A stretch of DNA of 63,867 nucleotides, filler included, from Dugesia japonica (lineage: Eukaryota), in NCBI GenBank assembly GCA_001938525.1. It is 5 parts of 5 records of this genome, joined end to end, with 100 filler letters (N's around TTAATTAATTAA, not from the genome) between each part and the next. Parts side by side here need not be neighbours in the genome. Positions count along the whole stretch, not along the records: positions 1 to 13,305 come from MQRL01640624.1; 4 more parts are not named here. One strand, 5' to 3'. This document shows, one piece after another, positions 1-63,867 of this stretch. The position numbers and the translations under genes were made by a program. Below the pieces are notes generated by a model. That model searched no databases, was not told the origin of the DNA, and worked only from the letters and a program-made list of their open reading frames with translations. How positions within the stretch are numbered: position 1 is the first letter of the stretch; each line of letters begins with the position of its first letter.

Positions 1-32
1 CTCAAAAAAGTTTGGACAACACTGTCATAGAG

Positions 33-67
33 AGTTCAATATTTCGGCTAAGCCTTCTTCAGGAACT
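33..67 (-). ncRNA. Minimal type-I hammerhead ribozyme (Penelope/retrozyme type)
   Basis: Minus strand reads AGUUC-CUGAAGA-A-GGC-UUA-GCC-GAAA-UAUU-GAACU: intact core, 3-bp stem II, 5-bp stem I, palindromic AAUAUU at stem III. Confidence 0.75.
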
Positions 68-594
68 ATTGCTCAATTAATCATAGATAAAATAAAAGCG
101 ACAATAATTTAATGTATAGAAAATTTGAAAAAATAATCTGAAATAATATTAAATGCAATTTATAATTTTATTAATAAGATGAAACACCGATACCAGTTTG
201 ATAAAATAAAATAAGTAAACAAAATAATACGATTCGTGCAAAACTATTGCATAAATCATAATGGTTTCTAGAAATTAAATACAAATTTTCTTAATAATAT
301 TTCTATATTCTTTGCAAGTCTGTGTTACAATAGAAATCCAATACTTATTAACCATTAAAATTGTCGATTAGCTCATTTGTGAATTTGCAGAAGAATAAAA
401 TTTTATTTTATTTAACGCAAAAATATTTCATTTAAGTTTATTCGTTTTCACATTTTTCAAATTTTATTCTTCAATAAGTTTTTTGATAAATATCATGTTT
501 TGGTGACTTTCTGGCAAAGATATCCAACAAGATTCGTTTCTACATAGCCAAGACAACTCAATCCATTCTCACAATTAAATGAATGAAAATTTTT

Positions 595-1775
595 TTTTAA
601 TTCATAATAATTATATTGATTAAAATTATTTTAATTTATATTGATTAAAATTATTTTAATTTATATTGATTAAAATTATTTTAANNNNNNNNNNNNNNNN
701 NNNNNNNNNNNNNNNNNNNNNNNNNNNNNNNNNNNNNNNNNNNNNNNNNNNNNNNNNNNNNNNNTTGATGAAAATTATTTGTATCCTGAATTTATTATTT
801 ATAAATTTATTATTAATTATATTGATTTAAATTATTTTAAATTATATTGATTAAAATTATTTGTATCCTGAATTTATTATTTATAAATTAATTATTAATT
901 ATATTGATTGAAATTATTTTTATTGGATAAAATTATTATAAATTATATTGATCAAAATTATTATAAATTATATTGAAGAAAATTATTTGTATCCTGAATT
1001 TATTATTTATAAATTTATTATTAATTATATTGATTTAAATTATTATTAATTATATTGATTTAAATTATTATAAATTATATTGATTTAAATTATTTTTATT
1101 GGATAAAATTATTATAAATTTATTATTAATTATATTGATTTAAATTATTTTAAAATATATTGATGAAAATTATTTGTATCCTGAATTTATTATTTATAAA
1201 TTTATTATTAATTATATTGATTGAAATTATTTTAAATTATATTGATTAAAATTATTTGTATCCTGAATTTATTATTTATAAATTTATTATTAATTATTTG
1301 ATTGAAATTATTTTATTGGATAAAATTATTATAAATTATATTGATTTAAATTATTTTAAATTATATTGATGAAAATTATTTGTATCCTGAATTTATTATT
1401 TATAAATTTATTATTAATTATATTGATTTAAATTATTTTTATTGGATAAAATTATTTATAAATTTATTATTAATCATTTGATTGAAATTATTTTTAATGG
1501 ATAAAATTATTATAAATTATATTGATCAAAATTATTATAAATTATATTGAAGAAAATTATTTTTATCCTGAATTAATTACTGATAAATTTATTATTATTT
1601 ACATTGATTTAAATTATTTTAATTTATATTGATTAAAATTATTTATATCCTGAATTTATTATTGACAAATTTATTATTAATTATTTGATTGAAATTATTT
1701 TTATTGGAAAAAATTATTTTTATCCTGAATTTATTATTGGATTAAATTATTATTCATTTTATTAATTAAAATTAT
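595..1775. repeat. AT-rich tandem satellite with ~25-bp subunits and higher-order structure
   Basis: Recurring TTATATTGATTAAAATTATT units interleaved with GTATCCTGAATTTATTATTTATAAAT and TTGGATAAAATTATT units. Confidence 0.9.
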
Positions 1776-2343
1776 TTTCTCTTGATAAGCCAAACTTGTT
1801 CAAACCTCCCCTTCCCGATTTTATGGACATAATTAATAGACGCCTCCAAAAGTAATTATATTAATACTCGTAACACTGTTCCATTGTTATAATAACAATC
1901 AATACACCCCACAAATATCCTATTTAATCACTTTATATTTGCAAAAACCCAAAGTTTCACCGCATAATTATAATTAATTCAAGAAAACCACAACTAATTT
2001 TAATTGATTTACTAATATAAATCAATTTTTATCAGTAGATTTCAAAGTTCAATAAACTAGTTTCTAGTTACCAAGTTACGCTTATAAATCAGTATGGTAA
2101 CCGAATGTAAATATCAACTCTGTTCCATTAATAGTCAAACAATGACGTCGATAACCAATCATAACTTAATGTTAAAATATTAACGGGTGTTTACCGCCGA
2201 TATACAATTATAATCAATTAATTCTAATATATATATTATTAAATAATTTTAAACAATAGATATTAAGGAAAGAATGTCGAATTTATATTAAATTTAAAAT
2301 TTTCAGCAAAAGACAAATAATTTAAAAAAGAAACAAATATTAC

Positions 2344-2785
2344 CCATTAAATTGACTTTTTTATGACATTGAAAACATCGATTTAATTTCTTTTGTTGAA
2401 CTGAAATATCAGCAATTTCTTTAGAATTAACATTTGTAGGCAAATCTATAATTAAAATAAAAGCTATTTCGATATATTGCCGGATAATCAACCTGAAGAT
2501 AAAGACTTATTTGATTCACAGATAGCTTCTTTTATAATACATTTAGTATCCATAAGTGTTGCAAGTTTTTTATCGTTTTCATGAGGAACTTCATATGTTA
2601 AATAAATAGATTCAAATTTTAATATTACTATTACTTTTCGTTGTTTCGGCAAAACATCTATTTGCTGACTCTTTTTCGAGATTCTTAAAACATTTTGAAC
2701 AACGACCTCCAAAATTATGATGCCCAAAAAATCCACACCCAGACTTACATGGTTTCGGAAGTTCTTGATTATTTTCTCCTTCCAT
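2344..2785 (-). CDS. A20/AN1 zinc-finger protein (ZFAND5/6-like), exons 1-3; C-terminal AN1 exon not found
   Basis: Exons 2785-2635, 2588-2493 and 2445-2344 joined by 46- and 47-nt GT-AG phase-1 introns give MEGENNQELPKPCKSGCGFFGHHNFGGRCSKCFK (A20 finger) ... KKLNRCFQCHKKVNLMG (start of AN1 finger). Confidence 0.88.
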
Positions 2786-4198
2786 ATTATATCTAAAATA
2801 TATATTACTATTATATTTCTTTAATATAAAAATCCTAAGTGAATAAAAGCATCATAATTCATTATAGTTATTTAAATTACATAATAAAGTACAAAAATTT
2901 GAAAATATTAAACATTTCATTATAAACAGCTGTTGTGTTTTAAAATGTCGAGAAAATATTTATTATTATATAGCGTTGAAACAAAATTAACAGATTTAAA
3001 CAAGTTGATGACGAAAAAGGCATAACATTTTAATTAACAAAAATTAAATAAAAGTATACTTTTTTTTAATAATTTTACATGTCTTTTATTTCCCATTAAA
3101 GATCTATTCAATTAATAATTTTAAATTAAAGATTTTAACCTGTTTTGGTTAAACTAATATTAATTTAGGTATAATCTAAAGAGCGTTACATATAATTCAG
3201 GAAATATTTTCTGCTGTTTTATATTAATCATTTTTAATATTTTTACTATTATAATTATTTCTAAAATAATTACTGAACTTTACAATAGACCTCATAAAAT
3301 TTCATTAAATGAAAAGTATAATTCCAAAATATTCTTTTATACTATTCAAATACATCTTCATTTTATGTAAGCCTTTAAATTCATATATAATATACTTGGT
3401 ATTCGGGTGGAAATATTAATTCGGAGGAGAACTAATATTGCCTGTTAATAATTTCATGGGAAAAGCAAGATAATTTTTAAAAAAATTTCATTTTATGTCA
3501 ATAGACTTTACTGATTTCTTATTTTTAAAGTGAAAGAAGTAAAAAAAGATATCTAATTTAAAATATGGGAATTTATTTAAATTTTTTCTTAAGTCTTAAA
3601 AAGTATTTTTCATAAAGTTCTTTGTTTGTTAATGGATTTTATCTCTCTAAATTTATTGAAACTTTCAGGTTCTTCTTTAGTTTGAAGAAAATGTAATAGT
3701 TTTTTAAGCAAATAATGAAGATTATGAAAGAGTCTTTATACGAAAACTTTAACATTTAGAAAATTTTTAAGATTTTTAATATTAATAGGTATTTACTATT
3801 TTGATTTTAATTCTGAAATCAGAAAAAAAAATAATTATTTTATTTTACATAATTTTATGAATTTATTTCATTTTATATTTTACAAAAATTAATAGCATTA
3901 AATAAATCAAGAAGTCTACGGTTGATAGCTCTGGTAATAAAAGTTTTATAATTAAACCTAATTTTGTTTTTACGAGAATTTGATTTAACACGATACAAAA
4001 AATAATTATGTGAAATCAAATTCATGTTGAATCAAATCTAATCGTGTTATAAAGCGTAATAGGCTTTTTGAATATCTTTAAATTAATTTCCATATAAACA
4101 GAGACATCGAAATTTGAAATAACGTTGTTTGAATAATACGAATTAAATTTATAATTTATATTTACTAAATAATCTGAGCACTTAGTTATTCTTCAAGT

Positions 4199-5187
4199 AT
4201 GATGGAGGACAAGGATATTGTAACTGGCGACCACGTCAGGACTGTGCATGCGGTGACAAGGCAACATCATTAACAGAAAACAACTTTAGATGCATTACTA
4301 AAAAGCGCAAGAAATAATAAATTTTAAGGTCAGAAAATATGATGGAAAATTTGCAGAAGAAGCATCAAAATGGTTAAAGAGTATTGAGGAGTTGACTATC
4401 ATTAACGATTCCAATTTGTTGAATATCTTTGATTTACTATTGTCAGATGAAGCAGATATTATTGAGAAAGATTTTAAAAAGATTGAGATTACAACGGAGA
4501 AAGTCAAAAGATAGTTCACGGAAACATTTATGATTAAAAAAATCGTTTTCGGAGCTTATTTTAAAATAAGCAATGGCAAAACAAGAGACTGAAGAAAGGT
4601 TCTCAACATTCAAAATCAGGGTAAGAAATCTGATAGATAATTTCATGAATTCAGGACTAAGTAAAGATGAAATATGCAAAGGTGAAATGAAGTTGAAATG
4701 TGCAAAGTTGAGGGAAACATTGACAACACGTCCTAATATCAAGATCACGGAAATGAGATCACTAGCAAAGATTTATGAGGACAAGGAACATTAAGAACGA
4801 AACGCCGAAAAGGAAGATACCTGTATGATACAAAAAAAATGAGTTCTGCAAATGTAGTGAAACCCATACATAAATAGAGTGAAATAGGATAGATAGAAAA
4901 TAGGTGTAAATAATTTATCAATACAAAGAGCATATGATTAGAACACTCAACCAGCGATGATGGAAGATAGAACACGGGATGAGGCCAAAACTGCTAGTAT
5001 CGATGAAATATTTGGCAAGATGTTATTTTAATAGACAGAGGCAGACCTTTTTCAATGTGAAGAGGAAAAGGAAGTGGTAATAACGTATGGATCCAGACAT
5101 TTGACCGCTCATGAAAAAAGGTACTGTATGACAAAGAAAGAACTATTAGTTATACACAAATTTGTCCAATAATTGTAGCAATATATG
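4199..5187 (+). mobile_element. Internally deleted Ty3/gypsy remnant (gag N-terminus joined to an RNase H fragment)
   Basis: Gag-like frames with stops; about 5065-5170 encodes EKEVVITYGSRHLTAHEKRYCMTKKELL (gypsy RNase H); the 5' part is homologous to 34173-34470. Confidence 0.75.
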
Positions 5188-5654
5188 TGTTGGGGTGAAA
5201 CACCTGAATAAACGAAGTAAAGTAAGAAGGGACCCCGGAATGATAAATAAATAAAGATATAATGAAAGAATAATGCAAGACAACGAGATAGTGTAGCAAT
5301 TAATAATAATGCCTAGTTAATTATGAAAGATAATAATAACAAATAATTAAATTGAATCTAGTTGGGAAGAAAATTGGAAAATTATAATAAACAAAATGGA
5401 AAATAATTAAGATCAGTAAACGAAAGGATTATGATCAGCTATTATTAATAAAAGTCTGAATTATATTAAATTCATTTAAAATTAAAAGAAATAAAATTTG
5501 AAAAAATAAAGAAAATATTAATTAATAAGTACAAATAAAGAAAGATCATTTAACAGAAAAATACAAAAAAAACAGGTTTCAACAAGCACAATCCAATTTT
5601 GTTAAAATTAAAAAGATAACGCCGTCAGGGAGTTAGGAAAGGGTCATAAAGATC

Positions 5655-5835
5655 GGACCAATAAGAGATCAGAAAAAATACGAAGAACGAAGGCATAAGA
5701 TGGTTACTTAAAATAACCACCAATAAGAGACAAAGAAAATTTTAAAGCAAGAAACCAATAGAAAAGTAAAGAAAAATTTTAAAATAGTTGGCCAATCACA
5801 AAGGAGTCGTGGTGCAATCAAAATGGCATAAAAAC
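5655..5835 (+). promoter_or_regulatory. CCAAT-box array with TATA-like element (putative U3 promoter)
   Basis: CCAAT at 5658, 5720, 5755 and 5792, followed by CATAAAAA near 5827. Confidence 0.55.
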
Positions 5836-6662
5836 CCCCAGAAAATTAGGACAAAAAGTCAGATGTTAATTCGAAATTTTAGCGAGTCATTAGCCGAAAT
5901 TTTAAATGAAGAAAACAGTGTTAGTAAAGGATTTCATTACTATTATCTGAAAATCCATTGCAGAAAATAACAAGAAATGTAAGGATGTGTTTAATTTTAT
6001 CTAAATGTAATCTTATGTACAATTATTTAACTTGATCTGACAATAAACAGAAAGTTTTGACTTAAAGTATATTTTTATGTGAAGCCGTTATTCATTCTAC
6101 ATAAATTAGTCACTTCTACTAAAAATTTATCAGATCGCGAGAGCAATGAGCAAATAATTTTTGGCCATTTGAACCAACATGCTAACTCAGTGACAGCATC
6201 TATCTCACCACTCGACTGTTTATCTGCCGTTATCATCATACCGCATCATGACGAAATTGTCAGTCACCCAATTCAAGTTTCCGATTACTACCACCACGAT
6301 GAAATTGCTTTCATTTCTAATATCATTAACCACAGTGGGGGATTTATTGCCAAACAAGTTTGCTTCTATTCCTGGTAACTAATGATTCTCACAAACGATT
6401 GAATGAGACAACTCCGTAAGTTCATCAGGGCACACCAACATTAGTATTATTATTATTATCTTTACTAACATTATATTATTATCATGATTATTATTATTGT
6501 TATTATTATTATTATTATCTTAACTAAGCTTATTACTACTGTCATTATTTTTATTACCTTTATTAATATTAATATTATTATCATTGATATTATTATTGTT
6601 ATATTGTTATTAGTTCCCAAAATTATTAATAATATTCCCAGTTATTACCCTCAAAGTTGATC

Positions 6663-8569
6663 ATGACCTTTGTCACTCTTCCTGTCAAAAAGAATATATG
6701 GCATTTGAAAAAATTATGCTGACTGGGACTTAACAGACAATGTAAGTGATATTTTCTCTTTATCTCTTGTAGTCAATTTTCATTCTTATTAAGAAGGGGA
6801 ACACTCCAAATTATCACGACTCTCCTCCCCACAATAAAGTTGCATTAAATACGCTGTTCTCTAATCCTTGTTACGGCATTGAATTTTTAACTTACCTTTC
6901 TTTTAGTGAATCCAACCACAAATACAACTACGAACTGGAAGCTGTATAGATTAGACGACGGGCTCAAGAAGGATAAACATGTAACCCACCCACAAAATCT
7001 GTGCATTGGAAGTTTAGTATACAATTCAAATATGTCCCCTGCAGAGCAAAGAATTAAGCCGACAGAGGATAAATATAAGCGGGATTTTGGCAAATTCTGG
7101 CACCTAGGATATGCTTATTTTCCCGATCTACCTTCATCACCACAGTCGTCGTATACAGCGGAGTATGAATTAAACCCAGGGCACGAGAGATATACCATAT
7201 GACATTACCTTAAATTTTAATTTGTGTTAATTTTTCGAATAAACTAGTGATTAGATAAACTAACTTCCCTTGATTTGATTACCGATTTACAGCCACTTTT
7301 CGTAGAATCTAATTTGTTATTAATATCTTCTTTTGTTCGTTGTAGTGTCGCAATATGGGTGGCGGATTTATGAGGACGTAAATGACCGTACGGTTTTCCG
7401 TCGTGTAAATAATCCCTACGAGAGAGATGCAAGTATCCTCGTCAACCGCTCCAATATGCCACCTGTCAATCAAGAGCACCTACGCCGTGCAGACAAAGCT
7501 GAGCGTTAGCTCTACTTATTGACCTGCTCAGGGAACACAAGTAGTTAGAGTTCCCTCAAATCCAGCTTTCCCCAACTCGTCATCCGATGATAATTTTGAG
7601 AACTATTAGATTTGTCGATATAATTAATATAGCATATTCTTTGAATCTGGTACTTTTCACTTATAGAAAGCCATAGATCATTTGTGCCATTTGATCATTC
7701 ATAACTATTTTTCTGTTTCAGTGAATTCTTCACGTTCCAGATTGGTCGCACAAATAAAAAGTTACGAATAAAAGGTGATGAGAAAGAGATGTCCTGGTGT
7801 CTTTACAGCTGAGCCAAGCTTAATTTTGAAGCAGACATAGGGGCCGAGAAGATGAAAAATTGCGTATATAAAAAACGGTGTAATGAATATCGTGTGAGGC
7901 TTATTTCTCTCACACGCAGAAGCGTGCCTGGAAAGAACAGCTCGTATCTTTCGGCGACATAATCTGGTCTTTACATGACCGTGAAAATCAACTGGTCAAT
8001 GACATTGTAAACCTAAGAAAGAGAATTCCATTAGACCCATTACTGATTGATAAGGCAACTCAGATGCGAAATTGAATTTGCAGTTTTGTATTATTATCTA
8101 TAAATAAAGTTTTTCTCTTTAAAATTGAGTAAATAATACAATTTTCTACTTAATGGTTTGAAATCTTGAATGTGTGAATAATACGTAATTTATCTTCTTA
8201 CTTTCAGTGACTTGAATCCGGTTACCTAGAAGCCTTCGGCGGTGTCACAAATTATTACAACAGTTTCTTTTAGAACGACACTACACTAAAAGATGTGAAC
8301 GGACTCTACTGTGCTACATCTCCCAAAAGAATTGTCTGATCAAGAAAGTGGAACTCGTCTCCAAAAAAAAACTTGAGATCGCCAAACGAACAGCGAATCA
8401 GTTATTTAATAAGTTCAACTTTTTGACCCAGTGCATCCCTGATTTAGCAGCTCGTCATAGTATAGAAGCTTTAGAATGTTAGAATAGTGATGACGATGAG
8501 GCCGCATTCGACTTCACGAATGACGTGCCGATCTAATGGGATTGAACCGAGACTTTTGATGTTTTATAA
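6663..8569 (+). pseudogene. LTR-borne accessory gene: leader exon 6663-6741 plus alternative terminal exons A1 6907-7202, A2 7346-~7510, B 7722-8075, C 8208-8569
   Basis: Donor T|GTAAGT at 6741/6742 (phase 1); four pyrimidine-rich acceptors, all AG|TG and phase 1; AATAAA at 7238, 8103 and 8569; scattered premature stops. Confidence 0.7.
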
Positions 8570-9167
8570 ATAAATCTTGCTACGTGTCGTTCTGATTAGT
8601 TATCTTGCTTACGGAATTTAAGGGGAATTTTGAACCTGAATCAAAGGCATGCAAGCATGCACTCAAACTACGGGTTATGAGTAGTTAGCAATTAGTTTCT
8701 GTATAGATATTACATTAATAAGATTCATTTTAGAATTTTTAATATTATTAGTGTGAGTTTGTTTTGAAAATCGAGTTGAAATTTTTGTGTAATTGGTGAT
8801 CTTATTTTTGAAATCTTTTATTTAAAAGAAAAATTTAAATTATTGATGAAAAATTTAAATAACAAATATTTCGTTTAATAATATATTAAAATTTTTGACT
8901 AAAATTGGCTACTTGAGATGACCATTGAATAATAAAGTAAAATTTTTAATACATGAAATTTTTAACGTGAACGAAAATTTGGTCTTAAATTTTATATAAA
9001 TAAATGAAATATTTTTTAAATAAATTAAATTAAATTAATTTTAAATAAATAAAATTTTCGATTTAAGATTTTAAAAAATGATCACCAATGAAAACACGGG
9101 ATTTTAATTTGTTTGAATAAACAAATAGTGTTAAGTATAGTTTTTATTTCAAATAAATTTTACGGAG

Positions 9168-12100
9168 TTGAATTTTGATGTTGATAATGCGATGAGTTCT
9201 CCAAACTCATCTAACATGGTGGCAGCAGTAAACACTGATGTGATCACAAAAGGATTGTGGCCAAAAATAAACTTCGGGGCAAAGAACATCTTTGTTAACG
9301 AAGATCAGGAACGTTGGATAACATGTTTGCTTAATGAAGATTTAATGGAAGCATATGTGAAGACATTGAAAAAAGTTGATAGATATCGAGAGAGATTGCA
9401 ATTAGCTTTTGAGAGCAAGAGAGACATAATAAAAGATTTACAGAATCTTGTAAGCTATCGAGGTGGTAATGAAAAACTCGATGTGTTTTTTTAAAAAAGT
9501 GAAAGATTTTGTCGATAAATCTACAGCAAATGGCAAACTGACGAAAGAAAAACTCTTATCAAAAATGCTTATAATTTGTGCAAATAGTTAAAAAGCAGAA
9601 GAAGAGATTATCATGCAAAAAATTGGAGAAAGTAGAAGACTTAAAAGAAACGCTATCATTAGTTGAAAAAATAGAAAGAAGAGAGCCTATTGACGTACTA
9701 AAGAGTTGCGCAAGTGTAACACGTTGAGAACGTACTGGAGAGAGGAGACAAAATATGGAGAGAATTACTAGAAGAACGGAACCACAGTGTTGGACATGCC
9801 AGAGTTATTTGCATACAAAAAAAGATTGTCTAAAAAATTCTTAAGTGGAATGTTTGACTTGCTACAAGAAAGGACATTTAAGTAGAAATTGTCCAGACAA
9901 GATAACCACCAAAATGTTTCGAGTGTGATAAGATTGGTCATATCAGAAGCATTGTATGTGGTAGATGTAAAAGACCGGATCACAGAGCAGAAGAATGTTA
10001 TTCGAACATTAATAAACCTAGACTAGAAGAGAGAAAATACAATTTTAGAAGCGGACAACAAACAAAATTTTGGAGTCAGACAAAACCAATTCATGCCATT
10101 CGAGAAGAATTTGATGACGAAAATGAAGAGTGATTTTCTGAGAACATAATAGAAAATGATGATCCAAGAAGAGAATACCCAAAAGGCATGGCTCCGTTAG
10201 TAGAGGAGTTGGTTGGAGCCATCCATTAAACGGGATACCGCTTGAATATCCTCAAGAGACCGAGAAATGGAAGTTGGCGAAAAAGTTTACAGATTCCTAA
10301 AAAGAGAAAGTTTCAATGATGCGGCAGTTAACAAGGCAGAAATGATAGGAATAATTGAAGAGAAACATAATGCAGAAATTTCGTATGATAAAATGCAAGG
10401 GAGATCCAGCATTTCAGTGATGATCAAGGGTGAACAGATTGATTGTTTGTTGGATACAGGAGCAAGAATAAATGTGATGAGCATGAAAGGATTTAAAAGA
10501 CTCGGAGAAACANNNNNNNNNNNNNNNNNNNNNNNNNNNNNNNNNNNNNNNNNNNNNNNNNNNNNNNNNNNNNNNNNNNNNNNAAGTTGTAGTTTTAGAG
10601 GTGTGCAAGGAAGTAACATTTATAATAGTAGAGAAATTAATACCAGATCTAATTGGTTGAGTGGAATTTCAGAATATTTTTGGGTATCATCTTCAAAAAT
10701 AGTGAAGGGTAGACTTAAATAATCATCATCAATAATCATCGAGAAAGATTTGTTTGCAACATCGAGACAAAATTTGGAAGGCAGATACAGACCGGTGAAC
10801 GATTGATACATGCAATGGAGATTCTAGAAATTAACAAAGATCATCGATTGACTGTGATTATTCAGTATAATAAAGATGTATTCATGGCAGATAAATGAGA
10901 CATTGATTGCACACATTTAACGAAGCATCAAATAATCACTAAAGGAGGTCCAATCAACATAAAACCGTATCGTCAATCAATGAATCTAGAAGAGAAGATT
11001 GAAGAGGCCATAAAGAATCTATATGATAACGGTTTCATCTGGATTTGTACTTTTTAATGGAATACGCCATTAATCTGCGTTTGTAAAAATAAAAAAAGGA
11101 TTTACGATTATACTTAGACTTTAGACAGCTCAATGCAATAACTGAAAGACAAGCGTTTCCTATACCAAATGTGGACGAAATGCTGGATGCTTTGGAAGGT
11201 ATGCAGTATTTTAGCTCAATAGACTTTGGAAATGCATACTATCAAGTGGAGCTTAGTGAAGATTTACCAAACAAGGGTAATTTTATTTCAATAGAATGCT
11301 TTTTGGAATTGCAGCAGCATCAGGTACGTTCCAGGAAATGATGAATAAAGTAATCGGAAAAATAAAAGGATCGATGGTTTATCCAATCGATATTCTCACA
11401 TTTACCGAAACAAAGTAGCAACACTATGAAATAGTCAATAAAGTATTGACAGAAATTAAGAATGCTGATCTAAGAGTTAATCAGAAGAAATGTCAATTGA
11501 TGCAAAAGAAGATCAAATTTTTGGGACACGTTATTAATAAAGAAGGTGTCAAAACAGATCCAACTAAAATAGCAGCAATTTAGAACTTTGGTAAACCAAA
11601 ATGCATTAAGAAGATGAGAAGCGTTTTGGGAATTTGCAATTACTATTGAAAATTTATTAAACATTTTCCGAAAAAATCTAGATTGCTGGAACAACTGTGT
11701 AGGGGGCCAAGTAACAAGAAAATTGAATGGGCGAATGAATTAGAAGAAGTTTTTAATAGAATGAAAGAAGCAATAATGATGTTTCCAATATTATGTTTTC
11801 CAGCTATAAATAGAGGATTTATTTTGGACACGGAGGCGAGTTTCGATACGATTGGGGCAGTACTATCTCAAAGAGACAGCAATGGGCAAGAAAGAGCAAT
11901 TGCATATGTGTCACACGCAATGACGAGTCATGATAAAGGATATTGTACTACACGGAAAGAATTACTCGCAATATACTACTTTTGTATTCATTTCAAACTT
12001 TACTAATATGAGAAGAGATTTATCCTCAGAACAGACCATAAAGCTATCACTTTTATGCTAAATACCAAGGAACCGATAACATCACAGTTTCAAACTTGGA

Positions 12101-13262
12101 TTAATTATTTGACCAGTCTAGATATAAAATTAGAATATAGAATAGGATCGCTTCATACAAATGCAGATAAACAAGGAATGAATCCGATACATGTGCACAA
12201 TGTCTAATTTCCCCTGAAGATCCCAAAAGTGGAAAATTAAAAACAAGGATGTTAAATTCAGTAGATATTCAAGGAAAACAAGGCCATTTTGGAGAAAATA
12301 ATGAAGGAACATGGATACCTGATGATAAAGTAGAAGAAGTTATAATGAGGATACTCCATCTTTTATGTCATACTGGAACAGAAAAGGTGGCAGCGTATAT
12401 GAAGCATGAAAATAACGGGGAACATTTGTTGAGCAAAGTACAAGAGGTTGTCCGAAGTTGTATAACATGCCAAAAAGCTAAAGTGTTGACAACAAAAACG
12501 AAGGAAGAAATGAAAAAGACGCAGCCAGCCGAAATGTTTGAAATGTTATTTATAGATGTGTGTGGACAACTGCCGGAGACAAAAGGTCGGAAAAATATGT
12601 TCTCGGTATAATAGATAATTGCAGTAAGTATGTAGCATTGATAGCAATGACAAGACAAGATGAAGATACCGTACGGAAAGCAATAATGGAGAAGTGGATA
12701 TTAAAGTTCAGGTGTCCGAGAGAAATTCAAGTTGATTGTGGAAGAGCATTTGAGTCTAAATCAATGAAAGATTTTGGAGCTGAACATCAAATTACCTTCA
12801 GGATTTTGAGTCCATATCATCATAATGCAAATGGACAAATCGAGAGACAATTTAGAACTATGCGGGATATGAGAAATGCAACATTTAAAGAAAGATACAT
12901 GTAGATTTTGGGAAGATCTTCGAATCGAAAGCCTTCAAAGAGATGGCAGATTCAATGAATATAACATATTGCTCTTCAAGTCCATATCACCATAATACAA
13001 ACGGAATAGTAGAACGTCAATTCAGAACGATCAGAGATTACATCAATGCAACATTAAAAGATAAAAAGAATGAAAATTGGGCAGAATTAATACCAGAAAT
13101 ATAATATAAACTAAATGTAACAAGCCAGAAGACTTTGGGGATAAGTCCGGCAGAGTTGATATTTGGTAAGAAGATACATAGAGAAAAATGGTTCAATAAT
13201 AGAGAAAAGAAGGAAGAATCTGAAGAGTTGACACCACCAAAAGACATTTTCAAGTTGGAGAC
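9168..13262 (+). mobile_element. Degenerate Ty3/gypsy gag-pol (gag with Zn knuckles, protease, RT, RNase H, integrase)
   Basis: KCFECDKIGH knuckle at ~9915; LLDTGA protease at ~10450; RT motifs LDFRQLN and IDFGNAYYQV; RNase H FILDTEAS...TRKELLAI; integrase SPYHHNANGQIER; many stops and frameshifts. Confidence 0.95.
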
Positions 13263-13305
13263 AGTAGATAGATAGTAGCGGAGAACCTCTGCACACATTC
13301 AGTAA

Positions 13306-13405
13306 NNNNNNNNNNNNNNNNNNNNNNNNNNNNNNNNNNNNNNNNNNNNTTAATTAATTAANNNNNNNNNNNNNNNNNNNNNNNNNNNNNNNNNNNNNNN
13401 NNNNN
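13306..13405. other. Artificial scaffold spacer (44N-TTAATTAATTAA-44N)
   Basis: Exactly 100 bp with six-frame stop linker at 13350-13361. Confidence 0.95.
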
Positions 13406-15397
13406 ATTTTCCAATCTTAATTGTTTCATCAAATGTTCACGTATTTTATAGTATAATTTAATAAAAGTAATACAGAAGAGGGAATCAATAATCATGAAAA
13501 CATTATTATTATTATCAACAGAAATCCTATTTTACGATTATTTATTGTTTACTAAAATTTTAGTTTATGTTATTATTAGTCTATATGAAATATTAAAGAT
13601 GGCGCCAAGAATGAAATTAAATCCCNNNNNNNNNNNNNNNNNNNNNNNNNNNNNNNNNNNNNNNNNNNNNNNNNNACGTATTTTATAGTATAATTTAATA
13701 AAAGTAATACAGAAGAAGGAATCAATAATCATGAAAACATTATTATTATTATCAACAGAAATCCTATTTTAAGATTATTTATTGTTTCCTAAAATTTTAG
13801 TTTATGTTATTATTAGTCTATGAAATATTAAAGATGGCGCCAAGAATGAAATTAAATCCAAGTGAATAAAGAGCTAGTTAACCCAATTTCTATGAAAAAC
13901 CCTTGCAATATTTATGAAACATGGTTAGTAATTATATTAACACAAAAAACGATTGGAAATAACTATTCTTTACAGATAATCTTGAAATTCTGGACTTTTG
14001 AAAATTCCACCATTACCTTCTGAATGACCTAATATTTGTTAACTGTAAAATATATTTTCCCCGTAATGTGTCATTAATTTTTCATTAGCAACTTTTATAT
14101 AATTAATTGTATTTGAATTTTAACTAGTTAAAACATTTTTAGAATGTTTAAAAGATTAATTAACACATTCCAACACCGAATTACAACAGCTGATTCACCG
14201 GTAGTACACACCCCTATTTAATTATTAAGCTGTATAATGTCGATGTTACCATATAGCGACATAATGGATGCACTAAACAGCAATAGTGTCATATAGAGCG
14301 GAAATATAAAAATAATTCACTGGGTTAACAAAATTTTAATTCTTACAAGTGAACAGTCTAAGAAATGTATTTCTAAGTTTTTATTCAGTAATCCTTTAAC
14401 TTTGATGGAATTAAATAAATATTTTTTCTGAATTTAAATTATTTTTATACTGGTAATTCATTATTATAATCAATTCAGTGAAATAACACAATACTGCACA
14501 ATTACATTTTCTAATTTCTTAAAAAAATTAATTAAAAATTAACTTTTGAAAGAACCTAAGCCTTCATTTAAAAAAAATCAAAACTAAGTTAAACAATGTG
14601 ATAACATAATATTAAAAAAAATAAAATCTTCAATGATGTGAAAATTCATGTGATGTGATATTCATTCAAAAAAAGAAATATGGTGAAATAAAATTAATAA
14701 CAAAATTGATAACATAAAATCCCATCCAGATATTTTCATTATTGAAATTGACATCCGGATATATGACATAGTTACTTGTAATAAGTACAAATATCAATTA
14801 ATGTTTGAAGAAGTTTTCTAAACAGAATTTACCAATTATCCAAATGACATATTAAAAGATCTCTTATCGAAATTATGATAAAAGTTTTAAATTTTTTTAG
14901 AGAAAAATAATAGTAAATTACTGATGAAGAATTCCAGAAATAAATTTATGAATTTATAAAAAGCTATTGAAAATATGAACTTATTTTTGGCATGAGAAAA
15001 AATAATGCTGATTTTATAAAGTTGCTGCAACAAAAATATTCAAAATATAAAATATTTACATCAAACTTTTATATAAGAATTTGAAAAATAGAAGCATAAT
15101 GTTCATAACTTAGTGTTAATAATTCTTAGACAGATAATATTGGTTAAGCCCCAATTTAGTAATCACTATGGCAAGTATATTTCTGTTTACTTTTCAAGTG
15201 TAATGATTTAAAACAAATAGTAGTTGGAATAAGTAACTTACAATATAGGTACCACTCGTATAACTCAAATATTAGATTCTAAAAATATTGTGTCACGAAT
15301 TCGCGTTAAGAGAAGTTCAGATATCTTAAAAAATAGTTGATTACATTATGTTGATAACATTTAAAATTAAAGAAACTATTTCAACAACCATAACTGT

Positions 15398-15647
15398 ATT
15401 CATTTAAAATAAAAGCTACGATCAAAATTTTTGTTTTTGTTATTGATATTTGATAACAATTCGATATTTCGACTTTGACTTTTCTTCAATTCCTGAAAAA
15501 GACAAAGTCGAAATATCGAATTGTTATCAAATATCAATAAAAAAACAAAAACTTTGATCGCAGCTTTTATTTTAAATGAATTCTGTAAAACGATCAATTG
15601 TTATGTCCAATAATTATTCTGGTAATAATTGCAATTGTAAAATTATA
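15398..15647. mobile_element. Fold-back (head-to-head inverted) copy of the hammerhead-containing PLE terminal repeat
   Basis: ~85-bp arms inverted around ~15490; right arm CAATTC-CTGAAAA-A-GAC-AAA-GTC-GAAA-TATC-GAATTG; same family as 56692-56940. Confidence 0.8.
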
Positions 15648-17454
15648 ACTGTATTGAGAAAAAACTTTTAGTATTTATTCATGATTTACAAAATATCATT
15701 GTACGTATTTCTCAAATAGATTTATTATTTATAACTGTTGGTACGACAATTAACTCTCGATACTGTAAATTTAACACTATAAAAATATGTATGAGAAACT
15801 GTCAGTGTATTTCATTAAAATAGAAAATTCATTTGTACCACTGTGATTTTTTTTAAAAATAATAATCAAATATTCATTGCTTATTATTTATATTAGAAAA
15901 GTAAGAGTTACAAAAATAAACTATTCTATTAACTTGATGAGTTTCACTTGATTTAATTTTCAATTGAATTTGAACTTATTTTGGTATTCTGTAAATAGAA
16001 TTAATATTTCTCAGAAAATTAAACCAAAAAGAAATCCATTTAAAACTTTAAAAATTAAATATATTTAATAATCACTAAATATTTATATTATCAATGAAAA
16101 TTTTGTAAAAAAATAATTCTTTAAAAAAATATTTCTATAAATAAATTGTTCACTATTTTATTTTCATAAGACTTATAAATAAACAACAACGATCCATTTT
16201 TTATTCAAGTGAAATATTACAATGACTGAATNNNNNNNNNNNNNNNNNNNNNNNNNNNNNNNNNNNNNNNNNNNNNNNNNNNNNNNNNNNNNNNNNNNNN
16301 NNNNNNNNNNNNNNNNTTATTATTATTATTATTAGTTTACAATAACATTAAGGGTTCATTTTAATTACATAGTTCCTGTTTCATATTAGAAGACGTCACA
16401 ACAATAATAACTCAAGGAATTAAATTACTTGTCTCTCAAAAAGTCTTCGCAGTATTATTGGTGACCATTCATAAAAAAATGCGTGTAGTTATAATTGATA
16501 TACATCATAATGAAGCTACTAGTGTAAGGTATACAACGAATTTACTTGCAACAGTCTTCAAACGTCATATTTATTTTATATTAATTTTAAATATTTTTCT
16601 AAAATTATTTATAATCTCAAAATTTATTTATAAAATAAGTCTACTTAATTATTTAAATAAAACAACATTTATATTTTAATTCCCTAGTCGGCATTATATT
16701 ATATTTGCTCTTCGATTATTTTAGTAAGAGTTCAGAAAATATTTAAATTAAATTTTACTATTTTATTGAAAAATTTTTGGATTTAAATAATTATAATTTA
16801 AAAAAAATTAATGGAATATAAAAATACAAACTAATAATCATTACCACCAAAATAAACGTAAATATAAAAATTATAAATACAAGTGTAACTGTAAATTGTA
16901 AATCCGAGAGGTTGACCAACTGAATTACTGGCAGAAAAGTTCATTATGACGTAAAGATATAAGAAAAAATAAATATAATGAATATTGGACAATATTTACT
17001 TTATAATCAACAAAATATATGTTGATTTTGAATATGGAAATAGAATCCATAAAGATTTCAGATGAATATCAAAAAAATCTTTAACAGAACTAATAAAAAG
17101 ATTTCTGTAACAATAATAAATTAAAATAAATTAGAATGATGTCATCATGAAAAATCGATAATACCCTAAAACAATTTATTAAAATGAATACTTTTTCTCT
17201 TAACAGGTGTCACTTAGTTCCTAACACAAAGATTCTCTCATTTGGTAAATTAACCGAATACAAAATTGCTGAGTGAGGAAAATTAATCTAATATTTAATA
17301 TTTAAAAATGTTAAAATTTTATAATTCCATTGGTGATTTATTAGAAATCTTACAAAGAAATAATAAAGTGACATTTAAAATATAAATAAAGTAATAAAAA
17401 ATCTACCATCGTTTAAACAAAATTGAAAATTATTAAAATCTGACAACGTCTTAC

Positions 17455-17532
17455 CCAGCATCTTGAGCCTCATGCGCTCGAATAATTGAAAGAATATTAT
17501 TATTTTGAAGGAAATCACAGCACGCTGGATAG
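17455..17532 (-). CDS. PPP3C: Calcineurin A (PP2B catalytic subunit) internal exon
   Basis: 78-nt AG/GT-bounded exon encoding [26 protein letters not shown]; splices in frame after the 24506-24645 exon. Confidence 0.95.
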
Positions 17533-18942
17533 CTAAAAATTAATTAAAATAAGATTTAAATATTTAGCAACGAAAAGTATTTATTTTCTATTTGTTGCTT
17601 TTTTTATTAAAAAATGTTAAAGATAAAATATAAATCACGACTTGTTATTTAAATAAATTTTTGAAAAATGATAACAAATAACATATTAAATATTCATTCG
17701 AAATTTTTTTTTATATATTATTCATATTTTTTAATTTTGTTAATATTTATCTAGATGCATGGGTCGCCTTTTTGAATTTAAAGCCAATAGATAAATTTTT
17801 TGTTTTTCGAATTTATTTTCAAAAAAAAAATTTGAATTCTTTGGTATTTCTTTCAAAAGAAACATCGCGATATCCAGTTCTGTAAGAAACATGATTAAGT
17901 CATGATCTAAGAAAAGGGTTTTACGAAAAAATCCCAAATGAAATAAGGCATTTGGTCTTTTATCCATGTGAGATGTTTCGTGTGCGCATAAATCCAGCCT
18001 CCCTATGAAAGATTGTAAATAAATGATATATAGACTCACAAAATAGGAAATTAAGAAAACTGAACTAACAATAAAAAAATAGATAATTCAATAGTGGTAG
18101 GTTAAAAATTCAAAATGAAATTCAGTTCAGATCAATTTAAAATTGCAAAGACTTCTTAAAAATCATTCATTGCGCTTGAACAATTGGAAATTTAATTAAA
18201 ATACGATAACATTTCATACGAATGAATTAAGAATTCGGTAAAAAATTAGAACCCGAATAATATCCAAATATTGAGGTCTTTTAAAATTCTAAACGACCAA
18301 AGTCTATATCTGCAATATTTACAATTTCAATTAATTACAGAGAATATATTATTCATTTCTTTCTTAATATGAGAGGAAATATTAGTGTTCTTACTGTTAC
18401 ATTAATCAAATCCAAATAAACAGAAATAAATTATTCGCTTATATCTGAAAATAATTCTACCATTCAAACTTATGGATAAAATAAACTGACATCCTGAATA
18501 AAAGGTTAATGATTTTCATATGGTTATTTTTTGTTGCATATATAAACCAAGATACTCTTGACTACTATTGCCATTTAAATGAAGGAATTCCCGTTCATTG
18601 CAAAACAAANNNNNNNNNNNNNNNNNNNNNNNNNNNNNNNNNNNNNNNNNNNNNNNNNNNNNNNNNNNNNNNNNNNNNNNGAGAGAATGAGATTCAGTTG
18701 AACATCAATAACAGATTTATGTTGTCATAAAGATGTGAAAAACGTCCATTTTTGCGTTATTTGAACCTTGCGTGATAATGTAAAATTTGAGTAAAACACA
18801 CAATGTACTGTTTTTAAATTTTTATGATATCCTTCTAAGAAAATAAGATCTAACAAAATACAGTAATAAATAGAAAAAGATACGTCCACAAATACCCTAC
18901 TCACTCAGTATGTATATGTAACTTTTTCATGCAAAGAAAGCT

Positions 18943-19031
18943 TAATTAACATAGAAAAGGCTAGGAACAGGCTGTGTTTCCTCAATTCTTTGGAAGAAAC
19001 ATGAAGAACTGCTAATTAAAGAAGATTAACT
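18943..19031 (+). repeat. ~90-bp inverted duplicate of 20388-20476
   Basis: ATTAACATAGAAAAGGCTAGGAACAGGCT...GAAGATTAAC matches the reverse complement of 20388-20476 with few mismatches. Confidence 0.85.
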
Positions 19032-20129
19032 ACATAATTTTTCGAGTTCTCATAATAACTGTGTTGTTTAAGTTTAAATGAATAAAGCAAAAAATTAAAA
19101 AAACTAATATTCTAAAAATTTTAATTTATATACATGAATGATTTATTTAAAAAAATATACATACAAATGTGATTATTTGAAAAGTTTAAATGAATTATCT
19201 TCTCATTTATAGACGACAAAAAATAATTTGCAGGTTATGCTTTAAAAATATTATAATTCATAAATGACGTTTTACAAAACAAGGCAATATAAAACATAAA
19301 TTACTATAGCAATTATTCAAATTGGATACTGGCAAAAGAAAAGAAAATTTAAAAATAAATTTCTTAATACACTTTCGATTTAATCCCAATCTAAAGTTCA
19401 TTATAAGATATTTCAAATTAAATTAAGGAGACCTTAAGGGCACATATTAATTTATTAATTTACTATATTAATTAAAAAATTTTAAATAAAATAATTTTAT
19501 TTATTTTTCCCTTAAATAAGTAAAGAAATTAATTTTTAGTTCTTCATTCAAAATTTGAGAACAGATTCAAGTAAAAATAGAAAAAAATTGTTTAGATTTA
19601 TGATAAAATATATTACATTTAAGTTTTGAAATTTAATTAATGATAGCAATTCATAAATTTATTTATTATTAATGTAAAATAATGCATCGAACAGGTATGG
19701 TGAATATTTGGTACGGTGAACTATTTCACAATAAATAGAAAAAACCACTTTTTCTCGAAAATATATAATATTAGGTAATTCTAGTTTTTGCATTTTATTA
19801 GATCTTATGTTCTTAGAATGATACCATAAAAATTAAAGACAATCAATGAAATGTCACATTTGAAAAGGGAAAAATGATGTTTTTAAATGTTGAATACTTA
19901 TTTATTTATTCGAAACATGAGCCCTGTTTATCTAGGACCTTTGCCCAACGTTCACCTAAGGCATATATTGAATCTTCAAAGAATTTGTCATCATTGATAT
20001 GGAAAAAATTGCGAATGCTTCAATTTCCTCTTCTTTATTTAAAAATGGTTTATTACATATAAAAATATTGAAATTTTTAAATAAGTGATAATGAGTAGGA
20101 GAGATATCAGAAGAATATGGAGGATTTTA

Positions 20130-21313
20130 CAATTACAAATATTGTGAGATTAATTGTTGGAATTAACCATTGATCGCATTTTAAAGTATTAATAAATTAA
20201 AAAGCTTAGATCAAAAGGTTGTTTTTTTGTTGATAGTAATTTCAATTTTTGGCAGTTGTCTTCTTCAGGAATTAACTTATGGATTTAAATAAAAATTCAT
20301 GTACTAAAATGGAAAAATTTTGAAATTGATTTTATTTTATTGAATTGGTTACTTTATTTTAGTTATTTTATATTACATTTATTTTAGGTTAATCTTCTTT
20401 AATTAGCAGTTCTTCATGTTTCTTCCAAAGAATTGAGGAAATGTAGCCTGTTCCTAGCGTTTTCTATGTTAATTGATGTTGTCATAGTGAAATTATATGT
20501 TTNNNNNNNNNNNNNNNNNNNNNNNNNNNNNNNNNNNNNNNNNNNNNNNNNNNNNNNNNNNNNNNNNNNNNNNNNNNNNNNNNNNNNNNNNNNNNNNNNN
20601 NNNNNNNNNNNNNNNNNNNNNNNNNNNNNNNNNNNNNNNNNNNNNNNNNNNNNNNNNNNNNNNNNNNNNNNNNNNNNNNNTCCAAATGTTTTGAATATCA
20701 TTCTTGTATTGTGCTTGAGTTTAGATTCTTTTATTATATTCTGCACGATTTGACTACATTTTTCATTAATCAAGAGTAATTTAATTATTGTGCTTGTTTT
20801 TTGTTTGATTTTATTAAATTTTATATTTGAAGATAAATATTTAGATATAATTTTTAATAGATTTCCGTTATTTAGGAATTTATTTTTTATTAACTTGAGA
20901 GGAATCAATTTCATTTCTTCATTTGAAGATAGTCTATCAGCTCGAATTATCTCACTCTTAATTATAAAAAATTTCAGTCTGATGTTAGTATTACTACTGT
21001 AAGGTAATATGTATTCACTGTGAAATTGTTTCATATATAATTTGGTAGTTATTATTTCATTAGGTTTCTTTTGAATTAAAATATCCAGGAAAAGAATCTG
21101 AAAGTAAATTGACTTCTCAAAAGTGAATTTAAAGTTATCATTATGATTATTGCTTATTTCCAAACTGTTAGCTAAAAGAGAATTAGCAACAAAGAAAATA
21201 TCATCTATGTATCTAAACCATAGATGAATTTTCTTGTTTGGTTTAAGAATTATGTGATTTTTAAAAAATTTCATAAAAATTATCGCCAAAACGAGAGACC
21301 ATTTGCGAAACAA
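20130..21313 (-). mobile_element. Penelope-like element fragment (RT and thumb) with downstream degenerate hammerhead repeat
   Basis: WFRYIDDIF, FTFEKS, ILFLDILI and TKLYMK motifs; CTGAAGA-A-GAC repeat at ~20240-20273 plus the family flank TTGATCTAAGCTTTT on the same strand. Confidence 0.85.
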
Positions 21314-21429
21314 AATTAATCATTACTATTCCTATCATAACTTTGAATTCATTCGATAAACTCGTAACTATTCTTTAAATTCACCAGAATAAAACTTAAT
21401 AGTGATCTTAATATATCTAACATGGTTTT

Positions 21430-21930
21430 GCATAATTAAGTTAAAGAAGTGTCAGAAGCGTTGGCATTAGGTCTACTCAAATTTTCATGAGTCAACTTCC
21501 TGTTGCTGTTACAGTTTGACCTTGTTGCAAAAATGAATAATGAATAACTACTTTTGTAGACTACCATACAGTGACCATCAATTGTTTAGGACGCAATAAA
21601 AGTTTTGGGTAGAATTTGTCCTGTTCTCTTGCTGTTATCAAGGAGTATCCAATTCTCATCATACGTAATAAGCTGATGCAAAATGGTTTTTTTCATGCTG
21701 AGAAAACAACATGGAAAACACTGAAGGGCGTTAGTTTCACTGAATCTCATTAGATTGATGCGGAACCAACTAATCCATCTTTTTGACTTGTCCAATTTTC
21801 TTTCAAGAAGTGAAAGCTTTAAAAATGAATCAAGAGAGAGAGAGACTAAAATGCGTCATGATGAATTGAATGCTGTGGTTAAACTTTTGCATTTCGAAAC
21901 AACAACAGAAATTTCATCAATATTTGACTT
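21430..21930 (-). mobile_element. Degenerate mariner transposase fragment
   Basis: LVPHQ (WVPHEL-like) and LHQLITYDENWILLDNSKR (ITGDEKW-like) motifs across frameshifts. Confidence 0.75.
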
Positions 21931-22126
21931 AAGATGTATGGGTTGTCTTCTAAGGTGTTGTAAAATAGATGTGCATGTCACGTTTAACTACAGTTCTATG
22001 ACTAATGTAACAAGTTGACGTCATCAAAATATTCCAAAATTGATCCAGTAAATTATGTAATCACACACTTGGTTGACCTTTGAAATGATGTTACAAAATT
22101 TCTTCTATAAATGTCTGATATTTTCT

Positions 22127-22500
22127 TCAAATCAACAGAATTAATATTGCAAACAAGAACAATTTGATTCTAAATAACTTCGTCAAATTTACACCAATAA
22201 AATTTGGTTTCAGTTTTTTTACAACAATTACTTCTGCTCTGCAGGTCCTTCCATTCCAAGAAATGTTTACATTGAAAAACCCCAAAAGCTTCTCTCCTCC
22301 CAATACAAACACACCGCTCAGTAAGAGACTGCTTGAAAATAATTTAGTACCTTCGACTTTTCTCCATGTTTCTTCATTCACTACTGTTATTGATGCTTCA
22401 GAATCTGACAACATTCTGATATCCACATCATCCATCTTCATCAAACTCTATTACCTACTACATGCAGTCTCATACATCTCAATATTACAAACGAAATGTA
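22127..22500 (-). mobile_element. LTR-retrotransposon retropepsin fragment (family distinct from the gag-pol copies)
   Basis: IRMLSDSEASITVVNEETW...AEVIVVK...NFIGVNL resembles a degenerate D[ST]GA aspartic protease. Confidence 0.6.
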
Positions 22501-24505
22501 TACAATTCATCTTGTGAACAATTTATTTGGTTTATATCATCTAATTTTTCGTTAATACACATCACTGATTTTCTTGAAGACTTCGATGTTGTCTCAAGAA
22601 GTAGGCATCATCGATAAAAGAAAATCATGTTCAACACAAATCAAGCGTTTGTTCTTCAGTGGACAGTGCATTCTCACAGGGTATTCTTCACCACAACAGA
22701 AGCATTGACTAGATCGAAGAAACTCATTTTTAGGTTCTTAAAATCGTATACATTTATTGTATATTCGTGTTTCATAGAATACTTAGGCTATCTATTCTTC
22801 TTGAATCAGGATGGTATGAGTGTGGTTTCTCGTTCATTTTGTCTTCTAAAATCATCAGTGGTATGGTGATTATTATTTAGTCGTGTGATAATTGATGAGG
22901 GCTCAACAGTGGGTCCCTGGTTCATTCGATCATATACAGAATTCCTTTATGGTTTTTGTNNNNNNNNNNNNNNNNNNNNNNNNNNNNNNNNNNNNNNNNN
23001 NNNNNNNNNNNNNNNNNNNNNNNNNNNNNNNNNNNNNNNNNNNNNNNNTTAGCCAAACTGCAAATATCTTCTATTGACATATTTGGTTTCTTCCGGCAAA
23101 ACGTCGAATTTTAAAATAATTCAGTTCTTGACCTTTCTTTGGCAAGACTTCAACTAACAGTTTTTTCTGATTGCGAGTTATGACATTAATATTTTCGACG
23201 TAGTCACTAGTAAAATCATTCTTAATATTTACTTAACACATTTAGTAATCAAGCTAACCAAAATCTATTTNNNAAAAAAAACAAAACAGAATTACGTAAA
23301 ACTAGGTGTATCTTAAATTTATTTCTTTTTGATTAGATACTATAAATTATGATTTTCTGTATTTATATTTACTTGAACTAAAGTAAATCCCAGAAGACTA
23401 CCGTCAAAAATTTGTATTTCTAACAAAAGAAACATCTTTTTATTCTATGATTTTTAATTTATTGAAACTTGAAACAACCAAGCTAAATAGTTACAAGTAT
23501 TAGTATAAGATTTAAATTTAATNNNNNNNNNNNNNNNNNNNNNNNNNNNNNNNNNNNNNNNNNNNNNNNNNNNNNNNNNNNNNNNNNNNNNNNNNNNNNN
23601 NNNNNNNNNNNNNNNNNNNNNNNNNNNNNNNNNNNNNNNNNNNNNNNNNNNNNNNNNNNNNNNNNNNNNNNNNNATTTCAAATTAACAATATTCGCGTGA
23701 AAAAGTTATACGTTCCAATCAAATAATATTCTGACATAAAAAATTGAAAATAACATTAATCATAATTTTCCAGTTGTAACTACAATTTGAAACGTTTTAA
23801 AATAAGTTTATTAAAACAAATTTTGTTAAATAAAAAATGCCAATACTTTCAATAAATAATTATCATAATTTAAACATAAGTAAAGTATGAAAATACAAAA
23901 AATATCAAGTTAATAAATGACAATAAATATTCATTTATTTATTTCAATAGTTCATCTTAACCGATTGAACTTGTCGAAGTCATAAATATTGAGAAAATTG
24001 TTTGAATTTCTACAAATCTACTGTATAAAAATACAATAATTTTATTAATTCAATATATTTTATTACTAATTCTGAAGTAAATATAATAACCACCTTTCTA
24101 GTTCATAATTAACATTTTTGAAAAATTATGATACAAATGGGATTAGTAAAATAATAACAATATTTATTTCAAGTATAAATAGAAAAATATTCTTAATTCT
24201 TGATAAAAATTCCTTACCAAATATTTCTTGGAAAGTAATGAATTGATTTCAAATATTAAAGATTTGGTTGTGAATACTTTAAAAGTCAGATTACTTTTTG
24301 ATCTTTATATGGAATAAAATTTTATCAATAAAATTAGATATTTTAATGAATATTGATTAGAAAAATTAAACTAAAACTAGGAAAATATTTAATAACAAAT
24401 CTAATTTATTATTGATTGATTTTAAATTTAAAACTAATTTTAGAAAAATTGATAATTTATTTAGAATAGTTTAAAAAATTAAAAAAGTAAGTAGTTATTA
24501 TCAAC

Positions 24506-24645
24506 CTGAAAAAGTATGAGCAACCTCGAACACTATTATGACAAAAATGCTCTGATGTTTTTTCATTACCAAAATCTTCCAAAGGATCAGACCAAAGAAG
24601 ATCACACATTGGACCGTATGCCGGTGGTTCTTTGAATCTATCCAG
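24506..24645 (-). CDS. PPP3C: Calcineurin A (PP2B catalytic subunit) internal exon
   Basis: 140-nt AG/GT-bounded exon encoding [47 protein letters not shown]. Confidence 0.97.
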
Positions 24646-25384
24646 CTGAAATATTATAAAGATAAATAACTTTAATACGGTTTTTTTTTCGTTTTTTATT
24701 TCTAATTTAATCTGTATGATTATTATTATTATTCAATAATTTATAAAAAATAATGAAACAAATGTTATTTAATTGAAGAATACATAAATTAATACAAAAT
24801 CATTTTTTCGACAGCGAAAATAAATTATTAAACCATCACTAAATAAATCATATCTTATTTTTAAATCTGGATATATTGAAAAAACTGAAATTTTCTGGGT
24901 AAAATCTAAATATAAATGGATTTTGTATTTACGGAGCGCTGCATCTAGTCCNNNNNNNNNNNNNNNNNNNNNNNNNNNNNNNNNNNNNNNNNNNNNNNNN
25001 NNNNNNNNNNNNNNNNNNNNNNNNNNNNNNNNNNNNNNNNNNNNNNNNNNNNNNNNNNNNNNNNAAATTATCATGATCGATTTATTTAAGAGTTTTTAAT
25101 TACTGATAAAATCTCAGTTCAAATCAATAACAAATTCAGAAAATAAATTGCCTGCGAAAATTAACAGAAAATATTTCCAATAAATTGCATATTCTAAGTT
25201 CTTAGCCATTAAAAATTGATTTAAATCCAATATATTTGAATTGGGTTGAATTCAATTGAAAAATCTAGTAAAATTGAAAATTATAACCTTCACATTAAAA
25301 AATATACTTGTAAATTACATTAAATTATATTAAAATACTACTGTGCTAAAAATATAAGATGGATTTTTAAATAAAACAAACTAT

Positions 25385-26010
25385 TTATTTAATCATCCAA
25401 ATTTCTTTTGTTTTCTTCAAAGTAATCCCATTCATTGCAACACATATATGCAAATGTTGAATCAAATGTTCGAAATACTTCATATTCAATTTTTTGAATT
25501 TTCATTAGTACATCCTTCGANNNNNNNNNNNNNNNNNNNNNNNNNNNNNNNNNNNNNNNNNNNNNNNNNNNNNNNNNNNNNNNNNNNNNNNNNNNNNNNN
25601 NNNNNNNNNNNNNNNNNNNNNNNNNNNNNNNNNNNNNNNNNNNNNNNNNNNNNNNNNNNNNNNNNNNNNNNNNNNNNNNNNNNNNNNNNNNNNNNNNNNN
25701 NNNNNNNNNNNNNNNNNNNNNNNNNNNNNNNNNNNNNNNNNNNNNNNNNNNNNNNNNNNNNNNNNNNNNNNNNNNNNNNNNNNNNNNNNNNNNNNNNNNN
25801 ATTTTCCATTACTTTGTCATTACTTTGCTTTTAATTTCTTTGAAATTCCTTCAATTTTTATGTTGATTGGTTTTACGATTTTATCGATTTACGACCTTCT
25901 CTGATGAGTTTATTTCACTTGAATACAATTTTTCTCGATAGCGATTGATCACTGAATGCATTCTGCATCATTTTAAGCGTTGCCATGGTAAACATTTTAT
26001 TTTTCACTGT
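25385..26010 (-). mobile_element. Degenerate mariner element (HTH N-terminus and C-terminus, gap in between)
   Basis: TLKMMQNAFSDQSLSRKIVFK*NKLIREGRKSI (mariner HTH) and C-terminal ...DYFEE. Confidence 0.65.
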
Positions 26011-27006
26011 ACCTATTACAATTGGAGATAATTTTTTTTTATAAAATATAAATAAAACTAAATAATTTAAAGTACCAATTAAAATTCTAAATAAGAAATA
26101 AGAATTATATGAGTTAAAATGTAGTTTAGAAATTGTTTTATTTTATTATCAATTTCGTAAAATTCATTTTTATCTTTCAAAAAGCCCAATAAATTTTATT
26201 ATAAAATCATTTGTGATTTAATTGCACATTTTGTTAAATAATTTTTGGAATTATTGAAACCAGAAAAACACATTTTAAGTTAAGAAAATGTCAATATTTT
26301 TAAGAAAAACAAAATCTCAAAATCATGAAATTAAATGTCATTTATTGATGTATATCCTAGTGAAAAGGTAGTAAAAAAACTGAAGCAGTAAAATAATTTT
26401 ATGATAAAACTTAACATTGATTATAATAACATTTGAATGTTTGTACAATTTCAATTTTATTTCATAAATATTTTTATTTTAAATATTAAAAACCAATTTT
26501 GAAATAACTATTATTACAATCATGCGGGTCGAAAAAAACTTTACAAGAAGGTTCTTATATATTACAATAATATGATGTCGAATAAATGAATAATAAAAAA
26601 TATAATGTAACATACGATTTTATTATTTTTCATAAAAAAATTAATTCTATGTTTGCCATCAAGGAATTTAATTTTGAAATTATTTTGCTTTTTAAACACT
26701 TTCATCAAACATAAACCAGATAGTCGGGTCTCCAAAATAGTGGGCCTTAATAAAGTTTTCAGGCATCTTAAAGTTTTGAAGCTTTTCACGATGGAACACC
26801 TCGAGGCGGATAAAACCATAGCCGGAACTATAATCAAATGAATTTTATGAAAAAATAAGTTTTAAAATCTTATGATTAAGTTTAAGGAACATCAGTAGAA
26901 GACAAAAATTACCATTTTTATTCAGAAATGTTACTCCTGTTTCTAAATTTCCCAGACTATGTTATAAATGGTCTAAAGCTGTCACAATTCGTTTAGAAAC
27001 GGCAAT

Positions 27007-27105
27007 ATAATTATTAAATTACATAATTATTAATACATAATTATTAATACATAATTATTAATACATAATTATTAATACATAATTATTAATACATAATTAT
27101 AATAC
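27007..27105. repeat. 14-bp minisatellite (ACATAATTATTAAT)n
   Basis: About six tandem copies. Confidence 0.9.
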
Positions 27106-28015
27106 GTAGATTGAACATTTTTTGCGAGGTGTTCTTGTTCTAAGTAAATAGTATATTTATTTTCCGATCCAAAGGGGTCAACTTAACTTCTTCTTTGCGG
27201 ATTCCCGGATAATCACAATTAAAAGAATTACTTCAATTCTCATCGAAAATTCTAAATAAATTATTTCAAAATTTTGAATTTGTAATGTCAATATATTTAA
27301 GTACGAGCTTCCTCTTAAATAAATATTATCTTACGATAAAAAATCAATTTCAAAATATAGCAAACAATTTAATAATTTTAATTAATTTTGTATACACTAA
27401 ACCCTTGATAATTTTGCTAGCTCAATTTATAATTTTTAAAATTTTTCTACATTTATAAATCAATGATTAATTTATCTACTTCGTTGATAACAAAAAGAAA
27501 TTTTCTTTGTAATGGTGAAGAAAAAGTACATGTAGTATGTGTATGCAAATACTGCTAAGAAGAAAATGATCAACTAAATGATAAAAAATATGCGCAATTG
27601 CATATTATATTTATTTAAAATTGAAACAGTCCAAACTAAATGTACTAAGCTTATCGCTAGCCAATGTTAAACATTTATTCTTCCAAATTCTCAAATTTTG
27701 TAATTGTAATTTTTTGTTAAATACAAAATAATCATTTAAACCATTTTGTTTTGTAATTATTATTCAAGATATTCTTCTGAGTTCAAAGATAAAGCCTCGG
27801 AAAATTTATTATCGAACACAACAACATAAGTCATAAAATAATTTTAAATTAGATTTATAGTTCAAAAAAATAATCCAAAATCATTAAGATTTATTTTTTT
27901 TAAAATTTCTAATAAATTTGGTTTTTGAATACTAGAAATTTTGTTTCCAAATTAAATTAAATTCAAATTAATTTAAACATTTATTTTAATTATGGGACTG
28001 ATAGATGTTAATAAT

Positions 28016-28017
<2 letters not shown>

Positions 28018-28081
<64 letters not shown>

Positions 28082-28131
28082 NNNNNNNNNNNNNNNNNNN
28101 NNNNNNNNNNNNNNNNNNNNNNNNNNNNNNN

Positions 28132-28194
<63 letters not shown>
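28018..28194. repeat. (AAT)n microsatellite spanning a gap
   Basis: Pure AAT runs on both sides of N run. Confidence 0.95.
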
Positions 28195-28197
<3 letters not shown>

Positions 28198-29121
28198 GTT
28201 TGAATATAATATTTTAAAATGAAGCCACATTTATCCTTTATTGTTAATGTAATTCCAAAATTTGAAATTTTAGGAAACAGTTCTGCAATAAACGTTATTT
28301 TTCATCTTTTTACAATTTTTTGTTTATATTAACACTTTCTATAATGTTTTTATAATTAATTACTTTATATCAACTTCATTCCTATATTTCAGGCGACTTT
28401 GAATAATAACGAGATCTGAATCCTAAATTGCTATTATTGAAAACAAGAACTTTCGGCTAGAGAAGGCCATCTGTGATATTAAATACAAAATGACAGTACA
28501 TAATACANGTGCTTTTCGTTGGTACAATCGTAGTTGAATTTCGTCTCCAGTTTATGCTAAATTTCTTGAAGCGCATTGTGGTGTATGATGTCTATGCTTT
28601 TAACTGATCAATCAAAACCAACAAAAGAAATAGACTTCAAGAATTCGGACTCCTTCATCAGTCCCAAATGAAGATTGGTTCAATAGAAAGTCATAATCTG
28701 TATTTGATGAAATTTTGAAGACGGGTTTGACTTTGAATTTGTTCCAAATAACTTGGAAATAAAATATATATACATCAAAAGTGCAAAATGTTACTTATAC
28801 AAGTGTGATAAAAGTACATGGTTAGTGAACGTAATCATCACGACATCTGGAACAGAAACATCAGTTTAAAGAAATGACATTGTNNNNNNNNNNNNNNNNN
28901 NNNNNNNNNNNNNNNNNNNNNNNNNNNNNNNNNNNNNNNNNNNNNNNNNNNNNNNNNNNNNNNNNNNNNNNNNNNNNNNNNNNNNNNNNNNNNNNNNNNN
29001 NNNNNNNNNNNNNNNNNNNNNNNNNNNNNNNNNNNNNNNNNNNNNNNNNNNNNNNNNNNNNNNNNNNNNNNNNNNNNNNNNNNNNNNNNNNNGTATAGTT
29101 TATCAAAAGAAAAATTTGTTC

Positions 29122-29494
29122 CCAACAACAATGCTAAGCCTCACACAGTAAAGAAGCAGAACAAATTCGAAGAACTAGAAGAGTCAAGGTTCTTTCACAT
29201 CCAACCTAAAGTCATCTGACTGGCCTTTTCCAATCGATGCACCACTTCTTTCGAGATCATCGATTCGAGTTATTTGAGGAAATTGAAGTATCATGCAAGA
29301 AAATTATTCGAATCAAAGCCCAATGATTAATACTTTAACCAGATAGGCAGAATTACAGATCGGTGGAAGAAAGCTATCGACAAAAAAGGATTTTATTTTG
29401 AAAATTATTTCTCATAGTTTTGGACAAGTTTAATACATTTTTCCATACAAATCTAGTTTTTTTGCAAGTGCTGCAGAACTTTTACCACAAACTA
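29122..29494 (+). mobile_element. Mariner transposase C-terminus and right TIR remnant
   Basis: NNAKPHT (DNARPH), LSHP, DRWKKAIDKKGFYFE; TIR-like GCAGAACTTTTACCACAAACTAG. Confidence 0.75.
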
Positions 29495-31723
29495 GCATTT
29501 CATTTCAAATACTGATACACTAATATTAATTATAAATAAATTTATCTTTAGAAGATTTACCTAACATGATGACAACGGTGAGATAGAAACAAACAATGAA
29601 TTAAAATAATTTTAATCAATTTATATTGATTGAAATTCTTCTTAATTATTGCCTTATACAGACAATTTAAAATATAGAGATGAATTAAAAATTACATTTA
29701 TATCGAGTCAATTAAATAGCTATTTACCTTCTCATAATTTTTAATAAACTTAATATTTAGAGATTTTAAATCTGCTTGAATTAATTGTTTTTAAACAATG
29801 TACTAATTTAAAATTTAATAAATTGGACAATATTTTTATCATTAAAATTCAAAAAAAAACAATGTTTAATAATGATGAAATTTGGTCTTATCTGAATAAT
29901 CTTTCAAAATTAACTAATATTTTGATATTATCATTATTTTTAAGAACGACTTTTAATATTACCAAACATTGCTTGATTTTAAAAACTAAAAACTTTTAAT
30001 TCATGAGAAATTTGAAATAATGTAAAACTAAAAATAAAGAAAATATTTCGTTGAATTATCTAACGGTTTTCTCCGGAGATCCATAGAAAACGAAGTTTAC
30101 TCAATATCTAAAATTTGAGCATTGTCAAGTAATCACGTTCGGTTTGCTTTGTAATTAATTATTTCATATTTTTTACATATAAAATAAGTCAAGCAACGTT
30201 CATAATTATCGAAAAGTTCGATGTATCAACTAAAAAAATTATTTTCATAAAATCAGATTATACAGTTTGATAACTAATCTTTTTATTGTTATAAATACTA
30301 GAGTGGTTGTTTCGTAAATTTATTGAATTCATATTTAAAAAAATTAGAAATTAACACCAAATAGTAATTAAATTTCTTAAAACAATAACATTTAAACAAA
30401 TTTTGAGAATCAAATATCATTTGATATTTTATAAAAATTATTCAATCAGGCAAAATTTTACAACCATTCAAAACATTTTTCAAAAAATATTTCATTCCTT
30501 TTCATGAAATTTTAGTTCATAACTTATCGATAATGAAAATTTATATTTAANNNNNNNNNNNNNNNNNNNNNNNNNNNNNNNNNNNNNNNNNNNNNNNNNN
30601 NATTACTTGAGATTTTTGTTTCATTCAAATTTATTTGATTTTTCGTTTGAACAATTATTCAATTTTATCTAATATTTTCAAATTTTAATTCAAAAATATC
30701 ACAATCCATATATCGATTATTGTGAGAAAATATTAGAAACATTATCAATTGAAATTAAAAGAAAATTTTGCTAACATCAATTTACTTCACCTGCAATATT
30801 TAATCATGTTACATAAAATCAAATACTGAAGAAAACTTCAACTTTATTTTATTCACTAGAAAATAAAAAAAAATTATTAAGATTTAATATTTACCCCTCA
30901 ACTATCTTTAATTATTAATAAATATGTAATTGCTAAACTTTTATTTCAACACTACTGTCACATTTGTTAGATTCATGTGAAAATGCAATGATTGAAAATA
31001 GATCAATAGAACTTTATTGTTTGGCATTATTCATTGGTATTTCGCAATAACAAATTTCCTGAGAAAATACAAATGCTAAATAAATGATGACTGAATATGC
31101 TCTAGATATTTATCGAAATAGTGAATTTGTGTGTATTTGCAAAACATGTAATCAATAAACTACATATTTCTAGGTTAGTTTTTTGGTACTAAAGCTTCCA
31201 AAGAATTGTTTGTTTAATAATATAATTCATTTTACTAAATATTGAAATAAATAAAAATTAAATTTGATAGAAAATGTTGATAACAATTTGTCGAAATATC
31301 AATGCCTTAAATTTAAAAATGGATAAGAAAAAGAATTAAAAATCAATTAAATAATTGAAGAAAATAAAATGAAAATATTTTTAAATCAAAAACATTTATT
31401 AATTATAACAAAAATTGGTTATCATAAGATTTATACTGTAAAATCTGCAAAATATTTAAATACTCATGAAAATGTTTAGTTTTAATTATTTAATTAATTN
31501 NNNNNNNNNNNNNNNNNNNNNNNNNNNNNNNNNNNNNNNNNNNNNNNNNNNNNNNNNNNNNNNNNNNNNNNNNNNNNNCGGTAATTTAATGATTTATCTT
31601 TTTAGGAAACATGTTAGAGTTTATCAATTTATAATTTCGTACAAAATTAAAAAAGTTGCATAACTATATATTTCTTTGAGTAAAAATGAATGACTATTAA
31701 AGTTAGATTTTCAATTTCACAAC

Positions 31724-31823
31724 NNNNNNNNNNNNNNNNNNNNNNNNNNNNNNNNNNNNNNNNNNNNTTAATTAATTAANNNNNNNNNNNNNNNNNNNNN
31801 NNNNNNNNNNNNNNNNNNNNNNN
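31724..31823. other. Artificial scaffold spacer
   Basis: 44N-TTAATTAATTAA-44N. Confidence 0.95.
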
Positions 31824-32129
31824 TTATTATTATTATTATTAATATTATTATTATTAATAATATTTTTTTAAAAATTTTTTTGTTAAGGTCAAAATTTTTG
31901 TTATAAATTTTTTCTTTTAAAATTTTAAGAAATTTTTTCTTCAGAATATTTTTTTAGAAATTTATATTTCAGAATTTTTTCAGAATGTTTTTTGTGTAGA
32001 TTTTTTTAAAAAATTAATCTTTAGAAATTTTTTTTTGAGAAATTTTTACACAAATTTTACTAAAGAATTTTTTAAAATTTCTTTTTTAGTATTAAATAAA
32101 TTATTATCGATGAAAAATCAAATTATTGT

Positions 32130-32420
32130 CGATGATATTGATATAATCGAAACAATTCACGATTGAAAACGCAAGGAAAACGTAATTCATCTGTGTGGCA
32201 CTGTGAAAAAGCACGACTGCGATACAGGAACGATGATGGATGGTTTGGTCGAACAAGACTGATTTAATAACGACGCTCTGACAGGACTCGTGTTGCCCAA
32301 CATCTGCGCCCGAAATCGAACGGTATCTTGAAGACTCTTGGCGGCGAACAAGAAATCCGCAATAAGAAAGACTCGTAAACATAATAGAGGCGACGATAAC
32401 CTGTGTTCAACGTCTTTAAT
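32130..32420 (+). mobile_element. Possible FLYWCH/MULE transposase remnant
   Basis: GC-richer island encoding SSVWHCEK-like motif after a low-complexity tract; heavily decayed. Confidence 0.35.
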
Positions 32421-34172
32421 TATATCAAAGATTTGAATGAAAATGTAGAACTAGGCGTGGCGGATTTGTAAAAATAAATCTTAACTCTTGTCATTTGTGT
32501 TATTATCTTAATTCAAATAGTCTTGTTGGAAATCAAGTCTCGTAACCAAACGATACAAAACCAGTTATTCATAGTAAAATAAAGGAAAAACTTACTAAGT
32601 AGCTTATAAAAAAAATAAAATCGCAAAATAAATCTTCTTTCAATTTAAGAAAAATCATAATTACATAATTTTGAATTATTAGGATTAATGTTAATCAACT
32701 AGATTTACCAGAATTTTCAAATCCGATAGAGTATATTTACTCATTTCAAAACCAAGTTCGAAAATATTTTATAATACGTTTATTCTCCATAACTTTGTAG
32801 TTTTTTTATGTAAAAGCATATTTCTGGACAACGAATAACACATCTACAATATTTCAAATAATTCCTGATTAATATGAAGGTTAAAATATTTATTTAATGC
32901 AATTACACAAAAATTACTTGATTCTAAACCACTCATTTAAATTTAACATTAAATCATAAAACATTAACTTTAAAATATAACAATGGACAAATTTATTTAA
33001 ATCACTTATTATAATTAATATTTAAAACAAACATAATTTCTTTTTATTAATTATTTATCAGAAAATATTTATTTTTCAAAAATTATAGATTTAAATTAGT
33101 CATTAGCAGATTGTTTCATTATACCATCTACTGTATCAATTCATCTTAATTCATTGCATCATTTATTACTGTCGATATAATAAATATAGTTTTCGTGTTG
33201 TTGACAATATAACCATTTTTCATAATTCTTTTGATTTTCTTTAAGCTCTCGTTCAGACAATCTTGAGGAATCAATTATGTTGATTCTATGTCTTACTTGC
33301 AGATGTAATATTTTTAGAACTCATCACATTATATATGCGTAAATCTAAGATATGTACTTCAGTTAACAAGTTGTTAATTTATTAACCTTGCATGTCTATC
33401 TTATTTATGTACTATAGACACTTGATTCATGTCCCGCTGTGAAATAAGACTCCACTATTGCACCGTTAAAATAACTACAAATTTCGATTAAAATATAAGC
33501 CCTTTTAGAGTAAATATCCGGGTGTGTAAATAAATGTTTTAAAAGGCAATAAATTCTGCCTTGAGTAAGGGGTTAAATTGTGTGGAGACGATATTTTTTT
33601 CAAAGATTTCAGAAAACTGAAACGTGAGGTGAATAATACTAGCAAAGAATAAATAATTCGATTCTATGACGCATTTGGATCTAGAAGAAAAATGCATCGA
33701 GCCTAGCAAATTATGGTCGGGTATTTGAACTAGTGGGTGTGCTAAATTATTAGTCTTCGACGCCTGAATAAATCTTTAAGGACAGTATGTATAACTACGA
33801 ATCTTTGTAAAATTTAATAGGAGCATAACTCGGGCGCGACCCCAAAAATCAGTACAGTAACATATTATTTTTAATCACTGTTTTATTTGATATTTATTCA
33901 CATTTTGTAAACGGTTCATATTTAATTAAAAACATGTTCATTTAATTAATATATTTTTTATTTATTATATTTTATATATAAATACCTACAAGCCAAGTAA
34001 TATTAAATAGGAGTCAGAATAATCTTTGTTAGAACTTTAGCGCAATAGGAATCTAACAATATGTCAATATATAATAGTTATGGAAATTCTAAATAACATT
34101 GTTTGAATAATAAGAATTAACGTTATAATTTTTATTTAATAAATATTCTAATCACTTAGTTATTATTGAAAT

Positions 34173-34470
34173 ATGATAAAGAGCAAGCATACTGTAACTG
34201 ACAGCCAAGCCAGAACTGTAAATGCGGTGACAAGGTAAAAGCATCAACAGAAAGAAATTTTAAGTGCGTTATTAAAAAGCTCAAGATTTAATAAATCTTA
34301 ACGTCAGAAAATATGATGGAAAAGGTGCAGAAGAAACTTCGTAATGATTTAAGGATATCGAGAAGTGGACTTTTGTTAACGATTTCATTTTGTTTGATAT
34401 CTTTGATTTACTATTGCTAGATAAAGCAGGAACTCTTTGGAAAGATTTTCAAAAGATTCAGAAAGAAAGA
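34173..34470 (+). mobile_element. Gypsy gag 5' fragment homologous to 4199-4490
   Basis: Shared nucleotide blocks such as TGCGGTGACAAGG, GTCAGAAAATATGATGGAAAA and ATATCTTTGATTTACTATTG. Confidence 0.75.
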
Positions 34471-34549
34471 AAACAATTACAAAGAAATATTATGAATATT
34501 CATGGCCATGTTAAAAAAATATAGAAGCCATAAACTGAAAACCTACCAC

Positions 34550-34646
34550 AGGGACGGTAGGGTAAATTCTTGAGAGGGTTCCCCTGAGGGCTGTTTTTTT
34601 TCCAGCCGCTTTTTTCGTGTCACTAAACTCAAGTAGGACCCTAACA
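34550..34646 (+). mobile_element. 3'-terminal (U5-like) fragment of the long-LTR family
   Basis: GGGACGGTAGGGTAAATTCTTGAGAGGGTTCCCCTGAGGGCTGTTTTT...GGACCCTAACA aligns with the reverse complement of 59743-59840 (...GGACTCCAACA). Confidence 0.75.
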
Positions 34647-35069
34647 TGTCTAACGATTTGATAAACTCTAACATTTAAGTCTGATAAGATTAAATGTCAA
34701 TAATTTTGATTCTTGAAGTCAGAGTCTATCTATTAATTAAAAGGTTGATACGGAGTAAATAAATATTAGGTTTTGTTGAAACAAAATTTGAATCAAAGTT
34801 TTTTAAGGTCCATCAAGACTCCATGAGAATAATGAATTCAAATTTTCGGATATCTAGAGATACCACATGATTGAAATCAATCAAAGTTTTGTGAGATCGG
34901 TTGAGATTCTTTGAAAATGAATCAAAGTTTTGTTAACTTTACGGAGACTCCAAGACTATGTTAAAATATTGAACAATTTACGAAAGTTGAATAAAACAAT
35001 TTGGATCTTTGCATTATCAAAAATTCATTAATAATATTATGATTTTCAATGATGATAATAATTTACGTT

Positions 35070-35300
35070 TTCTTACAGAAGATCGTATTCATCGTGTTGA
35101 CATTTGCGTTTTGCTGCTAAAGGGTGAAAAAAGAGCCATTTATGCAAATAATCATGACAGGCGATATGAACTGGGTTATCTCCGTCTAATAAAGCTGCAA
35201 GTGGTAATGGAGCAGGATTACCAATGGTCTCGATTAAAAAATTCGAAATATGAAGTTTTTCACAAACACGTCGTGTGCGCACACTAGAAAATCTAGTGAC
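35070..35300 (+). mobile_element. Mariner transposase fragment
   Basis: LTEDRIHRVDIC.. followed after a frameshift by EPFMQIIMTGDMNWV (ITGDEKWV-like). Confidence 0.65.
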
Positions 35301-36329
35301 ATTCCACTTTATGATTTTCTACGGAAAATTTTTTGAATATTATTTAACTGTTCATTTACTCCAATTCTATTGATATATTGTTAAAAAATTATTTTCATTA
35401 TTATTATTTATCATTTCCTTATATCTTTTCAATATTTTATCATTTTGTCTTTTTAAACTTGTTTTATAGCAATGGTCGCCACTATTTTAAACTTTGCAGA
35501 CTACTAAAATAATAATTGTTAATCCAACGGACTAATAATAAAATAACGTTTGCTAATAATTTGTCAGTAAGTTTTTAATAATCTTTAATTTAAAGCACCC
35601 ACATTTCTGTAATCTTTCCAAAAATAGTCTGTGAAAAGTACAATTGAGCGCCAACATCTAATGTCACGTCTTTAACAAAGCTTTGTGTAGCGAATATAAC
35701 GATATATTTTTTAAAATAATCTACTGAGTCAAAACGACTTAAATGTGCCCTATTTAACCGAAAGTTTTTGAGTACCACCAAAAGTTTCTTGCGAAACTGG
35801 TTGGCCACCACTGTTTTGTAGGGTATAATCATAACTTCCATACCATAAATGTTTGTATTGTTTACTTTTTTTAATTAAAAGAAAATGCCAAAACTCCATT
35901 TTCATAAAATTAATTCAAATTAAACAATATACTGCGTTCATCACTGTTAGATGAATCTGTAACATTCATCTTTGCATTGAAAAAATTAACAATTTTCATT
36001 GCAAGATTTACTCAAGACAACACAAAAACATAATATATAAATTTGTCTTTTCAAAAAAATTAAAAATTTTTAACTTAGACTTGAAACAACAAATATTAGT
36101 TTATCGAAATATTTTTTTAAATAAAATTACAAAATACCATATCAAAATGTTTTAAAGAAAATTAAATTTATATCAGAAATTTAATAATTTCAAACATATA
36201 TATTATTTATGACGAATTATAACTTTTAAATATAAACTGTAAATTACATATTTTTAAATTTACCAACAAATTTTAAATTTAAAAATTCCTTTTCTTGAAA
36301 TATTTGATTAAAAAAATTACAAAATTAAC

Positions 36330-36535
36330 GGATAACTCCTAATAAGATGACTATTTCTAATAGTACGAATATTTGTTTCAATAGTAATTACTAATAAATA
36401 GTATGACGATTGTTATAATAATTTTTATAATATTTTTAATCCAAATAGTATGACCAAATTTATTGAAAATTTAAAAAGGAAATTTTTTTGGTCATCTATT
36501 TAATAGTAATTGTCATACTATTTGGAGTTATCTGG
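36330..36535. mobile_element. MITE-like element with terminal inverted repeats
   Basis: GGATAACTCCTAATA ... TATTTGGAGTTATCTG with internal AAATAGTATGAC subrepeats. Confidence 0.6.
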
Positions 36536-39184
36536 TAATATATTTAATTAATTTATTTAATATATTTAAAATTTAATGCAAATTATAAATTTAAAGTTTA
36601 GTTTTTTGTAAACATTTAAACATGTAAAATTTTATGTTTATTTCACAAATTTCTTTTATGAATTTATTAAAAATATTTAATAAAATAATTTAATATTTTC
36701 GTCTCAATATACAAAAAATTTAAAATTGCTTTTAAAAACTATCTTACAATCACTTTGACCATTTTTCTGCTTCCCTTTTATATGTATCATTCATTAAAAT
36801 GTCAAAATGTGCAGAATATTTGAGTACTTCGAAATTTTTAATTTCTCACTCAATATTAATTCTGGTTTTTCATATATTTGCAATCTTGTACATTACTAGA
36901 CTTTCCATTTCTACTTGTTGTATAATTTTAAGTGATATCTCATTGTATAACCAGTATTGCAAAGGTTCGTGTTATTGCAAACTGCAATAGTTTAACTCTA
37001 CTGGTTACTGAGATAATTGCCATCGTCTCATTTTTACTCTAGCCATTTCGGAATCTCCAATTTTCACGAATCATATGATAATTATATAAATGTCAAAATT
37101 NGATGAATAATTGATATTCAGATAACCTTTCAGTTTAATAATTTTCCTATCGATTCTGGTTCTCAAATTATCGTTCATGTTGTATTTAATTTTCTGGATT
37201 ATACATTTTTTATGTTTTCCATATCAATCAGAATTTAGATTGTAGTAAAGCATTGTGAAAATCTTATGTTACAAAATCTTTTAGCATCATAGATTTTCTG
37301 GTTGACTAAATATTTACATATATTCAAAATTTTCACATCTAAAAGTTTCCGTATTTTATTACTTATTCTACTGTTTTACAAGTATTAAATGTTAGTTTAA
37401 ATTGTGATTAAATGTTGAAAATGCTATACTTTCAATTTCCGAGCTTTAACTTTTCTTACATATTCTCTTTTTCTACGAATTTGAATATTTTTATTTACAG
37501 TTATATTTTCATGACTTCGTAATTCTTAGATAAGTATATTTTTGCTTATAATTTCTCAAATCTTTGTTTGAATAATACAGACCGAATAATCCCATATTAT
37601 TAATTTTTAATTTTCTGCTTCTTTTATCAAATTACAGTTTAGATAATTATTTTTCATCATTAATTTTGTTGAGATGTCTTTGGGATTTTACAAAGGCAAG
37701 TCAACAAATGCGTGAGCTTAGATAGATTAGTTAAGACCTGAAATTTAATTATTATCAAATTTTAATGCTATAACAGATGTTGCCTTATTTCATAATATAT
37801 GTATTATAGATAAATAATATTCTTATATGTATGCTATATAGTAGCCTTATTCAATAATAAAGATTTACTTTTCAAAGTTTTATATTTAAACGATACAACA
37901 ACTAAAATTATAACGTTATTATTTTCATCTTGTGATCTGCAGCAGACGATGCTTTAGATCTTATTCAAGATTTAGAAATGGGTGAAATTTACAATTTTAT
38001 GCAGGTATTTATACCTTTTTAACGCTTGTAGGCCACATGCACACATAATAAATAAGAGTTTTTTACAACAAAGTTTTATAAAAATTTTCAAATCTGCAAA
38101 ATTACTTTTTTACAACAGAACGTTTACAGAGTTTTATGAAAATTTTCTAAAACAACGCATATACATTTTCGTTACACATCAAATTAATAGATCAAGTAAT
38201 TTAAAAATAAAAATAAATTATCTACAAAATAATAAATTGTCAATCCAAGTAATAAAAAAATAATAAAAATCAATTATATCTACAAAATAATAAATCCAAA
38301 TGATTAGATAAATTGTCAGTAAATATTAATAGTCAAAATGGTGATTGAATAATATCGATCGATGAATTATCTGGCTCTGATTTTAATATTTAATTATCTT
38401 CTTTAGAGGATAAAATTGAATTATGTTTATCTTCAGACTGATTGAATGGGGTTTGCTTTAATCATAATCATTATCTTTGNNNNNNNNNNNNNNNNNNNNN
38501 NNNNNNNNNNNNNNNNNNNNNNNNNNNNNTAATTTAAAAATAAAAATAAATTATCTACAAAATAATAAATTGTCAATCCAAGTAATAAAAAAATAATAAA
38601 AATCAATTATATCTACAAAATAATAAATCCAAATGATTAGATAAATTGTCAGTAAATATTAATAGTCAAAATGGTGATTGAATAATATCGATCGATGAAT
38701 TATCTGGCTCTGATTCTGATTTGTAATATTTAATTATCTTCTTTNGAGGATAAAATTGAATTATGTTTATCTTCAGACTGATTGAATGGGGTTTGCTTTA
38801 ATCATAATCATTATCTTTGTGTTTTAGTATTGTTACGTCTTGTATTATTTGTGTGCGTGCATTATTGTGTATGTCTGTGAGCGTATGTTTGTATTAATTA
38901 CCAGGACTTCAATATAATCAATACGTGAAGGTGTTTAACAACCGGAACTCACCAATAATTGGATTTAGAGTCGGTTACCTAATTTTGAGTTTTCCTTAGA
39001 CAATCTAATCATGAAAACTCTGTAAAGGTATATACTTCTAAAGAAAGTTGAAAATATTTATACTGATCGAATTAAATACGCAAGAACCTAAGCATGAAGT
39101 ATCGGACTCTTTCTTGCACTGGAAAATGCGTAAAGCTATTTCTAATGAAACACAAGTCAGGCTCAGACTACACTGCTCTTGACA

Positions 39185-39250
39185 TAGTACTAACGAGGCT
39201 TAGTGCTGCTTAACTTCCGAGATCAAGTATGAGCGTCAACTTCAAAATGA
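39185..39250 (-). pseudogene. 5S rRNA-derived fragment (pseudogene or SINE3-like head)
   Basis: AGTACTAACGAGGCTTAGTGCTGCTTAACTTCCGAGATC resembles the reverse complement of the 5S internal control region (GAUCUCGGAAGCUAAGCAG...UUAGUACU). Confidence 0.7.
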
Positions 39251-39598
39251 CAGTTTAATTATATAAATTTGTTGTCAATAAATACTTTTTAGTGGTGAAC
39301 TAGTAAAATTTAAAGTACTCCCAACTGTTTTCTTGATTTATTAAATTGTTTTCATTATTAAATAAATTAAAATGTTTAAATGTGATTTAAGAGGTTTTGT
39401 AAGTAGATTTTTGTAAATTAATTTAAAATATTTTTATGAATATATTTGGTAAAAAATAAAATGCACAGATTTTATGAAATAAAAAATATTAACTGTATAA
39501 AATATTTTTTTCTAAATACTGGAGTATTAACCATAGAATTATTTAATCAATATTAATTAATTAAATTCAATAAAAATTTAAATTTGAATTCTATTCTG

Positions 39599-39940
39599 AT
39601 GGCGAGATATTTGGGATGTCAATGTTACGATCCATCAATGCCCCCAGCAGCTTGTGTAGAAACCGACAATAGATGCAAAGAGGATATGAGAGTACATCGA
39701 GAAATGCAATCACAACTAGAAGCTTCTAGACAATCAAGACCTTGGGCATGTAAGTGTTATCCACCATCATTATACTATTCAGATGGATTAACTTTAAAGC
39801 GAGATAGAAATCTGGAAAAACAAATACTTCCAATTTATCCTATAATAGCCGATAAATTTAGACCAAATTATTCATACGAAAAGAATTGTCAAAACAAAAA
39901 GCCATCCTTTACGTCACCAAATTATAATCCGTCCAAATGA
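39599..39940 (+). CDS. Orphan 113-aa Cys/Pro/Tyr-rich protein, apparently single exon
   Basis: Uninterrupted ORF with coding-like composition in AT-rich flanks, ATG at 39599, AATAAA at 39971, internal repeat GCQCYDPS / ACKCYPPS. Confidence 0.65.
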   Translation: MARYLGCQCYDPSMPPAACVETDNRCKEDMRVHREMQSQLEASRQSRPWACKCYPPSLYYSDGLTLKRDRNLEKQILPIYPIIADKFRPNYSYEKNCQNKKPSFTSPNYNPSK

Positions 39941-40479
39941 ATACATTATTTAATACTTGAATGTTATACTAATAAAGTCATCAAATTTTCAATGGACTAG
40001 AATTTTTAAAAAATTCAATACATAAACATATTTGATAAAATGATTTTTAAAAAATCCAAATATCAAATAAACTTTTCAAATAATTTTATTATAATTTCAA
40101 AGTTGATAAAAATTTGTTACTTAATTGGATTTCTTAATTCTTGGTACAAAGAATTCAATTTAACAAAAGCATTTGAATCCTTGTCATTGTGACTAAAATT
40201 TGGTTATATACCATTAATAGTTTTCGATAGTTTCGTTGACTCCTAGGGACTAGAGTATATGTACATCTTCTTAATTTGGATTCTCAGATAATCTATAAGA
40301 ATTTCATTTAAAAATTTTTAAACATTCCATTATTTAAACAACATGGACTGTTAACCCGAATTTCCACGAAAAATTTAATTTGTCTTTTGAAAAAATGAAA
40401 ATTTAAACGAATTGGACTTTTCTCATGAATTTCCATAAAAATTCAACCAAGGAAGTTAATACTCTAATTCACTTAAAAC

Positions 40480-40950
40480 TGACCTGTAAGAATAAATAAC
40501 TGACCAAATCATCCAAAAATTAGCCCAAATTGACCATAATATATCTGATTCAACCTCACCGAGTAAATTATCAACAAAATTTGCCTAAAACCAACCTCAC
40601 CGATTAGATTATCAACCAAATTTGCCTAAAACCAACCTCACCGATTACATTATCAACCAATTTGATAAAAATCACCCAAAATGAACAAATTTTGACCAGT
40701 CCGATGAAATTATCACCTGAAACCTATCCAAGCTAGCAAAACAAATTTTTTCATTCGACCTCACCAAGTAAATTATTAATCAAATTGACCTAAAACCGAC
40801 CGAAATTAACCAGATTCGACCTCACCAAGGAAACCATGTGACTGAATTGATCTAAACGTCATCCAAAATAAGCCAAATTTGACCAATTCGATGAAATTTC
40901 TTACAGAAATTAAACAGATTCGACCTCACCGAGGAATTATTAGTTAAATT
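40480..40950. repeat. Degenerate ~42-bp tandem repeat
   Basis: Recurring CCTAAAACCAACCTCACCGATTAGATTATCAACCAAATTTG-like units. Confidence 0.8.
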
Positions 40951-41299
40951 CAAAGTCTCCATAAATTGTTTATTGATTATTACAAGTCTTTTATTAAAAT
41001 GAAAAACGATAAAGCACAATTCATAATATTCAAACAAATGATCTATGAAATCTTAATAATTATTTTTCAAATATATTGATATTTTAAATTCCAAATTACT
41101 TTTATTTCACCTGTATCTTTAAATATTTTTAAACCTAATTTTATAAAATTATTTTTATAATTTCATAATTTAACACAATATAAAATATCGACTTTAATTT
41201 TAAAATATTTTTATTTTACATATATATATTTAATTATTTTTAAACCTAATTTTAGAAAATACTTTTATAATTTTATAATTTAACATAATATAATATATA

Positions 41300-44200
41300 A
41301 AATTTATTCAATTAATTTGTATTTTACGAAACCTGTTTTATATATTAAAAGTTTCAAAAAACCAATTATAATATTAAATATAAAAATTAAAAAATCTCAG
41401 ATATTTGAAATCCATGAATCGATAATCACATCCCCCTCTTAATTTTACTTTTAATTTTTCCACATTTCTTTCAATCATCTTGCGTTCTGAACTCTTCAGC
41501 GGGTATCGTCTTTCATGAATTTTTTTTATCACCTCGTATGGACCTGTGTATCTTCCTTTGTCTTTTTTATCTGTTTTCTGCCTTGATTAGCATATCGTCT
41601 CCAACTTGAAAATGTCTCTTTGTTGGTGTCAACTCTTCAGATTCTTTCTTCTTTTCTCCATTATTGAACCATCGTTCTCTATGTATCTTATTACCGAATA
41701 CCACTTCTGCTGGACTTATGCCCAAAGTTTTCTAACTGGTTGTATTTAGAGTATATTTGATTTCTGGTATTAACTCTGCAAAATTTATATTATTTTCATC
41801 TTTTAATGTTGTATTGATTTAATCTCTGATCGTTCTGAATTACAGATCTACTATTCCAATTGAATTATGATGATATGAATTTTAGAAGCAAATCGTTATA
41901 TTCATTGAATCTGTTATCTCTTTGAAGGCTTTTGATTCGATTATCTTCCCAAAATCTACATGTATCTCTTTTGGAGCACCAAATCTTAGAATCCATTTAT
42001 NNNNNNNNNNNNNNNNNNNNNNNNNNNNNNNNNNNNNNNNNNNNNNNNNNNNNNNNNNNNTATCTGCTAAATTTATCTATTATGGCACATATATATCTTT
42101 TTCTTCCTACGGTTTCTTGGAATGAACCGCAGATATCAATATAAATATTCTCAAATGGTTCATTAGCCTTTAATGTTAAAGTTTCCTCCTTTGTTCCAAT
42201 TGTTGTTACTTTGTTCATTTGACACGCTGTACATTCTTTAATTACTTTTGACAGTTTGTCTTAAATCATTCATATCATATTCGTTTTTCAAATAATTTAT
42301 GACTTTTTCCGTGCCTGTGTGCATCAATAAATTATGCATTTCTTTTACCATTTCAATTTTCTTTTCTGATGGGATCCATATTTTGCAGTCTTTTGTTTCT
42401 ATTATATCTTCTATTAATCGAAACTTTTTACATGTTTCATTTTTCATATCATTCTTTATTTGTTCAATTTTTTCTACGTTACTTTGCCATTTATATGTAT
42501 CTGAACCTGATATACCANTAATTGTTCTTGTCTTTATTTTTACTTCCTTTGGATTCTCATGATCTGTTAAGCATTGTACACACGTACCACGATTCATTCT
42601 CGACAACATATCTGCATTCTTGAGTTTTGCACCTTGTCTAAATTCCAATACCATATCTCAGCTACTAAGAAAATTCATCCAAGTCTGAAATTGCGGATTA
42701 ATGGGCTTGTTTGTCTTTTTCATAAATGCTATCGCTTTGTGATCTGTTCTCACAAAAAATTTTTGTCATACAGATAATGTTTAAAATGGTTACAAAAATA
42801 GTAAATGGCCAATAATTCCTTTCTTGTTATACAATATCCTCATTCATGAGCTGACATTGCATGTGACCCATATGCAATGACTTGTTCTAAATCCTTTTCA
42901 TCTATTTGCGATAAAACTGTTCTAATTGCATCAAAACTCGCATCTGTATTTAGTAGAAACATCTTTTTGATATCTGGAAAACTTAATAATGGTGCTTTTA
43001 TTAATGCCTCTTTCATCTCATTAAAAGCTTTATAACAACTTTCCGACCACACAAGTTTTGTATTATTACATTCACATAGCTCTTCCAAGCTTCTAGCTTT
43101 CTTTGAGTAATTATTGATAAGCCGTCTATAGTTATTGCATAATTCCAAAAAGCTTCTCACATTTTTTACACATTTAGGTCTTCCGAAATTTTTTATCGCT
43201 TCAATTTTTGTTGGATCGGTTCNNNNNNNNNNNNNNNNNNNNNNNNNNNNNNNNNNNNNTGACTTCTGCTCACAATAAATGACATTTTTCTGGATTAATT
43301 CTCAATCCTGATTCTTGAATTCTTTTAAAAACTTGGTTTAAAATTCTATAGTGCTGCTCTAGATTTTCTGAAAATATCAATATATCATCCATGTATACCA
43401 TCGTTTCTCTAAAGCTTCATAATAATTTTGTCATTAAACGTTCCATGTGCTTTAGCTATACCAAAAAACATTTTTGTGAAACAATACTGTTCATTTTTCG
43501 TAGAAAAAGCTGTTTTCTCTTGTGAATCTTTATGTAACGGAACTTGATAATATGCATTACCCAAATCAATAGTACTAAAATATCTTGCACCACTGAAGTT
43601 GTCTAGTATTTCCTCTACATTGGGCATCGGAAATGCTTGCCTTTCTGGGATTGCATTTAGTTTTCTAAAATCAAGACAAATTCTAACGTCTTTTCTTTCT
43701 TTTTTCCAAACACGTATTAACGGAGTGTTCCATTGCGAATTACACTTCCTAATAATGCCATTGTCAAACAAATTCTTTATAGCTTCATCGATCTTATTCT
43801 CTAGATGCATTGGTTGTCTCCATGGTTTCGTATTTATTGGTTCTNCATTTGTGATTATTTGATGTTCTGCCATTGTTGTTCTGCCGATATCCCAGTTGTC
43901 TGCCATGAATATTCCTTTATGAATCATTATACTTTCTCCAAATTTTCGTTTGGCTTGTTAATCAACATTTTTATTGCTCGTTGTACTCTCTCTTCATACG
44001 CTGTATTACGTCTAAACTTTGTTTCTATATATTATAAAGATACATTTCATTATCCTCTCATTTAGAATCTCTCAGCAGTTGGAATCCAAAGTGTTTCTGT
44101 AATTATATCTGGGTATATCTGTTTCATCACAATGAATTTAACTGTTTTGCTTTTATTCTCGAATTTTACTTCTACCTTTATCGTACCGACGATTTTAAGC

Positions 44201-44405
44201 CGACTATTATTGGCACATCTTAAATTGTCTTCACTTTGTAGTATATTGACTTCTATCAATCTTTCCAATATTCTCAAGCTCATCAAATTAACTCTTACTC
44301 CAGTGTCTAACAAGCAATCAACTTTTACGCCTTGTATTTCAACCGTTATAATTGGTCTACCTTGCATCTTGTCATAACTTATTTCTTGTCGCTTTATCTC
44401 TTCTA
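41300..44405 (-). mobile_element. Degenerate Ty3/gypsy pol with PPT and start of 3' LTR
   Basis: LLDTGV protease, CLDFRKLN and YMDDI RT motifs, LNTDAS RNase H, integrase with YTGPYEV; PPT AAGAGGGGGA (41431-41440) followed directly by TGTGATT at 41430. Left boundary approximate. Confidence 0.95.
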
Positions 44406-44505
44406 NNNNNNNNNNNNNNNNNNNNNNNNNNNNNNNNNNNNNNNNNNNNTTAATTAATTAANNNNNNNNNNNNNNNNNNNNNNNNNNNNNNNNNNNNNNN
44501 NNNNN
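44406..44505. other. Artificial scaffold spacer
   Basis: 44N-TTAATTAATTAA-44N. Confidence 0.95.
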
Positions 44506-44785
44506 AGAATATCCATTTTTATTTAACAAAGAAATCAAAGTTTGAATATTTACACACGACTTCGAAAAAGAAGAAGAGAAAGTCCCAGATCTATATATTA
44601 AACCTTTAATCATATTAAATTTATATCGAGATTCACAGAAACTACCAGGTGCTGTATATAAACCANTATCAGTTGGCTTTCGATATATTTCTGTCTCATA
44701 ATGGTCAGATTTCCGTTCTATTAATATATCAAGAAAAGGAAGTTTACCATAACGTTCCATTTCAGTTGTGAACTTTATATCAAAA
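44506..44785 (-). mobile_element. Penelope-like element RT thumb fragment
   Basis: IKFTTEME..GKLPFLDILI...TEIYRKPTD.GLY...LNKNGYS, characteristic of PLE RT. Confidence 0.88.
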
Positions 44786-45211
44786 AGAAAGAGATGAATG
44801 TAAAAAATTAAGAGAAAAATTAAACCTGGAACAAAAACCAAAATTTATTGAACACCCAGGTTTAAAACTTTCATAGATAAAATATGAAGATGATGATGAT
44901 TTAATTATTTCAAATATGGATTGTATAAATATTGCAAATGAAATTAAAAAAAATACTGACAATTTATGTGAAAGATTAACTCGTGTGAAAGTACCAGAAA
45001 ATTACGAAGATGACATAAAAAGAATATACGCTGCAAAAAGTGATTTACCAAATTATACAGTTAAAACTTCTAATTTCAAATAAAGCGCCTATTTCTAAAT
45101 CTCTAAAAAATTACGCCACGCGTGGCGCCTTTTTCAAATTAAAATCTCTAAATATAAATAACCATCATTAAAGAGGGTGAAAGCTGTCTAACTAAATTAT
45201 TTATACTTAAA

Positions 45212-48200
45212 ATGACTAGTGAAAACTAGTTGATTTGTCCAAATAGTTTTTGTAAAAAGATTTTTAAAAATAAATCACGTCTGATATCTCATGTTAGATC
45301 TCAGTGCTGTGTTCTACATAGAGCAATATTTACTTGCACACGATGTCTAAGCACTTTTCGATCTATGAAGGGGTTGACGGAACATATGAACTCAGAATCA
45401 TACAAAAGCTCATTACAATTCAAAGGCGCATAAAGAAATGTTAAACAAATTATTATTTGATCAACTTCCTGGAGAAGAAGCAATTGATTATGATCCATAA
45501 ATTTGTGACATCTTTAAAATGTACAAGGAGTATGAAATTCAATATTTTAAAGACAGTAAAGTTGAATTAACCAGAAATGTTGAGCAATTGGAAAGACCTA
45601 TAAAAATGATTAATGAATTTCAAAAAGAAATAACTGAAATTATTACCAAGTATTTTAATTATGGTAAAAAGATTAATGTTCGAATGAGTGTAAATTGTAA
45701 TTATAATAAAGAAGTAAACGGTGAAAACATTGAAAGAATTTTTAATTCATATTCAAAGAATAGACAATTTACTATTTCAAGTGAAATTAATGATGGTGTC
45801 AATGATATTGTAAATGAATTACAAAGATATATCAAAGATGAAGATCGAAACGAATCTGGATGGAATTTAAATTATATTGTTGATTATAAAATCGAACTTT
45901 CTAAATATAAATCTTTAGCTTGAGCAACTTATCGGAAGTTACCATTCTCAAAACCAGGTGTAATTAATATCCAAAATAAAGATGAAAAATATTTTCTCTA
46001 TTCAATTTTAGCTCATAAATATATATTTGAACATCCAACTAGAATTGAAAATTATATTACTTATTTAAATGAATTAAAAACCAATGGAATTAAATTTCCT
46101 GTAAATATTGATGATGTTAAAAAATTTGAAAAGTTAAATGATTGGAAAATAAATGTATTTTTTGTAACTGCCTCTAAACAACTTGAACCATTATATATTT
46201 CTCATTATGAAACTAAATCTAAATCAGAGGAAAATAAATGTAATTTATTAGTTTATAAAAATCATTTTATTTTATGTAGAGATGTACAAGTATTTTATGC
46301 AACAAACAAACATAAAAATTATTTTATGTATAGGATGTATGAATTGTTATTAAAGTAAAGATTTATTAACAAAACATCAAAATGAATGTATTAATCATGA
46401 AATATCAAATATTACCTTTTTCAAAACATAATAATTATTATTTTCAAAATTATTATTACAAAAATAAAATACTTTTTGCAGTTTATGGTGATTTTGAAAG
46501 TTGGACCAATATTAACACTAAAAAACAAAAACCTTTATCTCTTGGAATTTATGTAGTGAGTAAATATTTACATATAATGAAAAATTAATATAAAACAATT
46601 TATGGAGAAAATATACATTAACAGTTCTTTGAATTTTTAAATGAACTAAATAATAAATTAAAGATATAAAAGAAAACAAATTAATAACAAGATTTTCAGG
46701 CGGAGTTCCTTATGAAGTTGAACAAACTCACCTAAAATGTAGATATTGTGATAAAGAAATGGGACCCGCTGGGATAACTGAAATCCCAGTCATTGATCAT
46801 GATCATTTCAATATAAACTTTAGAGGATATGCTCATTCAAAATGCAATTTACAAGATAAATCAATAAAAAATTTATTTATTCCATTTTACTTTCACAATG
46901 CATCTGGATATAACAATGATTTATTTTTCAAAGTATTATTAACAAAATATCCAAGTAAAGTTAAAAAAATAATTCCACATACAGATGAAGTTTATATTTC
47001 ATTTTAATATGAAAATATAAGAGGTTTGGATTCAGCAAGTATGTGCCCATTTACATCAATTGAAAAAATGAGTGAAATGTTAAATCAATCAGGAAAATAT
47101 AATCATTTAAGAGCATTTAATTTAAAAGCAAAGAAAATATCATTTCCTTGTGAATATGTAAAAGGAAATAGTATTAATCAAGTAATTGAATTATTAAAAA
47201 GTAATTAAATTCCAACAAAAGAAGATTTTAATAATATACTAAAACAAAAAATAATATCAGAAAATGATTATAATGAATTTAAACAAGATTTTAATCAATT
47301 TGGTAATTTATTTGATTATATGATGTATTATATGAAATTAGATGTAATTTTTTTAGCAGATTTCTTTGAAAACTTTAGAGAAACATGTTTAAATAATTAT
47401 CAAAAGACCCAGGTTATTGTTATTCAGCCCCTGGATTAACCTGGAATTATGGAATGCAATTTACTAAATTAAATTAAAATATGCACAAAAAGAAACTTAT
47501 GACAGATTTATTAAAATTGAAAGAGGTGTAAGAAGTGAATATTCAAGTGTATGTGGAGAAAGACAAGCTTTTGGAAATAGTTAAAGAAATAATAAAAAAA
47601 TAAATAATGCACAATATGATAATTTATTTAATTTTATTAAAAAACAAACAATATCTTCCAGATGATTATTTTGAAGAAACATTTTTAAAATATTTAGATG
47701 AGAATTTTTATATGCATCTTGTATGACTAAGCCTTTACCAACTGGAGAAATTTATGAATGCCAGGACTTAGAATATATTAAATCAATAGATAAAATAAAT
47801 TATATTTATGAAGTGGACTTAGAATATCCTCCAGATATACATGAAAAGACAAAATACTTTTCTTTAGCACCAGATCTAATTAATATAACTCAATAAATAT
47901 TGGCTTTTTATCAATATAGTTTTGATAAAAAGTTGACTAAGAAAAATGTTAAATTAACGTTGAATCAATTTGATAAACAAAATTATATTGTTCTAGGAAG
48001 TACTTTAGATTTGTATAAATCTTTAAGAATGAAAATTAAAAAAATACATTCTAAATATAAAATGCCAACAACACAATGGTTAAAAGATTATATACAATTT
48101 AATATTGATCAAAGAAATAAAGCAAAAAGAAGTAACAATGTTTTTGGAGATTACTTTTTCAAATTATTAAATAAACTTTAGAAAAACTTTAGAAAATATA

Positions 48201-48950
48201 AGAAATAGATGTAATGTAGAAATTGTAGAGAATGATAGAGATTATCAAAAGATATTATCAAAGATAAATTTTTAATCAAGTAAAATATTTAGTTACAAGG
48301 AAACTGGAGAGGCAGAATTTGCAGCTATACAACTTTATAAAACTAATTTAAAATATAATAAATTTCCATATATATATATAGGATTTACTATTTCAGAATA
48401 TGCGAAAGTAGTAATTTATGATTTTATTTATAATCAATTAGATAATGCAATTCCTAACAAATATAAAATTTATTATAGTGACACAGATTCTATTTTTGTA
48501 GAAATAATCTGTCAAGATAATTTAAAACAAGTAGAAAGATTATTAGATAATAATTTGTTTCAAATGAAGGTTGAGAAACCTAATAATGAAATAGTTAAAT
48601 GTGATTTTATAAAAGCAAAAGGCTATATTATTCACGACCGAAATCCCAACGGATCCCAAAATATAGAAACTAAACACAAAGGAGTTTCAAAAATTAGTAA
48701 AATAGGAATCGAACATTATGATAAAGTTTTAAGTAATTATTGTAGTTTAAAATCTAATAAACATGAAATACAATTAGTTGAGCAAAAGAAAATAGCCTTA
48801 ACTGGATATGACGACAAAAGATTAATTGAAGATAACGGTGTAAGGACATGACCACACGGAAATAAATTTAAATTTGACGTTTGTAATCAGTGGCATTTAA
48901 GGTTGGATCAATTAAAACAAAAATTAAATTGTAGTTTAATATTAAAATAA
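45212..48950 (+). pseudogene. Protein-primed family B DNA polymerase with N-terminal Zn fingers and endonuclease-VII-like insertion
   Basis: ESGWNL, YGDFES (ExoI), VIDHDH..RGYAHSKCNL, FHNASGY (ExoII), LADFFENFR, YEVDLEYP, FFKLLN, YSDTDS, KHKGV and YDDKR motifs; many stops and frameshifts. Confidence 0.93.
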
Positions 48951-48975
48951 TTGTGCGCGTGCACAGGTTTCAAAT

Positions 48976-49656
48976 TTATTTCTTTAATTTATTAATTACT
49001 TTTTGTTGATTTTCAATTTGATTTTCAAGTTTTTTTAAAACATCATTATTATATTCAAATTCTTTTTTATTTTCATGTGAAATTAAATCTTTAACTTTTT
49101 TAACCATATTCTCGATTATTGAAATTTCTTCATCAGTTAAAATATCATCAGATAAAGCTTTCTGGTGAAATAAAAATAATTTATTTTTAACAGTTTCCAA
49201 TCCATGAATTAAATTTTTATGCTTTTTCATTTTAGACTTTATTAATGATGTATTTAAAGTTCTAATTACTAGAATACAGGAAACTGATGTAGTTAAAAGT
49301 ATGGAAACTAATTCACCAAAAACTCCACCGATACCAAAAGTTTCTAAAGAAATTAAAACTGTTCCAGTTATTCCAATAATTGTTCCTATAAATATTGCTG
49401 TAAATCTAATCGAAGTATTTAACTTTGACCATCTTTTATTAATATTTTTGTTATGGTTAATTTTATCATCAATGAAATATAAATCAGATTCAAAATCTAC
49501 TATTCTTAAATTTGATAATTTAGTCTTTAGATCTTGAACAGTGTATTTTTTATCTTTGTAAATATATTTATTTAAATTTTCATTTATATTTTGATATAGA
49601 TTTTTACCTTCGCCTTCATTTTCCTTTAATTCTTCTCTCAATAATTGCTCAGACAT
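48976..49656 (-). CDS. Maverick membrane protein, 226 aa (hydrophobic hairpin flanked by coiled coils); ORF intact
   Basis: Gly-rich hydrophobic segment FTAIFIGTIIGITGTVLISLETFGIGGVFGELVSILLTT followed by KKH...KALSDDILTDEE. Confidence 0.7.
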   Translation of the reverse strand: MSEQLLREELKENEGEGKNLYQNINENLNKYIYKDKKYTVQDLKTKLSNLRIVDFESDLYFIDDKINHNKNINKRWSKLNTSIRFTAIFIGTIIGITGTVLISLETFGIGGVFGELVSILLTTSVSCILVIRTLNTSLIKSKMKKHKNLIHGLETVKNKLFLFHQKALSDDILTDEEISIIENMVKKVKDLISHENKKEFEYNNDVLKKLENQIENQQKVINKLKK

Positions 49657-49699
49657 TTTATTTTATTAATAATTTAGGATTTAATGGGCCCCGTTGGGA

Positions 49700-50449
49700 T
49701 AATTCAGAATAGGATTTTTTTAGGAATTGAGTAATCACTTAAAATAATAATTTTATAAATATAAATATTTTTAGGTAAAATTAAAGTAACTCTATCTACA
49801 GTATATTTATCAGTTAGTAGAATTTCTTTGTATTCATAAAAAAAGTAAATTCTTGTTTTTTAATAAAGTTGTATTCAAATATTTTTGGAATATTATCAAT
49901 CAAGAAAAATAACTAGATAAATTATTAATTTCTTATGTTAGTTTCACGATCTCTTTTTTCAATTCTATTATTTTCTCATTAATATTTTTCTCATTCTTCG
50001 TTTGTGTTAACTCATTTTTAAAAACGGGACCCGTTGGGATCACTTTTTGTTTGTGTTAGCTCGTTTTTAAAAGAAATAAAAGATTCATTTAATTTATTTA
50101 TTTTAATAAATAAATTACTTTGTGTTTTTATCCATTATTTATTATTTTCATAAAGTTGTTGAATATAAATATTTTGATTTCTCGTTGTTGTTACTTGTTT
50201 TTCTAATTTATTAATTTCCCTATTGATATTCTTCTTAACTTCATTCTTCAAATTATTTAAAAATTTTAAATTAACTGTATCTTATTCATTTTTAGGTTCA
50301 TTAATAATTTTCAAACAAGTAATTGAATCACCACTTTCATTAACAAACCTTTTCTCGTTGTTTACAGATTCTAATTTTAATTTAGCAGATACATGTTTTA
50401 AGACTTCTGTATTATTTTGACTATTTAAAATACCTCCAAATTTATTCAT
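49700..50449 (-). pseudogene. Maverick hypothetical coiled-coil ORF (disrupted)
   Basis: Begins MNKFGGILN; K/E/N-rich frames with stops. Confidence 0.45.
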
Positions 50450-50459
50450 TTATTTAAAG

Positions 50460-50860
50460 TAATATAAAATTCTTAAATAATTTCATCAAAAGGTTTAAAA
50501 CTAAGTTAATATAAAAAAATATAAACACAATATTCCAAAAATACTAGTTCTATAAGGTTAAACTCAAATTTTGTTATATACTTTTACATGTTTTTAAATT
50601 TCTTTAAAAGGTTTTAAACCATAATAATCAAAATAATAACTATGGGCCTCTTTATGGTTATGAAAAGCAACCCAATGATTTCCATTTTGATTTGTATTTT
50701 GATAATTAATAATTTTAGAAATCTGTGCACGCGCGCACAACTGTTTATCTTTCATTAATATTTCTATTTCAAAATTTAAAAAATTAGCAATAGAATACAA
50801 ATCAAAATCAGTTTTAGTATTTATTCCAAATGTTTTTAGAAAATCTAAGATCCCATACAT
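50460..50860 (-). pseudogene. Adenain-like cysteine protease
   Basis: IINYQNTNQNGNHWVAF...YYFDYYGLKP (catalytic His region; FDxxG motif). Confidence 0.85.
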
Positions 50861-51602
50861 TTTCTTATATGAACTAATAAAGAAATAGTTTCACCATCAA
50901 AATCTANAGGATTATTATTTTCATCTATAATATTAAATTTTAAAGAATCAATACATTTGGAGTTTAATCTTGAGTAAATAGAAGTTGAAGGTCTTTCTAT
51001 AATTTTAAAACCAAAACCAACAGTATTTACTGGAAAAGAATATAATAAATTCATTCGTAAGTTGTTAAAATAATTACCTTTAACTAAATTGCAAGTTATA
51101 TTTATCATATTAATGTTTAAAATATCCTGAAGAAGACTATTGTAGAAAATTTGAACTTTTTTACAAATAAATTTTATTTTGATCGAAGCTTTTTCTTATT
51201 TTAATGAAATTTAAAATATCAACTTTATTTTCAGAATAATATTTTTCTGGTAAGTATTCTTTAGGTAAAAACCTGAGATTGTATGAAAAAAGATTTAACA
51301 TCAAATTTTATTGTATGTTTTGTTGTTAAAGTACATTTTGTTGTTGAAAGATCAGGAACAATTTTAATTTCGTGATCTTTTAATTTAGTAGAGATTTCTT
51401 TAATTTCATAAGCACCTGGTTCAATCGTTTTTTGTTCTTCTTTCAATATAAAAGAATTATTTTTATTAGTAACATAACAAATTATATTATAACAACTAAA
51501 AGATAATAACGCCATTTCATAGTCGGAATCTAATTCTATTGGAAATCTTAAATCAACTTTTAAATCAGATTCTTTACCAACAACTAAAAATTGATGAGAC
51601 AT
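50845..51602 (-). pseudogene. Minor capsid (penton-like) protein, interrupted by an insertion
   Basis: PIELDSDYEMALLSF..YN..IEPGAYEI and INITCNLV...IIDENN.P.DFDGETI..HIRK motifs. Confidence 0.8.
51122..51210 (+). mobile_element. Degenerate hammerhead-repeat insertion within the minor capsid gene
   Basis: CTGAAGA-A-GAC-TATT-GTA-GAAA followed by the family flank TTGATCGAAGCTTTT...TTTAATGAA. Confidence 0.7.
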
Positions 51603-51619
51603 TTTATTTAGGAAAAGTA

Positions 51620-52510
51620 TTTATTTTTATAAACATTATATTTTTCTTTTGTAATTAATTCTTGGTTTAATGATTCTTTACCAACAGATTTAATTTCTTT
51701 GTGTAAATTATTATGACCTGCTTTTACAGCTGAAATTAATAATGCTAATTTTTCAAATAACGAGATGGGACTCTCTGGGACTGGATCACTTGCTGTTTGC
51801 TTGTGCTCTCGACTGAAAGGAGTTTCATGATCTTTAAAAGCTTTAATAAATTTTAAACCATCACCTTTAATATTTTATTGGATTCCTTTTTGAAGCTTAG
51901 GTATTTTAGAAGTTTTACGACTTTCAGGAGCTCGCTTTTGCTCGCGACTAGAAAGAGTTTCTTTTTCCTCAGTTAAAAATTTATAATATTTAAAATTAGG
52001 ATGAAATGTAATATTAAATTTACTTAAATAAATAACTTTCGCTTCTGGATCATTACTTCCATTTCCTAAAATTAAATTCATTATTTCTTCAGAATAAGGA
52101 ATTAGTTCTTGGTTATTTAAAAAGTATTTCTTTCCAATTTCTTCAAATAAATATATTACTGTTTGTGATCCTTTAAGATTAGGATAAATTATTCTTTGAA
52201 AGATTTTATCAAAAACAACTTCTTTTTCAAATATAGGTATATTTGTTAGAGATTTTAAAAATTCAGTATTTACAATAGTACTTGGAAAGAAATGTATTCT
52301 ATTTTCAAAAGGGTTTATTGGTTTTGTATGGGATCCTTTATGACTTAATTTTTCAAAAGCTTTAATCTAAGATAGTGGTTGTAAAGTTAAAGTGTCTTTT
52401 AACATTTTTGATTCAATTACTCCTGTAGTAGATAAATTATCATAGTCATCTTGAGCTTTAATTAATTCTTTCAAAAGTTTTATTCTTGCCAACATTTCTT
52501 CGTTATCCAT
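51620..52510 (-). pseudogene. Maverick conserved hypothetical protein (C-terminal AG[HN]N motif)
   Basis: FEKLALLISAVKAGHNNLHKEI resembles a recurrent Polinton ORF C-terminus. Confidence 0.6.
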
Positions 52511-52669
52511 TTTATTTAGGATTATCATGAGGATTTTCATAAGGTTTTTAATATAAACCATCACCACTAGTTTTTATTTGTATTCCATTTTTAAAGTTTT
52601 TAGTAATCATCTTCAACTCTGGTAAACTATTTTTTAAATATTTATGAATTGCACTTCCTTGATAAGGTT

Positions 52670-52935
52670 TTAAGTAAAGTCCTGAACCTTCTTTTTATAA
52701 TTCTTCTTATTTTTATTTGCTTCTAATTTTTCTTGAAGTTTCTTTTGGTCACGAATGTCAACGAGTTTTCTTTTCTGTAATTCAACTAATTCAGTTTCTT
52801 TTTGTTTTCTAATTACATGTCTAGAATTACTATCTGTACTAGCGATTTCAGTGGCAATTCCAGCTTTTGATGCTAAACCAGCAATTATAGCTGAAATTGC
52901 AGCAAGGAAAGCAAATCCTCCTTCATGTTCTTTAC
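52670..52935 (-). pseudogene. Putative virion core/membrane-lytic precursor fragment (GG|F protease-site-like)
   Basis: EGGFAFLAAISAIIAGLASKAGIA hydrophobic helix after a GG motif; fused in frame to truncated integrase by an apparent deletion. Confidence 0.5.
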
Positions 52936-52949
52936 CTAATTTTTTTATT

Positions 52950-53720
52950 ATTTCTGTATGGTATAAATTAATATAAGAAAATTTATCAAAATATTTTGAT
53001 CTAATTGCTGATTCTTTGTCAAACCAAATTTTACTTGGCACTCTGTTACTAGATTCAAATATATTTTCATAAGATTCTCGTAAAGATTCTTGATTTTTAT
53101 TTTTCATTGGTACACAAAAACCAAATCTTTAATATAAATCAATACGAACTAAAATATATCTAATTCCATTAGTTGATTTTTTAACTATATCACAACCCCA
53201 AGTATTATCTTTTTCTTTTATTACTTTTAGGAAATGCTTTGGTTTTCTATATTCGTGATGTAATTCATTTGATAATATTTCTTTATTTTTAACAATAGGT
53301 ATGAAACTCTCTTTGTTTGTTCCAGCACCTAAAATAATTTTACCTTTCGTTACTAATTTTACTAAACCTCTTTGTATTTTTTCAGAAGTAGTTGGATTTT
53401 CAATTTTGTTTAAATCATGAATTAAATTTACAACAGCTAAATGTCTATCTCTTAAATCTTCTGATTTTTAAGATAAATCATGTTTTAAAGCTGCTTCATC
53501 AACTCTATTAATTGGTTCTTCTCCAGGTTTTAGCTTAAGAATTACTTCGTCATTCTCTCGTAATCTTAAATCTAATCTTGTTCCTGGTCCTGTATAATTA
53601 TGTTTAAACAAATGTCTTTCTCCTGGATACTTTTCCCAAGTAAATGGTTTTAAAATTGTAGAAGTTAATTTAGAAGATTGTAAATTGCCTCCTTCAGTTT
53701 TGCGATTGCCTCCTTTAAAA
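52950..53720 (-). pseudogene. Parvovirus-type PLA2 domain fused in frame to RVE integrase (truncated)
   Basis: HNYTGPGT...PINRVDEAALKHDLS* then, in the same frame, NELHHEYRKP..TWGCD..YILVRIDLY*RFGFCVPMKNK..PSKIWFDKES. Confidence 0.85.
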
Positions 53721-53919
53721 CATATTTTAAATGTCTAGCTTTATTTTTTCTAAGTAATATCTTGTTACAATTTTCACAAAAACATTTATTATCCATTTTA
53801 GAATTATAGAATTTTAAGACTACTTGCATTATCCAAATATTAATCTAAATTTTCATCATAACAATTTTACTATTTGATAATTTCATTTCAATATGTTTTT
53901 CTTCTAATATACATCAACA

Positions 53920-55095
53920 TAATCTTTCTTTAAAATCAGGATCTTTAGTAATGTGTAAAGTTAATTTACTTACATCAAAACAAAAGATTGGGTACAAATT
54001 ACCAAACTCTTGTAAAGATAACTGAGATTCTGTTAAAAAGTCTTAACAACAATTTAAATAATTTAAATAAGAGAAAACCATTTCATTATTATCAATATTT
54101 ACATTCATTTATTGGGTAATATGTATTATTTAATTGTACTTGAATACTTTTAAGAGAATGTTTTGTTGTAANNNNNNNTTTTTTTTCATTTTCAACAGTT
54201 TTACTAATTTGTTGAATAAATAAATTATTATTCTTTTGATATGAAATTTCTAAGTCTTTTATTACAATAAATATATATTTTGGTTTATAAGTTAAATTAC
54301 TTAGTTTAACTGAATAATAATTTCTTGAATCTAAAGTTGTTTTTGAGGTATTTCTATTTAAAAACGAAACTTGAATAGATTTATTTGTGTTGATTCTTTC
54401 TAAAAGATTTACTTCCATTTTTGGAACTAATCTACATTCGGGAATGTGTAGTTCTAGAGTTGTTAATTTTAAAGTTGCTGTTTTATCTTTATCTCCAAAG
54501 AATAATAATTAATTTGTCGATTACATATAAATTCAATCTTTGTATTATATAACAATCTGTTGTAACATTGCATAAAACCAAATAAATGCTTTAATGGAAA
54601 ATAACCTTCAAGTTTCTTTTTTGAGTTATAAAGTTTATTTCTTTTATAAAAACCTGTATTTGTTCCCCAACTAGTAACATCTAAATCACCATTGTTTGCA
54701 TCTGGAATCCATCCTGATAATTCACCATATATTTTTTTATAAGTTGAAGTAGTTGTTACAAAATTTAATATTGTTGATGAAATTCCTGGGTCGTTGATTG
54801 TTTCCACATCTGAAGATCCTATAGTTAGTCTGATTGATTTAAATGAACTTGGAAACAAATTATTTTCTAAAGTTATTTTATCTCCATCTTTAGCATCAAT
54901 CTATATTTTATGATATAACATTGAATTACAAATATCTACTGGGTTTGATGATTGAAAAGATTTAAAAAGTATATTTCCAGAAGACATTAAATTATTAATT
55001 GAACCAGATGATGGTGAAATTCTTAAAACATCATTTTTAAAAAATAAATGTTGAAAATTGATATTACTATCAAGATAAAGTTTTATTGTATCCAT
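53920..55095 (-). pseudogene. Double jelly-roll major capsid protein
   Basis: LENNLFPSSFKSIRLTIGSSDVETINDPGISST, PLKHLFGF, KPKYIFI, SIQVQLNNTYYP and YPIFCFDVSK motifs. Confidence 0.85.
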
Positions 55096-55444
55096 TTTCT
55101 TTAGTAATAAAATAAAAACTATTTTTTATAATATACATGATTATTCATACTTGTAAAATTTTTAATATTAGCTTTGTGAAGTTCTTCAATTTCCTCTTTT
55201 GTATAAACAATACCTGGAGGTTTATATTTATTTATAAGACATAATTTTTTATGTTTATTAAATTTATTTTTACTAATCTTAAATTTTTGATCACAATAAC
55301 CACAATGCCATTCATAAATTTAAAAAGTTTTTCAATAGTTTAAGTCAGAACGATTTCTATCTGAATTTATTTTTCATTTATTTTGGTATTGTATTACTTA
55401 TGATTTTAATTTGAATTAATGGTCAAATAATATGAATGATTCAT

Positions 55445-55544
55445 NNNNNNNNNNNNNNNNNNNNNNNNNNNNNNNNNNNNNNNNNNNNTTAATTAATTAA
55501 NNNNNNNNNNNNNNNNNNNNNNNNNNNNNNNNNNNNNNNNNNNN
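55445..55544. other. Artificial scaffold spacer
   Basis: 44N-TTAATTAATTAA-44N. Confidence 0.95.
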
Positions 55545-55697
55545 TCGAATTTTCGACCTTCCCGAGCAAAAATTTGAAATCAAAAAGAAATTCACTTAAT
55601 CGTAGCGAAGAATCAAAATCCTACATTTATAGATCACTCAAATCTTTGGATCACTTCGTCGGCGGGGGAGGTGATCCAGTCCTCCACTAACTATATA
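55545..55697 (+). mobile_element. Possible Helitron-type 3' terminus
   Basis: GC hairpin GGATCACTTC...GAGGTGATCC about 10 nt before CTAAC/TATATA. Confidence 0.35.
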
Positions 55698-56324
55698 CTA
55701 AAATTCAAGCTGTTCACGAATGTTTATTTTTTAATGTGATAAATATTCAATGGGAATTTTTTTTAAATCGTTTAAACTAAATTAATTTCAATTTTTTAAA
55801 ATTTATTTCCTATATAAAACGTATTTCTTTTTTAAAAAATTTTTAATTACGAAGACCTATAGAAATAATTTCTTTGAAGTGAACAATGTTTATTTTAATT
55901 ATTTTCTTAACAGCAATTAAATTTGATTTCAATTGAAATAATGCCAACACAAATCTCAGTTACTTTTCATCGGAACGATATTATCTCATTAGAAGGAATG
56001 CATTACATTTCACTCAACACGAAATTGTCTCGTTAGTGACTATTCACCTTTTTTTCTATTGAGCTTTTCTTATGTTATTAATTTTAATTCATGGAAGAGT
56101 CTACAATAAAATGCTTGTTTTGGTTAGACTTTAATTCGTCACTGTGCTAATATACTACTGAGAGTGTAAAATATTGAAAACAATAATTTTATCGATTACT
56201 TAGCTTCAAACTCCATTTATTAATTTTTTCTTGAACTTTAATAGTTTAAGTATTAAGTTTCGTGTGATATCGAGACATAACTAAATTTTGGCGCATATAC
56301 GAAACAAAAAGATTACAAATTAAA

Positions 56325-56540
56325 CCAGAGGTTCACAAACTGTTTGTGGCTCGGGTGCATTAGAGATCGTTAAAAGTAGCAATAACATTTGAATAAATAA
56401 ATAACAGTATTACTTCCTTTATTATAACATACATTTTGTAATATATACTTATTATAACATTATTTATTAATTATAAAAGTTCAATTAGTGTGATCTTTGA
56501 CATTCCATTTGCTAATTTCTCAATCTTTGGTATAAAATAA
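56325..56540 (-). mobile_element. hAT (Charlie/Buster-like) terminal remnant
   Basis: TIR-like CAGAGGTTCACAAACT at ~56326; minus strand IPKIEKLANG..(Q)RSH* resembles a hAT transposase end. Confidence 0.55.
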
Positions 56541-56691
56541 TAATTGCAATCGTAATCAATCATAAGAGTTGGCATTAGTAAATTGAAATATGATTTTATA
56601 ATACCCATAATAATAGCGAAAATTAAATAATATCAATCACGAAAAAAGCAAAATAAAAAATGAAATACAAATTTCGAATATTAAAGAAATA

Positions 56692-56940
56692 ATTTATTAA
56701 AATAAAAGCTTCGATCAAAAATTTTTTTTGTTTGGTTTTTGAAAACAATTCTATATTTTGACTTTGTCTTCTTCAGGAAAACCCAATTCCTGATGAAGAC
56801 AAAATCGAAATATAGAATTTTTTTCAAAAACCAATAAAAAAAACAAATTATGATCGAAGCTTTTATTTAAACGAATTCTGAAAAACGATCAATGGTTACG
56901 GATAACAATTATTCTCGCAATAATTGCAATTGTAAAATTA
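56692..56940. mobile_element. Fold-back hammerhead-containing PLE terminal repeat
   Basis: AATTC-CTGATGA-A-GAC-AAA-ATC-GAAA-TATA-GAATT at 56785-56819, with an inverted copy at ~56745-56778. Confidence 0.8.
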
Positions 56941-58031
56941 AAGAAATAAATTCGAAAAGTATTATTCTCAAATCAACCAATGCTCCAAAACCTTTTCTTA
57001 CCTAAGGCAAACCAAAGTTTGCCCCAAAATTCCGCGGTACATCAAAAACTAGACTATCTAGATAATAATTTAAAACATATTCAAAATCAAATTCAAAATG
57101 ATTTTATTTAACATGCTGTAATATTTTTAAAAAAATTAGAATTCTTCAATATATTTTATTAAAAGTATTTTTTTTATTACAGGTATTCGCTTTATTGCAC
57201 GTATTCAAGGTTATTTGTTTCTAAGAAAGGACTTTTGAAAAGTTATTTAGTTAAATTTTTTTTATTTGACCTCTACACACCGGTGGCGGAGCACTGCTGT
57301 AAAGGTTAGAAAATAAACACTTCAAAAACCAGCTTTATTTACTTTAATAAAAATTGATAATTTTCAGTGCAAAATAAATCTTATAATTATCACGTGCACA
57401 AAAAATTCAGATAAATAACTCGTAAGGTCAAATCATCCCAAATTCTGATTGGATAAAACAGATTCACACAAATTATTCAATGACTGGTCTCATTTTCACC
57501 AATAATAAATAATATCTATTAAAATTCTTTAATGAATACCGACTAAAAAAATATTAATGACAATAGTCATCAATAATTTAAAATAACGATCAATAATAAA
57601 TAAAATCAATCAATTATTTTCAATCTTTAAAATTTAATGCAATTTAACAAAAAATTATCATTAATTTCTAAATAATTTTATAAAGATGATCATAAAAACT
57701 ATTGTGTAAATAATGTAATACGACATTTATCTGAAAAATATCAGCACATTAACAAGAAAATCAAGAAGCACTAAACTGACTGCACAACGAATGGCATCCA
57801 CTTTATAAGAATGCATTTAAGCTTAATAATCACAATTCAGTTGAATACACACCACGCATACATAAACTGAATTAACTAATCAAATCATTCGTAACACGTA
57901 TGAGTACGTACATTATCAATTTACACGAAATATTTAAATAGTAATTTATCCATAATTTCTTTTACATTATTCGATCCATATGAAATAATGATTTTGAGAA
58001 AGTAATAATAATAATCAATATTTACACTTAC

Positions 58032-58435
58032 TCCTAAAACACCGAATTTCTCAGCAAATATCCATGTAGATACCCAATCGATATCATATTTATGATTCAT
58101 AATGATCAGTGCATGTTCTTTACCGATATGTTTTAGTGAATCTTCATCTATGTATAGCCTCAGTTTCAATCCATTCCACCACTGTGCTATATAAGTAAAA
58201 TCTAGAATTTGGTATGTAAAAGATTTCAATTGAATACAAATTGATTACGAATCCAAACAAAATAACATAATCGATTTACGATAGCCCTGTATAATAATTT
58301 GTGTGTTTTGAACAAAATTACATATGTTAATAAAATAAATGGAAAAGTTACAAATCCAACTATGATAAATGTCATTAGGAGTATCATTTGCAGAATGAAC
58401 AATTTTTTAAAACGAACTGGAAGGAGATACAACAT
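58032..58435 (-). CDS. 1-acylglycerol-3-phosphate O-acyltransferase (AGPAT3/4-like), exons 1-2
   Basis: Exons 58435-58249 and 58201-58032 (47-nt intron); HFTYIAQWW...GKEHALIIMNHKYDIDW..AEKFGVLG contains the NHxxxxD motif. Confidence 0.93.
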
Positions 58436-59193
58436 AATTGGTCGATAAATAAATACTTTATTTAATGAATATAAATATAAAACTCGAGTTGAAAATATTA
58501 TTTAAAAATATGCGCGTGATAAAATTTAAAACAGCTAATTAGCTAAACAAAATTATTATATTGCTAAAATAAAATCTGTAAAATTATTAATTTTTATATA
58601 CGATACTATATTTAATACTAACAATGAATTGAATACATAAATCAATACACAATATCTACTAAGTTTTGAAATTGTACAAATTACAAATTTTAAAATTATT
58701 GAAATCTGAATTTCCAATATTGTTTTACTTAACGCAAATATATTGACAATTATAATTTGATGTAAACAAAATTAAGTACTTTTTCTATTTTGATTAATTT
58801 TGAATTTCGGATGGTAACCCACATTTCTTATAATTAGGTAGACTGTAAAGATTTAGAAAAATTGGTATCTTATGTTATGTAAATTAGATTTTATGATTTG
58901 AAGTTTTTATTCAAAGAATTAATTTCATAATTGTTGATTTATAGGACATAAAATTTTTGACATAATTTTTTACACAAAAAATATTTAAAAAAAAAATTTT
59001 ACATAAAAAGGTTTTAAATAAAAAATATTTTACATGAAAAACTAATTTAAAAAAATATTTAATAGTGTTTTCTTAATATCTTTGCTCTGCCTATTTGTTG
59101 TAAATAAACTAGAACTTCGTGATTTCTTTCAAATTCATCTTAAGAATTTTTTTCTTAATTGGATGTCTGATTTTTCTTTGTACACCATATAAT

Positions 59194-59742
59194 TGGTGTC
59201 AGGATAAAATTACAGGGGAAAAAATTACACAAGACGAAATTACACAGATGAAATTACACTAAGAAAAAATTACACAAAAAAAGTTATTAAATTAAAAAAT
59301 TTTAAATTATAAATTTATTAAATTTACTTGATTATATTACCATTAATATAAAATTATTCTCTTGTGTATATACTATGTTTAATTTAAATAAAAAAANNNN
59401 NNNNNNNNNNNNNNNNNNNNNNNNNNNNNNNNNNNNNNNNNNNNNNNNNNNNNNNNNNNNNNNNNNNNNNNNNNNNNNNNNCATGAAACTATTGATGGGA
59501 CTATCCATTGTCGATGTGCAAAATTCAGAACTTTACGTTGTCGATGGTTGCTTTATACTGAAGACAACAAGATTAATTAGGCTTTTGAAGCAGAATCTCA
59601 CAAACTTACAAATATAATGAAGGTCAAAATGTCACATCCAGGGGCAACTGCTCTATCAGTCATAGCTGATAATATGGTGACTACATCAAATGGTGTAAAG
59701 ATATGTTTACCCAAATAAGTTCCTTGACAAGGCGATTAAATG
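59194..59742 (+). mobile_element. MULE-like element 5' end with FLYWCH remnant, interrupted by the long LTR
   Basis: Subterminal AAATTACAC repeats at 59210-59276; DGTIHCRCAKFRTLRCR FLYWCH-like frame. Confidence 0.5.
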
Positions 59743-62700
59743 TGTTGGAGTCCCACCTGAGTAGATGGTGAAAAACGACGGTGGCCGGGGAAAAACGGCC
59801 CTCAGAGGTACCCCTTCAAAGAATTTACATCTAATGTCCCTAAATTAGATATTCAGTATGAAGCGGTTGACCTTCAACCTTTACGGGAGGTTCACACTCG
59901 CGCACCTTTGGTTTGGGTTCATTTGTTTTCCTATTATTTTAATCATCAAATAAAGAAATAAGATGTTAGTAGTAATATATATTATTCAATAGTTTACATC
60001 TCACCCAGAGCACCCGGGTCTAANCATTGGTTGGGATCATCATTTAAATAGCTAAACACGGCTTCTTCGTCATTGTAATCCCATTGTAAACACGATACAT
60101 TGCCTAATTGGAGGGACAGGTCCGAGATATAATTCTTTAAAAAACTGATCTTGTTTTGGAGGAGCTGTTTAGTTTGCTCCCCAGGTCTCCCTGTTTTCTA
60201 ATTATTAAATCTAATTTCTTGATTAATTTATTCCTTTGGAACAAATGCTTCAGGAGAGCCCTCTCGTTTTGTCGTTTGACATGACGCTCTACTAATAATA
60301 GTTGTATCAGGCAGTGACATCGTCTTAAACTATTTGGGAATTGGATTCTTGACACTAAACAAGAAATCATTAATTAATTTAATTCTCTTAACGGAAACGA
60401 TTCTTTGGATAGTAGTTAGCAAAAAAAATCTAATTACAAAATGGTTTATTAGATAAACATTATAAACAAGCGATATGACGGGCGTGTGGTTTGAGTACCC
60501 TTGTCCATCATAAGGGGTTCAAGCGACATTGCCTCTTTTAATTTTAAAACACCTTTTTTACCTGTTTATTTTCTCGGTCTTGGTAGGACCGGATGATCTC
60601 GGTAAAGAACTTGATCTGGGTCTTCCATATTCGTTCCTGGTTATGGGAGGCCTCGGCCTCTTACCTAAACGTTAAGCATTTCTTCTTATAACGCTTTACT
60701 TTGGCCTCTGCTGACGCAGTAGCGGACTCCCAACGTCGTTTTGCAAGTTTATATAAGTCCCATGTTATTTCCGTGTAATTGCTTGACTCTCGATTTTTTT
60801 GTGGGANCTACGGCACGATTTAATAAGGAATGCACTAAAAGTAAACAACATCACATTAANATAAATAGGGTATAACAAAACATGATAAAAACCGAAATCC
60901 TAACACTCAAATACACTTAGGTTACGAAATTATTCACTAGGTTATTATAAAATATGGATGTACGCAAGAATTATGTTTTTTAATACACACACCAAAACAA
61001 AGAAATAAAATTAATAGAGATAAAATTCCGTTTGGGTCAAAGTTATCATTTTCGGAGATTCCGCCTACTGCCTGATTCCACAGCTCCCATAGCGTGCTAG
61101 TCACAGACTAGCTTAGCCTAGTGTAAGGTGGTAGGTGCGCAGCAGACATCGGGATCACTGAAGGTCCTTCCCGCCATACACTGACAGTGGCGATCTCTTC
61201 ATTATGGATGGGGGGAAACGCGGTAGCCATATGATACACCTCCCACGCCCGGTCGGGCTCATTCCACTCATAGTATGCGCGCCGCCCAGCCACATCTCAC
61301 TCCCGTTCGTTCTATGCTTCTTCCTCAGTTAGGTTGGAGTAGTCGGCTAGTACACCCGCATTTCGGTCATGAGGGTTCCAGTATCTCTTAAAAATGATTC
61401 TGCCGGTACGTACATCATATAGCGTTTCCCATTTAAAGTCCATTTCTAAAAATAAAATGATCTAAGGCAATTATACTAATTAATATGAATTGGTTAAATA
61501 ACACAGATAAGACTAGATAATTAAAACTTTTATTTTTAAACAAATACAAATAATAAATAATACGGTATAACTTAAAGAAAAATCGTCACTCCTCGTCTAT
61601 GTCCACCTTTAAAGGTAATGGGAACATCTCGATGAAACACTGAAGGTCAGTCTCTTCGGGATGTTTCGTCTTACCTCGAGTCAGGATGTGGGCTATTTAT
61701 TATTTTATGCGTGCAGTTTTTCTTTGTTTCCGAATTATTATTAAACTATGAATCAATTCGGTCGTCATTCTCTAGAAAATTAGCAGACAATTATGGTATT
61801 TATAAGAGAAAATATGAATTCTCGTGAATAATAAAAAGGCCCTAGATCCTTTGCTCGGGGCCGACGCCAGCAGAAAAAACAATGTCTGATAACGACTGGT
61901 TTTTTTTGGAACTTATTAATCCCAAAATATTGGTTAAATGTTCATAAAAATATTAAACCCATGAGGGTGATCAGGTCCATTAAGTTAATTACTCTTAACA
62001 ACTTATCCGGAATTATAAAATGGGGTTGATGATTTTAACAGAGGGAAATCTCCGACCATTGCATTCAATGCAAACTAAGCTATCTATAGTGACACTAATC
62101 AAATTAATAATTCGTCCGCTCAATAATAATCGTAATAATAACTGCAATAATATCAATGCAATAAGGATGAATTAATAGTAATATTAACGAAATCAATAAA
62201 ATGGTGGTTATAATAATAATATTCTCTACAATAGTAATATTGATAGTATAATAATAGTGCTCATACATAATAATGATGTTGATGAACGTACATTATTGTT
62301 AATAATAATATCATTGACAATTGCATTGATAAGTAAACTGGATAGAGGGCATTAATAATACCACTAAAACACCCTTTTTGAATCATAATTTTAGAAGGAT
62401 CACTTCTTAACTACTTCATAATACGTCAGCCTCATGACGACGAAGGCAATAATTTATCTAGATGAAAATTAGGTAGATATGAATAAAATATATATATATA
62501 ATATTTAATCCATAAACTACTGACCATAACAATATTTATCATAATAATCAACTTAATAAAGTTAACATACAAGGATGACGTTAAGCGTAATAATCATAAT
62601 GGCAGCCAAAACCTAATGGTTTACAAAGTTATGTTAACATTGGTATCTGTGGGGATATTCATCAATTACAATGTTTAAAACGTTGAGTAATAACTGCATA

Positions 62701-63300
62701 CTGGCAAATTTGTCATTGTAATACGCAATTCATAAACCGACGGAATCACCTTGGATCTATATTGCTTGTATGTTAATTCGTGTAGTAAATGAACAGGTAT
62801 GTAAATTTAACATGCGAGAAACTGATTCCCCGGTAAAGCACACAGGCATAATCGACTCACTTTATTGATAACGAGATTTTGGTTAATTCTTGTCCTATCC
62901 TAATTCCTTTACACATACTCTTCAATAACTCATTGATTAATGTTGGTTTACATCGAGATTACGTTTCGTTAATGGATTACTGAAAGGTGTAGCATCGTTC
63001 CGTTCGTGACAGTTAAGATGAAATTAGTGTGGCGTGGTTGCATGCTAGATTATGACTGTATTGCTTTATTGGTTAGGAGAGAAACAGTTATGTGAATTTT
63101 AGTCGATGATTTCGACATATCCTGGTATTATTCTGGATTTGTGTGTTAGTTGGTTATCGTCCAAANNNNNNNNNNNNNNNNNNNNNNNNNNNTGAGAGTC
63201 ATAATCGGGAATTCCATGCTTCACCAAACAACTGAAACGGCTATTACTATACATTAGTTGTGCATAAATGAAATGAGTGTGTCTGTCTTGACGATAACTC
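59743..63300 (-). mobile_element. Long LTR-like element, copy 2 (3' terminus intact, 5' limit uncertain)
   Basis: Ends ...GGGACTCCAACA at 59743; ATT-rich tract 62100-62360; same exon cassette as copy 1. Confidence 0.7.
59994..61768 (-). pseudogene. LTR-borne accessory gene: leader exon 61768-61675 plus alternative terminal exons A 61445-61108, B 60834-60449, C 60354-59994
   Basis: TATAAATA at 61804-61797; phase-1 donor G|GTAAGA; three phase-1 acceptors; translated exons align with copy 1 exons A1/A2, B and C. Confidence 0.72.
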
Positions 63301-63867
63301 CGTGCAATATTCAACCTATTTGTTTTTCGAGAAAAATTGACAATTTATTTTGCATTTTATGACATCTAGATATTAAAAATAATTAATTCAAAACAATGTT
63401 TCCGACTGAGTTAAAAGTTTAATTATTTACTCATTAATATTCTGTTACAACTTTCATTTAATATCATAGGCACATAATATAAAAATATTTTTTTACTCAC
63501 TTATTAATTTATTCTGCAACGGGTTAATTTTCCTAACAGGAATTGATTTCAGTTAGAATTAGCTATAGACTTTTGCTGTAAATTTCTCTCCTCACNTATA
63601 TGAAATATTTTTCTCTAGAATTTGAATAGTGATTCCGATAAATTAATTCAATAGAAATGATGATTCTCACAATATAGATTATGACAAAGGATTAACCAAA
63701 TTTCTTCACAATAATTTTTAATGTGAATTACTCAATGTTATGTCACGAACAAAACTTAGTAAAAAACTGACTTTTTCTCTCATTTTCTGAAGGGTTTAAA
63801 TACCATTTTCTGATGCAACTCGGCATCATCGCCATTGGCTTGCTATTTTTTATTCAAATTTCTTCAA

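Follow-up and report, generated by a model that had tools for sequence, protein, structure and literature searches.

What kind of gene unit is formed by a row of small exons, each with a splice acceptor, a stop codon and a poly(A) signal of its own, and which element carries it? The question is raised by a locus of the flatworm Dugesia japonica, in a window (the whole stretch of DNA that was analysed) of 63,867 nucleotides, filler included. The window is AT-rich, gapped and full of decayed mobile elements. A sequence-only reading had described two diverged copies of a cassette in which one translated leader would be joined to several terminal exons, the whole being placed inside a long terminal repeat (LTR).

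The exon cassette and its two copies

The cassette of small exons A, B and C is real and is found in two decayed copies, copy 1 on the plus strand and copy 2 on the minus strand; the full-length reading of the cassette is that of these two copies only. The sequence-only reading had likewise described both as decayed. The exons are as follows (a slash marks the splice junction).

6907 to 7243, plus: exon A1; AG/TG, 97 open codons, stop at 7200-7202, AATAAA at 7238; A2 is its paralogue
7346 to 7509, plus: exon A2, orthologous to exon A of copy 2; AG/TG, 53 open codons
7722 to 8108, plus: exon B, copy 1; AG/TG, about 115 codons, frame-shifted, AATAAA at 8103
8208 to 8574, plus: exon C, copy 1; AG/TG, about 108 codons including stops, AATAAA at 8569
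61111 to 61445, minus: exon A, copy 2; AG/AA ATG, AATAAA 89 nt upstream
60445 to 60834, minus: exon B, copy 2; AG/TG, broken, AATAAA at 60450
60000 to 60354, minus: exon C, copy 2; AG/TG, aligned part without Met

The exons are homologous and collinear between the two copies. In tblastn searches within the window, copy 1 matches copy 2 with E values of 3e-9 for exon C and 6e-5 for exon B, and A2 matches copy-2 exon A with E 0.004; the peptides quoted earlier for B and C are present and align as had been proposed. The shuffle test comprised eight segment pairs, six of which beat all shuffles (0 of 1000 reaching the score for the N-half and C-half of C, the N-half and C-half of B, A2 with copy-2 A, and A1 with A2). 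One pair from the end of B was mis-framed and is void, and for A1 against copy-2 A, where 385 of 1000 shuffles score as high, the similarity lacks significance. Judged by their sequences, A1 and A2 are a tandem duplicate pair. Exon B is the best conserved part of the family. A possible further exon behind C gave a borderline score, reached by 2 and 8 of 200 shuffles.

The acceptors of both copies are in register with the aligned protein. In copy 1 the four acceptors at 6907, 7346, 7722 and 8208 are all AG/TG, as had been stated, and their common phase 1 can be read in A1, A2 and C; for B it is unreadable, exon B being frame-shifted in both copies between the acceptor and the conserved part. 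The same architecture had been claimed for copy 2. Its ATG at 61768 and its AG acceptors at 61445, 60834 and 60354 are there, and phase 1 is readable in its exons A and C; exon A, however, opens with AG/AA. Exon C of copy 1 has a stop already at codon 2, a long predicted helix and an acidic tail.

The codon positions of the exons have diverged unequally. In the protein-guided alignment 117, 131 and 65 of 205 codons are identical at the first, second and third position, the third being the lowest. The DNA-guided alignments give 62/109, 73/108 and 43/106 for exon C and 38/57, 43/56 and 23/56 for exon B. The drop at third positions indicates that selection was acting on the proteins while the lineages of the two copies were diverging, which bears out the purifying selection suspected earlier. 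A pair of gag-like fragments (see below), used as a control, has 49, 58 and 55 of 70 identical and is without codon structure, so the test picks out only lineages whose divergence took place while they were functional.

The proteins had been called unrecognisable, and the searches agree. No relatives were found in Pfam or PHROGs. The two-copy profile of exon C, run with HMMER against 1.84 billion representative proteins, gave none at E 0.001, and a word-index protein search restricted to near lengths, with exon C and an alignment of B, returned no homologue. In the viral contigs searched with C none of 85 pattern matches was confirmed. Metagenomic matches to B (3 loci of 268) were discarded as chance, being one repeated 19-residue match at 47-52% GC with dissimilar flanks. 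The ESM Atlas was blank for C and A1, a blank there being uninformative, and Rfam gave no match. AlphaFold models C as one long helix (pLDDT 88, pTM 0.49, two-sequence input), which matched none of the viral folds compared; the A1 model is unusable (pLDDT 49). From sequence and the poor A1 model, B reads as helical and basic and A as beta-rich with aromatic residues.

Module layout, candidate leader and proposed start codons

The exons close without a conserved donor, and each has an acceptor, a stop and a poly(A) signal. AATAAA lies 70-112 nt upstream of six of eight acceptors, or five of the seven in the sequence-only reading (background 0.14, p 1.7e-4, an optimistic value, as are those that follow, because the acceptors were picked by eye first and the promoter pattern described below was fitted once both copies had been seen). 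The remaining two acceptors have one-mismatch poly(A) signals at 96 and 100 nt, and the eighth, at 6134, has AATAAA 92 nt upstream. The AATAAA noted earlier behind three copy-1 exons were located at 7238, 8103 and 8569; behind A2 there is a one-mismatch signal only. A blind scan of both strands of the whole window found six sites that combine a pyrimidine tract, AATAAA and AG/TG, and four of these are in the cassettes. The layout fits alternative last exons, so that the proposal of separate terminal exons gains support.

The leader of the sequence-only reading has the following form in the two copies.

6663 to 6747, plus: leader, copy 1; short ORF with a stop 19 nt before the donor GTAAGT (6742)
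61669 to 61768, minus: leader, copy 2; short ORF with two stops, then the donor GTAAGA (61674)

The elements of both leaders were found as described: in copy 1 an ATG at 6663 and 79 nt before GTAAGT at 6742, and in copy 2 an ATG at 61768 and 94 nt before GTAAGA at 61674. The earlier idea was that these 26-31 codons are translated in phase 1 and fused to each last exon, to which they would give a common N-terminus. In its favour, reading from the first ATG ahead of the donor leads to phase 1 in both copies, the near-consensus donors precede the first acceptor by 165 and 229 nt, both short ORFs begin with MT and end basic, and a precedent exists in ZAM/Beagle env, which according to the accessible text of bioRxiv 2023.08.03.551782 is joined by splicing to a short upstream peptide. 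The leaders, however, do not align between the copies as DNA (score 31.5; shuffles up to 40), and in-frame stops take up 1 of 26 codons in copy 1 and 2 of 31 in copy 2, or 3 of 57 leader codons against 6 of 656 exon codons (p 0.016), so that a translated leader common to the proteins finds no support. Also against it, both copies have an AATAAA (6833, 61534) between the leader donor and the first acceptor, like those in front of the other exons. Moreover, fusion leaves unexplained why TG stands at six acceptors and an in-frame ATG at the seventh. We regard a fused leader as unlikely; the copy-1 leader is a candidate non-coding or uORF leader.

TG follows six of the seven acceptors of the sequence-only reading, compared with 13 of 304 background sites, and it does so in three unrelated exon types. 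The sole exception, copy-2 exon A, has its own ATG as the first full codon, in the conserved frame, and exon C lacks Met in both copies. Valine and leucine codons of the exons rarely end in G (GTG 7 of 28, TTG 2 of 61), and a start codon needs TG. The simplest account of the TG at six of seven acceptors, the ATG at the exception and the Met-less exon C is that the junction completes an N/TG start, and the start codons would thus probably be gained only on splicing to a common leader. Against this account, the donors nearest exon A end in T and G and would give TTG and GTG, not ATG, and donors ending in A lie farther upstream (5222 in copy 1; 63500 and 62860 in copy 2) at places that are not matched between the copies.

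The promoter-like block and the probable carrier element

The region upstream of the leader holds the following features.

5781 to 5880, plus: conserved non-coding block, copy 1; CCAAT at 5792, TATA-like word at 5827, initiator-like TCAG at 5859
63751 to 63849, minus: promoter-like block, copy 2; CCAAT at 63838, TATTTAAA at 63802, TCAGT at 63770
6134 to 6378, plus: candidate extra unit Z; AG/AT, 80 codons open in the shared phase, Met-less, AATAAA at 92 nt upstream
6440 to 6612, plus: degenerate (ATT)n run, with a similar one ahead of the copy-2 leader at about 62330-62050

The block is 100 nt long and 71% identical between 5781-5880 and 63849-63751, above the identity of the exons, and is without codon structure (25/33, 24/32 and 22/32 identical per codon position). 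It sits about 800 nt upstream of the leader in copy 1 and about 2 kb in copy 2. Its CCAAT, TATA-like word and TCAG we take to be core-promoter motifs at core-promoter spacing. The fitted CCAAT/TATA/TCAG pattern occurs in the window before the two cassettes only, with 0.04 expected, and the block at 5781-5880 is a candidate internal promoter. The block as an integrase tail was rejected, as it has no codon structure and a weak protein score (6 of 200 shuffles). Unit Z does not align with copy 2, and the split-start model leaves its AG/AT and lack of Met unexplained. In the interval 6134-6660 a frame open for 80 codons, in which an HHDEI motif is repeated, is followed by the (ATT)n-derived run; the copy-2 counterpart of the interval, 63200-61900, is longer and does not align with it. 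An Ile-rich run, which may be coding, precedes the leader. An antisense Asn-rich ORF upstream of the leader was dismissed, since the copies are unalignable there and the sense frame is open.

The surroundings that bear on the carrier are these.

4200 to 5000, plus: decayed gag-like frame, presumed parent element; 71% DNA match to 33911-34520
5029 to 5187, plus: RNase H remnant, Gypsy-type pol; PF17917, E 1.2e-8, above cut-off
8752 to 9216, plus: 5' LTR (TG...CA) of a separate high-copy Gypsy, then primer-binding-site-like TGG at 9217
59736 to 59857, minus: block 3' of copy-2 exon C, recurring at 34534-34653

The cassette had been placed inside an LTR. No terminal repeat pair flanks it, and the adjoining LTR begins at 8752, after exon C; it was inserted separately and does not contain the cassette. 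This Gypsy is inserted behind exon C and truncates the cassette-bearing element. The LTR is followed by a decayed gag-pol that extends to about 13260 and has Pfam matches to protease, RNase H, integrase and zinc knuckle; contigs of DNA type are loose before 8752 (113) and behind 9216 (210), and the summed depth at the LTR jumps to about 85,000 from values in the tens or hundreds. The LTR is related to the 3' LTR of another element, at 41.4 kb; in the alignment 250 positions of 371 are identical, and the score is 151.5, the best shuffle reaching 136.5. That element is a second decayed Gypsy pol at 44457-40970 (minus), whose 3' LTR is AT-rich and whose purine tract lies at about 41437. Paired LTRs, a primer site, a purine tract and a target duplication were not found around either copy within the window, copy 1 being cut by the foreign LTR at 8752 and copy 2 by an assembly gap and the window end. 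The cassette may lie inside an unrecognised 3' LTR of its parent element.

The parent element itself is suggested by its remnants. The RNase H remnant is on the cassette's strand, 600 nt upstream of the promoter-like block. The reverse transcriptase, protease and integrase of the element that bears it are absent or unrecognisable in Pfam and score tests (5200-5780 compared with an integrase tail: 113 of 200 shuffles reach the score). The frame at 4200-5000, which we tentatively call gag from its position and a motif, has no Pfam or PDB match and is unlike the downstream gag. Its relative at 33911-34653 (plus) is an internally deleted fragment in which the gag-like 5' part is joined to the block that follows copy-2 exon C: 34534-34653 stands directly behind the second gag-like fragment and is 69% identical to 59736-59857 (E 1e-8; score 87.5, shuffles up to 46). 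The RNase H upstream and this joined fragment together indicate a position 3' of pol, and the carrier is most likely that region of a Gypsy-type LTR retroelement. Features of an env-like third ORF were not seen: exons A-C have 53-115 codons and are hydrophilic, with no Pfam match above cut-off.

The same exon logic could have been brought by a carrier without LTRs, such as a Polinton/adintovirus-like late region, a non-autonomous element or an amplified host gene family, that landed in retroelement debris. In favour of this, a CCAAT-TATA-initiator promoter is combined with alternative poly(A) units in the late region of adenovirus too, no paired LTRs are seen, insertions are nested in the region, and Polinton-like genes (PF21738) lie about 4.5 kb from copy 2. 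Between these genes and copy 2, however, stand a host acyltransferase-like exon and an assembly gap, the capsid strand at 48.9-55.2 kb has no module of AATAAA and AG/TG, and in this window the cassette is not contiguous with capsid, polymerase B, integrase or terminal inverted repeats. Two independent links lead instead to the same gag-like family, and a non-LTR carrier appears quite unlikely.

Reads from 4 of 24 runs were aligned to copy 1, at 6620-9500 only, and about 6% and 25% of the reads of two raw RNA runs were used. Run X8 behaves like DNA, one contig covering the spacer 7515-7693. In run X2 the depth is about 10 at the locus, 10-12 in the leader bins, 18-29 in exon A and 44-1858 in B and C; summed depth at the cassette is not a copy number. 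As many as 53 contigs cross 7989 in exon B. Contigs span 7697-7840, 7784-8243 and 8101-8588, with 81 differences in 460 nt or a similar divergence, and single contigs, 80-90% alike, run across the B acceptor, the B-C spacer and the C acceptor; inside B they differ in length by single bases. Other genomic copies thus retain acceptors and spacers, and the spread of contigs over B and C identifies the cassette as a dispersed repeat family. RNA run X11 has a few reads from related copies on B and C (mean depth at most about 1; 4 reads at 7989), and run X10 has none on 6620-9500. Neither splice junctions nor a 3' end pile-up were seen in these two raw RNA runs, in which the depth on the exons is at most about 1, and none of the best 15 of the 53 joints is from raw RNA.

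Several other features occur in the window. A decayed Polinton/Maverick-like region occupies 45500-55100, with a double jelly-roll capsid piece (PF21738) at 54472-54900, minus, and plus-strand pieces that we tentatively label polymerase-B-like and endonuclease-VII-like. The acyltransferase-like exon is at 58032-58190 (minus), with a GTAAGT donor (PF01553, E 0.017, below cut-off). A small foldback, MITE-like element with long inverted arms recurs at 15393-15586, 20124-20273, 23381-23474 and 56697-56940. Non-LTR retroelement-like fragments at 20414-21319 and 44458-44844 (minus) presumably resemble the region behind the reverse transcriptase in Penelope-type elements. A 127-codon open frame at 39557-39940 (plus), with Cys/Tyr-rich motifs and no Pfam match, is possibly a host exon, and 609-1778 is an AT-rich satellite-like array with nested periods of 25, 82 and 387 nt.

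Proposed expression of the array and its relation to known systems

Based on these findings, we tentatively favour, with somewhat less than even confidence, a decayed accessory-gene array of a dispersed family, with splice-built starts and alternative last exons, located 3' of a Gypsy-type pol. An internal CCAAT/TATA/initiator promoter, or the 5' LTR of the element, would make a pre-mRNA with a non-coding leader, which would be spliced to one last exon, A1, A2, B or C. A separate poly(A) signal, placed 74-108 nt ahead of the next acceptor, would end each last exon, and the last leader base would complete the start codon with the exon-opening TG. Each mRNA would then give one unrelated small protein of about 55-115 aa, beta-rich for A and helical for B and C.

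The tight spacing of 74-108 nt between poly(A) signal and acceptor, and the lack of donors between acceptors, would also suit an element-borne operon, in which poly(A) cleavage is followed by spliced-leader trans-splicing at the next acceptor. Nematode operons have a spacing of about 100 nt. Trans-splicing and candidate operons with gaps of at most 300 nt are described for flatworms in the accessible text of PMC12582326. The flatworm leaders reported in the same text end in ATG, however, which sets the skip-0 frame, and this frame closes at once in copy-1 A1, B and C and within 12 codons in A2, copy-2 B and copy-2 C. Neither an in-frame ATG supplied by such a leader nor an own ATG for each gene was found, exon C having no Met of its own, and an operon is accordingly improbable. 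Serial joining of the exons into one mRNA and one protein, which the GTRAG motifs at nearly matching places inside B (7894, 60664) might suggest, is most improbable of all, as these motifs lie mid-frame and one base out of register with protein similarity continuing across them, and all the exons contain a stop codon and a poly(A) signal, with no conserved donor ahead of the stop.

The splice-built array that we favour has partial parallels. Where LTR retrotransposons have an accessory gene, there is usually only one, and such genes are sought as ATG-started ORFs. The adenovirus major late unit has one leader, alternative acceptors and alternative poly(A) sites, and the genes of adenovirus and of foamy virus generally carry whole start codons. 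Both belong to other virus groups, and no sequence similarity to either was found. Foamy virus resembles the cassette in having an internal promoter for accessory genes (PMC7828637, accessible part). In env of gypsy and the springer subclade the splice junction completes the start as AT/G (PMC2585583; bioRxiv 2023.08.03.551782; available sections of both). The env of Drosophila gypsy and the errantiviruses is likewise described there as a spliced gene 3' of pol with a start completed at the junction. It is, however, one gene for a 54 kDa fusion glycoprotein ending in the LTR, whereas the cassette has 3-5 small unrelated exons, an N/TG split, own poly(A) signals and no env features.

Cer1 of C. 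elegans, a Gypsy/Ty3 element, carries, behind pol and ahead of the 3' LTR, a lineage-restricted ORF, CERV, that is expressed from a spliced mRNA and required for export of the genomic RNA (PMC10309623, accessible text). As presented there, CERV differs from the cassette in being one 517-aa protein from five serial exons, with the gag frame in common and no alternative last exons. The MDG1 group has small accessory ORFs, sORF1 and sORF2, that are under purifying selection and are separated by an internal poly(A) site; in the available part of bioRxiv 2025.03.14.642691 they lie upstream of gag, are unspliced and have their own ATGs, and sORF2 is transmembrane, unlike A-C. Planarian Burro (PMC6431247), bdelloid ORF3s (PMC5408684) and plant aORFs (PMC7264820) represent Gypsy elements whose additional coding capacity often lies 3' of pol. 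Burro packs its domains into a giant polyprotein, the bdelloid and plant elements have one or two extra ORFs, and the accessible parts of these papers describe no alternative-last-exon array. Gypsy and Maverick elements abound in Dugesia (bioRxiv 2025.12.11.693146, accessible part), and in planarians elements of this type become de-repressed on knock-down of the piRNA pathway (PMC8532177); the corresponding part of PMC11410931 holds nothing on promoters. A literature search outside subscription papers, Repbase entries and supplements found no account of an array like this in an LTR retrotransposon; one may have been given there.

A bolder reading, on the unlikely side in our estimate, is an animal Gypsy with a virus-like late unit, composed of an internal promoter, a non-coding leader and 3-5 expandable last-exon modules, each with a poly(A) signal of its own and a splice-made start, encoding three new protein families and amplified in the genome. 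Since the full-length genomic RNA must pass 4-5 poly(A) signals, an export or read-through factor encoded by the element is predicted. The basic helical B and C proteins could, as a guess drawn from this need, let that RNA pass the poly(A) and splice sites, like Rev/CERV-type factors. Start codons split by introns would make the array invisible to searches for ATG-started ORFs. If the array is as proposed, repeats would hold hidden coding capacity, genes would be added in modular fashion, as in the A1/A2 duplication, and the element would have converged on the expression logic of complex retroviruses and adenovirus.

Follow-up and report, generated by a model that had tools for sequence, protein, structure and literature searches.

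The genome of the planarian Dugesia japonica contains a very abundant unit of ∼ 4.7 kb that is bounded by TG...CA ends and carries a predicted internal promoter and four ORFs that appear to be orphans; this unit is probably a giant LTR. It is represented by three copies in the window, the whole stretch of DNA analysed here (63,867 nt), which consists of five unrelated scaffolds of 8–18 kb joined by N44-TTAATTAATTAA-N44 spacers.

Termini, insertion junction and abundance of the unit

The three copies are each located on a separate scaffold, and the two ends are never seen together in one copy. Copy 1 (5188..8700, plus strand), recognized by its homology to copy 2, has an intact left end that starts with TGTTGGGG at 5188, followed by the predicted promoter and ORFs a to d, and is devoid of the right end found in copies 2 and 3. 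Copy 2 (59743..63867, minus strand) has its right end at 59743 and its left part beyond the end of the window; its right terminus (59743..59765) opens with TGTTGGAG on the plus strand and thus reads ...CTCCAACA on the minus strand. Copy 3 (34534..34646, plus strand) is a right-end fragment only, which ends in ...CCCTAACA with the last base at 34646 and adjoins a gag relic of the type of gypsy A (see below). All three termini, as well as the alignment between the end of copy 2 and the fragment ending at 34646, are as claimed in the original prediction: the last 115 nt of copy 2 (59743–59857) align with 34534–34646 at 69% over 117 columns (pairwise E-value of 1.3e-9), and none of 2000 anchored shuffles reached the observed score at 60, 100 or 150 nt.

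Copies 1 and 2 are homologous, if distant (58% over 496 columns; tblastx E-value of 4.6e-21), and their homology stops at ∼ 8700–8735, 75–110 nt before the end of copy 2. Positions 5781–5880 of copy 1 match positions 63849–63751 of copy 2 at 71%. Thus, copy 2 extends past the end of the window, and collinearity with copy 1 predicts its start at ∼ 64440 and its length at ∼ 4.7 kb. Of the element originally delimited as 59743..63300, with a length of ∼ 3.6 kb or more, the end at 59743 holds, whereas 63300 marks no boundary.

Two sets of DNA contigs and two runs of poly(A) RNA, four of the 24 data sets listed, were aligned to positions 57600–60806 at 80% likeness. In one of the contig sets (X2, records 11, 12 and 13) two contigs bracket the junction at 59743 and a third one bridges it: record 11 follows the flank and stops at 59742 with 10 letters left over, whereas another contig covers the unit between 59890 and 59743, with 19 letters left over. 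With this support from independent DNA contigs, the insertion junction at 59743 is genuine. A terminus longer by 2 nt (TGTGTTGG) was rejected, as the contigs break at 59742/59743 and the longer form is absent from copy 3. Copy 2 is inserted into another repeat (59482..59742, depth 68–397 versus a baseline of 11.8).

The unit belongs to a very abundant and diverse family. Compared with a summed contig depth of 11.8 in the unique flank, the depth is 15–16 times higher just outside the end at 59743, 148–162 times higher in the terminal bin of copy 2, ∼ 700–770 times higher at 59847–59953 and 2826–4922 times higher at the ORF c motif, these multiples being measures of contig depth and not copy numbers. 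Loose contig ends at 60600 and 60314 belong to diverged relatives that, judged by eye, keep the ORF frames (IWKGQVESFA versus IWKTQIKFFT in copy 2, and RLLRRLLLER versus CLIQLLLVER).

The copies in the window are decayed and nearly silent. None of the RNA data sets listed was found to hold copy 2. Within the stretch used for the RNA alignment (57600–60806, with the promoter and ORFs a and b lying outside it), ORFs c and d have an RNA depth of at most 2.65 in run X9 and 1.21 in run X12, with no joints there; the adjoining host gene is spliced in the same poly(A) runs. In one of these runs sense reads cover only the last 210 nt of the unit, which might be taken for a second transcription start at ∼ 59953; this candidate was rejected because DNA depth also falls near that position, so that divergence explains the limit of the sense reads. 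Copy 2 lies upstream of a host gene that is transcribed, at a distance of ∼ 1.26 kb, and the host acyltransferase exon has one protein match at 91% as well as a match to a mollusc protein at 57%.

Predicted promoter, ORFs and splice sites

The putative core promoter of copy 1 (5792..5864, plus strand) comprises a CCAAT box at 5792, a TATA-like box at 5827 and an Inr-like TCAGAT at 5859; its homologue in copy 2 (63765..63838, minus strand) has CCAAT at 63838, a TATA-like box at 63802 and an Inr, TCAGTT, at 63770. The spacing between TATA and Inr is 32 nt in both copies, and none of 400 shuffles reached the score of the promoter alignment. A predicted internal Pol II promoter of the CCAAT–TATA–Inr type, ∼ 670 nt from the left end, is thus conserved in both copies that cover this region. 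Downstream of it there is an ATT-rich stretch and then four ORF blocks.

In copy 1 the ORF blocks span 6907..8536 on the plus strand and include ORF a (6907–7202) and the broken ORFs b (7346 to about 7609), c (7722–8075) and d (8208–8536), each of them led by a pyrimidine-rich AG acceptor followed by TG. On the minus strand of copy 2 we found ORF b (61027..61445, broken by stops), ORF c (60449..60834, broken) and ORF d (59994..60354, frameshifted); the motif that is best conserved across the family, at 60560–60600, is part of ORF c. In copy 2 ORFs c and d are likewise preceded by an acceptor and TG, and the acceptor of ORF b is followed by AA-ATG, a start in the same phase as the TG starts of c and d. 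Blocks b, c and d are homologous between the two copies at 32–48% identity and contain stops or frameshifts in both of them. The differences between copies 1 and 2 are distributed over the three codon positions as 93/69/124 in 190 codons (P = 3e-4), a figure somewhat inflated because the blocks were picked by tblastx, which favours such a pattern. Judged from this comparison, the substitution pattern of the ORFs appears to be that of protein-coding genes.

The products of the four ORFs appear to be orphans, with no detectable relatives in the protein searches made. A Pfam scan of the cassette pieces returned nothing below an E-value of 0.03 and no transposase, integrase, Rep, capsid or polymerase family; a gypsy-like H2C2-DDE transposase had no Pfam match in any of the ORF pieces scanned. 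The lack of a transposase is also expected of non-autonomous copies. For ORF d, a word search confirmed none of three candidates of near length and none of 1255 longer ones. The alignment of ORF c, the only one submitted to HMMER against 1.84 billion representatives, gave two matches, a FAR1-domain protein of sage and a butterfly protein, both of which were rejected as repetitive and unrelated. Sequences from the PDB gave nothing significant with ORFs b and d, and in the atlas search ORF a had no usable match and the second half of ORF c matched below 0.9. The structure model of ORF b has a pLDDT of 37, and a WW domain perceived by eye at its N-terminus was discarded for want of Pfam support. 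The terminus pattern was found at two metagenomic loci, both 20-nt chance matches; among viral contigs it retrieved none, and none of 55 stretches was confirmed by ORF d. Rfam and tRNA scans were empty.

A candidate leader donor in copy 2 (63495..63500, minus strand) consists of an exon ending in A followed by GTGAGT; this A would complete an AUG with the TG that follows the acceptors. Its counterpart in copy 1, at 5979, is preceded by T, not A, and the homology between the donors at 63500 and 5979 is not significant (P = 0.128). In copy 1, four of the seven acceptor-like sites are followed by TG, and these are exactly the ORF-leading ones, compared with 1 of 81 elsewhere (Fisher's exact test, P = 7e-5). 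A start codon split across the splice junction (A|UG) is something we infer rather than observe, because of the T at the copy 1 donor, the non-significant donor homology and the frame of ORF c, where the AUG frame joins the conserved frame only through one indel in each copy.

At 59756, 14 nt inside its right end, copy 2 has a polypyrimidine-CAG|G acceptor-like site that faces outward and is the sole acceptor-like site of this copy at the strict cut-off; in copy 3 a weaker site, TAG|G, is found 10 nt from the end. No RNA joint at 59756 was seen in the poly(A) runs aligned. An outward-facing acceptor would make sense if transcripts run on into a PBS and gag. The last 218 nt showed no special fold (z-score of −0.89). 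The AATAAA hexamer, which follows three of the four ORFs in copy 1, was dropped as evidence, since such hexamers occur 20 times there.

The LTR reading and its alternatives

In our view the chances are about even that the unit represents the giant LTR (∼ 4.7 kb), in solo or partial form, of a gypsy-type retrotransposon with an internal region outside the window. Much of what had led to this reading stands, namely an abundant multi-kilobase unit with TG...CA boundaries, a predicted transcription unit and short inverted ends, whereas none of the defining tests for an LTR (PBS, PPT, TSD and paired copies) gave a positive result. The TGTTGG...CCAACA signature is there, in imperfect form and on different copies: TGTTGGGGT at the left end versus TGTTGGAGT and TGTTAGGGT at the right ends, the pair compared originally coming from diverged copies (∼ 58% alike) on unrelated scaffolds. 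The inverted match covers 9 nt, or at most ∼ 23 nt with mismatches; the start of copy 1 and the reverse complement of the end of copy 2 share TGTTGG.GT and CACCTGA.TA, and with the first six bases fixed the anchored P-values are 0.027–0.12. The match extends beyond the few bases that are usual, as that of a short TIR would do too. The same comparison with the end of copy 3 gave no signal (P = 0.22–0.99). Over 350 nt, the inverted comparison of the start of copy 1 with the end of copy 2 was matched by 51 of 400 shuffles, and the direct comparisons by 58 and 23 of 400, against 0 of 400 in the positive control for the inverted-end test, which makes long TIRs unlikely, as well as short paired LTRs. 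A PBS is absent after both right ends available (CATTT... at 59743 and TGTCT... at 34646), as solo or 3' LTRs allow, and no recurrent PBS-like loose end was found at 59743 among the 24 loose ends listed (1097 more exist). Before the one left end available, at 5188, there is no PPT (8 of 15 purines). The window, with its scaffolds of 8–18 kb, contains no pair of direct copies around gag-pol, and no TSD is visible in it, where no copy has both ends. The ends alone are not decisive, because TGTNR occurs in gypsy LTRs as well as in DNA transposons of the Ginger type. An R/U5 region of 4 kb that is full of ORFs is mechanistically awkward.

The main alternative, which we regard as unlikely, is a self-contained DNA element with short TIRs, either non-autonomous or with an unrecognized transposase, that would be moved by an integrase of the Ginger or Polinton type and carry its own spliced cassette. 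Ginger1 and Ginger2/Tdd elements have TGTNR ends and sizes of 2.6–7 kb, TIRs down to ∼ 40–45 bp and, in some Ginger1, introns (PMC2836005); the ends and the size range are thus shared with the unit. The start of copy 1 aligns with the reverse complement of the end of copy 2 over 54 columns (P ∼ 0.03 at 25 and 60 nt), the promoter and ORFs are self-contained and neither a PBS nor a PPT is found in the flanks at any of the three junctions. However, the inverted match ends at ∼ 23–54 nt even though copies 1 and 2 can be aligned clearly in other non-coding regions, and it does not extend to copy 3. No TIR of 40–297 bp was detected: for the ∼ 40–270 bp expected of Ginger1 there are the across-copy result of 51/400 and the weak match of 23–54 nt, both from comparisons between different copies. 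The ORFs contain neither a DDE domain nor a gypsy-like integrase, and an outward-facing acceptor at the right end would be useless to such an element. The flanks (TATG, CATT and TGTC at the three junctions) differ from the CCGG/CCGT/ACGG target duplication of Ginger1; for Ginger2/Tdd, with TIRs of 45–297 bp and a preference for RTATAY, one flank is TATA-like (copy 1) and two are not.

Gypsy-type sequences on both sides of copy 1 bear on a second alternative. Upstream is a degraded relic, gypsy A (4086..5187, plus strand), with an LTR end, a PBS-like site at 4225, gag and RNase H; copy 1 interrupts it inside the RNase H domain (Pfam RT_RNaseH, E-value of 1.5e-08 for 5041–5187). Downstream, GC content drops from 37% to 18% at a change point at 8690 (8674–8716), and a probable AT-rich LTR of 517 nt, TGTATAG...TCTAACA (8700..9216, plus strand), assigned from this change point and the motif geometry, begins at 8700. 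It is followed by gypsy B (9217..12900, plus strand), which has a PBS-like TGGTGGCAGC, presumably fitting tRNA-Leu, and a degraded gag-pol with zf-CCHC, aspartyl protease, RNase H, Integrase_H2C2 and rve domains in Pfam. Gypsy B is cut inside its integrase at 12900 and, with its far end missing, offers no readable TSD. A relative, gypsy C, is 67–70% identical to it in pol and has a PPT (13 of 15 purines) followed by an AT-rich LTR without the cassette. The motif TTGTTTGAATA, found five times in the window (0.38 expected), occurs 409 nt downstream of 8700 and, in gypsy C, 393 nt downstream of the LTR start defined by the PPT.

It could be argued that copy 1 and 8700–9216 together form a single 5' LTR of gypsy B of 4.03 kb (5188–9216), which would prove the giant LTR within the window. 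Such an LTR would run from TGTTGG at 5188 to TCTAACA at 9216, with a PBS-like site and gag-pol next to it in the same orientation, and the missing PPT before 5188 would be expected of a 5' LTR. Also in its favour, 8700 ranks only fourth among the 73 TGT sites that could pair with the end at 9216, and the alignment of the whole B and C LTRs is not significant by itself (108 of 300 shuffles); for their 3' parts, 6–9 of 400 shuffles reached the score, in windows chosen around the motif. Against it are the GC change point, the lack of any match between 8736–9216 and the ends of copies 2 and 3 (154 and 342 of 400 shuffles, respectively) and the occurrence of TTGTTTGAATA at a like distance in the cassette-free LTR of gypsy C, and we judge it improbable. 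Most likely, the gag-pol beside copy 1, of an ordinary ∼ 3.7 kb, belongs to a separate element with its own 517-nt LTR, nested in the right end of copy 1.

The weakest alternative, which we find very doubtful, is an internally deleted non-autonomous short-LTR retroelement of the TRIM or LARD kind, or else a virus-like or satellite genome that has become integrated and has ends of the integrase type: the orphan proteins are in line with it, as is the likeness to complex retroelements and small DNA viruses, in which a leader is spliced to several accessory ORFs, but the two ends share no direct repeat, viral contigs are matched neither by the terminus pattern nor by ORF d and no Rep, capsid or polymerase family was found.

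Returning to the giant LTR, we tentatively propose, at less than even confidence, that it is a multi-gene accessory operon with one promoter and leader, four ORFs, an A|UG start and a last acceptor for gag, present in hundreds to thousands of solo copies. The first 670 nt would act as U3, and the leader exon would be spliced alternatively to the acceptors of ORFs a to d, its final A joining the TG after each acceptor to give AUG. As the AUG would be assembled at the splice junction, translation of the ORFs would require splicing. In a full-length element, transcripts that stay unspliced, or that use the acceptor lying 14 nt within the right end, would lead into the PBS and gag, and LTR–LTR recombination would leave solo copies, each with the whole transcription unit. 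As to the predicted dispersal of complete transcription units across the genome, an abundant unit with a predicted promoter and ORFs is confirmed, whereas the LTR identity is not, ORFs b to d are broken and RNA depth over c and d is low (at most 2.65).

Comparison with known elements and implications

Complex retroviruses have LTR-encoded or leader-spliced accessory genes, such as sag of MMTV. An extra ORF3 is described for LTR elements of bdelloids (PMC5408684). In both of these systems extra proteins are made from the spliced RNA of an LTR element, but they come from single ORFs or from ORFs between pol and the 3' LTR, whereas here four ORFs, a predicted internal promoter and an apparent split AUG are found in one unit bounded by its termini. 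The Ogre/Tat gypsy elements resemble the unit in having multi-kilobase LTRs (1.9–6.5 kb) and one or two extra ORFs of unknown function, which are assigned to the internal region (PMC6431247); in contrast, the four acceptor-led ORFs described here lie between the TG and CA ends, and no internal region is linked to them.

Burro is more than 30 kb in total, of which the internal region makes up as much as 25 kb, and its polyprotein has ∼ 4,900 aa (PMC6431247). Like the unit, Burro and GYPSM1 of Schmidtea are very abundant, inhabit an AT-rich animal genome and have accessory ORFs, and multi-kilobase ends are implied for Burro. However, no domain of the Burro polyprotein was seen: no internal region coding for a Burro-type polyprotein of ∼ 5,000 aa (with BIR, MATH, BCL2 and env-like domains) is linked to the unit, and the only adjoining gag-pol is the ordinary one of gypsy B. 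The sections consulted of two further articles give no LTR anatomy (PMC8532177; PMC11410931). Literature searches with narrow phrases, which are no proof of absence, retrieved neither ORFs within LTRs nor follow-up studies of giant planarian transposons. A repeat library may already include the family in the form of a consensus that lacks annotation.

If the unit is an LTR, the scope of LTRs would widen beyond a promoter and ends to a selected cassette of several ORFs, which would be multiplied by the formation of solo LTRs independently of gag-pol and would be a source of orphan genes, promoters and splice sites throughout the genome. Should the operon reading be true, every solo LTR would amount to a complete transcription unit that codes for proteins. 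As a TIR element, the unit would represent an unrecognized and very abundant DNA transposon that carries genes and has ends of the integrase type. LTR or TIR element alike, the family carries four predicted ORFs without detectable relatives.

Scaffold joints and gypsy remnants

The window is made up of five unrelated scaffolds joined end-to-end through spacers of the form N44-TTAATTAATTAA-N44 (13306-13405, 31724-31823, 44406-44505 and 55445-55544), so that neighbourhood across these four spacers is meaningless. Near-identical duplications that flank 50-N gaps on either side (13439-13859 and 38197-38819) are probably unmerged contig overlaps.

The integrase of gypsy B, a degraded gag-pol element, is cut at 12900/12901, where ∼ 9 nt of microhomology mark the joint to the integrase tail of a related, C-type gypsy (86% to 41597-41967). 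This joint could be attributed either to a deletion within the nested cluster or to misassembly. The motif TTGTTTGAATA is found five times (at 4125, 9109, 34099, 37564 and 41027) versus 0.38 expected; four of these occurrences lie ∼ 100 nt from the 3' ends of ordinary gypsy LTRs, and the exception, at 37564, is without explanation.

Other elements and a host gene

A Polinton/adintovirus-like scaffold (about 44820-55444) carries broken frames that look PolB-like on visual inspection, along with a double jelly-roll capsid domain (54472-54900, Pfam E 2.6e-06). A palindromic MITE-like element of ∼ 190-250 nt is present in three copies (15398-15645, 56691-56940 and 20124-20273). An 87-nt inverted repeat (18944-19030 and 20388-20474, 95%) encloses 1.36 kb and adjoins a Penelope-like RT fragment (20414-21319) that was recognized by eye and had no Pfam match. 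An isolated Cys-containing ORF of 127 aa at 39557-39940 (+) likewise lacked a Pfam match.

The transcribed host acyltransferase gene at 57921-58486 (-), with relatives in PF01553, has a 47-nt intron (58202-58248) supported by 59 reads in one run. Reads over this gene stop near 58465-58486, ∼ 1.26 kb downstream, on the same strand, of the right end of copy 2 of the TG...CA-bounded unit, the candidate giant LTR.

Insertion sites of the TG...CA unit

Two scaffolds have in common the 16-nt end TGTTAGAGTTTATCAA, at 31612 (+) and 34673 (-), which may represent a terminus from a different TG...CA family; copy 3 of the unit ends 27 nt inside the latter occurrence. All three copies are contained in or adjoined by other repeats (junctions 5187/5188, 34533 and 59742/59743) and two of the three adjoin the same relic type, gypsy A. 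A target preference of the TG...CA unit is possible (n=3).
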